The notes under the pieces: model-generated
Told to the model about the DNA's origin: nothing
Databases searched by the model: none
Seen by the model: the letters and a program-made list of their open reading frames with translations, nothing else
In this document: positions 1 through 32,000 of the stretch, one piece after another
Layout of the letters: every line of letters begins with the position of its first letter
How positions within the stretch are numbered: the stretch's first letter is position 1
NCBI RefSeq assembly: GCF_000007185.1
Contig: NC_003551.1
Location: 990,001 to 1,022,000, forward strand
From: Methanopyrus kandleri AV19
GTDB taxonomy: Archaea; JAADCQ01; Methanopyri; Methanopyrales; Methanopyraceae
Direction of reading: 5' to 3'
DNA length: 32,000 bases
Translations under genes and position numbers: made by a program

Positions 1-534
1 CGTGAGCCTCCGAGGTTCGCCGAGATCGACAACCCGAGCCTCGGGGATCGAGTATTTCTGGCGATTTCAGGCCTGGTGGTGGGCATCATGGGGGTCAGTA
101 GGGGCATTTGGGAACTGAGGAACGTCGAACGGGTCCGGGCGGCGCTCGGTCTCCTGAAGAAGGCTGAACGCTACCTCGAAGAAGGTTCGGAGAGGATTCC
201 GGCGAAGTACAACGCCGTGACCTACGCGCTGAGAGCCCTCAGATGTGTGAAGAACGCCGTCGAAATCCTTGAGGAGATGGAAGAGGAACTGGAAAGTCAG
301 GAGCGAGAGCTGAAGGAAAAGGCGAAGGAGAAGGAAAAGGCGGAAAAAGAGGGGGAGGAAGAGAAGGTCGAGAAGCGGGGTAGTTCCGATGTACGAACCG
401 CTGAAAGAAGGGACGGAGCCGGGGACGAGAATAGTGACGACAGGCGTAGTCGTGGGGACGGAACCGCTGACCGTGGACGACGGGAAGAGGATCGTGGAGT
501 GTCCGACGGTGGGGGAAGTGAGGGTTCTGGATGA
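1..534 (+). CDS. Hypothetical protein with a hydrophobic segment and a Glu/Lys-rich coiled coil. The frame is open back to base 1, so it may be 5'-partial.
   Basis: Frame 1 has no stop from base 1 (REPPRFAEIDNPSLGDRVFLAISGLVVGIMGV...) to the TGA at 532-534. The first in-window start is GTG 76. Up to about nt 380 the translation looks protein-like (helical, KEKAKEKEKAEKEGEEEK). The last ~50 codons (RGSSDVRTAERRDGAGDENSDDRRSRGDG...) look like an off-frame read of the frame-2 ORF. Confidence 0.45.
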   Translation, partial: REPPRFAEIDNPSLGDRVFLAISGLVVGIMGVSRGIWELRNVERVRAALGLLKKAERYLEEGSERIPAKYNAVTYALRALRCVKNAVEILEEMEEELESQERELKEKAKEKEKAEKEGEEEKVEKRGSSDVRTAERRDGAGDENSDDRRSRGDGTADRGRREEDRGVSDGGGSEGSG

Positions 535-697
535 GCGCGGTGTGGAAATCGAGGATCCCCCCGAGACAGGTGAGGTAGTACGGGTCTTCGGTTCGATCAC
601 CGAGATCGGTGAGACCGTCAAGGTCGAGCCTCACGCGGTGCAGCGGTTGGGGATAGACCCGGAGTTGTGGAAGGACGTCCGGGAGGCGCTGGGGTAA
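389..697 (+). CDS. Hypothetical beta-rich (possibly OB-like) domain protein. It is either an independent gene overlapping the previous ORF or that ORF's true C-terminal half after a +1 frame change.
   Basis: The 102-aa ORF from ATG 389 has a globular-looking sequence (IVTTGVVVGTEPLTVDDGKRIVECPTVGEVRVLDERGVEIED...VVRVFGSITEIGETVKVEPHAV). Frame 2 is already open from nt 314. It overlaps the frame-1 ORF by 146 nt. Confidence 0.5.
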   Translation: MYEPLKEGTEPGTRIVTTGVVVGTEPLTVDDGKRIVECPTVGEVRVLDERGVEIEDPPETGEVVRVFGSITEIGETVKVEPHAVQRLGIDPELWKDVREALG

Positions 698-700
698 GGG

Positions 701-706
701 TTTATC
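701..706 (+). promoter_or_regulatory. TATA-like box (TTTATC) upstream of the PCNA gene
   Basis: This is the only AT-rich element in the 39-nt spacer. It lies 31-36 nt upstream of GTG 737, which implies a leaderless or very short-leader mRNA. Confidence 0.3.
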
Positions 707-736
707 TTTCACACCCTCGCGCCAGAGTGCATCGGG

Positions 737-1507
737 GTGCTTAAGTTGGTGGAGTTCAGGGCCTACCAGGAGGAGGCTAGGTACTTCAAGTACGCGTTCA
801 ACGCGGCGGGCAAGGTGGTCGAAGAGGCCCCCTTGATCGTGACGGAGAACGGGATCGTGTCCAGGGCGATGGATGCCTCGCATATCGCTATGGCAGTGCT
901 GGAGATGCCCTGGGAGATGTTCGACGAGTACGAGCCCCCGAGCGACGAGCTGATGTACGGTCTCGACATGGAGGAGGTGACCCGGATAGTGCGGCGTGCG
1001 CGGGTTACGGACGAGATCACCCTGGAGGGTGAGGACGAGGAGGAGGTGATAATCAAACTCGGATCCAGCGGCTACGAGCGTGAGTTCAGGCTCCGGAGTA
1101 TCGACATCGATGACATCCCCGACGAGCCCGAGCTGGATTTCGCGGTCGAGGTTACCGTGGTGCCGGACTTCATCCAAGACGCCGTACGGGACGCGGATCT
1201 CGTCAGTGACACGGTCAAGGTCGGGGCGAAGGGTAACACGTTCTACTTCAAGGCCGAAGGAGAGCGTGGTCGCGTGATTCCGAAGGTTCAGGAAGGTGCG
1301 GAAGCGTTACTGACGTTCGAAGTCGAAGAGGATGTCGAGACCGCGTACCCGCTGGACTACCTGAAGGACATGATCCAGGCTGCTCAAGGCGCGGAGAGTG
1401 TTAGGATCAGACTAGGTCAGGACATGCCTTTGGAGCTGACATTCAGGATCGGTCCCGCAGGTGAAGGTAAGTTGACGTTCTACCTCGCGCCGCGAGTGGA
1501 GGAGTGA
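737..1507 (+). CDS. pcn: DNA polymerase sliding clamp (PCNA)
   Basis: 256 aa. The N-terminus (LVEFRAYQEEARYFKYAFNAAGKVVEEAPLIVTENGI) and the two-domain length and acidic pattern are typical of archaeal PCNA. GTG start. Confidence 0.9.
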   Translation: MLKLVEFRAYQEEARYFKYAFNAAGKVVEEAPLIVTENGIVSRAMDASHIAMAVLEMPWEMFDEYEPPSDELMYGLDMEEVTRIVRRARVTDEITLEGEDEEEVIIKLGSSGYEREFRLRSIDIDDIPDEPELDFAVEVTVVPDFIQDAVRDADLVSDTVKVGAKGNTFYFKAEGERGRVIPKVQEGAEALLTFEVEEDVETAYPLDYLKDMIQAAQGAESVRIRLGQDMPLELTFRIGPAGEGKLTFYLAPRVEE

Positions 1508-1570
1508 ACCCTTCCTCCTTCTCGCCAGAATCCCGCATTATCCGGGACAGGACCGTGGCTGGGTGGGGGA

Positions 1571-2038
1571 CTAGCCCCCGTACAAGTACCTGTCGAGGAG
1601 CGCTTTCGGGTACCCTACGTATGGTATCCTGAGAACCACCCTACCGCTGATCTCCTTGGGCCGGATCGGGCACCATGGATCGGGCAACGGGTTGTTGTCT
1701 CCCTTGGTGATGACGCCCTCCGGCGTTTTGGCTATCACCCTGTGAACCACTGGGATCGGTTTCCCAGGCAGCCGGTACACGATGACGTCTCCGACTTTGA
1801 TGTCACGGTACGGGACCCCGACGACCAGGAGCACGTCGCCGACGTTGTAGTACGGGTACATACTCTCGGAGATCACCGTGACCACCGGATCGGGCGTGCC
1901 CAGCACGAATCCGAGCCCGTACCTGAGGCCGTACCCCAGGGCCACTCCTAGGACCACGTAGAAGACCGCGGCTTTCCAGCCCCTGAGTTCTCTTACTTTC
2001 CTCCAAGCCCTCTTGACGTTCAACGCGGACCACCCCAT
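1571..2038 (-). CDS. Signal peptidase I, archaeal/ER (S26B, Sec11) type
   Basis: 155 aa. It has an N-terminal TM helix (AAVFYVVLGVALGYGL), the catalytic Ser box ISESMYP, the His box VVHRVIA and a GDNN box. Confidence 0.85.
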   Translation of the reverse strand: MGWSALNVKRAWRKVRELRGWKAAVFYVVLGVALGYGLRYGLGFVLGTPDPVVTVISESMYPYYNVGDVLLVVGVPYRDIKVGDVIVYRLPGKPIPVVHRVIAKTPEGVITKGDNNPLPDPWCPIRPKEISGRVVLRIPYVGYPKALLDRYLYGG

Positions 2039-2140
2039 AGACCACCGGAACGGGTCGAGAAATAGCCACCGGACCGTGTGAAACCCCTACGTACTGCTCC
2101 ATCGCTGAAACTTTGCCATCTCAAACCTATTTCATAACCG

Positions 2141-2200
2141 ATTTTAATCGAAGATAAGCTTAATATCTCACCCGAAGCTTACCGAAGTGCGGGGGGTGAT
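2141..2200 (+). promoter_or_regulatory. AT-rich divergent promoter region with two TATA-like boxes and a Shine-Dalgarno sequence for radA
   Basis: TTTTAAT lies at 2142-2148 and TTAATAT at 2160-2166. GGGGGGTGAT at 2191-2200 is complementary to an archaeal 16S 3' end and sits just before GTG 2204. CGAAG occurs at 2149, 2173 and 2183, and AAGCTTA at 2157 and 2175. Confidence 0.35.
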
Positions 2201-2203
2201 AAC

Positions 2204-3154
2204 GTGGTCGAGGAAGACGTCGTCGAGATAACCTCCCGCTATCTCCGCAGGGATCCCGATAAAATCGCTGAGATCTACAAAGCCATAGGTATCGAGACAC
2301 TCTCGGACCTCGCTGCGACCGACCCTGCTACAATTTCGGACGCTTTCGGTGTGAAGGAGAGCACAGCCAAGAAGATAATCGCGGACGCCCGCGAGGAAGC
2401 CAGTAAGGGTATCATGGAGGCCAAGACCCTTGCGGACCTCCTAGAGGAAGAGAAGAAGCGTGACGTAATCCCCACGGGTATACAGGGTTTCGACGAGCGG
2501 ATGGGCGGTGGACTACCGACCGGCGTTATCGTCGGTATGTACGGACCGCCAGGTGCCGGTAAGTCACAGTTCGCCACCCAGGTGGCCGCGCACGCCCTTA
2601 AGGAGGGTGAGTCGGTGCTCTACATCGACACCGAGAACGCCTTCCGACCGCAGCGTCTCCTAGAGATCGGTGGGTTCAAGAAGGACGAACTGAAAGAAGT
2701 TTCCGACAGGTTCGTGCTGCGGCGTATCATCGACGCCGCGGCGCTGAGACAGTACTTCGACGAGAAGGAGGGCGAGTTCATCAGCGAAGCCTACGAACTG
2801 ACACCGAAGGTCGTGGTCATCGATTCCATATCACAGCCGTTCCGTCCGTACAGCGCCCGCGATAAGCTACCGGAGCGATCGCGTATGATTGCCCACATCT
2901 TGAACACACTGCTCAAGTACTGCACCGCTTACAACGCCCTCGGCATGGTCACCACTCACGTCCAGGCGAACCCGGACGCTTGGGGTAAGCGCTGGCAAGA
3001 CGTGGCTCCAACGGTGCTCAAGCACATCGCCACGTACCGGTTCAGCATCGACTACAAGGGTAGGACTGAGCGGGTGATCACGCTCGAAGACGCTCCCGAC
3101 AAGCCACCGTTCGAGGTCCAAGTGGAACTCACGGACCGCGGTTTAGTGGGCTAA
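2204..3154 (+). CDS. radA: DNA repair and recombination protein RadA
   Basis: 316 aa. It has an N-terminal HhH-like domain (ETLSDLAATDPATISDAFGVKESTAKKII), a Walker A motif (GPPGAGKSQ), a Walker B-like motif (VVVIDSI) and a RecA-fold core. The length fits full RadA rather than short RadB. Confidence 0.9.
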   Translation: MVEEDVVEITSRYLRRDPDKIAEIYKAIGIETLSDLAATDPATISDAFGVKESTAKKIIADAREEASKGIMEAKTLADLLEEEKKRDVIPTGIQGFDERMGGGLPTGVIVGMYGPPGAGKSQFATQVAAHALKEGESVLYIDTENAFRPQRLLEIGGFKKDELKEVSDRFVLRRIIDAAALRQYFDEKEGEFISEAYELTPKVVVIDSISQPFRPYSARDKLPERSRMIAHILNTLLKYCTAYNALGMVTTHVQANPDAWGKRWQDVAPTVLKHIATYRFSIDYKGRTERVITLEDAPDKPPFEVQVELTDRGLVG

Positions 3155-3237
3155 CTGCGCAACTGTGCGATCCCCGGATGAGGATACAGCCGGGACCCCG
3201 AGGACCGATGCGGAGTGTGGCCGTAGCTGACGGGCCT

Positions 3238-4059
3238 TCACCTCCGCACACGGACCATGAGTCCGTCGCGCGCCACGACGACTACTGGAAACACCTCCCG
3301 AGCCTCCTCCCTCATTCTTTCCGGATCCACTTTCGTGGACAGGTGCGTCAGTACAAGGAGATCGACGCCTGCCTCGCGGGCGACCTCGGCAGCCTCTAAG
3401 TGGGTCGAGTGCAGGTATCTCACGGCTTCCTCATGATCCTCAAAGCACGCTTCATGTACCAATACCTGGCAACCGCGGACGTTCTCAGGATCGGCCGGAC
3501 GACCGTCTCCTTTCACATACACGGATATCTTACCGGGTTTCGTCAACGAGTACGGGCGCTCACCGCGTAAGAGCACTTCACGCCGCTTCGATGGAGGGAC
3601 CCTTCGTATGTACTTCGGATCCGCCTTTCCCGGTATTTTCGGTGTCTCGATCCGATAGTCGACCGTAGGAACCCCGTGTTCTGACTCGTACACCAGCACC
3701 CTGAGGTCACCGATTTCTACTTCGTCTCCCGGATTCACCTCCCGGTACTCGATCACCTCGAGGTCGGAGATGTCCAAAGCGGACTCAGAACCCGCCGTGG
3801 GACCGTAGACTTTCAACCTACGCCCGTGGAGGAGGTCCACGGTGGTCGCGAGTGGTAGGAGGCCCGCGACGTGATCGACGTGGTGGTGGGTGAGCAGCAC
3901 AGCGTCCACATCGTGGATCGTGACACCTTGCTCCATGGCCCGCCGCTGGGTACCCTCTCCGCAGTCGATTAGAAGCTTGGTTCCGGAGAACTCCACCAGC
4001 AGTCCCGGGTGGCTCCGATCCTTCGACGGGACCGCGCCACCCGTTCCCAGGAAGCGCAT
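3238..4059 (-). CDS. rnz: Ribonuclease Z (tRNA 3' endonuclease), metallo-beta-lactamase fold
   Basis: The likely start is ATG 4059 (MRFLGTGGAVPS...). Motifs present are LIDCGEGTQ, the His motif LTHHHVDH, an exosite-like insert, VHEACF and HSTHLEAAEVA...LVLTHLS. The ORF-track extension to 4152 overlaps the upstream gene and looks non-coding. Confidence 0.85.
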   Translation of the reverse strand: MRFLGTGGAVPSKDRSHPGLLVEFSGTKLLIDCGEGTQRRAMEQGVTIHDVDAVLLTHHHVDHVAGLLPLATTVDLLHGRRLKVYGPTAGSESALDISDLEVIEYREVNPGDEVEIGDLRVLVYESEHGVPTVDYRIETPKIPGKADPKYIRRVPPSKRREVLLRGERPYSLTKPGKISVYVKGDGRPADPENVRGCQVLVHEACFEDHEEAVRYLHSTHLEAAEVAREAGVDLLVLTHLSTKVDPERMREEAREVFPVVVVARDGLMVRVRR

Positions 4060-4066
4060 CACCAGC

Positions 4067-5521
4067 TCACGGTCCACGATCCGTCCCCCGGACCTCGGAA
4101 ACCGCCAGCTCGAGGCGGTCGATACCCTCCTCCAGGAACGAGAGCAGTTCATCGATCGTCTCGAAGTTCACCCTACAGGGTCTCGCCATCGCTTTCACGA
4201 TCCGCTCGACGTCTTCCCTCGAAACGCCTCGCCCCTCGTGTGCGAAGAGATGGCGTGCCTTCCGTAGCTCCGAGCACGAGAGTACCTGGATGTACCTCGA
4301 CAAGGGTCCGAACACGTCCTTTTCGACCGCACCCACTTCCAACGCCCCAGACAGGACCTTCTGGGCTACGTGGAGGAACGCGAGGACTGCTCTCCCTTCT
4401 CCTTCCTCTCCTCTCAGTTCCCTCAGTACCGCCTCGATATCCGAGTCGAGCCTATCCTCTACCGCCCCACTCAGCTCCTCGCTCGAACCAAGTAGGTCGG
4501 CGAGTAGGCTGGCGAGCTCTACGGGATCGGACGTGGTGACGCGCTCTCCAGACAACCTCTCGTACAGCAGCATAAAGCAAGCCTGGGTGTAGTTCTCGTA
4601 AAGCATGCTCAATCTCACGATGAAATCCCCGAACTCCCCGCGGATCCATTGGTACCGGGCGTTCTCCAGTACCACCCTCATGTGGTGGATTATCCTTCGT
4701 ATCGGGTCCTTCTCGGCTTCCCTCAGCTTCCTGAGTCTTCTCCGGGCTTCGTGTCTCAGTTCATCCAGATGAGCTGACCGTGTAACCTCGGCGTAGAGCC
4801 GCCGGGCCTCCTCGTAGTTGAAGTTGAGCTCCGAGTCCCGGGCCCTGAGATACACCGGCTCCATCCTGTCTTCGTAGGCGGAGAACCGTTCGGCTATTCC
4901 GGCCGCCACCTCGAACAAACCGTGCTCTATCAGCACACACTTCATGGTTTTCATCGGGAGAATCAGAGGAGACGGCTCCACCTCCACGTTCTCGTCGAGC
5001 ACCCTGAGGGGGTGAAACCTGTCCTCCCATAACGTCGCCCCGATCAAACGTATCGCCCAACCCACGTTCGGGTGCGCGCCGCCCACGTAGGCGTATAGTT
5101 CCGATCGTTTCAGATCCTCCCTGCGGTGTAGGGTCTTCAGGACGTCCTCGATCTCCCGAAACACCTCGAACCGGTCCGGGTCTTTCCTCAGGACCACGGG
5201 GTCTTCGACACGAACGCCCCACTCTTTCTCCGCGTACAAGGAGACGAGCCGAGCACAGTACTCGGTGTCCTCGGGGTGATGGCCGTACTGGTGGTCCAGA
5301 CGGCGGGTTCCCAGCGATATGAGTGTGATCTCCCGCGGATCGTACCCCTCCTCGTAGAGTACGAACCTTATAATCGCGTCCAGCGTCGGGAACGAGGCCT
5401 CACCTAAGGCACTCGGGTCCGACAGCGCCCGCTCGTACAGACGCCGGGACGCCTCGAAGAGGTTTCCACCGCCGACGATCACGTCCCGAGGTCCCGCTGG
5501 AAATAGCACTACGGCCTCCAC
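4067..5521 (-). CDS. CARF-like sensor domain plus C-terminal HEPN (Csx1/Csm6-like) protein, orphan from any cas locus
   Basis: The C-terminal motif LRKARHLFAHEGRGVS has RHLFAH encoded at 4238-4255, matching the RxxxAHxG HEPN signature. The N-terminal ~190 aa alternate beta and alpha elements (VVLFPAG, ITLISLGT, LYAYVGGAHPNVG). The likely start is GTG 5521, preceded by GGGGGA. The ORF-track start at 5683 would overlap the Lhr gene, and that extension is S/T/R/P-rich junk. Confidence 0.6.
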   Translation of the reverse strand: MEAVVLFPAGPRDVIVGGGNLFEASRRLYERALSDPSALGEASFPTLDAIIRFVLYEEGYDPREITLISLGTRRLDHQYGHHPEDTEYCARLVSLYAEKEWGVRVEDPVVLRKDPDRFEVFREIEDVLKTLHRREDLKRSELYAYVGGAHPNVGWAIRLIGATLWEDRFHPLRVLDENVEVEPSPLILPMKTMKCVLIEHGLFEVAAGIAERFSAYEDRMEPVYLRARDSELNFNYEEARRLYAEVTRSAHLDELRHEARRRLRKLREAEKDPIRRIIHHMRVVLENARYQWIRGEFGDFIVRLSMLYENYTQACFMLLYERLSGERVTTSDPVELASLLADLLGSSEELSGAVEDRLDSDIEAVLRELRGEEGEGRAVLAFLHVAQKVLSGALEVGAVEKDVFGPLSRYIQVLSCSELRKARHLFAHEGRGVSREDVERIVKAMARPCRVNFETIDELLSFLEEGIDRLELAVSEVRGTDRGP

Positions 5522-5607
5522 GTAATGTCCCCCGAAGGCAACATGAGTTGTCCGTCGTTCGGCGGTATTGAAGCGTTGCCGTACCGACTCGGCCGGGGTC
5601 GACGGCC

Positions 5608-8340
5608 GTGACCGAAGGGTTTGAGGCGCTACCGGACGACGTACAGAGAGTAGTGTACTCGAGGTTTGATGAACCCACTCCACCCCAACGCGTAGCGATA
5701 CCCGAGATTATGGATGGGAAGAACGTCTTGGTGATAGCCCCCACCAGCTCCGGTAAGACCGAGACCGCGGTATTACCCGTGTTCTCCATGGTACGTGAGC
5801 TCGACGAGCCTGGGATCAAGGCGCTTTACATCACCCCGTTGCGGGCCCTTAACAGGGACATACTGCGAAGGATCCGCTGGTGGGGGGAGAAGCTGGGCCT
5901 CGAGGTTGCGGTGCGTCACGGCGACACCCCGCAGAGCGAGCGGAGGCGTCAGGCGGAGGACCCGCCGGACGTACTGGTCACGACTCCCGAGACCCTCCAG
6001 GCCATACTACCGGGTAAGCGCATGCGTGAGCACCTCTCCCATGTACGTCACGTGATCGTGGATGAAGTTAACGAGCTCGCCCTGGACAAGCGCGGTGTAC
6101 AACTGACGCTCGGACTGGAACGACTCGCCGAGGTGGCTGGTGACTTCCAACGTATCGGCCTCTCCGCCGCCGTGGGCTCGCCCGACCGCGTGGGTAAGTT
6201 CTTGGTCGGCGATCGCGACGTCGAGGTGCTGGAGATCGAGGCCGAGCGTTACCTGGACGTTTCCGTGGCTCATCCGACCGGGCCGCACGAGGTTAAGGAA
6301 CGGCTGGAATTGATCCACGAGCTGGCGAAGGAGCGGGACTCTGTTCTCGTGTTCACCAATACTAGACAGATGGCCGAACTACTCGCGACCCGCCTGAAAA
6401 CGGAGTACGACGACATTGAGGTGGAGATACATCACAGTTCAATATCGAGAGAGAAGCGCATGGAGGTCGAAAAGAGGTTCAAAAAAGGTGAGATCGATGT
6501 CCTCGTGTGCACCAGCTCACTGGAGCTCGGTATAGACATAGGCCACGTGGACTTGGTGGTCCAGTACGGCTCGCCACGTCAAGTAACCCGCCTCGTGCAG
6601 CGAGTGGGACGCGCGGGCCGTCGACGTAAGCGGGCCGAGGGTCTCGTGATAACGTCAAATCCAGACGATCTCGCGGAGGCGGCGGTGATATGTCGTCGGG
6701 CGCTGAAGGGATCCCTGGAACCCACTGAGATCCCGGAAGGTTGCCTGGACGTCCTCGCCCACCAGCTCGTGGGGTTGTGTCTGGACGGGCACCAGGTCAC
6801 CGTGGACTACGCGCTGGAGGTGTTCAGACGGGCTTATCCGTACCGCCATCTCGACGCCGAGACGCTCCGAGAGGTGGCCGAGTTCCTGGACGATATCGAG
6901 GTGCTCCGGGTGCGCGGTGACCGTGTGTACCGGACGAAGGACGCCTGGAAGTACTATTACTCGAACTTGAGCATGATCCCCGACGAGCGACACTACCGGG
7001 TAGTTACGGAGAGCGGCGGACACGTCAGCGTCCTCGACGAGCCGTTCGTCCTCGAGTACCTAAGGCCGGGTATCAAGTTCATCTGCGCCGGTAGGCCGTG
7101 GATCGTGCAGGACGTGGATCACGACCGTTACGAGGTGCTAGTGACGCCGGCCGAGGCCGTGGAAGGCGCCATACCCTCGTGGGTCGGCGAGGAGATCCCG
7201 GTCCCGTACGAGGTGGCGCGCGAGGTGGGGGAAGGGATCGGGCGGGCCGAAGCGGCGCTGGAGGATGGGTTCACCGAGGCCGTCGAGGTCGCGGCCGAAA
7301 CCTTCGGTCTAGGACGCCGCGAGGCCAAGGTACTAGCCGACCTGATCCGTAGGCAGCGGGAGCACTCAGCGGTGCCGCTTCCGGAGAGGCCCGTCATCGA
7401 GGACCTGGGTGGGACCCTGGTGATCCACGTGTACGGTGGTACGAACCCCAACCGCACCCTGGAGAAAGTCCTCGGGACCTTGATCTCGGGACGTCTGGGG
7501 ACGACGGTCAGGACGTACTCGACCCCGTACAAGATCGTGATCTCGGCGGAGAAGCGGGCGGGACTCGACGCGGACCTCCTCATGGAGTGTTTGGAGACGC
7601 TGCCTTCCGACGAACGCGGGTTCCACGCCCTCACGCTCAGAATCGTCGAGAAATCCGAGGTCTTCAAGCGCCGATTGGTGCACGTCCTGAAGCGCTTCGG
7701 TGCGATAGAGCCGGACGCCGACTACAGGGACGTCTCACCGCGACGCCTCCTGAAGGCGTTCAAGGGGACTCCCCCGTACTACGAGACAGTCTCGGAGGTC
7801 GAGCGGGATCTAGACACCTCCGTGGCGTTCCGACTGGTGAAGGAGCTGGAGGAGAAGGCGGAGATCGTCCGGGTGCGCGATCCTTCCCCGTTCGCCGAAC
7901 ACGTGTTGGAGGGACTCGGAGAGGTAGGGCGCGTGACTTCGGGACTCCTGGCCGCGCAGGTCGAGACGCTCAAGCGGGACCTGGAACGACGCAAGCTGTG
8001 GCTCGGCTGCCCGAACTGCGGCTGGCGCGGTCGACGCTCCGTCAAGACCGTTAAGGAGGAGGGTCTCGAATGTCCCGACTGCGGCGCTACGTACCTGGTC
8101 GCTGCCAAGACCGAGGAGGGTCTGGAAAAGCTGCTGAAGGACTCCGAGCGCGCTCGGCGGGTGGCCGATCTGCTCGAGTCATACGGTGCCAAGGCCCTGG
8201 AGGCCCTCGCGGTACCGGGTGTCGGGCCCGAGGCCGCGGCTAAGGTGCTCCGATCGACCGGCGGACGTGAGCCGCACTTCTACCGTGAGCTACTGCAGGA
8301 GCGCCTCCGTTACCTCCGCACCCGTCGGTTCTGGGACTAG
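5608..8340 (+). CDS. lhr: Lhr-type superfamily-2 ATP-dependent helicase with a C-terminal zinc ribbon and HhH
   Basis: 910 aa. Motifs are PTPPQRVAIPEI (Q), APTSSGKTE (I), DEVNE (II), TSSLELGIDIG (V) and QRVGRAGRR (VI). The C-terminal extension carries CPNCG...CPDCG and ALAVPGVGPEAAAKVL. Confidence 0.85.
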   Translation: MTEGFEALPDDVQRVVYSRFDEPTPPQRVAIPEIMDGKNVLVIAPTSSGKTETAVLPVFSMVRELDEPGIKALYITPLRALNRDILRRIRWWGEKLGLEVAVRHGDTPQSERRRQAEDPPDVLVTTPETLQAILPGKRMREHLSHVRHVIVDEVNELALDKRGVQLTLGLERLAEVAGDFQRIGLSAAVGSPDRVGKFLVGDRDVEVLEIEAERYLDVSVAHPTGPHEVKERLELIHELAKERDSVLVFTNTRQMAELLATRLKTEYDDIEVEIHHSSISREKRMEVEKRFKKGEIDVLVCTSSLELGIDIGHVDLVVQYGSPRQVTRLVQRVGRAGRRRKRAEGLVITSNPDDLAEAAVICRRALKGSLEPTEIPEGCLDVLAHQLVGLCLDGHQVTVDYALEVFRRAYPYRHLDAETLREVAEFLDDIEVLRVRGDRVYRTKDAWKYYYSNLSMIPDERHYRVVTESGGHVSVLDEPFVLEYLRPGIKFICAGRPWIVQDVDHDRYEVLVTPAEAVEGAIPSWVGEEIPVPYEVAREVGEGIGRAEAALEDGFTEAVEVAAETFGLGRREAKVLADLIRRQREHSAVPLPERPVIEDLGGTLVIHVYGGTNPNRTLEKVLGTLISGRLGTTVRTYSTPYKIVISAEKRAGLDADLLMECLETLPSDERGFHALTLRIVEKSEVFKRRLVHVLKRFGAIEPDADYRDVSPRRLLKAFKGTPPYYETVSEVERDLDTSVAFRLVKELEEKAEIVRVRDPSPFAEHVLEGLGEVGRVTSGLLAAQVETLKRDLERRKLWLGCPNCGWRGRRSVKTVKEEGLECPDCGATYLVAAKTEEGLEKLLKDSERARRVADLLESYGAKALEALAVPGVGPEAAAKVLRSTGGREPHFYRELLQERLRYLRTRRFWD

Positions 8341-9299
8341 ACCGGTAGGTAAGAGAGCCCGAGGAACGTCAGCAGAAGGAAGAACAATCCCGCGATCCCG
8401 ACGGTCCCGATGAAAGGTATCGGTATCCCTAGGGGGGGTGATGGACCCTCCCCGCTCTCCACACCGTTCAGTGGTCTCCGCGTCTCGACGTCTCCCGTCA
8501 CCGGTGCGTCGCAGCGGATCCGGGTCACACCGCCGAGGTCCAGGAACGGTTTGGAAACCGCGACGGCGACGGGGTACCCCTCCAGAGCGGCCTTCCACAA
8601 CTCTTCCGTGAACGCCGCCAGGGAGTCACCGGGTAGGTCTGTCAACAGGACGACCGTGAGGGTACGACCGCGCTTAGAGGACACGATAACCGTCAGCGGG
8701 GAGATAGCGCCGGAGAGTACCGAGTACAACCTGTTCACGACCTCCACGGGCCCGAAGAACTCCAGGATACCGGGGTGAAGGTTGGAAAGGAAGAGATCGT
8801 AAGGGACCAGCAAAAGCTCCCCCACGTCGCTCGTGGACTCGTCGTCCACGACGAAGTAGCGACGAGATCCCTCTTGGACGGCCCCGAGGACGAGTACCGC
8901 GTGGTACACCGAGGGACGGTTCAACAACGAGACCACGGCTACCTCGAACACTTTCGAGGCCGCATCCGAGCCCGCGATCGCCTGGAAGGCGTCGATGATG
9001 TCGAGGTTATCGTCGTCGTGTTCCCCCGTAGCCGAAATCTCGTACTGAAGTGGGGTCACGGGATCGCCGTTCCACCATCCCATGGCGACACCCAAGTTGT
9101 ACATGTCCACCGCGCACGCCTCCGCGCACCAGATCCTGTCAACGCGCCCATCTCCGTCGATATCGGACCCGAAAGAGGTGTTCGGAGCGTCGAACTCCGG
9201 GTCTAAGTAGTAATGACCGGAGACGAACCCTCCCACTCGACCGTGAGCGGGCGTCATCGCGATGGATACCGCGATTATCAGCACGAGGGCGGGCAACAT
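8337..9299 (-). CDS. Secreted, C-terminally membrane-anchored protein of unknown function
   Basis: 320 aa. It has an N-terminal signal peptide (MLPALVLIIAVSIAMTPAHG), a DxDxDG-like motif (SDIDGDGRVD) and a C-terminal PIPF plus TM segment (IGTVGIAGLFFLLLTFLGL). The ATG lies 6 nt after the cbiT stop. Its stop overlaps the lhr stop in a CTAG palindrome. Confidence 0.6.
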   Translation of the reverse strand: MLPALVLIIAVSIAMTPAHGRVGGFVSGHYYLDPEFDAPNTSFGSDIDGDGRVDRIWCAEACAVDMYNLGVAMGWWNGDPVTPLQYEISATGEHDDDNLDIIDAFQAIAGSDAASKVFEVAVVSLLNRPSVYHAVLVLGAVQEGSRRYFVVDDESTSDVGELLLVPYDLFLSNLHPGILEFFGPVEVVNRLYSVLSGAISPLTVIVSSKRGRTLTVVLLTDLPGDSLAAFTEELWKAALEGYPVAVAVSKPFLDLGGVTRIRCDAPVTGDVETRRPLNGVESGEGPSPPLGIPIPFIGTVGIAGLFFLLLTFLGLSYLPV

Positions 9300-9305
9300 T
9301 CGGGT

Positions 9306-9872
9306 TCACCTCTCGGGCTCGAAGAGCGCCAGGTAGGACGTTCTCATCCCCGAGAACAGCGTCCCCCGCCGGAGGACCTTCCCTTCTCCCCACACCATGC
9401 ATAGGCAGGATCGTCTCCAGCCGTCGAGCGCCTTGACCGCCGTGGCGAAGGTCTCGGGTGTGACGGCGTTTAGCAGTATCGCGCGTCGCACGCGCTCGGC
9501 GAGGGCGAGGAGTACCTCTTCCAGCCGCTCGGAACCGGACACGACGGCGGCGTCCACCTCGTCCACGTCCTCCAGGGCCTCGGGGGCCCACCCGCGCACT
9601 ATCTCTATGCGATCCTCCAGGCAGAAGTCCCGGACGTTCCGCTCCAACGATCGGAACGCTTCCTTGTCTCCTTCCACCGCGTACACGCGGCCGAGAGGCC
9701 CTACCGCCCGGGCCAGCTCTAGGGTTAGCGAGCCCGATCCCGCACCGATCTCGAGGATCCTCTCGCCCGGTCGCGGTCGAAGTACGGCCAGCACCGTCGC
9801 TTTCATCACCGGCTTGGTGGGGCCTGGAACACCCTCTGTGACCAAGTCGGAGGGGTCTACGACATTGAACAC
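9306..9872 (-). CDS. cbiT: Cobalt-precorrin-6B C15-methyltransferase (decarboxylating), CbiT
   Basis: It carries the SAM motif ILEIGAGSGSLTLELA, and GVPGPTK near the N-terminus as in CbiT. Starting at GTG 9872 gives 188 aa, which matches the known CbiT length and N-terminal spacing. The ORF-track extension to 10037 is antisense to cbiL. Confidence 0.85.
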   Translation of the reverse strand: MFNVVDPSDLVTEGVPGPTKPVMKATVLAVLRPRPGERILEIGAGSGSLTLELARAVGPLGRVYAVEGDKEAFRSLERNVRDFCLEDRIEIVRGWAPEALEDVDEVDAAVVSGSERLEEVLLALAERVRRAILLNAVTPETFATAVKALDGWRRSCLCMVWGEGKVLRRGTLFSGMRTSYLALFEPER

Positions 9873-10527
9873 GGGAGCACCCACCCTGTACGGAGTGGGC
9901 CTGGGCCCCGGGGATCCCGACCTGCTAACTCGTAAGGCGATCAGGATTATAAAGAAGGTACCCGTCGCGATGGTACCCTTCGTGGGCGCGGAGAGTCGAG
10001 CCGCCAGGGTAGTGCGCGCCGTCGACCCGGAGGCCACCGTGGTCGGTTACCACGCACCGATGACCAGGGACCCGGAGGAACGCGATCGGGCGTACTCGAA
10101 GGCCGCGGAAACCTTGGCGGAACTGCTCGAGCGGTTTCACGAAGTGGCGGTCTGCAACCTCGGAGATCCCACCCTCTACGCCACGTTCTGGCACATCGTG
10201 GAGCGGATCCCACTAGAGGACTTCGAGATAGAGCTGGTCCCCGGAATCCCGGCGGGACTCCTCTGTGCGGCTCGCATCGGCCGCCCCTTAGCGATGGAGA
10301 GTGACAAGGTCCTAATCTGCACTCGGGAACCGCCAGAAGACCTCGAAGGCATGGATACGGTGATACTCTATAAACCAACCCGGCGAGGCGTCGAAAGGCT
10401 TCTCAGGGAGGGGTTCGAGGTCTACGCGTGTCGGGAGCTGGGGTTCGAGGGAGAGCGAGTGGAGCGCGTAAACGGGGCCGAGTTCGAGCCCAGTTACCTG
10501 TGCACGATAGTCGCCCTCCGGCCCTGA
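9865..10527 (+). CDS. cbiL: Cobalt-factor II / precorrin-2 C20-methyltransferase, CbiL
   Basis: The tetrapyrrole methylase N-terminus LYGVGLGPGDPDLLT is present. The nearest start is TTG 9865, with GGAGG at 9849-9853, giving 220 aa. The ORF-track part from 9397 to 9864 is antisense to cbiT and low-complexity. Confidence 0.85.
   Translation: MNTGAPTLYGVGLGPGDPDLLTRKAIRIIKKVPVAMVPFVGAESRAARVVRAVDPEATVVGYHAPMTRDPEERDRAYSKAAETLAELLERFHEVAVCNLGDPTLYATFWHIVERIPLEDFEIELVPGIPAGLLCAARIGRPLAMESDKVLICTREPPEDLEGMDTVILYKPTRRGVERLLREGFEVYACRELGFEGERVERVNGAEFEPSYLCTIVALRP
9946..9954 (-). promoter_or_regulatory. Candidate TATA box (CTTTATAAT on the minus strand) for cbiT, embedded in cbiL coding sequence
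   Basis: This is the only strongly AT-rich element near the head-to-head junction. It lies about 75-80 nt upstream of the cbiT GTG. Confidence 0.25.
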
Positions 10528-10558
10528 GATACCAGGGCGGGGGCCGGGTTTTTACCCG

Positions 10559-13081
10559 GTGACTACCCGGGAGGTTCGGGGGCGAGGGTTGCTCCGTACA
10601 GTGTGGGTAGATTACGCCAGGAAAGGCGAACCCGATGTCATCTTAGTCGGTCGGCGGGAGGACGGGAACCCAGCTGCCCTCGTCGTTAAGGGGTTTCGTC
10701 CCTACTTCTACGCGGAGGTGGAGGACGGGTTCGATCCGTCCGAGGTGGAGCGTCTGAGCGGTGTGGTGGAGGTCGAAGAAGTCCTGTTGGAGCACCCCTA
10801 CGGCGGCGACCGGGTGGAGCTCCTACGGATCGTCGCCACGTACCCCAAGGTCGTCCCCAAACTGCGCGAGCAGGTCAAGAAGCTGGACGGCGTGAAGGAG
10901 GTCTACGAGGCGGACATCCCCTTCGTGCGCCGTGCCGCCGTCGACCTCAACTTGCCGCCGGCGTCCGAGGTCGACGTCTCCGACCTGGACACGGGGTCCT
11001 GGTCCGGACTTCCCGCGTACTTCGCGGACGTCGAGGACGCCCGTGAGTTGGACCACCGCCCCTACCCGATCGAGGACCTCGTCGTCGCCAGCTTCGACCT
11101 CGAGGTGCTGGCGGAACCCGGAACGACGATCAAGGGAGCCTCGGGCCCCATCATCGCCATCAGCTTCGCGTACAGTACGCCTGACGGGGAGCGCCGTAAC
11201 TACGTGATTACCTGGAAAGGAGAGGACGAGTCGTTCGAAGTGGACGGGGTGGAAACCGAGGTCATCGTGTGTAGGTCGGAAGCCGCCGCGCTGCGGAGGT
11301 TCTTCGACGAGTTCCGCCGCGTTGATCCCGACGTGGTGTTCACATACAACGGGGACGAGTTCGACCTGCCGTACCTGCAACACCGGGCCGGGAAGCTGGG
11401 TATCGACGTCTCGCCCCTGGCGCGGCCGGCGGGCAAGCGTGGGATCATACTGAAGCACGGGGGCGGCCGTTATGCCTCCGATATTTTCGGACGGGCCCAC
11501 GTCGACCTGTACCACACGGCGAGGAAGAACCTCAAGCTGGAACGCTTCACGCTCGAGGAGGCCGTCAAGGACGTGCTCGGTGTAGAGAAGGAGGAGATGG
11601 AGCTAGCCGACATCAACGAGGCCTGGAAGCGCGGTAATCTGGACGAACTGATGAGGTACTCGGCTGAGGATGCCCACTACACCTTAGAGTTGGGGCTCGA
11701 GCTGGCGCAGGTCGAGTTGGAGCTCTCCTACCTGACACGGCTGCCGCTGCCGGATGCGACCCGCTTCAGCTTCGGACAGCTCGCGGAGTGGAGGGCCATC
11801 TACAAGGCGCGCCAGGAGGACATCCTGGTACCGAACAAACCGACTCGAGATGAGTACAAGCGGCGGCGTCGCAAGGCGTACAAGGGCGCGATAGTGTTCG
11901 AGCCCGAGATAGGGCTCCACGAGAACGTGGTCTGCGTGGACTTCGCCAGCCTGTACCCCAACGTGATGGTCGCGCACAATATCTCGCCCGACACGTTCGA
12001 CTGCGACTGTTGTCCGCGTGTGACCGTCGAGGAGGTGGACGACCCCACGGACGCGACCGTGGCACCGGACGTGGGCCACAAGTTCTGCAAGCGGCGTAAG
12101 GGGTTCTTCCCCCGGCTCGTAGAGGGACTCATCGAACGCCGGCGTGAGCTCAAGCGCCGCCTCCGGAAGCTCGATACCGAGTCGCATCCTCACGAGGCTA
12201 AGATCCTCGACGTACGACAGCAGGCGTACAAGGTCCTGGCCAACAGCTACTACGGTTACATGGGCTGGGCTAACGCGCGCTGGTTCTGCCGCGAGTGTGC
12301 CGAGAGTGTTACCGCTTGGGGTCGCTACTACATCAGCGAGGTTCGAAGGATCGCGGAGGAGAAGTACGGGTTGAAGGTCGTGTACGGGGACACCGACTCG
12401 CTGTTCGTGAAGCTGCCCGACGCGGACTTGGAGGAAACCATCGAGCGGGTGAAGGAGTTCCTGAAAGAGGTCAACGGCCGCCTCCCCGTGGAACTAGAGC
12501 TGGAGGACGCCTACAAGAGGATCCTGTTCGTGACCAAGAAGAAGTACGCCGGGTACACCGAGGACGGGAAGATCGTTACGAAAGGTCTGGAGGTGGTCCG
12601 ACGGGATTGGGCGCCTATCGCCAGGGAGACGCAGCGTCGAGTCTTGAAGCGGATCCTAGCCGACAACGACCCGGAGGCGGCGCTGAAGGAGATCCATGAG
12701 GTCCTCGAGAGGCTGAAGTCGGGCGACGTCGACATCGACGAGCTCGCGGTCACGTCCCAGCTCACGAAGAAGCCCTCGGAGTACGTTCAGAAGGGTCCCC
12801 ACGTCAGGGCCGCGCTACGGCTCGCTCGACACCTCGGAGTGGAGCCCGAACCGGGTACCATCGTGAGGTACGTCATCGTCCGCGGTCCCGGTAGCGTCAG
12901 CGACAAGGCGTACCCGGTGGAACTGGTGCGGGAAGAGGGGAAAGAGCCCGACGTCGATTACTACATCGAGCACCAGATACTACCGGCCGTGGAGCGGATC
13001 ATGCGGGCGATAGGTTATTCCCGCGGGCAGATCGTCGGTGAGACGGCCTCACAGAAGACGCTGGATCAGTTCTTCGGCTGA
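10559..13081 (+). CDS. polB: Family B DNA polymerase (PolB)
   Basis: 840 aa. Exonuclease motifs are FDLEV, YNGDEFDLPYL and YSAEDAHYT. Polymerase motifs are DFASLYPNVMVAHNISPDT, KVLANSYYGYMG and YGDTDS. No intein is present. The start is ambiguous: GTG 10559, or TTG 10589 after a TTTTTA box at 10549-10554. Confidence 0.95.
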   Translation: MTTREVRGRGLLRTVWVDYARKGEPDVILVGRREDGNPAALVVKGFRPYFYAEVEDGFDPSEVERLSGVVEVEEVLLEHPYGGDRVELLRIVATYPKVVPKLREQVKKLDGVKEVYEADIPFVRRAAVDLNLPPASEVDVSDLDTGSWSGLPAYFADVEDARELDHRPYPIEDLVVASFDLEVLAEPGTTIKGASGPIIAISFAYSTPDGERRNYVITWKGEDESFEVDGVETEVIVCRSEAAALRRFFDEFRRVDPDVVFTYNGDEFDLPYLQHRAGKLGIDVSPLARPAGKRGIILKHGGGRYASDIFGRAHVDLYHTARKNLKLERFTLEEAVKDVLGVEKEEMELADINEAWKRGNLDELMRYSAEDAHYTLELGLELAQVELELSYLTRLPLPDATRFSFGQLAEWRAIYKARQEDILVPNKPTRDEYKRRRRKAYKGAIVFEPEIGLHENVVCVDFASLYPNVMVAHNISPDTFDCDCCPRVTVEEVDDPTDATVAPDVGHKFCKRRKGFFPRLVEGLIERRRELKRRLRKLDTESHPHEAKILDVRQQAYKVLANSYYGYMGWANARWFCRECAESVTAWGRYYISEVRRIAEEKYGLKVVYGDTDSLFVKLPDADLEETIERVKEFLKEVNGRLPVELELEDAYKRILFVTKKKYAGYTEDGKIVTKGLEVVRRDWAPIARETQRRVLKRILADNDPEAALKEIHEVLERLKSGDVDIDELAVTSQLTKKPSEYVQKGPHVRAALRLARHLGVEPEPGTIVRYVIVRGPGSVSDKAYPVELVREEGKEPDVDYYIEHQILPAVERIMRAIGYSRGQIVGETASQKTLDQFFG

Positions 13082-13104
13082 CGGGATGACGAGAGCACCC
13101 CTAA

Positions 13105-13803
13105 GTGATCGGTGATCGGCTTCACCCTGGCCGACCGTGGGTGTTCTCCTTGCGAGTGGCCATCCTGGACGGGTACACGGATGAGCCGGCGGGTCTAGGT
13201 GTACCACCCTACCTCGGGACCCACCCCCGGTACGCCTACGGCGCGGCCCGGGCCGCGGGAGCCACTGAGGTGCGGTACGTGCCCGTCGAGCGGGTGAGGT
13301 CGGGCGACGTCGACCTGAACCGCTTCGACGTCGTGGTGGGCATCTGCGGGGTGCACACGCCGGGGAAGTACCTCGGCGCCCGGCCGGCGGACCTCTCCGA
13401 GATGCTCCGTATCCTCAGTGAGGTCGACGCCGTCACGGTCCTAGGTGGGCCGGCGGCTCAGTCCGGACACGGTCGGGTCGGCGGTGAGCTACCCGAGACC
13501 GAAGTCGAGGGTGTGGACGTGATCGCCCGGGGCGACGTCGAGGCCGTGGTGTACGACCTCGTTTCCGAGGGCTCGCCCGAAGCCGTCGACCCCGACCGGA
13601 GGCGATCGATCGAGGAGCTCCGGGAGTACTCCGTGAAGGGAGCACCCGCGGCCCGCGAGCACGTGGACTACCCCGATGCCGTGATCGCGGAGTTGGAGAC
13701 CTACCGAGGTTGCCCCCGTTTCCTGTCCGGTGGGTGCTCGTTCTGCACCGAGGTCCCTAGGTACGGCGAGCCCGGAGTTCAGACCGCCGGAGGACGTCGT
13801 TGA
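13105..13803 (+). CDS. Radical SAM protein (archaeal family with C-terminal HhH), N-terminal segment up to the Fe-S cysteine motif; frame broken
   Basis: The N-terminal flavodoxin/B12-like domain (VAILDGYTDEPAGLGVPPYLG) is followed by YRGCPRFLSGGCSFCTEVPRYGEP. The sequence then degenerates (GVQTAGGRR) and stops. Confidence 0.7.
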   Translation: MIGDRLHPGRPWVFSLRVAILDGYTDEPAGLGVPPYLGTHPRYAYGAARAAGATEVRYVPVERVRSGDVDLNRFDVVVGICGVHTPGKYLGARPADLSEMLRILSEVDAVTVLGGPAAQSGHGRVGGELPETEVEGVDVIARGDVEAVVYDLVSEGSPEAVDPDRRRSIEELREYSVKGAPAAREHVDYPDAVIAELETYRGCPRFLSGGCSFCTEVPRYGEPGVQTAGGRR

Positions 13804-14791
13804 GGAGGTGAAAGCGCTGTACAAGGTAGGTGTCCGCAGGTTCCGGGTCGGACGACAACCTTGCGTGTTCTCCTACATGGCCGAGGGGATCGGGGAGACC
13901 GAGCGACCCCGGCCGAACCCCGAGGCGGTGGAGAAGCTCTTCCGGGGGATCTGCACGGTCGCCCCCGACCTCGTGACGCTCCACGTGGACAACGCGAACC
14001 CGGCGGTGATCGCGGAGCATCCCGTCGAATCCCGGGAGATCGCGAAGGTGTTGGTCCGTTACGGCACCCCCGGCAACGTCGTGGCCTTCGGCGTCGAGAC
14101 CTTCGACGAGCGGGTGGCGAGGAAGAACAACCTGAACGTGGAGTCCAAGGAGGAGGTCTTCCGGGCCATCGAGGTGGTGGCCTCCGTAGGCGGGTACCGC
14201 GGCTGGAACGGGATGCCGTATCTCCTGCCGGGGCTCAACTTCGTGTGCGGTCTCATCGGTGAGAACAGGGAGCGTTACCGTCGCGACGAGGAGGTCCTTC
14301 GGGAGCTGGTGGAACGTGGTCTTCGGGTGCGCCGGATCAACGTCAGGAACGTCGTACCCTTCCCGGGCACAGAGATGGGGGAACACGGTACGAAGTGGCT
14401 CGAACGCAACAGGGAACGGGTGGCCGCGTTCAAGCGCTTCGTCCGGGAAGAGGTGGATCCCGTCCTGCTCCGCCGGGTGCTACCGAAGGGCACCGTCCTG
14501 AGGCGCCTCCGGGTGGAACCCAGAGAACCGGAGTTCGCGCGGCAGGTGGGCTCTTACCCCGTGGCCTGCAGACTACTCGCCGAGCGGGAACCCGGTGAGT
14601 GGGTCGACGGCCTGGTGGTAGGTCACGGGGCTCGTTCCGTCGAGGTGATCCCGCTGCCGGTACGGCGGGAGGACGGTCCGGACGTCCTCGCCAAGCTACC
14701 CGGGGTCGGTAAGAAGGAGGCTCTGGATGCCTTCCTCAAGGGCCGAAGGCCGCGGGTCCCCTATGCCCTGCGGTCCTGGTTCGCGTTCTGA
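13775..14791 (+). CDS. Radical SAM protein, C-terminal segment (continuation in the +1 frame) ending in an HhH motif
   Basis: Frame 2 resumes exactly where expected after the Cys motif (EFRPPEDVVEEVKALYKVGVRRFRVG...). It continues through the TIM-barrel part and a C-terminal LAKLPGVGKKEALDAF HhH. The ORF-track start is 13730. Confidence 0.7.
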   Translation, partial: EFRPPEDVVEEVKALYKVGVRRFRVGRQPCVFSYMAEGIGETERPRPNPEAVEKLFRGICTVAPDLVTLHVDNANPAVIAEHPVESREIAKVLVRYGTPGNVVAFGVETFDERVARKNNLNVESKEEVFRAIEVVASVGGYRGWNGMPYLLPGLNFVCGLIGENRERYRRDEEVLRELVERGLRVRRINVRNVVPFPGTEMGEHGTKWLERNRERVAAFKRFVREEVDPVLLRRVLPKGTVLRRLRVEPREPEFARQVGSYPVACRLLAEREPGEWVDGLVVGHGARSVEVIPLPVRREDGPDVLAKLPGVGKKEALDAFLKGRRPRVPYALRSWFAF

Positions 14792-14792
14792 A

Positions 14793-17700
14793 TCACCAGT
14801 TCCACCTACGGAACTGCCGCCGCGCCCAAAGGACCACGATCATCGACGCGGCCAGTAACCCCACTACCCACTCCCAGATAACCCTAGGCGCGGGAGCACT
14901 CTCCCGGACCATTGCCCTCGCCTCGGACTCCTTCGCGGCCTCCGACTTCAAGGGGACGGCTCGACAGCCGGATCCCGAAGTACCTCCCGTCGAGATCGCT
15001 CCTCCGACCGGTAGGCGACCGTGGAAGATCACCCCGGTCGTAGACACCAGCTCCGACGCCCTCGACACCGACCCCGAGGGGAGGTTACCCACCTCGAGGT
15101 TGTTCGCTCGAGGCGATTCTACGAATTCTACCGCCCGTAAGGATCGAGGGGAAACGGATCGTGGTTCTACCGCGCGGTAGGATGCCCTGCTTCTGGTGAC
15201 GATCATCCTGATCATTTCCGCGACTACCTTGGGGTTGTCCAGCGTACGGTACGCCCGAACGATATCGGGGAGCATCTTCAGGACGTCGTTGAGACCCAGG
15301 GACGCCGCCAGGTTCCGGACGAACGGCACCGTGGACGGGTTCAGGCTCGTGTGGTGGCACGTGGAGGGACCGTACCGTGCCGTGACTTCCGCCCAGGCCC
15401 TGACTAGGGCCTTGAGGGTGTTCCGGTCCGGCTTCCACAGACCCACACGCACCGCCTCCACGAGCCACGAGAGCGTCGACTGTACCTCGGCCCAACCCTT
15501 CGGGGTCGACGGTCGGTAGCGTTCGAGCGCCGACAGTATCGTCGACGCCACCTCGGTCAGCAACGTCTGAACCATCGGTCTGACCTGGGTCGTCGTCACC
15601 GCGATGCCGACGATGTTCTGCACGCGCTTCATCACCTCGTGCCATCCCACGTCCGGTCCGTGGGCCATCAGTGCCTCCCACCAGCTCGGGCTCAGCAGTT
15701 CCGTCCGCACCTCGATCGCCAGCCGCTCCGCCAGGGTTTGTACGTGCGCGGTGGTCGGATCGCGGGCCACCGTCAGGAACACTAGTGGCTCCTTCTTCCT
15801 GATCAACCGCACGTACGTCACCATCCCGCCGATCCAGGAGTAGTAGTCGTTCACGTCGATCACGTTGAACGCGTTCACCACCTGATCTATCACCGCGTCC
15901 ACGGTGCTCGCGAGGTACCGGAAGACCTTCACGGCCTTAACTGCGGCCTCGTACCCAGTCAGCTCCTCTCGAAGCAGCTTGGAGCCGTTCGGGTTACCCG
16001 TGACGGTGAAGGCGTACGCCACCCTGGACTCGAAGATTTCCGCGATCTTCTCCGAGAACCGCGCGTCGACGGTCCCCGCGCCGTCGATCCCCAGGCCCTT
16101 CGTGAGCTCGGACCAGCCCAGCTCCACCAGACGGTTGACACCGGTTCCCTGGATATCGCCCGGTGGCTCCCCGAACACCCCGGTGGCCGCCAGCGGCTCC
16201 GGTACCCCGAGCTTTAGGAGCTCGAGATAGTGCTTCCTACGGTGGTTGTACGCGAGGGGCTCCTCCGCGTCGGAGGCGAGCCGGAAGGCGGCGGCCAGCA
16301 GTTGGACCACCGGCTCGATGGAGTCCAGGACGGCCGTGCAGAGCGCTACCACGTCGATCCTCGGTCGGTTGATCCACCGGTTACCGACCTTCACCTTCAG
16401 CTCGTCCAGCGGGATCAGCTCCACTCCCAGAACTTTGCCGCTGTTCGGGTCCCAGACGGGCTTGACGCCTAGGAGGTACAAGACCTGTGCTATTCCTAAC
16501 CCGCCGGACGTCAGCTCGTGTGATGCGAAGAGCACGATGGGAACGGTCTCGGGCCACCTACCGTATACGCGGTAGTATCGGGCCAGGAAGTCGTCCATGA
16601 GACGCTTAGCGACCTCCCAGGCTTCTGGAGTGGGAAGGGTATACGGGTCGAACGGTACGCCGTTCCGTCCGGTGGGATAGGCCTTGGGGTTCCACAGGGG
16701 CTCCCCGAACCCTCCGGTCGGGACGTGCCCGCCCCTCAGGAAGTTGACGAGATTGTCCAGCTCGTACTCACCGGATTCGTACACGTGAACGAACTCTCTA
16801 AAGGCCTCGGCTATAAGCTTAATAATGTCCTGATCGTACTGATTCGTGACCTCCCATAGACCTATTTTTAACAACGACTGTCGGTACAATCCTAACAAAT
16901 TGAGCTTAAATCGTTGCAGTATGGTGTCCGCTTTTGAGAGCAGTGACGCGTCGTCTCGTAGCTCACCTTCGTCCTTGAGCTCGACCCACTGGAGTAAAAC
17001 CGACCGCAGGTAGGGGTCGTTCCAGATTTCGTGGAGCATCGAGCGGAGCAGCTCGTACGTCCGGATCTTGACATCCTGGTAGAAGTCGGGGTTCTCGTCC
17101 GCTAACCTGCGGAACAGCTCCAGGTCGGCCTTGGGGGTTAACCCCGTCGTGACCGCCAAGTAGGGGGCGAACCGCGGTGCGAAGAGCAACGCCGCCTCCT
17201 CTACAGCGAGCTCGACCGGGAGGTCCTCACCGATGACGTGCAGACCGTAGAACGATTTCTCGTCTCGGAGCGCCAGCAGGTAATCGTGCAGGGCGTCGAG
17301 GAACTCCTCCAGGTGTCGCTCGGCCCAGGACTCGGGATCCTCCGGAGGGCTCTCCCCACGCTCGGCGAAGATGGACTTCACGACGTCCTCGAGGATCCCC
17401 AGCTCCCTCGCCTTCTTCAGGATCTTCTCCGCGATAACCTTCCGTACGGCCGGATCGCCGCCGTATATCGAGGAGCTCACGTACTGCGACCACAACCGCT
17501 CCAGCTCCGCGTATTTGCGAAAGTCCTTGAAATACCCGGATGGAGGGGACGGATACGTCAGGATCACGGCCCCGCCCCGGTACTTCGCCAGCGTCCCTTC
17601 ACCCGGGTTGCTCACAATGTAGAAGTACGCCTGGGGGACGTCCGGGAGCAGCAAGTGCGTCCAGTCCGTGACCGTGAGTCCGCGGTCGTGGCCCGGTAGG

Positions 17701-19529
17701 AACTCGAAGGTGCCGTGCGTGCCCACGTAAACCACCGCGTCCGCGTGGAAGACCCTGCGCAACCACTCGTACGCGGCGATGTACTGCCAATGCGGGGGCA
17801 ACTCCCTGGAGTGGTAGACGGCTTCCGGGCTCCCCGACCAACCACGCACCGGCTGCAGGACCACCGCCACGTTGCCGAACCTGAGGGCGGGGACGAGGTA
17901 CCGGCGACCGTCCGTCATGATCCCTCGGTTGTCGGTCACGTCCCCCCAGGTCCTCCGGAAACCCTCGATCATACCCTCCACGGCGGCTCTGACCGCCTCG
18001 GGATCCAGCTCACGGACGAGGTCGAGGTACGCGTGCAGCCGCCTCACGACGTCCTCCTCGAACCATTCCCGGACGTTTTCGGCCGGAATCAGTTGGTCCC
18101 GGGAGATCGAGCATAGCACGAAGGAGCGACCGTCGACGCTGACCGTGACCTTCCCATCGCGCACCTCGATCTCGACCTCGCGTCCGTCGACGTTCAGCGA
18201 CCACTCGCCGTACCCGCCCTCGTACAGGTCGAACATCCGTCGAAGTTCGCCCTTCGCCCATGGTCCGACGTTCGCGAGCAGGAGCACCGACCGACGCGGG
18301 TCGTGGGGGTCTACCGCGGAGGACATCGCGTTGAACACGGCGACGAACACGTCCTCGAGCGTTCGAGCCTCCCGTGGATCCTCTCGGTACGCGCGGTAGA
18401 GCTCCCGGAAGAACTCCGTCCCGGGGCCCAGGTCGAACCCCTCACCGGCCAGCCTGGCCAGGATCCGCGCGAGGCTCCTGGGGACGTCCAGGTACGCCGC
18501 TCCCAGCTCCGCGCGTCCCGGCGGGTAGCAGTACACGACGAGCGCGACCCTCTTCTCCCGGTCCGGCAACAGCCTGAGTCGGAGTATGTGGTCGACCAGT
18601 CTCCCGAGATCGTCCAGTGTCCCGGGTAGCAGCACGGGCTCGTCGTCCTTCCCGTTCAACCACAGCACCCGGTACCAGAAGGATCCTTCCCGTTCGGAGC
18701 CCAACTGTACCTGATAGGTCCATTCGAGTGAGGGCCCTGCTCGATTCGTCGCGTACTCTCCCAGGCCCATGCTGGCGTCTCCGGTGAAGGGGAACACCAC
18801 CTGGATGACCGGCGTGTTTAGCCTGATGACGACGTACTCGGCCGGTTTCGGGAAGTTCAGCGTGAACGCCCGGACGCTGATTAAGGCCTCCACGCGCTTG
18901 TGCTGCCTTTCCAGCCCGGAAAGTACTTCTACGGGCTTCACGAACGACGATTCGCAGAAGACCGCGACGGTCCGAACGCCGTATCTGCTTGTGACGTCGT
19001 CTAGCGCCTCCGTGAGTCGCAGTACGGCGTCCCTGCGCGGTCCTACGGCGTCGATCCCGTGGGCGAGTACCAGGACGAGGTCATTGGGAAGCCTGGACGC
19101 GAACGCGCTCAGGTCCATTCCACGCAGGACGTCGACAGCCCAGCTCGGTAGCTTCTGGCGGAACCCGAAGAGTACCACGGTCCCTTCGGTCTCTCCGCGG
19201 GCCAAGCGTCGGAGCCAATCTCGGAAGGAGGCGGTGTCGAAGTGTGGGATTCCCCCGATCCATCCGGTCCCCGGGATGTAGGCCGAGAGAGCCGTTCTAA
19301 CGATCGTTCTAGGAGGTTCCACGGCATCCGTCGGGAAGGAGGGGTCGGCCAGCCATAGTAGGAACGTCACGAGAGCGCGCGTGTCCCCCGCCGTCAGACA
19401 CAGCCAGATATGCGCCGCGACGGCCACCTTGGCCTTCACGGGCCGACCGCGGATAACCACCAGCGCGCGCTCCGGATCCGATGTGGCCACCACGACCACG
19501 CGCTTCGTCGAGGCGAGGGCTTCGGCCAA
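14793..19529 (-). CDS. cobN: CobN / Mg-chelatase H family giant protein with a C-terminal membrane anchor
   Basis: 1578 aa. CobN signatures are KRVALVVYCYPPGRAELGAAYLDVPRSLARILARLAGEGFDLG, FLRGGHVPTGGFGEPLWNPKAYPTGRNGVPFDPYTLPT, VLFASHELTSGGLGIAQVLYLLGVKPVWD and RPRIDVVALCTAV. The C-terminus is a TM segment plus basic tail (WVVGLLAASMIVVLWARRQFRRWNW). The only start is a weak TTG at 19529. Confidence 0.85.
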   Translation of the reverse strand: MAEALASTKRVVVVATSDPERALVVIRGRPVKAKVAVAAHIWLCLTAGDTRALVTFLLWLADPSFPTDAVEPPRTIVRTALSAYIPGTGWIGGIPHFDTASFRDWLRRLARGETEGTVVLFGFRQKLPSWAVDVLRGMDLSAFASRLPNDLVLVLAHGIDAVGPRRDAVLRLTEALDDVTSRYGVRTVAVFCESSFVKPVEVLSGLERQHKRVEALISVRAFTLNFPKPAEYVVIRLNTPVIQVVFPFTGDASMGLGEYATNRAGPSLEWTYQVQLGSEREGSFWYRVLWLNGKDDEPVLLPGTLDDLGRLVDHILRLRLLPDREKRVALVVYCYPPGRAELGAAYLDVPRSLARILARLAGEGFDLGPGTEFFRELYRAYREDPREARTLEDVFVAVFNAMSSAVDPHDPRRSVLLLANVGPWAKGELRRMFDLYEGGYGEWSLNVDGREVEIEVRDGKVTVSVDGRSFVLCSISRDQLIPAENVREWFEEDVVRRLHAYLDLVRELDPEAVRAAVEGMIEGFRRTWGDVTDNRGIMTDGRRYLVPALRFGNVAVVLQPVRGWSGSPEAVYHSRELPPHWQYIAAYEWLRRVFHADAVVYVGTHGTFEFLPGHDRGLTVTDWTHLLLPDVPQAYFYIVSNPGEGTLAKYRGGAVILTYPSPPSGYFKDFRKYAELERLWSQYVSSSIYGGDPAVRKVIAEKILKKARELGILEDVVKSIFAERGESPPEDPESWAERHLEEFLDALHDYLLALRDEKSFYGLHVIGEDLPVELAVEEAALLFAPRFAPYLAVTTGLTPKADLELFRRLADENPDFYQDVKIRTYELLRSMLHEIWNDPYLRSVLLQWVELKDEGELRDDASLLSKADTILQRFKLNLLGLYRQSLLKIGLWEVTNQYDQDIIKLIAEAFREFVHVYESGEYELDNLVNFLRGGHVPTGGFGEPLWNPKAYPTGRNGVPFDPYTLPTPEAWEVAKRLMDDFLARYYRVYGRWPETVPIVLFASHELTSGGLGIAQVLYLLGVKPVWDPNSGKVLGVELIPLDELKVKVGNRWINRPRIDVVALCTAVLDSIEPVVQLLAAAFRLASDAEEPLAYNHRRKHYLELLKLGVPEPLAATGVFGEPPGDIQGTGVNRLVELGWSELTKGLGIDGAGTVDARFSEKIAEIFESRVAYAFTVTGNPNGSKLLREELTGYEAAVKAVKVFRYLASTVDAVIDQVVNAFNVIDVNDYYSWIGGMVTYVRLIRKKEPLVFLTVARDPTTAHVQTLAERLAIEVRTELLSPSWWEALMAHGPDVGWHEVMKRVQNIVGIAVTTTQVRPMVQTLLTEVASTILSALERYRPSTPKGWAEVQSTLSWLVEAVRVGLWKPDRNTLKALVRAWAEVTARYGPSTCHHTSLNPSTVPFVRNLAASLGLNDVLKMLPDIVRAYRTLDNPKVVAEMIRMIVTRSRASYRAVEPRSVSPRSLRAVEFVESPRANNLEVGNLPSGSVSRASELVSTTGVIFHGRLPVGGAISTGGTSGSGCRAVPLKSEAAKESEARAMVRESAPAPRVIWEWVVGLLAASMIVVLWARRQFRRWNW

Positions 19530-19533
19530 TGCG

Positions 19534-19875
19534 TCAATTATCGTCCAAGGCAGTCCCGAGGGTCCTCCGGGACAGTTCTCGGGTGAAAGCCGTTGGGACC
19601 GTCCCCATACGCTGGATCACCAACACGTCGGCGGATCGGACGTCCCTCGAGATACCGTCCCAGTCCAAGTTCCCTATGCTCGTGGGATCCTTCGGGATCC
19701 GATGAACGTGTACGGGGATCCCTAACTCCCGGCCTACCTCTTCGGCGTTCGGCAGCGGTGTGGTGCTCAACACGGTGATCTCGACGGCGGAGGCGGAATC
19801 GGAACTTAAAATTTGGATTAACACAACCATTGTAAGAAGTAACACAACTGACGTACGTCGTAAGTGTTTTAACAT
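19534..19875 (-). CDS. Signal-peptide protein resembling the extreme N-terminal beta/alpha units of CobN. It is probably the detached 5' part of the cobN-like gene.
   Basis: ATG 19875 gives MLKHLRRTSVVLLLTMVVLIQILSSDSASA (a Sec-type signal). This is followed by VEITVLSTT...ADVLVIQRMGTVPTAF, which matches the start of the CobN N-terminal domain. The ORF stops 4 nt before the cobN-like ORF, which is in the +1 frame. Confidence 0.55.
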   Translation of the reverse strand: MLKHLRRTSVVLLLTMVVLIQILSSDSASAVEITVLSTTPLPNAEEVGRELGIPVHVHRIPKDPTSIGNLDWDGISRDVRSADVLVIQRMGTVPTAFTRELSRRTLGTALDDN

Positions 19876-19911
19876 CTTCTTGAGTGCCCCGCGCCGGCCA
19901 CGCGACGTGTC

Positions 19912-19919
19912 GAAATAAC
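19912..19919. promoter_or_regulatory. AT-rich element (GAAATAAC / GTTATTTC) within a CGAAA..TTTCG inverted repeat in the divergent intergenic region
   Basis: This is the only AT-rich box between ATG 19875 (minus) and GTG 20030 (plus). It lies about 38-44 nt upstream of the minus-strand ATG. Confidence 0.25.
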
Positions 19920-20029
19920 AGTTTCGGTGGGGGTGAGTCGGTCTGCGCGCGATACCTGTGGCGGCCCTGATCGTCGCCCTTACCGACGTCCGCGTGGGCG
20001 GCTGACTGGGGGAGATCATCGACAAGTCA

Positions 20030-20881
20030 GTGAGGTTTTACTTCGCAGTCGATAAGGCCAGGGAGCGTGGTGTGCCTATCAAGGAGTTCAAGCTGATTCA
20101 GGAGGACGGTTCAGTGTACTGGGAAGGCAAGTTCGGGAGATCTAAGTGGGAGACATCGGGTGAGGTAATTTACGGCAATATGGTAGCTCTATCCGGGATA
20201 TATCTAGGGTTACTCAGCGGCGAGGTGAAACCGAAGACATGGCCCGAACCAGAACGATCCCGATTCGAGAAAGGCATTACCGTCGGACTCGCTCGGATCC
20301 TGTCACTCCAGCAGGAAGATGGTGGCTGGGGATGGAAAGTAGTCCTAGTGGAAGGCAAGACCAGGTTTCCAGCCGGCAAGGGCCATGTCCTGTACACGGC
20401 GAAGATACTCGCTAAAGTGTTGATCCCGGCGCTGCGGTTGAACATTAAGAACGTGAGCTACGGCGGGACCACCTACGACGTCGCCGAACACGCGCGTGCG
20501 GCGGTGAGGTTTCTCATCGACCAGCAGTTGGAGAGCGGTGGATACAGCGCCAACAAGGAGTGGTCGATGACCGAGGACCCGCTCTACACGGCGTGGGCCC
20601 TACGTGCGCTGTGCGAGGCGTACCGGTACAGGGACCTACTGGGGCTCGACGACGCGACCGTCCAGCAGGTCAAAGAGGCGATCCGTAGGGCGGTCGACTG
20701 GTTACTCTCGCACCAGGAGGACGAAGGTGACTACGCCGGGCTATGGGAGATGAAGTCCGCAGCGATCATGGGATCCGCGTACGCCCCACCGTCGGAGGCT
20801 CAAATCGTACGTGCACTTATCCAGGCATACTCGATCTCGGAGGAATTAGGGTTGAACAAGGCCGAGCTCAAGGAGGCATAG
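20030..20881 (+). CDS. Alpha/alpha-toroid protein with prenyltransferase / terpene-cyclase-type repeats, N-terminal segment; frame broken
   Basis: Repeated QW-like motifs are present: RILSLQQEDGGWGW (Q94 at 20309), VRFLIDQQLESGGYS and VDWLLSHQEDEGDYAG. It ends ...NKAELKEA then TAG. No N-terminal signal peptide is present. Confidence 0.6.
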   Translation: MRFYFAVDKARERGVPIKEFKLIQEDGSVYWEGKFGRSKWETSGEVIYGNMVALSGIYLGLLSGEVKPKTWPEPERSRFEKGITVGLARILSLQQEDGGWGWKVVLVEGKTRFPAGKGHVLYTAKILAKVLIPALRLNIKNVSYGGTTYDVAEHARAAVRFLIDQQLESGGYSANKEWSMTEDPLYTAWALRALCEAYRYRDLLGLDDATVQQVKEAIRRAVDWLLSHQEDEGDYAGLWEMKSAAIMGSAYAPPSEAQIVRALIQAYSISEELGLNKAELKEA

Positions 20882-21384
20882 ATCGGGCGCTGGAGGCGAT
20901 CGTGGACTGGGCGCTGAAGTACCAGGATGCCTCGCTGGTGGAGTTCGACGGTCGGAAGGTGCTCGGCTGGGCCTACTCGTCGACACGCCTGGAGAGTTGC
21001 GGTCCGTACCTCGGGTACACCGCCCTCATAGCCGCCACGCTGAAGCTGGCGCAGGAGCTGGGCCTAGGGTCGAAAGCCGTCGAGAAGATGAGGTCCGTCG
21101 GAGTGACCTTAGAGGATGAGGCGGAGTGGGTGGCTCACGAGTGGCAAGAGATCGACGGACTCGGGTACTTCCTGTACCCGAACTCCAAGGCCGAGCACAA
21201 AACGGTGACACCGTCGAGCCAGCTCTACGGACTGACCTGTGCGGTGGCGTTCTCGCACCCAGAGGTGCTGTTGAAGCGCACTACGGCGGACGTTTGGAAG
21301 CTGGTGCCTAAGAAGGGAGCGTGGAAAGTTCCAGTGTGGCCGGTGGTCACGGTGGTGCTGCTATTCGCGTGCCGACGCCGCTAA
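20878..21384 (+). CDS. Alpha/alpha-toroid protein, C-terminal segment (continuation in the -1 frame) with a C-terminal anchor
   Basis: The segment reads IDRALEAIVDWALKYQDASL..., continuing the repeat pattern (compare KEAIRRAVDWLLSHQ upstream). It ends in KVPVWPVVTVVLLFACRRR. The ORF-track start at 20743 is an out-of-frame extension. Confidence 0.6.
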   Translation: MDRALEAIVDWALKYQDASLVEFDGRKVLGWAYSSTRLESCGPYLGYTALIAATLKLAQELGLGSKAVEKMRSVGVTLEDEAEWVAHEWQEIDGLGYFLYPNSKAEHKTVTPSSQLYGLTCAVAFSHPEVLLKRTTADVWKLVPKKGAWKVPVWPVVTVVLLFACRRR

Positions 21385-21400
21385 CCCGTTTTCTGTCCTC

Positions 21401-21422
21401 ACGGATACTCTTTCGTATCCGT
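21401..21422 (+). terminator. Perfect 8-bp hairpin (ACGGATAC-TCTTTC-GTATCCGT) flanked by pyrimidine/T-rich tracts after the toroid gene
   Basis: It lies 17 nt after the TAA at 21382-21384. It is preceded by GTTTTCTGTCCTC and followed by TCTTCTCT. Confidence 0.4.
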
Positions 21423-21515
21423 TCTTCTCTGAGGTGGCGGGTGAAAGTACTCACAACTAATTCACGACTTCTTCCAACCAGTGTAGAAATTTCGTTGACA
21501 AAAACTCGGTTCCAC

Positions 21516-21526
21516 TTTAATTTAAA
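21516..21526 (+). promoter_or_regulatory. TATA box (TTTAATTTAAA) with Shine-Dalgarno GGGGGTGA (21552-21559) for the CbiX-like gene
   Basis: This strong AT-rich box lies about 40-50 nt upstream of GTG 21565. A 7-bp stem (AGCCGCC..GGCGGCT, 21526-21549) lies between the box and the SD. Confidence 0.4.
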
Positions 21527-21564
21527 GCCGCCGGCCATGTGGGGCGGCTGTAGGGGGTGAGACC

Positions 21565-23082
21565 GTGAGGTTCCCGGCGCTGGTCATCGGGCTACTCGTT
21601 GCACTGGGTCCGACCGCAGCCAGTGAAAGTCCCAAGGTTGCCGTAGTGATGCCGTACCACGGCAGTTACGATCCGCACTGGATCTACATGGCCCACGAAC
21701 TCCCTGAGAAAGTCCAAGAGATACTGAGCGTAACCTATGACGAATACAATATTCAAGTGTATCCAGGCAGTTTCGAAACCTACGACGTGACCAAGGTGCG
21801 ACTTCAGGGCGGTAAGGAGTACGTCATCCATCAGGAAGAGGTGAACACGGGCGAGGAAGTCCTAAAGACCGAACTCGGGCACGCCCTCAAGGAGGCCGAA
21901 GAGTTCACGAACTCCGGTAGGGACGGTCTGATCGTCGTGCTACCGGCCTTCGTGAACCGAGGAGGTCAGCACCAGTGCGTGGAGATCCCGGAAGTTATCG
22001 ACATCATCTTGGGCGATAAGGTGCCCAAGTACTCGGTCCACTACGAGCCGTTCGGTATTACAAACTGGGACCGCCAGAACGACATCGGTATCGTACCGGA
22101 GCTGCTCTTCAGGAACATACAGACGGAGGCTGAGAAGACACTGACAGGACCGAACGGTCAAGGTGATCCCGAAGACGTGTTCTCGGCGTACAAGGATAAG
22201 AGACTCCTGGACTTCCTGGTGGACCACAAGGACGAGGTCGGTCTCCTCGAGATCATGTTCGGCACCCTGCGGGTGGGTTACTGGGACGACTTCAAGGCGA
22301 ACGCTATGTACGTACTACGTGGTGTCGCCGAGAGACTCGGTAACCTCCTGGGGACGACGATCCCGGTCGGTGAGGTCGACTGGGCGCTGGAGAACCCGTT
22401 CGTGAGGGAGGGTAAGGCGTACTTCTTCGCGTTCCAGAACCCGGAGATCGGTCCAGAGAACTGGGAGAAGTCACGCTGGGAGGTCCGATACGAGCAGTTC
22501 CAGAAGCTGATGCAGAGTCTCTGCAGGCAGGGCGTCAGGTACGTGGTCGCATTCCCGTACATCACGGTGACCGGTATCACGGACCGCAAGCTGTTCGAAG
22601 GCAACCCGGAGCACGGTCCCGAAGGTGACGAGCCCGAGGCTTACGACTATCCGGAAGCCATTCTGCGGCATTTCGGTGCGGAGTTAGTGGCGGAGACCGT
22701 AGCCGACGTCAGGAAGTACACGTACGTGCAGGAGGGTCAGGAGAAAACCCGGACGGTGTACATCAACGCTCGGATCTACCGGATCCCGAAGGAGAAACTG
22801 GGCACGGACGCCGACATGTACGTGATCTACGTGAGACGCGGGCTGTTGGACGCTCCGAACGCGACGGAGAAGGTGGCGCGGGTGTACGCCAACTACATCG
22901 CCACTCACCTGCCGACGTGGTTGATGGAGTACGAGGCGGTGAAGGGGATGAAGGAGGGGTTCGAGGGCGAGATTAACTCGCTGAGGAAGGATGTCAAGAG
23001 CCTCAAGAAGAGGAAGGTCGCGGTGTATCCGGCGGTAATCGCGCTGGCGCTGGCGATGATCCCGCCGCTCCGGCGCCGCTAA
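21565..23082 (+). CDS. CbiX/CbiK-like (class II chelatase fold) protein with an N-terminal signal peptide and a C-terminal anchor
   Basis: 505 aa. The signal peptide is MRFPALVIGLLVALGPTAAS. VAVVMPYHGS (H32 at 21658) and LIVVLPAFVNRGGQHQCVEIPEVI resemble the CbiX HGS and PlfL-G-H-DIP motifs. A second lobe reads RYVVAFPYITVTG. The C-terminus is KVAVYPAVIALALAMIPPLRRR. Confidence 0.5.
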   Translation: MRFPALVIGLLVALGPTAASESPKVAVVMPYHGSYDPHWIYMAHELPEKVQEILSVTYDEYNIQVYPGSFETYDVTKVRLQGGKEYVIHQEEVNTGEEVLKTELGHALKEAEEFTNSGRDGLIVVLPAFVNRGGQHQCVEIPEVIDIILGDKVPKYSVHYEPFGITNWDRQNDIGIVPELLFRNIQTEAEKTLTGPNGQGDPEDVFSAYKDKRLLDFLVDHKDEVGLLEIMFGTLRVGYWDDFKANAMYVLRGVAERLGNLLGTTIPVGEVDWALENPFVREGKAYFFAFQNPEIGPENWEKSRWEVRYEQFQKLMQSLCRQGVRYVVAFPYITVTGITDRKLFEGNPEHGPEGDEPEAYDYPEAILRHFGAELVAETVADVRKYTYVQEGQEKTRTVYINARIYRIPKEKLGTDADMYVIYVRRGLLDAPNATEKVARVYANYIATHLPTWLMEYEAVKGMKEGFEGEINSLRKDVKSLKKRKVAVYPAVIALALAMIPPLRRR

Positions 23083-23139
23083 CGCCCCCCACTTCGACAA
23101 ACGTTACGAATGTATTAACGATCGACCGTGGGGGCGTTA
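23080..23139. terminator. Inverted repeat (TAACGCCCCCCAC ... GTGGGGGCGTTA) spanning the stop codons of two convergent genes
   Basis: The 13-nt arm at 23080-23092 and the 12-nt arm at 23128-23139 pair with a single C bulge and an AT-richer 35-nt loop. Each arm begins with the TAA stop of its gene. Confidence 0.4.
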
Positions 23140-23922
23140 AGGGGCTTCCGCGAGCTCGTAGGGGTCGTGATTCACCCGGACCTCGCGTCCCGGACCCGTC
23201 AGCTCCACCTCGGGCGCGTACCCCAGGGACTCCAGGTCCTCGTACAGGGCCAGATGTCCCGAGAGATCACAGTACTCGGCCCTCAACGCACCGGCGAGGT
23301 GTGCGGCCGCCTTTACGGAGACGGCGCTCTCCACCTCCGTCAGCACGATGATCTTGAATCCGAGCTCCCTGGCCTTGCGTCCGAGCAGTACCGCGTCTAG
23401 GAAACCGACCTCTTGAACGCTTAAAGCCACTCCCTCGGCTGAACCCAGCCCGTGGATGTCCTCCTCCGACGTCACACGGACGTAGATGGGGACCTCCGCG
23501 TCGAACTCCTCCGGTGAGATCACGACTATCTCCGCGTCGGACACGGACCGTACCTCCTCGAGGGCCCGCTCAGAGGGTCGGTCCGTGAACTCTAGAAGTA
23601 CGGTCTCGAAGTCCAGGGCGGACACCGAGGACAACCCCGCCGAGTCGGCGCGTACACGGACCACCGTGTACCCGACGGAGAGGTTGTCACGCGCCTCCCG
23701 GAGTGCCCCGTGCTTTCCGAGTTCGTGGACGGAGCACGCGGACTCGACGGTTCTCGGCTCTCCCCCCAGCAGTTCCGCGAGTGGGAGGCCCTGAGACCGG
23801 GCCTCGGCATCCATCACGGCCATCTCGTGGGCTACGGCCGGATCGAACCCCGAAACCGGTCCCGTAGTGGCCCTCCGATGAGTAAACCCGGCACACGTAG
23901 CCGTCGACGCGACCGGCGGCAC
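23137..23922 (-). CDS. Enolase-superfamily (MR/MLE, dipeptide-epimerase-like) protein, N-terminally short and with divergent catalytic positions
   Basis: AVAHEMAVMDAEARSQGLPLAELLGG matches the AIDxALWD...PLxxLLGG helix of MR/MLE enzymes. The C-terminal LTEVESAVSVKAAAHLAGAL matches the barrel end. The KxK box is replaced by VRVR. Only about 30 aa precede the capping-domain helix. GTG start at 23922. Confidence 0.55.
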   Translation of the reverse strand: MPPVASTATCAGFTHRRATTGPVSGFDPAVAHEMAVMDAEARSQGLPLAELLGGEPRTVESACSVHELGKHGALREARDNLSVGYTVVRVRADSAGLSSVSALDFETVLLEFTDRPSERALEEVRSVSDAEIVVISPEEFDAEVPIYVRVTSEEDIHGLGSAEGVALSVQEVGFLDAVLLGRKARELGFKIIVLTEVESAVSVKAAAHLAGALRAEYCDLSGHLALYEDLESLGYAPEVELTGPGREVRVNHDPYELAEAP

Positions 23923-23940
23923 CGTTTAAGGTAACCCGGC

Positions 23941-23960
23941 GGGTCTCGACGGGTCTCAAG
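23941..23960. repeat. Tandem 10-nt direct repeat (GGGTCTCGAC GGGTCTCAAG) in the divergent intergenic region
   Basis: The repeat is read directly from the sequence. It lies between the enolase-like start (23922) and the Mur ligase start (23984), next to a GTTTAAGG box at 23924-23931. Confidence 0.3.
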
Positions 23961-23983
23961 GCGGATCCCGCCCCGCCGGGAGG

Positions 23984-25405
23984 GTGAACGTGTTGAAGCG
24001 GGTTATAGTTGTCGGAGCCGGCAGTGCGGGACGGTCGGTGGCGCGGCTGCTGAACCACGTGGGGTACGACGTCGTGATCAACGACATCCGCGATTGGGAG
24101 GACTTCACCACGGAGGAGCGCGAGTATCTGGAGGTTCTCGAGCGCGAGGGCGTCGAGGTGGCCCTCGGGGGACACGATCGGGAGCTCTTCGAGTCGGCCG
24201 ACGCGGCCTTCGTGTCCCCGGCGATCCCCGAGGACGCCGAGGGTAGGAAGCTCGCGGAGCTGGTCCCCGAGGAGATCACCGTCGAGGACGTTGCCGGGCT
24301 GTTGGGAGACCTGTTCCCCGTACCCGCCATCGGGATCACAGGAACGAACGGGAAGACCACCACGACCTGGGCGGTGGCGCATCTCCTGGAGGCCTGCGGG
24401 TACGAGGTCTGGCGGTGCTCGTCCCTCGACAGGCACCTCGTCATCGAGGCGATAGTGGACGGCGTGGTGACGGGTGAGATCGAGGGCTACGACGTGGCCG
24501 TCGTGGAGCTCCCACACGGGACGATCAGACTGGCGGCCGGTATCGAGCTGGACGTCGGGGTGCTGACGAACGTCTCACCGGAGCACTTGGACGAGTTCGG
24601 CGGTTCCTTCGAGCGGTACGTTCGTCGGAAACTCACGATAACTGAAATGAGTGAAGTGCTGGTGGCCGGCTACGACTGCGAGGAGCTGCGGAAGCGCCTG
24701 AACGACGCGGTCTGGTACTCCGTGCGGGATCCCGACGCCGACTACTACGGACGTAGGGAGAACGGACGTCTCGTGGTGAAGGGACCCGACGCCTCGGTGG
24801 AAGCCGACTTCCACCTGATCGGTTACTACGTAGAGAACTGCACGGGAGCCGTCGCCGCCTGTCTAGAGTTCGGCGCCGATCCCGAGGGGGTCGCCGAGGG
24901 TCTCGCCACGTTCGAGGGCGTTCCCGGGCGCATGGAGCTGCTGGGGGAGTTCTCGGGTCGTGTAGCCTACATCGACGCGGCACACAATCCGGACGGTCTG
25001 AAGGCGTCGCTTCCACCGTTCCGGGAGCTCGCGGACGAACGGGGCGGAAGACTGCTCGTCAGCGTGGACAATCCCGACACCGTGACCGAGCGCGACAAGT
25101 TCGAGTTCGGGCGGATAGTAGGGGAGTACGCCGATTTCGTGGCGGCCAGCGGGTACAACGAGACCCTGGAGCGGCTCGACCGGTCGGCCGCCGAGGAGGT
25201 AGTGAAGGGCGCCGAGTCGGCGGGTTGCGAGGGGGTGGCCGTAGACTCGGTCCGGGAGGCTGCCGAGGAGGTGGCCGCACGGTCCGAGGAGGGAGACGTG
25301 TTGCTCCACGTGGGGCCGGGGGTGGTGAACGCGTACGATCGGGTCAAGCGCGCCTTCCTGCGCGGTCTGACCTCGGTGCTGGGGGAACCTTCGGATGAAG
25401 CATGA
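23984..25405 (+). CDS. Mur ligase family protein, MurD-like (candidate pseudomurein peptide ligase)
   Basis: 473 aa. It has an N-terminal Rossmann segment VIVVGAGSAGRSVARLL, the ATP-binding motif GITGTNGKTTTT, and central and C-terminal Mur ligase domain patterns (DAAHNPDGL). The start could be 23984, 23990 or 23993. Confidence 0.85.
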   Translation: MNVLKRVIVVGAGSAGRSVARLLNHVGYDVVINDIRDWEDFTTEEREYLEVLEREGVEVALGGHDRELFESADAAFVSPAIPEDAEGRKLAELVPEEITVEDVAGLLGDLFPVPAIGITGTNGKTTTTWAVAHLLEACGYEVWRCSSLDRHLVIEAIVDGVVTGEIEGYDVAVVELPHGTIRLAAGIELDVGVLTNVSPEHLDEFGGSFERYVRRKLTITEMSEVLVAGYDCEELRKRLNDAVWYSVRDPDADYYGRRENGRLVVKGPDASVEADFHLIGYYVENCTGAVAACLEFGADPEGVAEGLATFEGVPGRMELLGEFSGRVAYIDAAHNPDGLKASLPPFRELADERGGRLLVSVDNPDTVTERDKFEFGRIVGEYADFVAASGYNETLERLDRSAAEEVVKGAESAGCEGVAVDSVREAAEEVAARSEEGDVLLHVGPGVVNAYDRVKRAFLRGLTSVLGEPSDEA

Positions 25406-26936
25406 GATCGTCCGGCAGGCTCTCATCTACGCCTGCGAGGAGATGGGGGCCCTGCTCCGCCGTAGCGCCTTCTCCCCGAACATCCGCGAGCGGGAGGATT
25501 TCTCCTGCGCGATCTACGACGCGGACGGTGAGCTGATAGCCCAGGCGGAGCACATTCCGGTGCATCTCGGATCGATGAGGTGGGCCGTACAGGCCGTCCT
25601 CGATGAGTTCGGGTCCTCCGAGATGGAACCGGGAGACGCCTTCCTGCTCAACGACCCGTACGCCGGAGGTACCCATCTCCCCGATCTCACCGTCGTCGCT
25701 CCCGCGTTCCACGACGATGAGCTCGTGGCGTTCGCCGCAGTTCGTGCGCACCACGCCGACGTAGGTGGGAAGGTCCCAGGGAGCATGCCTCACGACGCCG
25801 AGGACGTGTACTCGGAGGGGCTCCGGATTCCCCCGATCAAGGTCGCCGAGGACGGTGAGCCCCGAGACGACGTGCTACGCCTCCTCGAGGCGAACTCCCG
25901 GGGCGGTGAGGAGCGGCGGTACGACCTCACCGCTCAGATCGCCGCGGCGTTCCGAGGATGCCGCCAGGTGAGGAGGATCATCGACGAGCACGGACGGGAA
26001 GCCTGGGAGAGGGCCTGCGAGTGGTGTAAGGACTACGCCGAGCGTCGCATGCGCGTGGCCATCGAGCGGATCCCCGACGGCGAGTACAGCGGGGAGGATT
26101 ACCTGGAGGGCGACGGGATCTCGGAGGACCCCGTGCGTATCTCCGTGACCGTGCGCGTGGAGGGGGACGAGGTGACCGTCGACTTCACCGGGACCGACGA
26201 GCAGACTCGGGGTCCCGTGAACGCGCCTCTGCCGGTCACGTACTCCGCGGTCTTCTTCGCCCTCAAGGCGGCCCTGGACCCGGAGACACCCGTTTCAGAG
26301 GGGACGTACAGGCCTATCGAGGTGATCGCGCCACGCGGAACGGTGGTCAACCCCGAGCCGCCGGCCCCGGTATGCGCGGGCAACGTGGAGACTTCCCAAC
26401 GGATCGTCGATGCCATCCTGGATGCACTACGTGAGGCGATCCCTAGCCTACCGGCCCACTCGCACGGCTCCATGAACAACGTGGCCATCGGCGGGGTCGG
26501 ATTCGCGTACTACGAGACCGTGGGCGGTGGGGCCGGCGCATCCCCGGACTGTGACGGGGAGAGCGCCGTGCACGTGTACATGACCAACACCGCGAACACT
26601 CCGGTCGAGCACGTGGAGCGCGAGTATCCGATCCGGATCCTCGAGCATACCGTCCGGCGTGGGAGTGGGGGCGAGGGTAAGTACCGCGGCGGCGACGGTA
26701 TCATCAAGCGATACCTCGCCCTGGAGCGCTGTCGTGTGACCGTGATAGGCGACCGGACCATGCACCCGCCGCGCGGCGTCGACGGAGGGAAACCGGGGAA
26801 GACCTCCGAGTACGAAGTCGAGCGATCGAACGGGAAGGTAGAGAGGCTAGGTCCGAAGGACTCGACCGTGCTCGAACCCGGTGACATGTTGATCGTGCGC
26901 ACCGCTGGCGGTGGAGGTTACGGAAAGGGGGAGTGA
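25395..26936 (+). CDS. hyuB: Hydantoinase B / oxoprolinase family protein (HyuB-like)
   Basis: 513 aa. The N-terminus [58 protein letters not shown] and the later [12 protein letters not shown] are typical of the Hydantoinase_B family. It overlaps the Mur ligase gene by 11 nt. Confidence 0.85.
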
Positions 26937-26943
26937 ACGGGGA

Positions 26944-27231
26944 ATGGAGATCTCGGAGTTTCAGCGTCTGATGGACGAGCTGTACGGGGAGAAGGATCGG
27001 AAGCGCGGTCCCGAACGGACGTTGCTATGGCTCGTGGAGGAAGTCGGCGAGCTGGCGGAAGCCGTGCGTAAGAACGATCGACAGGCGGTGCGTGAGGAGC
27101 TGGCGGACGTGGTGGCGTGGACGTTCTCGCTGGCCAACGTCCTCGGTATCGACGTGGAAGAGGTGTTGAAGGAGAAGTACCCGGGCCGGTGTCCCAAGTG
27201 CGGTGAGATACCGTGTCGTTGCAACGAGTGA
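26944..27231 (+). CDS. MazG-type nucleotide pyrophosphohydrolase domain protein with a C-terminal Cys knuckle
   Basis: The MazG helix motifs LVEEVGELAEAV and EELADVVAWTFSLANVLGIDVEE are present. The C-terminus is CPKCGEIPCRC. ATG 26944 lies 7 nt after the hyuB stop. The ORF-track start at 26911 overlaps hyuB. Confidence 0.8.
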   Translation: MEISEFQRLMDELYGEKDRKRGPERTLLWLVEEVGELAEAVRKNDRQAVREELADVVAWTFSLANVLGIDVEEVLKEKYPGRCPKCGEIPCRCNE

Positions 27232-28340
27232 AGGACGGTGTGCTGACTGCCGAGGCGGGACTCGTCGGCAGGGACCTGGAGTTACTGTCCCCGATAACGA
27301 TCGAGATCGAGGACGGTAGGGTACGACGGATCGAGGAGGGACGTGAACCCGGTGCGGACGACGACTTCGACGTCGTTCTGCCCGCACCGTTCAACGCACA
27401 CGTCCACGCCGCTGACTGGGCGTTCCGACACGCCGGCCTCGGAATGCCGCTCGAGAAGGTCGTCGCCCCGCCCGACGGCCTGAAACACCGGCTGCTCGAG
27501 AAGGTCGGGGAGCGGGAGCTCGAGGTCTCGATCCGGGACTTCCTCGAGACCTCGCTGAGCTTCGGATGTCCTGGAGTCGCCGATTTCCGGGAGGGTGGCG
27601 TCGAGGGTCTGAAGCTGGGCCTCAGGGCAGCCGAAGGCTTCCCGACCTACGTCCCGATGGGCCGGCCGAAGGCGCTCGACGACCCCGAGAGGGTCGAGGA
27701 GGAACTCCGGGTCCTGTCGGAGCTGACGGAGTTCGTCGGGATCCCCGACGTACACCTGCCGGACGACGTGTTGGAGGCCGTGAGGGATTCCGGTCTCCGG
27801 GTGTACGTGCATGCGAACGAGAACTGGCGGTCCGTCCGCGAGTGCGTCCGCGAACACGGCGCCACCGAGATCGAACGGGCAGTGGACCTGCTCGAACCGG
27901 AGGGGATCGTTCACTGCGTGGTCCTCACGGACCGCGACCGTGAGCTGCTGGAGGAGCTGGATCCCGTCGTGATACTCTGTCCCAGGTCGAACGACTACTA
28001 CCGGCTCGGGAACCCGGATCCCAGACGACTTCGGGGTCTCCGGGTGCTCCTGGGGACCGACAACGGAATGTCCGTGGAGCCGGATCCGTGGGCGGAGGCT
28101 TACCACGCGTGGATCCGTACGGGCCTCTCGCCGCTCGGGGCGCTTCGGGCGCTGACAGTCGAAGCCGCGTCCGTCTTCGACCTGCCGATATTGGAGGAAG
28201 GGCGGCGACTCTCGGCGGTTGGGTTAAAGGGCCTCCCGCTCCCGGAAACCGTGCTCGGGTCCAGACAGCGTCTGGCCGCCCACGTCCTCCAGTTGATCAA
28301 AACGTCGAGGGTTCACGTGCTGTTGGGGGCCGAGAGTTGA
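27228..28340 (+). CDS. Amidohydrolase superfamily protein (chlorohydrolase/deaminase-like, COG0402-type)
   Basis: Metal ligand motifs are NAHVH, VYVHANE, IVHCV and LGTDNG. GTG 27228 forms a GTGA overlap with the MazG stop. An alternative GTG at 27213 is given by the ORF track. Confidence 0.8.
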   Translation: MKDGVLTAEAGLVGRDLELLSPITIEIEDGRVRRIEEGREPGADDDFDVVLPAPFNAHVHAADWAFRHAGLGMPLEKVVAPPDGLKHRLLEKVGERELEVSIRDFLETSLSFGCPGVADFREGGVEGLKLGLRAAEGFPTYVPMGRPKALDDPERVEEELRVLSELTEFVGIPDVHLPDDVLEAVRDSGLRVYVHANENWRSVRECVREHGATEIERAVDLLEPEGIVHCVVLTDRDRELLEELDPVVILCPRSNDYYRLGNPDPRRLRGLRVLLGTDNGMSVEPDPWAEAYHAWIRTGLSPLGALRALTVEAASVFDLPILEEGRRLSAVGLKGLPLPETVLGSRQRLAAHVLQLIKTSRVHVLLGAES

Positions 28341-28726
28341 CCCGGTACGTCGTGCTCCTCGACGGATCCGAGGCGTCTTTCGAGGCGTTGGAGCACGCGC
28401 TGGAAGAGGCGGACGAGGTGATAGGGGTCTACTTGATCGACTGTCGGGCATTCAAGGGGCTGAACGAAGACATGGCGAGGGCGCTGGAGGAGTTCATGCG
28501 GCAGGAGGCGGAGCTGATCCGGGAGACCGTCGAGAAGCGCGGTGCGGAGTTCGAGATCGTGCGAGGTGAGGGTCCCGAGGCCGTGATGGAGTACGCCCGG
28601 GAGGTGGGCGCGGACGCCGTGGTGGTAGGCGTGGGTCACATCCCCAGGTTCGAGGATATAACGTTCCGACGGGGGATCGAGGGGCACGTGAGGGACGTTC
28701 CCGTGGTTCTGGTGCCTTCACGTTAA
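28337..28726 (+). CDS. Universal stress protein (UspA) family
   Basis: 129 aa from TTG 28337, which forms a TTGA overlap with the preceding stop. The sequence reads YVVLLDGSEASFEALEHAL...GADAVVVGVGH...VPVVLVP. The ORF-track N-terminal extension from 28088 lies inside the amidohydrolase gene. Confidence 0.8.
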   Translation: MTRYVVLLDGSEASFEALEHALEEADEVIGVYLIDCRAFKGLNEDMARALEEFMRQEAELIRETVEKRGAEFEIVRGEGPEAVMEYAREVGADAVVVGVGHIPRFEDITFRRGIEGHVRDVPVVLVPSR

Positions 28727-30367
28727 ATCCTTACCCATGTACGGGCCGACGCGCTCGTACCCGAGCTTCCGGTAGTACTCGCGCGTCCCGATGGCACTGA
28801 TCACGATGATCTTGTCCGCATCCAGCTCGCTGGCGGCGAGCTCCTCCGCCTTCCTCATCAGCCGCTCGCCGAGGCCCCGATGTTGGACGGCGTCCGTGTC
28901 CCGCTCGCCGATCGGCACCGTCGGTCCGACGACCTTCAGCTCGCGCACGATGGCCGTCTCGGGATCGATCTCCGGTCTGTGGGCCAGCTCCGTGGGCTTC
29001 CTGAGCCTCAGATAACCGAGTATAGCGTCCGCCTCCGGATCCTCGTACGCCAGGAAGTAGTCCATGCCCCCCTTCCACGTACGCTCTTTGATGATCCTGA
29101 GCTCGGCTCGCCCCGGATCCACCTCAACACCTTGGCGCATCCTGTGACCCGCCTCCCGACAGCGGATACACCGACACTCCCAGCCTTTCTCCTCCAGGTA
29201 ATCGTGGACGAGCTGGCGTAGGTTCGTCTTCCGGATGCCGGCGGCGGCCAAGTGGGCCGGGATGTCCCGCTGAACCCGCATGATGCGGCAGTACTCCGGT
29301 ACGTAGCGGTGTTTCGCCTCGGCGATGACTTTCACCGCGGTTTCCTCGTCGTATGGCTCGTACTCGCCACGTTTCCACGCGTCGTATAGGGGCGTATCCT
29401 CGAAGACCATACACGGGTAGATCTTCAGCATATCCGGCTTGAACCGCGGGTCCTTGAACAGTCGCTTTAACATCCTGAGGTCGCGTTCGGGGTTCGAGCC
29501 CGGGAGACCGGGCATGATGTGGTAACACACTTTCAGACCGGCGTCCTTGAGGATACGTGTCGCCTCGACGGTATCCTTCACGGTGTGACCGCGGTCCACG
29601 CGCTTCAGTATGAAGTCGTAGATCGTCTGGACTCCCACTTCAACCCTGGTGGCGCCCAGCTTGAGCATGTGGTCCACATGCTCCTCCTTGCAGTAGTCGG
29701 GCCGCGTTTCGAAGGTGATTCCCACGGGTCGGCGTTCCGAAGTTTCCGCGTACTTCTGCGCCTCCTCGATCGTGAGCGCGTCCTTCCCGGTCATCGCGTT
29801 CAGACACTCCCGCACGAACCACTCCTGGTAACACAACGGTGTCGCGGGGAACGTACCCCCCATCACGATCAGCTCGATCTTGTCGGTGGGGTGACCCGAG
29901 ATCTCCAGCTGCCGTATGCGCGCCTCGACCTGCTTCCGTGGGTGGAACTCGTGCTCCTTAGCCCGACGGCCGGCCGGCTCCTTACCCGTGTAGCTCTGTG
30001 GTACGCCCTTCTCGGGACCACCCGGGCAGTACGCACAACGGCCATGTGGACACGGATAGGGCTTCGTCATCACCGCGACGACGGCCACGCCCGAGATCGA
30101 TCGGACGGGTTTCTTCACGACGATCTCTCGGAGTTTCTCGCGCTCCTCCGGGGTTGCGCGTTCCAGGACGTCCGCGTCCGTGGGGAACTTCGAAAGACCG
30201 TATTTCCTGCAGACCTCGCGCTTGGCCTCCTGTAGCTCGCCTTTAGTTCGGATCTCACCCGACAGCATCTTCTCCACGAGTTCGCGGCACGCCATGTCGA
30301 AGGCGTCGGCCTCGGACACATCTCTCACCCCCGTACGGTTCTCCGGTACCGTGGGGGCGCAACACAT
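28718..30367 (-). CDS. elp3: Elp3-type tRNA uridine(34) carboxymethyl-modification enzyme (radical SAM + GNAT)
   Basis: 549 aa. It carries RSISGVAVVAVMTKPYPCPHGRCAYCPGG, a radical SAM core, and a C-terminal GNAT domain (HRGLGERLMRKAEELA). The start may be ATG 30367 or ATG 30295 (MACRELVEK). Confidence 0.9.
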   Translation of the reverse strand: MCCAPTVPENRTGVRDVSEADAFDMACRELVEKMLSGEIRTKGELQEAKREVCRKYGLSKFPTDADVLERATPEEREKLREIVVKKPVRSISGVAVVAVMTKPYPCPHGRCAYCPGGPEKGVPQSYTGKEPAGRRAKEHEFHPRKQVEARIRQLEISGHPTDKIELIVMGGTFPATPLCYQEWFVRECLNAMTGKDALTIEEAQKYAETSERRPVGITFETRPDYCKEEHVDHMLKLGATRVEVGVQTIYDFILKRVDRGHTVKDTVEATRILKDAGLKVCYHIMPGLPGSNPERDLRMLKRLFKDPRFKPDMLKIYPCMVFEDTPLYDAWKRGEYEPYDEETAVKVIAEAKHRYVPEYCRIMRVQRDIPAHLAAAGIRKTNLRQLVHDYLEEKGWECRCIRCREAGHRMRQGVEVDPGRAELRIIKERTWKGGMDYFLAYEDPEADAILGYLRLRKPTELAHRPEIDPETAIVRELKVVGPTVPIGERDTDAVQHRGLGERLMRKAEELAASELDADKIIVISAIGTREYYRKLGYERVGPYMGKDLT

Positions 30368-30375
30368 TTAATCGA
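30364..30375. promoter_or_regulatory. TTTAAT/ATTAAA box between elp3 and tRNA-Thr; candidate shared or bidirectional TATA element
   Basis: CATTTAATCG lies about 65 nt upstream of the tRNA 5' end. It is followed by a 6-bp hairpin (GCCGGA..TCCGGC, 30398-30423) in the presumed leader. Confidence 0.3.
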
Positions 30376-30436
30376 TCGTCGGGAGGGTACAGCTGGCGCC
30401 GGATGGAACTGGTGAAATCCGGCGTTTGTGGGGATC

Positions 30437-30514
<78 letters not shown>

Positions 30515-30531
30515 GTTCGATTCGTTATGGA

Positions 30532-30539
30532 TTTTATAA
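30532..30539 (+). promoter_or_regulatory. TATA box (TTTTATAA) downstream of the tRNA
   Basis: This strong AT box lies 18 nt after the tRNA and about 185 nt upstream of the next ORF. It would drive a long structured leader or a small RNA. Confidence 0.3.
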
Positions 30540-30722
30540 CGTTCATCGGGGCGGTGGAGCGCGGCTCCGGTTAAGGTTGTGTGGGCTTCCGCGCGCTCCC
30601 CCGAGACGATGGTGCCTACCCCACCCGACCAGGAATATCCTCGACAGCACCCGATGCGCCCGCTGTCTATATCGTGATTTCGACGATGACCGAAGATCGG
30701 ACTCCATCGGGGGTCAGGGGAG

Positions 30723-31256
30723 TTGCCTAAGATCCCCGTCGGCTTAGGGTACAAGCTGGCGTACAAGGGCGCCAAATTGGGGCTTTGGAAGTGGGGAACC
30801 ACGGCGAAGACGGGGTTCTTCTCACTGATACTCCACTCCCTGATCTTCGGCCCCCTGGGTGTGGCGATCGTCATCGCCACGCTCTTCCACGAGTTAGGTC
30901 ACTACCTGGCGTGCAAACTGCTCGACGTTCCCGCGTCCCCGCCGGTGTTCCTCCCCCTCGGAGGCGCGTTCGTTCAGCACGGGTGGACGGATCCGGATAA
31001 AGAGGTGTTCATCGCGGCGGCGGGACCCTTCGGTGGGGCTCTAGCAGGAATCCCGCTCCTGGTAATCTATCCGAAAGCGGCCGTGTGGAACGGGCTGATA
31101 CAGCTGTTTAACCTGCTTCCCATACCGCCTCTGGACGGGAGTAAGGTACTGCGTGGGCTCTGGATGCCCAGTCCGACCGCGTGGATCGGCGTGGCGACGG
31201 CGGTACTCGCCGCAGCCCTCTCGCTGGTCGGTATCCTCATGGGTTTGCACGCGTAG
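30723..31256 (+). CDS. Peptidase M50 (site-2 protease-like) integral membrane metalloprotease
   Basis: 177 aa. It has HELGH within a TM helix (ATLFHELGHYLACKLL), the second motif FNLLPIPPLDGSKVL, and several hydrophobic segments. It starts at TTG after GGGGAG. Confidence 0.8.
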   Translation: MPKIPVGLGYKLAYKGAKLGLWKWGTTAKTGFFSLILHSLIFGPLGVAIVIATLFHELGHYLACKLLDVPASPPVFLPLGGAFVQHGWTDPDKEVFIAAAGPFGGALAGIPLLVIYPKAAVWNGLIQLFNLLPIPPLDGSKVLRGLWMPSPTAWIGVATAVLAAALSLVGILMGLHA

Positions 31257-31421
31257 CGTTAATCCACCTGGACTAACCGACCCATTCGAGGATACGTCCC
31301 GGTACGGTTCGGATCTTCACCGTTCCCTCGATCGCACGTCGACCCGACATCCAGCCCGGAGGGACCCCCTCACGTTCGTCACGGTGCCGTCCAGAACCCC
31401 GCTCGGTATCTCCACGAGGTG

Positions 31422-32000
31422 TTACGAGGAGGGCATTTCGAGCCGCCCACGTCCACAGAGGACGTCCGCGAGCGCCATCCTGGCCAGACCACGGGCCAGG
31501 TTCTCGACGGCCAGCTCGTCACGCACCCTGGCTATCTCCCGTAACCGTTCTACCAGCTCCGAGGCCGTACGCCTGGGTGAGTCCGAGTTCCGGTACCGCT
31601 TCGCGTAAGGGCATTCGGGTTCCACCTTCGGGAGACCCAGTCGGGACGTCACCTCGTGATACACGCGGGCTGTGCGAAGCTCGCTCACCACGTACAGCGG
31701 TCGTAGTAGTAGCGCGTCGTCCTCCTCCAGTAGATCCGCCGGCGGGAAGGTACCGGCGTCCCGCCTTCGGTTCACGCTCATCAGGAGGGTCTCGATCGCG
31801 TCCTCGGCAGTATGACCGTAGACCACCACGTCATGTCGCTCCGCGAGGATTCTACGCCTGATCGCCGAGCAGATCTTGCACGGGGGCTTGTTCAGCTCCT
31901 CCGATGGCTCGGCCACGTCTTCCTCGGCGCGGACCAGCTCGAACTCGTATCCCAGGGCCTTCGCCATTCGATCGAGCTCCTTCCGGTAAGGCCGCCAGAC
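31422..32000 (-). CDS. PP-loop ATPase, TtcA/TtuA-like tRNA thiolation enzyme (5' end beyond the window)
   Basis: The sequence includes CKICSAIRRRIL, VVYGHTAEDAIETLLMS, LLRPLYVVSE and ECPYA. The frame stays open to base 32000 (VWRPYRKELDRMAKALGYEF), and the SGGxDS PP-loop is not in the window. Confidence 0.65.
   Translation of the reverse strand, partial: VWRPYRKELDRMAKALGYEFELVRAEEDVAEPSEELNKPPCKICSAIRRRILAERHDVVVYGHTAEDAIETLLMSVNRRRDAGTFPPADLLEEDDALLLRPLYVVSELRTARVYHEVTSRLGLPKVEPECPYAKRYRNSDSPRRTASELVERLREIARVRDELAVENLARGLARMALADVLCGRGRLEMPSS

Follow-up and report, generated by a model that had tools for sequence, protein, structure and literature searches.

The locus lay in a window of 32 kb, the whole stretch of Methanopyrus kandleri AV19 DNA analysed, and was found to contain a CARF-HEPN gene followed by rnz on the minus strand, with an Lhr-type helicase gene diverging from them (Table 1). 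The CARF-HEPN gene is very probably MK1034 (NP_614317.1). Its frame was open from 5683 to 4067, and the GTG at 5521 gave a start that agreed with the N-termini of the orthologues, with beta-strand 1 of the model and with the 484-aa length of MK1034, whereas the GTG at 5683 was dropped since the longer reading frame would run into lhr. The initial annotation had described a 484-aa minus-strand protein with RHLFAH at nt 4238-4255, a stop 7 nt ahead of the rnz ATG with GGTG in the spacer, and divergence from an Lhr helicase gene. All of these were borne out by the sequence and by the Pfam matches of the helicase frame, the RHLFAH motif occupying residues 423-428. The protein end that it placed at ...VERIV was wrong, as 41 further residues come after it. 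Both promoters presumably lie in the intergenic stretch that separates lhr from the CARF-HEPN gene.

Table 1. Coordinates, strand and supporting evidence of the features at the locus (window positions)
Feature	Position	Strand	Evidence
CARF-6H-HEPN (Csx1/Csm6-family) gene, 484 aa	4067..5521	-	PADLOC Csx1, AF2 model, PMC4012209 supplement
CARF domain, Rossmann-like, residues 1-184	4970..5521	-	VIA-align structure matches; loop motifs
Helical middle region ('6H'-type linker), residues 185-330	4532..4969	-	all-helical in model
HEPN domain, residues 331-484	4070..4531	-	Csm6 6H+HEPN structure matches; weak Pfam HEPN_Swt1
R-x4-H catalytic motif RHLFAH, R423...H428	4238..4255	-	conservation in orthologues and distant Csx1
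rnz, RNase Z, 273 aa, sole one in genome	3238..4059	-	TIGR02651, 1y44
7-nt spacer gctggtg, stop TGA (4069-4067) to rnz ATG (4059)	4060..4066	-	direct sequence reading
86-bp divergent intergenic region, CARF-HEPN gene / lhr	5522..5607	.	sequence and comparison with G001
lhr, Lhr-type helicase, 910 aa	5608..8340	+	Pfam DEAD, Helicase_C, WH_Lhr, DEAD_assoc

The best profile match of the CARF-HEPN protein was PADLOC Csx1 PDLC01509 (E=6.2e-11, residues 1-446), followed by PDLC01031 (7.2e-9) and PDLC01817 (1.5e-6). The CARF1-CARF_HEPN profile was also matched, and the orthologues were found to match Csx1/Csm6 profiles too. Nothing in Pfam or NCBIfam was above threshold, Pfam HEPN_Swt1 giving a weak match over residues 416-449, and searches of PDB sequences with two alignment profiles gave no meaningful match. 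Non-Methanopyrus relatives were limited to five proteins among 1.84 billion representatives searched; these matched Csx1 profiles at E 1e-44 to 1e-73 and contained the Pfam Csm6 HEPN domain. A search of genome contigs for related loci, with one distant relative as the query, found none.

The AF2 model had a pLDDT of 90.9 and was matched end to end by Csm6 structures at Z 14-16, the matches reaching residues 472-475, with EiCsm6 (6tug) at Z 16.0 over 347 aligned aa of residues 1-472 and TtCsm6 at Z 14.1. VIA-align matched residues 1-184 to SSO1393 over 164 aa at Z 15.0 (rmsd 2.8 A), to the Sis0811 ring nuclease at Z 14.5, to the CARF domains of Can2, Card1, Cami1 and Cdn1 at Z 12-14, and to dozens of CARF structures at Z 10-14. 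Residues 185-472 were matched over 219-224 aa by the Csm6 6H+HEPN regions of 5yjc (S. epidermidis) and 4rgp (S. mutans), at Z 12.5; since this value lies near the helical-fold background of the tool, it is the full-length Csm6 matches that carry weight for the HEPN domain. The architecture first proposed from the letters alone, a CARF domain, a helical linker and a Csx1/Csm6-like HEPN domain, was thus upheld by the profiles, the fold and the conserved catalytic residues, both the Rossmann-like CARF and the helical HEPN being present in the predicted structure. As judged from profiles and the predicted fold, the protein is a genuine member of the Csx1/Csm6 family that has diverged strongly and is specific to Methanopyrus.

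The catalytic residues R423 and H428 were found to be invariant in all ten aligned sequences (five from Methanopyrus and five distant Csx1), as a check on the Arg and His of RHLFAH in the orthologues had called for. In the CARF domain, D85, T86 and P115 were invariant even against the distant Csx1 proteins. An adenine contact in TtCsm6 is made by T81 (PMC10897365), to which T86 may correspond. CARF motif I was AGPRD in AV19 and AKPED or VKPRD in three orthologues, the relatives containing G-N/Q-S/R-D and TtCsm6 containing G-T-S. For CARF motif II, the AV19 lineage had VGGAHPNVG and the three other Methanopyrus species with an intact gene had VLDTDTYLE, and the relatives and a cas-linked paralogue of AV19 contained (T)GGT/TGT-P-A-Q (in relatives, for example, GGTPAQN). 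Both loop motifs of the CARF-HEPN protein, compared by sequence alignment, are degenerate as far as their sequences can tell, so that binding of cyclic oligoadenylate (cOA) is uncertain and ring-nuclease activity unlikely. The glycine-rich turn LYAYVGGAHPNVG (residues 142-154), which had been read as a CARF hallmark, was not kept in the orthologues.

The window was found to contain no tandem array, and no cas match was found among the ten other large window ORFs scanned, in keeping with the initial annotation. A PADLOC 'HEase' match at 10559-13081 was found to be a family B DNA polymerase. The nearest CRISPR array in a k-mer scan of the genome was 89 kb past the window end and about 117 kb from the gene, and the nearest cas or CARF gene found was about 298 kb from it. 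The genome contained six CRISPR arrays and 38 CRISPR repeats, and the genome-wide search for Cas10 found two genes, Csm1 and Cmr2, both above curated cut-offs and both with GGDD (open-frame position 837 in Csm1, position 607 in Cmr2). Some 300-340 kb off, the region 1.29-1.36 Mb was found to contain both of these Cas10 genes and Cas1, along with a further pair of CARF proteins: the cas-linked paralogue, a Csx1, and a protein of the Cas_APE2256 CARF type. The paralogue (genome 1,336,5xx-1,338,0xx) adjoins the csm operon. In BLASTP only the helical region of the two proteins was alignable (29% identity); the paralogue contained the same R-x4-H spacing (RDDYAH) and a canonical motif II, TTGTPAQ. 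The word 'orphan' therefore holds locally, within the window, but not genome-wide, two type III systems lying on the same chromosome.

Six Methanopyrus genomes were searched, AV19 and five others, including the closest complete genome (G001, a single contig with an Lhr 97% identical to that of AV19), the drafts G002 (99% complete, 60 contigs) and G003 (89%), and G004. Outside AV19, three Methanopyrus species had an intact CARF-HEPN gene, placed between lhr and rnz as in AV19. The gene was reduced to three remnants, a pseudogene, in G001, where the 86-bp intergenic region was still 86% identical, and was absent from G004, where lhr and rnz were about 50 bp apart. Conservation of the gene pair was therefore partial: the order is kept in four species, but the gene has decayed in one and is missing from another. 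No Cas10, Cas1 or AV19-type CRISPR repeat was found in G001, and the G002 and G003 drafts yielded neither Cas10 nor Cas1, though the CARF-HEPN gene is intact and under purifying selection in both. G004 was found to contain Csm1 despite the missing gene, and co-occurrence of Cas10 with the CARF-HEPN gene across the genus is imperfect. The AV19 CRISPR repeat was found in none of the five other genomes, two with Cas10 among them, a result that is meaningful for the single-contig G001 only. The dN/dS of the gene was 0.13-0.35 in each of its three domains, and an omega of 0.12-0.38 was obtained for the CARF domain, which indicates purifying selection; its omega was 0.29 against 0.06 for lhr, an evolution about 5 times faster. 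Identity between species was highest in the helical region (63%) and 43-54% in the flanking domains, with the CARF domain lowest at 43-44%. This is an accessory gene that evolves fast.

With near certainty the protein is MK1034, which the 2014 CARF census (Makarova et al., PMC4012209, supplement) had catalogued without cas neighbours as a CARF-6H-HEPN protein and predicted toxin, its CRISPR type given as 'unknown' and its cas neighbourhood as 'no'. CARF homologues are abundant outside CRISPR-cas loci in the 2025 CRISPR classification (PMC12669027), and no difference of substance was found between MK1034 and the orphan CARF-HEPN genes of these two sources. The rnz adjacency and the pattern of gain and loss within Methanopyrus are not described in PMC4012209. 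A literature search on the name MK1034 returned unrelated accession numbers only.

Compared with pfam09670/TIGR02710-type Csm6/Csx1 proteins (TTHB152, 5FSH/8JH1; EiCsm6, 6TUG), MK1034 was found to contain the same three-part architecture and a common fold over ~350 residues, an R-x(4-6)-H motif whose Arg is followed by a polar residue and, by prediction, the Thr of the adenine-binding loop of TtCsm6, and its genome encodes Cas10 proteins that are cyclase-competent to judge from their GGDD. It differed from the Csm6 structures in having only 11-15% identity to them, with no PDB chain detectable by sequence, in a motif I without the Thr/Ser pair and a motif II without the T-x-G-x-K or GGT pattern, in the spacing R-x4-H instead of R-N-x5-H, and in lying 300 kb from any cas gene. 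The likeness to Csx1 of the PDLC01509 / 'CARF1-CARF_HEPN' type comes from the best profile match and from the paralogue, with its alignable helical region and its R-x4-H spacing; unlike that paralogue, MK1034 does not lie beside the csm operon and lacks the canonical motif II. The value of these results lies mainly in annotation: in place of 'hypothetical', the label of the protein should read Csx1/Csm6-family CARF-6H-HEPN ribonuclease. The gene also illustrates cleanly how an ancillary gene of type III, remote from the cas loci, decays in a relative in which no CRISPR-Cas genes were found. No solved structure of its subfamily can be detected by sequence, and the degenerate CARF motifs offer a modestly useful test of how far a pocket can drift while still sensing cOA.

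The CARF-HEPN protein is probably a Csx1/Csm6-type RNase that is activated in trans by cOA from the distant Csm and Cmr systems, with its place beside rnz positional only, a reading held with some confidence. The family, the fold, the conservation of the catalytic residues, the purifying selection, the Cas10 cyclases in the genome and the gene loss in relatives were counted as its established part. An N-terminal CARF sensor would be joined through the helical '6H' linker to a C-terminal HEPN RNase, and by analogy with solved Csm6/Csx1 enzymes the protein would form a homodimer. Binding of a Cas10-made cyclic oligoadenylate at the interface between the paired CARF domains would turn on a composite HEPN site of R423 and H428, followed by non-specific cleavage of RNA. 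The activator would come from the Csm and Cmr systems about 300-340 kb away, and since these cyclases lie far off on the same chromosome the protein would be an ancillary effector working in trans. Owing to the 7 nt between them, the gene and rnz are probably co-transcribed. Against this reading stand the degenerate CARF loop motifs, the intact gene in G002 and G003, where neither Cas10 nor Cas1 was found, and G004, which has a Csm1 and lacks the gene.

A sensor that is degenerate, belonging to an RNase that has ceased to read cOA and follows another regulation or ligand, or to a gene drifting towards loss, is rather unlikely. It would account for motifs I and II that are unlike those of the relatives and unlike between Methanopyrus lineages, for the CARF being the least conserved domain, and for the pseudogene already present in one species. 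The CARF domain is nevertheless under purifying selection, the model folds confidently as CARF, and D85, T86 and P115 do not vary even when distant Csx1 proteins are included, all of which speaks against this reading.

The initial annotation had proposed an undescribed wiring in which a signal-gated RNase could serve RNA quality control or stress dormancy together with RNase Z; taken as a rival reading, it would act independently of CRISPR and might involve Lhr as well. Close spacing to rnz is kept, at 7 nt in AV19 and about 17 nt at two orthologous loci (computed from coordinates), and the order lhr / CARF-HEPN gene / rnz is common to four species. No A/T-rich promoter-like element was visible in the last 240 nt ahead of rnz, and one RNA-library contig (3998-4152) was found to bridge the junction. 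The gene is also intact in G002 and G003, where Cas10 was not found. Against this, rnz was present in all six genomes, with or without the CARF-HEPN gene, and stands alone in G001 and G004, so that neither gene needs the other. The gene evolves about 5-fold faster than lhr, as accessory or defence genes typically do, the link to rnz is known from Methanopyrus loci only, and the bridging contig had a depth of 2.8 in one run. Since the sole rnz persists everywhere and the CARF-HEPN gene was lost in two genomes, a functional CARF-RNase Z circuit is unsupported and the wiring is improbable; the place between lhr and rnz looks like an accident of position. A related view, that the MK1034 clade has left type III signalling, with its loops rewritten, its locus a housekeeping one and its mRNA shared with RNase Z, is just as doubtful; the protein would then answer to another signal or to none, in RNA turnover or dormancy independent of CRISPR.

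The RNA data were contigs of size-fractionated small-RNA libraries with patchy, low cover over both genes. Gaps in this cover carry no information, and the bridging contig could be DNA carry-over.

That the downstream MBL-fold gene is an Apyc1-like or ring-nuclease-like phosphodiesterase partner of the CARF protein, and not a tRNA-processing enzyme, is very improbable: a sub-threshold match to Pfam Anti-Pycsar_Apyc1 (45.4 bits, cut-off 50) and an NCBIfam cyclic-nucleotide phosphodiesterase match were set against far stronger full-length matches to RNase Z, the gene was present in all the Methanopyrus genomes searched, those lacking an intact CARF gene included, and such a partner was rejected on the RNase Z matches and on the gene's status as the only candidate in the genome. 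TIGR02651 was matched over residues 2-270 of 273 (E=3.6e-53; 180.6 bits, under the curated cut-off of 292.95), RNase Z of B. subtilis (1y44, E=2.6e-27) and of E. coli (2cbn) were matched at full length, and the gene was the sole strong RNase Z match in AV19. Its start was placed at ATG 4059, and not at the upstream in-frame ATG 4152, from the RNase Z profile alignment and the orthologues.

The protein encoded upstream of rnz was found to contain a CARF domain, a helical linker and a HEPN domain, and the Csx1/Csm6-like architecture proposed in the initial annotation was confirmed by profile matches, invariant residues and model matches. Nothing was above threshold in Pfam or NCBIfam, whereas the PADLOC Csx1 profile (PDLC01509) matched residues 1-446 (E=6.2e-11), followed by two more CARF+HEPN profiles. 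When 1.84 billion representatives were searched exhaustively with phmmer, a single cluster of Methanopyrus orthologues was recovered, together with five weak matches (E 8e-9 to 8e-4). These five all scored strongly as Csx1 / CARF1-CARF_HEPN proteins (E 1e-44 to 1e-73) and contained the Pfam Csm6 HEPN domain. In the joint alignment of the orthologues and the distant Csx1 proteins, R423 and H428 were invariant, as were three CARF-domain positions, D85, T86 and P115. The AlphaFold2 model from this alignment had a mean pLDDT of 90.9, and every top Foldseek match was a Csm6, Csx1 or CARF protein. With VIA-align, the full model gave Z 16.0 against EiCsm6 (347 aa aligned, residues 1-472), Z 15.2 against StCsm6' and Z 14.1 against TtCsm6; residues 1-184 alone aligned with SSO1393 over 164 aa (Z 15.0, rmsd 2.8 A), and residues 185-472 matched the 6H+HEPN part of S. 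epidermidis and S. mutans Csm6 (Z 12.5).

The minus-strand ORF was open from 5683 to 4067. The GTG at 5521, which gives a 484-aa product, was taken as the start because the N-terminus then matches the orthologues and the first beta-strand of the model. The RHLFAH motif had been placed correctly, whereas the C-terminus previously read as ...VERIV was wrong by 41 residues. The gene is very probably MK1034 (NP_614317.1, 484 aa, 'hypothetical protein MK1034'), listed for M. kandleri AV19 by Makarova et al. 2014 in supplementary file 1 as family pfam09670_CARF_6H_Hepn, effector class 'toxin', CRISPR type 'unknown' and cas neighbourhood 'no' (PMC4012209). The two were equated by identical length, by the presence of just two proteins of this kind in the genome, and by a gi order about 260-280 genes ahead of the cas-linked CARF genes, consistent with the 300-kb distance, rather than by sequence. 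The protein has thus already been published as a non-cas-linked CARF-6H-HEPN protein.

The description of the gene as an orphan was found to hold within the window, where no tandem array and, among ten further large ORFs, no cas match was found, but not for the single-contig genome (1,694,969 bp; window, bases 990,001-1,022,000), which carries the type III genes listed below. Cas10 proteins with GGDD, Cas1, arrays and CARF proteins on the same chromosome make a cOA source and signalling pathway available in trans. The cas-linked Csx1 paralogue contained canonical CARF motifs (DT; motif II TTGTPAQ), and its unusual R-x4-H spacing (RDDYAH) is shared with the window protein, which may reflect an early duplication in this lineage. 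The ORF of this paralogue probably begins about 50 codons downstream of its listed GTG start.

Positions of motifs of the CARF-HEPN protein and of CRISPR-Cas features in the AV19 genome
Feature	Position	Strand	Remark
RHLFAH motif	residues 423-428, nt 4238-4255	-	sequence
LYAYVGGAHPNVG	residues 142-154	-	sequence
Csm1/Cas10	genome 1,331,277-1,333,592		above curated cut-off; GGDD
Cmr2/Cas10	genome 1,301,499-1,303,061		above curated cut-off; GGDD
Cas1	genome 1,326,951
CRISPR repeats	genome 1.111-1.363 Mb		38, in about six arrays
Csx1 paralogue	L017 (paralogue locus):1348-2826 = genome about 1,336,549-1,338,027	+	adjoins csm genes
Cas_APE2256 CARF protein	genome 1,293,124

The state of the gene was found to vary within Methanopyrus, as listed below.

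The CARF-HEPN gene between lhr and rnz, and CRISPR-Cas genes, in Methanopyrus genomes
Genome	CARF-HEPN gene	CRISPR-Cas
G000 (AV19)	intact	Csm1, Cmr2, Cas1 found
G001 (one contig, 99% complete; Lhr 97%, RNase Z 91% identical)	three remnants only	no Cas10/Cas1, no AV19-type repeat found
G002 (99% complete, 60 contigs)	intact, 53% identical	no Cas10/Cas1 found
G003 (89% complete)	intact, 50% identical	no Cas10/Cas1 found
G004 (94% complete)	absent	Csm1 found
G005 (87% complete)	present, 51% identical, cut by contig end	Csm1 + Cmr2 found

Identity across these genomes was about 91% for Lhr and 67% for RNase Z, and two more Methanopyrus sequences were 89-91% identical to the window protein. The remnants in G001, the closest complete genome (1.42 Mb), lie at L015:5237-6100 and correspond to window 3900-4233, 4769-4889 and 5462-5789, separated by deletions of roughly 535 and 570 bp; the gene has thus decayed to a pseudogene in a complete genome without detected CRISPR-Cas genes. 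The CARF, linker and HEPN domains each had a dN/dS of 0.13-0.35; between G000 and G002, lhr had 0.06 and rnz 0.17. These values and the pattern of retention and loss indicate an accessory gene that is functional and evolves fast but is dispensable. In G004, the most divergent species, only about 50 bp separate the start codons of lhr and rnz (L016:5190-5290); either both promoters would lie mostly within coding sequence, or the mRNAs would be leaderless.

In TtCsm6, the ligand is gripped by CARF loops with G58-T59-S60 in motif I and T133/G135/K137 in motif II (PMC10897365). Compared with such characterised enzymes, these loops were rewritten to AGPRD and VGGAHPNVG in the AV19 lineage, and to AKPED or VKPRD and VLDTDTYLE in G002, G003 and G005. 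The CARF domain was nevertheless under purifying selection with D85/T86 invariant, and the protein would therefore be expected to bind a ligand, without ring-nuclease activity. A CRISPR-independent role is improbable; what chance it has comes from the rewritten loops and the two Cas10-negative drafts, G002 and G003, whose evidence is weak: in G004 and G005 the matches to cas10 are found near contig starts (first few kb), so CRISPR loci may be poorly assembled in these drafts.

The initial annotation had also proposed a new wiring with RNase Z, which was not supported: rnz was untouched by the loss in G001, and nothing indicates mutual dependence of the two proteins. rnz was the sole RNase Z-like gene of AV19 with a strong score, and its product matched the RNase Z of both B. 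subtilis and E. coli along its full length. The close junction noted earlier was verified (TGA 4069-4067, gctggtg, rnz ATG 4059); its GGTG directly abuts the ATG, too close for typical Shine-Dalgarno spacing. Co-transcription is plausible given the short spacers (7 nt in AV19; by coordinates about 17 nt in G002 and G003), no A/T-rich element visible upstream of rnz, and one RNA-library contig spanning 3998-4152, which came from a single run among the four of one study and had a depth of 2.8. The divergent Lhr-type helicase gene was recovered at 5608-8340. G001 has kept the 86-bp promoter region upstream of the remnants at 86% identity, which fits transcription of rnz from this promoter whether or not the intervening gene is present. 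Contigs from the RNA libraries start at 5531-5537 and extend into lhr, and another over the CARF-HEPN 5' end stops at 5544 (window 5531-5884); as far as contigs, which cannot show true ends, indicate, the divergent transcription units may share a few bases of the 86-bp spacer.

The 840-aa ORF at 10559-13081 (+) matched the PADLOC 'HEase' (homing endonuclease) profile (E=7e-157) and was rejected as a defence gene; it encodes a family B DNA polymerase, and the profile evidently includes polymerase sequence. Downstream of rnz, a probable C/D-box sRNA is followed by radA. This very abundant RNA of about 60 nt at 3176-3235 (+), between the radA and rnz stops, reached contig depths of about 2,000-6,000 in four small-RNA runs. 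Close to its 5' end it contained a C-like GGATGAGG, and close to its 3' end CTGA. It matched Rfam sR18 C/D-box below gathering (E=9e-4) and probably belongs to the numerous C/D-box sRNAs of M. kandleri.

Follow-up and report, generated by a model that had tools for sequence, protein, structure and literature searches.

Organization of the locus

The 32,000 nucleotides of Methanopyrus kandleri AV19 DNA analysed here (referred to as the window) contain a divergent cluster of three genes, coding for a CobN-like protein, an alpha/alpha-toroid protein and a 505-aa CbiX-like protein. The genes cbiT and cbiL are situated 4.3 kb upstream, and the cluster is followed downstream by the gene of the pseudomurein ligase pMurD1 and by an epimerase-like gene. 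The original prediction described three large genes; in AV19 only the 505-aa gene (21565..23082, plus strand) is intact. On the minus strand, a 1578-aa ORF (14793..19529; body 14793..19533) encodes the body of the CobN-like protein, comprising the chelatase core and a Ser/Arg/Gly-rich linker, followed by a TM helix as C-terminal anchor (VIWEWVVGLLAASMIVVLWA) and by RRQFRRWNW as its tail. A separate 113-aa ORF on the same strand (19534..19875) encodes MLKHLRRTSVVLLLTMVVLIQILSSDSASA/VE plus the CobN N-terminus, that is, a predicted Sec-type signal peptide together with the ectodomain's first ~80 residues. Both parts lie in one ORF in the uninterrupted orthologues, which measure 1696 aa in P0006, 1735 in KOL6, 1800 in L006 and 1742 in L007. 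The toroid gene (19958..21384, plus strand) is a pseudogene in AV19. What had been taken for a single 451-aa protein corresponds to two overlapping ORFs of 283 and 213 aa (20030..20881 and 20743..21384), devoid of a signal peptide owing to three frame-breaking indels.

Mapping against the intact orthologue L008 shows a +1 insertion at ~19537-19538 (AAT TGA) that divides the CobN-like gene, whereas the toroid gene has lost five nucleotides at ~19980 and one each at ~20007 and ~20877, the loss at ~20007 creating a TGA at 20003-20005. It is very improbable that these shifts are sequencing artefacts, or sites of programmed recoding from which AV19 makes full-length proteins. Single-base errors of the reference do occur nearby (~13771 and ~23848), and the shift in the CobN-like gene, at AAT TGA C, superficially resembles +1 sites with an in-frame stop. 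However, four independent Logan read assemblies, from different runs and 99.99 % identical to the window, contain the same CobN-like and toroid fragments with the same indels, yet they correct the error at ~23848. Further, three separate toroid indels including a 5-nt deletion are incompatible with recoding, and the orthologues are contiguous ORFs. Both genes are thus frameshift-disrupted in AV19.

If the toroid gene is taken to begin at its ancestral GTG (19958), the intergenic region between the divergent genes is 82 bp long (19876..19957), as it is in L008, and not 154 bp as proposed earlier. Alignment of six Methanopyraceae spacers revealed an AAATAA TATA-like box overlapped by an inverted repeat, CGAAA-N6-TTTCG (19911-19926); both are putative regulatory elements.

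Family relationships of the three proteins

Judged by its sequence, the CobN-like protein is a very divergent member of the CobN/ChlH/HmuS class I chelatase superfamily with a CobN-type site, which upholds the family membership proposed originally. The ORF matches Pfam PF02514 at an E-value of 3e-168 (bit score 562, cut-off 24.5; residues 174-1371, model positions 91-1089), the orthologues match it at 8.5e-157, and sequence matches in the PDB include ChlH (2e-76), CobN (6e-69) and HmuS (5e-56). The motifs YVGTHG, NPGEG and DVNDYYSWIGG are kept, the last being of the CobN-type form DxNDYYxxxGG, the superfamily-wide HFG(T/A)HG motif with its catalytic His is present, and the catalytic His, Glu and Asp motifs of the core are retained across all orthologues. 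Moreover, six Methanopyraceae sequences share YVGTHGTFEFLPG and SNPGEGT without variation; the Glu of the latter we take to be the equivalent of ChlH E660. RefSeq names the gene 'cobaltochelatase subunit CobN'. All scores against the NCBIfam CobN/BchH equivalogs remained far under the cut-offs, with 327-420 bits against 822-1900; among the CobN equivalogs (TIGR02257 and NF004643-6) the best model reached 352 bits (cut-off 1248) and TIGR02257 327 (cut-off 822). Identity to any CobN outside the family is 28-30 %, over about half the length of the protein. A hydropathy scan of a full-length orthologue showed N- and C-terminal peaks and one borderline internal window (residues 1178-1196, score 1.66), situated within the catalytic core.

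The toroid protein has an (alpha/alpha)6 barrel fold according to the AF2 model of the orthologue P0009 (pLDDT 84.5, pTM 0.86), for which Foldseek gave a probability of 1.00 to many such barrels, and the three repeats from which an alpha/alpha-toroid had been proposed (QQEDGGWGW, QQLESGGYS and HQEDEGDYAG) are present. The leading matches were complement TED domains and (alpha/alpha)6 enzymes of the GH88/GH105/GH15/MmpH types. Glycoside hydrolases and lyases, rather than proteins that bind tetrapyrroles, gave the best fold matches; these matches are generic (E 1e-4 to 1e-2, TM 0.3-0.6). The suggested link to transcobalamin turned out to be weak: the alpha-domain of transcobalamin/intrinsic factor appeared at ranks 37, 45 and 49 (E 0.035-0.06, TM 0.27-0.34), with glycoside hydrolases, terpene synthases and complement TED domains all ranking higher. 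All Pfam and NCBIfam matches were under cut-off, including SQHop_cyclase_C (22.8-24.1 bits against 26.1) and TIGR01787 (30 against 323), and the Pfam profile search gave no match to Cobalamin_bind or to any glycoside hydrolase family HMM.

For the 505-aa protein, weak but consistent sequence and model signals point to a CbiX/class II chelatase-like family, in agreement with the original prediction. The protein is composed of a signal peptide (residues 1-~20), an N-lobe, a C-lobe, a beta-rich insert, a stalk helix of ~47 residues (433-479) and the tail VYPAVIALALAMIPPLRRR. The CbiX-like motifs MPYHGS and VVLPAFVNRGGQHQCVEIPEVI are present as reported, but both fall in the N-lobe rather than across the two lobes, and their C-lobe counterparts are degenerate and His-less. 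YHGS (His32) and GGQHQ (His136) of the N-lobe are nearly invariant in the family alignment, an arrangement that we presume to be SirB/CbiXL-like; the C-lobe, without this His pair, carries an invariant TVTGITDRKLFEGNP. When an approximate sequence of A. fulgidus CbiXS was compared, PAFVNRGGQHQ was matched with PLFISYG-LH at an E-value of 0.057; His32 and His136 may correspond to the catalytic pair His10/His74 of CbiXS. Pfam CbiX matches 8 of the 12 family members at E<=1 (best 7.8e-7); the C-lobes of three orthologues (P0040-42) score 26.5-29.8 bits, above the gathering cut-off of 22, and the N-lobe of P0039 scores 17. The AV19 protein itself had no Pfam, NCBIfam or PDB sequence match, and no solved chelatase matched it significantly in sequence. 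The AF2 model is two-lobed alpha/beta (pLDDT 83.7, pTM 0.82); B. subtilis ferrochelatase was its most probable Foldseek match (probability 0.82, TM 0.51), but the best matches overall were periplasmic-binding-protein folds. For the AV19 protein itself the assignment to CbiX is therefore weak.

As noted in the original prediction, all three AV19 proteins end in a hydrophobic segment and an Arg-rich tail, that of the toroid being KVPVWPVVTVVLLFACRRR. Intact orthologues of all three families combine a Sec-type signal peptide carrying an AxA site with such a C-terminal anchor; those of the toroid (474-519 aa) have a VPxxP-hydrophobic-RRR tail. These topology signals predict that the three proteins are exported and C-terminally anchored. 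None of the curated CTERM models (PGF-CTERM and others) matched the tails above threshold, the sub-threshold matches being the bacterial MYXO/GC_trans_RRR/JDVT-CTERM models only (<=17.7 bits, cut-offs 15.85-27).

Conservation and a second CobN-toroid pair

Five related Methanopyraceae genomes (KOL6, L006, L007, L008 and L004) have intact toroid and 505-aa genes, which are under purifying selection, and an uninterrupted CobN-like gene is present in KOL6, L006, L007 and L008. Within Methanopyrus the dN/dS is 0.11-0.20 and dN is 3-4 times that of flanking housekeeping genes, a combination typical of surface proteins. Outside Methanopyraceae, neither the 505-aa family (profile search of 1.84 billion representatives) nor the toroid family (word-indexed search) was found, and the trio therefore cannot show the co-occurrence across methanogens for which a test had been suggested.

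Since the whole neighbourhood is syntenic, gene adjacency within Methanopyrus alone is weak evidence of a functional relationship. Two genomes, however, encode a second exported CobN paralogue (2090/2123 aa) in an unrelated neighbourhood, immediately preceded on its upstream side by the gene of a 581-aa exported protein, which shares the C-terminal tail and is linked to the toroid family by profile alignment (140 columns, E 1.4e-4). This pairing of another exported CobN paralogue with a distant toroid paralogue supports a functional CobN-toroid unit. No CbiX-like gene lies beside this second pair, and in the most divergent lineage (L001-L003) no toroid gene precedes the 505-aa homologue; membership of the 505-aa protein in the module is therefore less secure.

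Comparison with known systems

Although the original prediction did not recognise the gene set as one already described, the concept has parallels in HmuS (PMC12583661) and in extracytoplasmic CbiK-type chelatases (PMC13065792). The closest precedent for the CobN-like protein is HmuS of Bacteroidota (PDB 9D26), an ATP-independent CobN homologue anchored to the membrane by N- and C-terminal helices, which acts as a haem de-chelatase by removing iron, and whose archaeal homologues have been flagged as unexplained (PMC12583661). Both proteins are large members of the same superfamily with hydrophobic segments at their termini, tethers in HmuS and predicted tethers in Methanopyrus. Both conserve the His of the HFG(T/A)HG motif (HmuS His538; PMC12583661), and neither has an AAA+ partner, as far as the scanned window ORFs and the syntenic loci show for Methanopyrus. 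HmuS is proof that a protein of this type needs no ATP to act on a metallo-tetrapyrrole. The features which define HmuS are LSLDHxxEFMGG (His1209, Glu1212), a methionine-rich insertion and a head/neck haem site (Met79, His254-Gly-Arg) (PMC12583661). In the CobN-like protein DVNDYYSWIGG replaces this His by Asp and the Glu by Ser, no Met-rich insertion is found (Met 1.2 %, at most 4 per 120-residue window), and the N-terminus aligns unreliably over the head/neck region, where LAHG at ~270 is conserved only within the Methanopyrus group. Unlike the hmu operon, with its TonB receptor, HmuY and ExbBD, the Methanopyrus locus is archaeal and without these genes; the partners are the toroid and CbiX-like proteins, and the protein begins with what resembles a cleavable signal peptide. 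As its defining motifs differ, the analogy with HmuS is topological and not a family assignment.

With CobN, the large subunit of CobNST, the protein shares PF02514 and the CobN-type Asp in DxxDYYxxxGG, as in the bacterial CobN P0060 and P0062. It differs in being exported, anchored and below the equivalog cut-offs, in the lack of CobS/CobT genes nearby, and in an extra 400-500 residues comprising a novel N-terminal region and linker. A CobN homologue of Methanothermobacter is made only under Ni limitation (PMC12350162).

Known extracytoplasmic CbiK-type chelatases include periplasmic CbiK of D. vulgaris and FetB of P. gingivalis (PMC13065792). The 505-aa protein resembles these class II chelatases in its export, two predicted Rossmann-like lobes and Pfam CbiX signal, with a His pair that may take the positions of the CbiX catalytic histidines; it is about twice their size, its His pair lies in the N-lobe, and it is distinguished by its coiled-coil stalk, its C-terminal anchor and a beta-rich insert. 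Prenyltransferase/terpene-cyclase toroids, the transcobalamin alpha-domain and GH88/GH105 share the (alpha/alpha)6 barrel and QxxDGGW-type repeats of the toroid protein, whereas the latter is exported, bears the VPxxP tail, scores below the profile cut-offs and reaches a TM of only ~0.3 to transcobalamin.

Possible function and alternatives

The trio is a lineage-specific set of exported, membrane-tethered proteins, comprising a CobN-type homologue, an alpha/alpha-barrel and a two-lobed CbiX-like protein, whose function is probably to handle metal-tetrapyrroles outside the cell without ATP. More specifically, we tentatively prefer, at somewhat less than an even chance, a Methanopyraceae-specific extracytoplasmic module for ATP-independent (de)chelation or capture of tetrapyrroles or metals. 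The scanned ORFs of the window did not include an AAA+ chelatase partner, in line with the original prediction, and the gene tables of the 20-kb syntenic loci had none either; given an extracellular location the CobN-like protein cannot then be an ATP-driven chelatase; ordinary ATP-driven cobalt insertion is thus unlikely, as argued before.

That the annotation is right, and the protein an ordinary cytoplasmic CobN of B12 synthesis with CobS/CobT-like partners encoded elsewhere, is hardly credible. Its RefSeq name, the CobN-type DxxDYY motif and the proximity of cbiT and cbiL would agree with such a role, but it is contradicted by the signal peptide and C-terminal TM anchor, the low equivalog scores and identity and the absence of an AAA+ partner nearby; in addition, methanogens rely on CbiX-type chelatases in an early-cobalt (anaerobic) route. 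An envelope or glycan module deserves somewhat more consideration, though we regard it as rather improbable. Here the toroid would be glycoside hydrolase/lyase-like or glycan-binding, with pseudomurein or S-layer glycans as its target, and the CobN-like and CbiX-like proteins would have been co-opted for structural or binding roles at the surface unrelated to tetrapyrroles. The Foldseek leaders of the toroid, the pMurD1 and epimerase-like genes after the cluster, the raised dN and the anchors built like a sorting signal are in its favour. Nevertheless the fold matches are generic and unaccompanied by a glycoside hydrolase HMM match, the CobN-like protein keeps its catalytic His, Glu and Asp motifs and the CbiX-like N-lobe both its His, the link to pMurD1 is merely part of a fully syntenic neighbourhood, and the second CobN-toroid pair has unrelated neighbours.

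In the preferred tetrapyrrole/metal module, as it would exist intact in KOL6 and three to four other genomes, the three proteins would be tethered C-terminally outside the cytoplasmic membrane and may interact physically. The CobN-like protein, in view of its predicted export, would work independently of ATP as HmuS does. The module may bind metallo-tetrapyrroles or corrinoids, or free Ni/Co, at the envelope and remove, insert or exchange the metal. The toroid would be a partner dedicated to the CobN-like protein, carrying the ligand or serving as a scaffold, while the CbiX-like protein, on its long helical stalk, might offer a second site of binding or (de)metalation. In AV19, with the CobN-like and toroid genes frameshifted, the module is probably non-functional; since this strain grows although two of its three genes are broken, it can do without the module, at least in culture.

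State of the three genes in M. kandleri AV19

The original prediction described three large genes, and every sequence motif that it quoted was found in the window; the families and motifs of the genes stand, the intactness of two of them does not. The CobN-like gene is divided between an ORF of 1578 aa (14793..19529, minus strand), deposited as AAM02254/WP_148679680 under the name 'CobN' and matched by Pfam CobN-Mg_chel with an E-value of 3e-168, and a 163-codon ORF carrying the N-terminus (19534..20025, minus strand), in which a Met at 19875 starts MLKHLRRTSVVLLLTMVVLIQILSSDSASA followed by VEITVL. Similarly, the toroid gene consists of a 283-aa ORF (20030..20881, plus strand; AAM02256, named 'terpene cyclase/mutase family'), for which Pfam gave only sub-threshold SQHop_cyclase/TED matches, and a second ORF overlapping it (20743..21384, plus strand). 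The 505-aa ORF (21565..23082, plus strand; AAM02258/Q8TWI9, 'hypothetical') had no Pfam match.

In another M. kandleri assembly (locus L008) the proteins are uninterrupted, with 1696 aa for the CobN-like protein, including a signal peptide, and 495 aa for the toroid. On alignment of 10 kb of the window to this locus, at 91% nucleotide identity, the indels were mapped to ~19538 (+1) in the CobN-like gene and to ~19980 (-5), ~20007 (-1) and ~20877 (-1) in the toroid gene, where the first two garble the last part of the signal peptide and introduce a TGA at 20003-20005. Four Logan assemblies, built from different runs (ERR9765742, -43, -47 and -49), match the window at 99.99% identity along 7.6-10.5 kb, and all contain the same CobN-like split (113 aa plus body) and the same 283-aa toroid fragment; since these assemblies are independent, the frameshifts are real in AV19. 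The genes annotated 'CobN' and 'terpene cyclase' are, for AV19, pseudogene fragments, and the module in this strain is partly decayed. Recoding of a stop codon or selenocysteine at the CobN-like junction was considered and rejected, the two ORFs lying in different frames; the CobN read-through known from the literature concerns a UAG in Methanosarcina, in a different gene.

Two neighbouring breaks are of another kind. The radical-SAM gene (13105..14791) has an extra C at ~13771 (+1 against L008), and its deposited and independently assembled protein is intact at 546 aa; the 273-aa gene (23137..23922, minus strand) has an extra G at ~23848, missing from all four Logan contigs and their sole difference from the window. 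Both are probably single-base reference errors that make false frameshifts.

Omega between AV19 and L008 is 0.11-0.19, the exception being the distal toroid fragment (0.45), and in the absence of any general relaxation of constraint the inactivation is therefore recent. Synonymous divergence between the two is 0.41-0.58 from the CobN-like N-terminus through the 505-aa gene (~19530..23082) and 0.11-0.17 in the CobN-like body and the flanking genes, which points to either a recombination tract or long-standing allelic variation at this surface locus. The CobN-like gene in the metagenome-assembled genome of L004 is split as well (278 + 1513 aa, after LAHG, 7354..7360 of L004), at a site different from that in AV19; a near-identical relative with 1792 aa (P0056) is uninterrupted, and the split is either an assembly error or an independent disruption.

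Gene order, conservation and the divergent spacer

The order polB, radical SAM, CobN-like (minus), toroid (plus), 505-aa (plus), 273-aa (minus), pMurD1 and hydantoinase-B is shared by five Methanopyraceae loci (KOL6, L006, L007, L008 and L004), with the toroid and 505-aa genes intact in all five and the CobN-like gene uninterrupted in all except L004. In KOL6 (CP019470) the CobN-like gene lies at 1123159+3089..8296, and the orthologue of the 505-aa protein counts 499 aa. The homologue of the 505-aa gene in the most divergent lineage adjoins the radical-SAM gene, with no toroid gene ahead of it. Pairwise dN/dS, computed among four genomes, was within Methanopyrus 0.11-0.20 for the trio and 0.05-0.12 for flanking genes, with trio dN 3-4 times that of its flanks. 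The trio shows no enrichment in N-glycosylation sequon density. Directly downstream (23137..25405) lie the 273-aa enolase-superfamily/epimerase-like gene and pMurD1, a pseudomurein peptide ligase (NF053646, 614 bits vs a cut-off of 610). A divergent pair of cobalamin-pathway methyltransferase genes is seen 4.3 kb upstream of the CobN-like gene (9306..10527), comprising cbiT (minus strand; TIGR02469, E 1.6e-31) and cbiL, the cobalt-factor II C20-methyltransferase (plus strand, from ~9880; TIGR01467, E 4.8e-41).

The divergent promoter region, put at 154 bp by the original prediction, shrinks to 82 bp when counted from the ancestral toroid start, GTG at 19958, and is also 82 bp in L008. Within it an inverted repeat, CGAAA-N6-TTTCG (19911..19926), overlaps an AAATAA TATA-like box, and parts of it recur in the spacers of five other Methanopyraceae; it is a possible operator, and alignment of the Methanopyraceae intergenic regions yielded no convincing one. 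No riboswitch, for cobalamin or otherwise, came out of the Rfam scan, the sole Rfam or ARAGORN match in the window being a tRNA-Thr (GGT) at 30437..30514.

The CobN-like protein

Similarity to solved structures falls from ChlH (2e-76) through CobN (6e-69) to HmuS (5e-56), the bacterial membrane-anchored haem de-chelatase; all NCBIfam equivalog scores lie far under their cut-offs, and the closest relatives outside Methanopyraceae share 28-30% identity over 27-54% of the length. In an alignment of 14 sequences YVGTHGTFEFLPG, with the catalytic His, SNPGEG and DVNDYYSWIGG are invariant among the Methanopyraceae proteins, the Glu of SNPGEG being what we take to be the equivalent of ChlH E660. Where ChlH (DVSHYF) and HmuS (LSLDHxxEFMGG) have a His, the Methanopyraceae proteins have an Asp, as does bacterial CobN (DSDDYYQFEGG). 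The Met-rich insertion of HmuS was not found, and no alignment of the HmuS head-site residues with the N-terminal region was obtained. The Methanopyrus protein is an archaeal variant, which has a CobN-type site and lacks the HmuS family motifs.

Its strong hydrophobic segments are an N-terminal signal peptide and a C-terminal helix of ~20 residues, preceded by a Ser/Val/Arg/Gly-rich linker and followed by RRQFRRWNW; one more window, in the catalytic core, barely exceeds the threshold. A membrane-anchored CobN homologue, P0063, was also seen on a bacterial metagenome contig (L010, 6494..11341), with a MotA/ExbB-like gene and then a small ORF downstream in an hmu-like arrangement, showing that CobN homologues which are anchored and have energy-transducer partners occur more widely.

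The two partner proteins

Toroid proteins align from an AxA-type signal peptide to a C-terminal [VI]PxxP-hydrophobic-RRR tail. The AlphaFold2 model (pLDDT 84.5, pTM 0.86) retrieved many (alpha/alpha)6 barrels from the PDB at a Foldseek probability of 1.00, among them GH88/GH105, MmpH, GH15, complement TED domains and a drimenyl diphosphate synthase, and the proposed alpha/alpha-toroid fold class is therefore confirmed. The suggested link to transcobalamin fared worse, appearing only at ranks 37, 45 and 49 with TM ~0.3; on the predicted model the toroid can be placed in a fold class only, its specific family or ligand not being assignable.

The 505-aa protein has 12 relatives, all from Methanopyraceae. 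Searching 1.84 billion representative proteins with the family profile returned only family members and P0073, a eukaryote-like protein rejected as a repeat artefact; PDB sequences searched with the whole profile and with each lobe alone gave no meaningful match, and hhalign found no internal duplication between the N- and C-lobes. Pfam CbiX matches 8 of the 12 members; the match in P0040-42 is in the C-lobe and passes the gathering score (26.5-29.8 bits vs 22), and the one in P0039 weakly touches the N-lobe. His32 (YHGS) and His136 (GGQHQxVEIP) are nearly invariant, with FGTLR and an invariant TVTGITDRKLFEGNP at equivalent places in the C-lobe; the N-lobe motif shows a possible likeness (E 0.057) to the PLFxxxGxH stretch in CbiXS of A. 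fulgidus. The AlphaFold2 model (pLDDT 83.7, pTM 0.82) comprises two beta-alpha-beta lobes, a beta-rich insert, a 47-residue helix and an anchor. Periplasmic-binding-protein folds gave the lowest Foldseek-PDB E-values, and B. subtilis ferrochelatase the highest probability (0.82, TM 0.51). A class II chelatase-like protein is likely but not proven.

The trio was not found to co-occur beyond Methanopyraceae, a distribution that had been proposed as a check: toroid relatives (word-indexed homology search) and 505-aa relatives (profile search) were found in Methanopyraceae only.

A second CobN and toroid pair and a recurrent tail

KOL6 encodes a second CobN paralogue, P0070, whose 2090 aa include a signal peptide and a C-terminal transmembrane helix. 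Directly upstream it encodes a protein of 581 aa that likewise has a signal peptide, carries the tail KKVPMVPLVMATLSVLALASLRRR and matches the toroid profile with an E-value of 1.4e-4 over 140 columns. An equivalent pair occurs in a metagenome-assembled genome (581 aa then 2123 aa, 20-bp gap, 62% identity), and genome contigs scanned with the second toroid gave one additional locus only. The CbiX-like gene belongs to the first module alone. Two paralogous CobN and toroid pairs in different neighbourhoods form the strongest evidence here for what, from sequence, would be a joint function.

The C-terminal tail, in which [VI]PxxP precedes a run of 10-14 hydrophobic residues and then RRR, recurs on several exported proteins of Methanopyraceae that are otherwise unrelated (window 21325..21384 and 23020..23082; L009 6193..7938; L011 4957..7842 and 7944..9689; L001, from the most divergent lineage, 9020..9706). 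Its hydrophobic stretch is in some orthologues shorter than a normal transmembrane helix, and curated models showed only a sub-threshold likeness to bacterial MYXO/JDVT-CTERM. Possibly it serves this lineage as a signal for sorting or anchoring.

Possible function

Judged by the export signals, the domains of all three proteins would lie outside the membrane, where ATP is absent; a CobN-like protein that is exported therefore could not use it. The absence of an AAA+ chelatase partner, as originally claimed, held among the window ORFs scanned and the gene tables of the 20-kb loci, and canonical cytoplasmic CobN is highly improbable. HmuS removes iron from haem without ATP (PMC12583661), bacterial exported CbiK-type chelatases bind or metalate porphyrins (PMC13065792), and a CobN homologue of Methanothermobacter is produced under Ni limitation only (PMC12350162). 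Because of these precedents, the export signals and the lack of nearby motor subunits, we favour an extracytoplasmic, ATP-independent module for (de)chelation or capture of tetrapyrroles or metals, to which we give a little less than an even chance. The main rival, a role in the envelope or its glycans, draws on the toroid's fold neighbours and the adjoining pseudomurein genes; we consider this role quite unlikely.

A more elaborate form of the (de)chelation reading, rather unlikely as a whole, would be a self-contained Methanopyraceae surface machine that needs no ATP. Its class I chelatase of CobN type and its protein with a class II chelatase fold would cooperate with the toroid, a carrier of ligands comparable in function to GUN4 or transcobalamin, to remove or exchange the Ni, Co or Fe of metallo-tetrapyrroles or corrinoids found in the surroundings of a hydrothermal vent, or to capture these metals there; a previously unrecognised C-terminal sorting signal, VPxxP-hydrophobic-RRR, would deliver the proteins.

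With HmuS and BtuS, exported (de)chelatases of the CobN family already have precedents. What appears new, as far as homology reaches, is an archaeal CobN-type variant together with two partner families found in Methanopyraceae only, and no description of this gene set was found in the literature. Many archaeal CobN/ChlH/HmuS homologues, especially in methanogens, occur without cob, chl or hmu partners, and their role has been called unclear (PMC12583661). This locus offers a concrete, testable case, in which an exported CobN-like protein with its catalytic residues kept is paired twice with a toroid and once with a class II chelatase-like protein. Were tetrapyrroles indeed (de)metalated by the module outside the cell, the chemistry known from HmuS would reach into Archaea and into the Ni/Co economy of methanogens, and two new protein families, possibly also a new archaeal anchoring signal, would be defined; should the surface machine prove true, it would provide the first function for many unexplained archaeal CobN paralogues.

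Follow-up and report, generated by a model that had tools for sequence, protein, structure and literature searches.

We conclude from comparative sequence data that the C-terminal tails of two adjacent genes, one encoding a toroid protein and the other a chelatase-like protein, most probably represent a selected, modular anchoring signal specific to the Methanopyraceae. We name this signal P[V/I/L]xP-CTERM. It is tripartite, with a proline motif, a hydrophobic segment, and a terminal basic cluster.

Two tails in the window and their conservation

The window (the whole 32-kb stretch of DNA that was analyzed) is Methanopyrus kandleri DNA of the AV19 type, from a hyperthermophilic methanogen. Translation confirmed that the toroid and chelatase-like tails lie exactly where an initial annotation of this DNA had placed them (Table 1). 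A six-frame scan of the entire window found a C-terminal hydrophobic stretch plus basic cluster in three ORFs only, those of the toroid, chelatase-like, and CobN-like genes, and V-x-V-[WYF]-P stood beside such an ending in the toroid and chelatase-like tails only. In both of these tails the motif directly adjoins the hydrophobic segment, with the arginine cluster at the very end, which is, as had been proposed, the layout of processed C-terminal sorting signals.

Table 1. Features discussed in the text, with positions in the 32-kb window
Feature	Position	Strand	Remarks
Secreted protein	8337-9299		plain C-terminal anchor
CobN/Mg-chelatase-H-like gene	14793-19875	-	split by +1 T at 19538
CobN-like, N-terminal piece	19534-19875	-	113 aa, including signal peptide
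CobN-like, remaining piece	14793-19529	-	1578 aa
CobN-like tail, RVIWEWVVGLLAASMIVVLWARRQFRRWNW	14796-14885	-	from translation; ORF end including stop codon, 14793-14885
Toroid gene (alpha/alpha-barrel, squalene-cyclase-like repeat)	19958-21384	+	disrupted
Toroid signal-peptide region	19958-20005	+	in-frame TGA at 20003-20005
Toroid fragment	20030-20881	+	frameshift at ~20878
Toroid fragment	20902-21384	+	last fragment, carries tail 1
Tail 1, KVPVWPVVTVVLLFACRRR	21325-21381	+	from translation; stop codon, 21382-21384
Tail 1, PVWP	21331-21342	+	
Tail 1, hydrophobic stretch	21343-21372	+	
Tail 1, RRR	21373-21381	+	
Chelatase-like gene	21565-23082	+	intact; 505-aa exported protein, class II chelatase (CbiX/HemH-like) fold
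Chelatase-like, Sec-type signal peptide	~21565-21624	+	
Tail 2, KVAVYPAVIALALAMIPPLRRR	23014-23079	+	chelatase-like protein; from translation; stop codon, 23080-23082
Tail 2, AVYP	23020-23031	+	
Tail 2, hydrophobic stretch	23032-23070	+	internal Pro-Pro
Tail 2, RRR	23071-23079	+	
M50-like peptidase gene	30723-31256		

The motif is broader than first described. A conserved core does exist, but K-V-x-V-aromatic-P-x-V, the form given in the initial annotation, proved to be strain specific; the general form is [P/A/S]-[V/I/L]-x-P, which was present in all 18 tails that we compared from about 10 Methanopyraceae genomes. In each of them the motif is followed by 7 to 16 hydrophobic residues (median, 12, counted after the second proline) and a basic cluster ending at the stop codon, which reads RRR or RRRR in 14 tails and takes the variant forms SRR, RRG, RRRH, and RRLGCR in the other 4. 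The domain has a median length of 19.5 residues across the 18 tails, with a proline often standing 2 to 4 residues before the end of the hydrophobic segment. Because the stretch after the second proline is this short, the single transmembrane helix of the earlier description is an assumption only.

Lack of conservation in orthologues had been named as the sign that the two tails resemble one another by chance; instead, the tail was kept in 10 chelatase-like and 8 toroid orthologues. V487, P489, and R505 of the chelatase-like protein are invariant in its 10 orthologues while the preceding linker is free to vary, and all 8 toroid orthologues end in P-[VIL]-x-P, a hydrophobic segment, and RRR(R/H). 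Upstream of the tail, the linker is hypervariable in sequence and in length in both sets of orthologues. N-terminal signal peptides, identified by a heuristic and by inspection, occur in all genomes on the chelatase-like and toroid proteins and on a third carrier of 173 aa described below, the exception being the indel-damaged toroid of the window.

Relative to the intact gene of strain L011, the toroid gene of the window has 5-nt and 1-nt deletions that produce an in-frame TGA inside the signal peptide, as well as a further 1-nt deletion at 20878; the frameshifts fall at ~19980, 20007, and 20878. Since these deletions disrupt the gene, tail 1 belongs to the final piece of what is probably a pseudogene. 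In six other genomes, the toroid is encoded by a single ORF of 474 to 520 aa that includes a signal peptide. An assembly artifact was rejected as the cause of the split, given that the same indels occur in other AV19-type assemblies and that other strains are intact. The AV19-type assemblies that share these indels may all come from one strain.

The CobN-like tail, which the initial annotation had taken for a related signal, belongs to a different class. It consists of an IWEWV motif, 16 to 18 uncharged residues, and a basic/aromatic end, with a helix longer than that in the PVxP tails. IWEWV and the helix are conserved in six CobN-like orthologues, none of which has P-V-x-P, and we rejected this tail as a member of the signal. 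A secreted protein encoded elsewhere in the window has a plain C-terminal anchor. Because these other nearby secreted M. kandleri proteins end in other anchors, the P[V/I/L]xP tail is not the organism's general anchor.

A third carrier and the exchange of tails

An unrelated third carrier, the 173-aa secreted protein, was found in a distant relative at a locus 7 kb away (L012, positions 9185 to 9706), where a Ser/Thr-rich linker leads into TPINPLV...RRG. This protein and the chelatase-like tail of the same genome have T-P-[V/I]-N-P-L-V in common, a 7-residue match. Five of the six codons for identical residues differ at the third base, which argues for selection on the peptide rather than recent copying of DNA. 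When its mature domain was used as the query of a homology search, one truncated relative was returned; in those genomes the gene is a pseudogene, with a decayed tail that can still be seen.

In strain L011, the toroid and chelatase-like tails are identical at 47 of 48 nt, compared with 18 to 31 of 48 in five other genomes, and the identity stops at the stop codon. Judged from this pattern of nucleotide identity, the L011 toroid tail is an acquisition from the chelatase-like gene by gene conversion, which makes the tails interchangeable modules. About 100 kb of sampled Methanopyraceae DNA yielded three carrier families, at most two per genome. Two of the three are neighbors whose tails recombine with each other, and some of the similarity among tails therefore reflects common descent.

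A profile search with a 45-residue tail alignment against a database of 5.8 billion proteins gave no match at an E value of ≤10; held-out tails score only 9 to 22 bits after bias correction in a local test, which is too weak for a database of that size and accounts for the blank result. We also used a degenerate DNA pattern (P-V-x-P, nine hydrophobic codons, and RRR-stop) that recovered three known tails with no false match in the loci analyzed. On metagenome contigs, the matches listed were mostly random and out of frame; one among at least 80 loci was in frame, and it was not a tail.

Processed sorting signal or ordinary anchor

The motif had not been recognized in the initial annotation, and our comparison bears this out: no sorting-domain model in Pfam or NCBIfam matches the signature motif. 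We ran the models on 14 isolated tails (from toroid, chelatase-like, and 173-aa proteins) and on the full proteins. At an E value of ≤10, there was no match to PGF-, PEF-, PEP- (TIGR02595 and PF07589), VPXXXP-, or PIP-CTERM, with the proviso that HMMER filters can drop very weak matches. The CGP-, Synerg-, JDVT-, and MYXO-CTERM models gave weak partial matches to the helix and RRR part only (7 to 20 bits against cutoffs of 20 to 27; for CGP-CTERM, 11.6 to 12.1 bits against 21). The exception above a cutoff was TIGR03382, at 16.1 to 16.3 bits against 15.85, in two isolated orthologue peptides. The motif has no cysteine, and no tail contains an LPXTG-like pentapeptide.

Signals that membrane-embedded enzymes cut have their motif directly next to the hydrophobic segment; a spacer between motif and helix is typical of LPXTG signals, and the CGP/MYXO/JDVT/Synerg class requires an invariant cysteine (bioRxiv 10.1101/2023.06.07.544157). 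The CGP-CTERM of Thermococcales is reported to be processed by a CPBP/Rce1-type intramembrane protease (Haft 2023). The Methanopyraceae tails resemble PEP-CTERM/exosortase, PGF-CTERM/ArtA, VPXXXP-CTERM/ArtB, and PEF-CTERM/ArtC signals in having a domain of ~20 residues, a proline motif abutting the hydrophobic segment, and an arginine end. As in that group, the carriers have signal peptides and often low-complexity or Ser/Thr linkers, and up to two unrelated carriers occurred per genome in the DNA sampled. They differ in the motif, which is P-[V/I/L]-x-P rather than PEP, PGF, PEF, or VPxxxP (its prolines are one residue farther apart than those of PEP-CTERM, and it lacks glutamate), and in number, since PGF-CTERM has tens of carriers per genome whereas we found three carrier families in ~100 kb. 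CGP-CTERM likewise belongs to one lineage of hyperthermophilic euryarchaea and has a domain of similar length (20 residues against a median of 19.5) with weak similarity in helix and arginines, but its invariant cysteine is absent here and the scores lie far below the cutoff. LPXTG/sortase signals share the succession of motif, hydrophobic segment, and basic tail; unlike them, the Methanopyraceae tails lack an LPXTG-like motif and a spacer before the helix.

By analogy with these systems, we consider it plausible that the tail is a processed sorting signal and give this reading about an even chance, an unprocessed stop-transfer anchor being nearly as likely. Carriers would be exported, presumably via the Sec pathway given their signal peptides. 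The hydrophobic segment and arginine cluster would then stop transfer and hold the C terminus in the cytoplasmic membrane, with the protein on the outer face. A shared membrane-embedded factor, modeled on those that act on PEP-CTERM (exosortase), PGF-CTERM (archaeosortase), and CGP-CTERM, might read the proline motif at the outer membrane boundary; most plausibly it would act as an endopeptidase or transpeptidase, cutting off the helix and RRR so that the protein ends up on a lipid or cell wall anchor. At this locus, the signal would tether the toroid and chelatase-like proteins, with the adjoining CobN-like protein exported and anchored by its different tail. The M. kandleri wall is a peptide-containing pseudomurein that could in principle accept proteins. 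A hydrophobic stretch with a median of 12 residues, short for a permanent helix, and a domain close in length to the 20-residue CGP-CTERM suggest processing. The sorting-signal proposal of the initial annotation is supported by layout, signal peptides, conservation, occurrence in at least three unrelated families, and the lack of a catalogued match, whereas its dedicated pathway rests on analogy, because no enzyme was found in the ~50 kb around the locus, the carrier families number three, other anchors occur nearby, and ordinary archaeal anchors look alike.

That search for an enzyme covered the exosortase/archaeosortase, CPBP, and rhomboid Pfam families, none of which occurred among the genes called in those ~50 kb, and we found no statement in the literature for or against an archaeosortase or exosortase in Methanopyrus. 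A gene for an M50-like peptidase, at a distance of 8 kb, was set aside as a candidate for the processing enzyme. It is simply part of a long syntenic block, and the helices that site-2 proteases cut normally have the opposite orientation.

A serious competing hypothesis, to which we assign somewhat less than an even chance, is that the tail is an ordinary type I stop-transfer anchor that is never processed. The hydrophobic segment and a positive-inside RRR would simply retain exported proteins, the proline motif would be structural (capping the helix, serving as an interfacial hinge, or packing helices of the toroid, chelatase-like, and CobN subunits against one another or against a transporter), and the likeness between tails would stem from tail duplication and gene conversion, the latter documented between the two adjacent genes. 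The usual way for archaea to hold exported proteins at the membrane, once signal peptidase I has acted, is a C-terminal helix that in many cases follows a Ser/Thr linker (PMC3387779). Unprocessed archaeal anchors, such as those of Sulfolobus oligopeptide-binding proteins, likewise occur on proteins that start with a signal peptide of the signal-peptidase-I type, continue through a linker that is flexible or rich in Ser/Thr, and end in a hydrophobic segment whose positive charges lie on the cytoplasmic side (PMC3387779). The plain anchors of the partner CobN protein and of the secreted protein in the window, and the lack of a sorting enzyme near the locus, also fit this hypothesis, and the uncharged span including the motif (median, 17.5 residues in the 18 tails) could just cross the membrane. 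Unprocessed anchors are usually longer, however, and have no signature motif common to unrelated proteins, whereas the tails described here have an invariant motif and a short stretch broken by proline; in some toroid tails the hydrophobic segment is reduced to 7 to 10 residues with a helix-breaking proline. Two further points speak against an unprocessed anchor: the motif of the 173-aa protein has been kept despite synonymous divergence, and in most of the 18 tails RRR occupies the very last residues, which is typical of sorting domains and is lacking in the plain anchors of the same genomes.

We think it very improbable that the tail represents a divergent version of a known signal (VPXXXP-CTERM/ArtB, PEP-CTERM/exosortase, PGF-CTERM/ArtA, PIP-CTERM, or CGP-CTERM) that current models miss. 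The V-P-V-x-P of several tails does resemble VPEP (PEP-CTERM) and VPXXXP, in which proline follows valine, and the weak CGP-CTERM match to the helix and RRR points the same way. Against it are the blank searches with the other models, the missing cysteine, a P-x-x-P spacing that differs from both P-E-P and P-x-x-x-P, and the fact that NCBI names the orthologues "hypothetical protein." Chance likeness of two generic hydrophobic C termini is the least credible explanation: although the tails have little length or complexity and do not stand out statistically from background in database-scale profile searches, their conservation in orthologues effectively refutes it. Motif positions invariant across 18 tails next to hypervariable linkers, the 7-residue match between unrelated proteins of one genome, and the restriction of the layout to these ORFs in the window also speak against it.

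The carriers and their possible role

More tentatively, as a possibility that we regard as less probable than not, we speculate that the Methanopyraceae have their own undescribed sorting system, in which a putative intramembrane enzyme cuts P[V/I/L]xP-CTERM and hands the mature protein on, either to pseudomurein or to an archaeal lipid. Such a system might serve, among other things, to display an extracytoplasmic complex that handles tetrapyrroles or corrinoids, in which the CobN-like and class II chelatase-like proteins would be joined by the toroid as a binding protein.

If the tail is processed, the C-terminal sorting signals of prokaryotes, of which few kinds have been described, would gain a motif class, and there would be a sequence handle for the cognate enzyme in a deep-branching, pseudomurein-walled archaeon. 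Even if unprocessed, it marks exported, membrane-tethered proteins that are now annotated as hypothetical, and it indicates that the trio of CobN, class II chelatase, and toroid works outside the cytoplasm, where scavenging of tetrapyrroles or corrinoids fits better than biosynthesis. In practical terms, its use is limited by its restriction to one small lineage and, so far, to three carrier families.

The CobN-like protein matches PF02514 (E = 3e-168) and is intact, as a single ORF of 1696 to 1800 aa with a signal peptide, in L007, L010, L011, and L142. Domain matches of the toroid, to squalene-cyclase and TED, were both weak. Orthologues of the chelatase-like protein are confined to the Methanopyraceae: a profile search with its alignment against 1.84 billion representatives returned three clusters, all from the same lineage, which leaves no distant homologues with other tails for comparison, and a scan of genome contigs for relatives gave three loci. 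A CbiX Pfam match was obtained in one orthologue (P0007). The AlphaFold2 model of the chelatase-like protein has a mean pLDDT of 83, and its best Foldseek matches were to Bacillus subtilis ferrochelatase, with probabilities of 0.99 to 1.0.

The C-terminal tail and its conservation

Translation confirmed the positions that the initial annotation had assigned to two C-terminal tails, on the toroid and chelatase-like (CbiX-like) open reading frames (ORFs). When all six frames of the window were scanned, a C-terminal hydrophobic stretch with a basic cluster occurred only on these ORFs and the CobN-like ORF, and V-x-V-[WYF]-P next to an ending of this kind was confined to the first two. The K-V-x-V-aromatic-P-x-V motif originally described is present in both tails and is the local version of a more general one. 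The consensus of 18 tails was [P/A/S]-[V/I/L]-x-P, 7 to 16 hydrophobic residues (median, 12), and RRR at the stop codon (the P-V-x-P tail), often with a proline 2 to 4 residues ahead of the Arg cluster; the median distance from motif to C terminus was 19.5 residues. The CobN-like tail, previously considered related, is conserved among orthologs, yet as a distinct signal: IWEWV, 16 to 18 uncharged residues, and a basic/aromatic end.

Coordinates of the tails and other features (window positions unless a locus is named; sequences run to the stop codon)
Feature	Position	Strand	C-terminal sequence	Basis
Tail 1 (toroid)	21325-21384	+	KVPVWPVVTVVLLFACRRR	translation
Tail 2 (chelatase-like)	23014-23082	+	KVAVYPAVIALALAMIPPLRRR	translation
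CobN-like tail	14793-14885	-	RVIWEWVVGLLAASMIVVLWARRQFRRWNW	translation
Chelatase-like protein, 505 aa	21565-23082	+		
173-aa protein	L012 9185-9706		...GETPINPLVPVMALAALALIPTLRRG	
DUF4114 protein	L021 717-1739	-	NFNPLSVLPLILMPRGRNPWRS	
320-aa protein	8337-9299	-	...PSPPLGIPIPFIGTVGIAGLFFLLLTFLGLSYLPV	
Mur-ligase-like gene	23984-25405	+		
Peptidase_M50 protein, 177 aa	30723-31256	+		
Signal peptidase I (S26)-like gene	1571-2038	-		
tRNA-Thr (GGT)	30437-30514	+		

Conservation of the motif in orthologs had been proposed as a check on chance resemblance, and the motif is kept in 10 chelatase-like and 8 toroid orthologs; a chance resemblance is unlikely. Among the ten aligned chelatase-like orthologs (45 to 89% identity), V487, P489, and R505 never vary and R504 hardly does. 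The 30 to 60 linker residues that precede the tail, in contrast, have nothing in common in sequence or length, being coiled-coil-like, Gln/Gly-rich, or Lys/Gly-rich. All eight toroid orthologs terminate in P-[V/I/L]-x-P, hydrophobic residues, and RRR(R/H).

Modularity and further carriers

In the most distant relative compared (L012, GCA_054003095.1), 7 kb from the chelatase-like gene, an unrelated 173-aa protein combines a signal peptide with a pair of Cys-containing DxNGDGLCD-like repeats, a Ser/Thr-rich linker of 35 residues, and a similar ending (TPINPLV...RRG); its gene also occurs in the loci L013 and L014. Within the L012 genome, T-P-[V/I]-N-P-L-V is common to this protein and the chelatase-like tail, and because 5 of the 6 codons for identical residues differ at the third position, it appears to be the peptide, not the DNA, that has been kept. 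In a sister genome (L016 to L020), the gene is frameshifted (L016, about 9096 to 9700) and its decayed tail is still legible.

In another M. kandleri strain (L011, 9758 to 9805 versus 11483 to 11530), the toroid and chelatase-like genes agree at 47 of their final 48 coding nucleotides, compared with 18 to 31 of 48 in five other genomes, and the identity ends at the stop codon. Gene conversion confined to the tail has given the toroid protein the chelatase-like tail here, so the tails are functionally interchangeable modules.

A database-scale search with a tail profile returned zero matches (held-out tails scored only 9 to 22 bits in a local test), and random matches dominated a DNA-pattern scan of metagenome contigs. 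Across roughly 100 kb of Methanopyraceae DNA, the secreted proteins were the three cluster proteins, the 173-aa protein, a 320-aa protein, and a DUF4114-containing protein. The P-V-x-P tail is therefore one among several C-terminal anchors in M. kandleri. The 320-aa protein, which had no Pfam or NCBIfam match, has a signal peptide, a Pro-Ile-Pro motif (...GIPIPF), and a long hydrophobic C-terminal stretch lacking a terminal Arg cluster. The DUF4114 protein, whose gene lies some 8 kb upstream of the window, begins with a lipobox-like MLTVFLLALLISPVGCSG; its end (x-N-P-L, a short hydrophobic stretch, and an Arg-rich terminus) might represent a degenerate relative of the tail.

Processed signal or plain anchor

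There is no doubt that the tail is under selection and modular, and it serves at the least as a stop-transfer anchor for Sec-exported proteins. Its layout fits, as initially suggested, that given by Haft for signals that membrane-embedded enzymes cut: the motif abuts the helix, an Arg cluster is terminal, a linker of low complexity or rich in Ser/Thr precedes the motif, and the length is near that of CGP-CTERM, at 20 residues (bioRxiv 10.1101/2023.06.07.544157). We consider the chances about even that the P-V-x-P tail is a processed sorting signal read by a common factor, and such recognition would favor processing. This reading is favored because the motif stays invariant where the adjoining linkers vary freely and recurs on an unrelated protein, and because the hydrophobic segment is short and Pro-interrupted and the Arg cluster strictly terminal.

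An alternative hypothesis, nearly as likely although somewhat short of an even chance, is that the tail is an unprocessed C-terminal anchor. The known carrier families are few in number, the toroid and chelatase-like genes, which form the main pair, are adjacent and recombining, and neighboring secreted proteins carry different anchors; unprocessed C-terminal anchors are, moreover, common among archaea (PMC3387779). No exosortase, CPBP, or rhomboid family member was found among the called neighbor genes of the locus, a result of little weight for a genome of 1.7 Mb, and a literature search found no statement on whether Methanopyrus possesses an archaeosortase. The syntenic block of the locus includes genes for a small Peptidase_M50 membrane protein resembling site-2 proteases and for a protein resembling signal peptidase I (S26); nothing ties either to the tails. 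The tRNA-Thr gene is 96% identical in the distant metagenome-assembled genomes (MAGs) L007 and L008, the surrounding DNA about 76%.

Membership in a known signal family is unlikely. When full proteins and 14 isolated tails were scanned against NCBIfam (including TIGRFAMs sorting-domain models) and Pfam at E ≤ 10, no PGF-, PEF-, PEP-, VPXXXP-, PIP-, or LPXTG-type model was reported. The sole matches were weak alignments of the helix and RRR to CGP-, Synerg-, JDVT-, and MYXO-CTERM models; these scored below cutoff in essentially every case, and none covered the signature motif. The initial annotation, where the motif went unrecognized, had suggested this comparison. All four classes require an invariant Cys (bioRxiv 10.1101/2023.06.07.544157) that the tail lacks. 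The P-V-x-P motif class is absent from current catalogs; its standing as a conserved element has good support, yet it is restricted to one small lineage.

The exported proteins and their genes

The locus encodes three exported proteins, all beginning with typical signal peptides in other genomes. The CobN/Mg-chelatase-H-like protein matched PF02514 (E = 3e-168), and the toroid protein weakly matched squalene-cyclase repeats and a TED domain. The chelatase-like protein had no significant family match itself; one ortholog matched CbiX. A class II chelatase fold is predicted because its AlphaFold2 model (mean pLDDT, 83) best matched Bacillus subtilis ferrochelatase in Foldseek (probability, 0.99 to 1.0; target TM-score, 0.5 to 0.6). 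This family is lineage confined (3 clusters found in 1.84 billion representatives). All relatives are named Methanopyrus or Methanopyraceae, M. kandleri assemblies encode the protein identically, and NCBI names its orthologs “hypothetical protein.”

Every member of this “chelatase” trio (14793 to 23082) has a signal peptide and a C-terminal anchor, which puts the trio in the ATP-free space beyond the cytoplasm and suggests a role in tetrapyrrole/corrinoid binding or scavenging, not biosynthesis. Directly downstream of the cluster lies the Mur-ligase-like gene (MurD-like N, Mur_ligase_M/C), with a presumed role in making pseudomurein peptides.

Assembly GCA_013329715.1 and the window share 99.99% identity. 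Relative to L011, Methanopyrus sp. KOL6 (L010), and the MAGs L007 and L142, in which the CobN-like and toroid genes are intact single ORFs, the CobN-like gene is split by an additional T at 19538. The toroid gene has 5-nt and 1-nt deletions at about 19980 and 20007, giving a TGA at 20003 to 20005 inside the signal peptide, and is split by a 1-nt deletion at 20878, which leaves tail 1 on the final fragment of what is probably a pseudogene. The cluster from 14793 to 21384 appears to be decaying in the AV19-type strain while the chelatase-like gene remains intact. CobN is also split (1,513 and 266 aa) in the MAG locus L143. Otherwise identical to assemblies L001 and L002, the window differs from them by single Cs in homopolymers, probably because of errors in sequencing the reference: an extra C at 13771 breaks a radical SAM gene of 546 aa, leaving ORFs 13105 to 13803 and 13730 to 14791, and the difference at 23848 touches a 273-aa enolase-superfamily-like gene.
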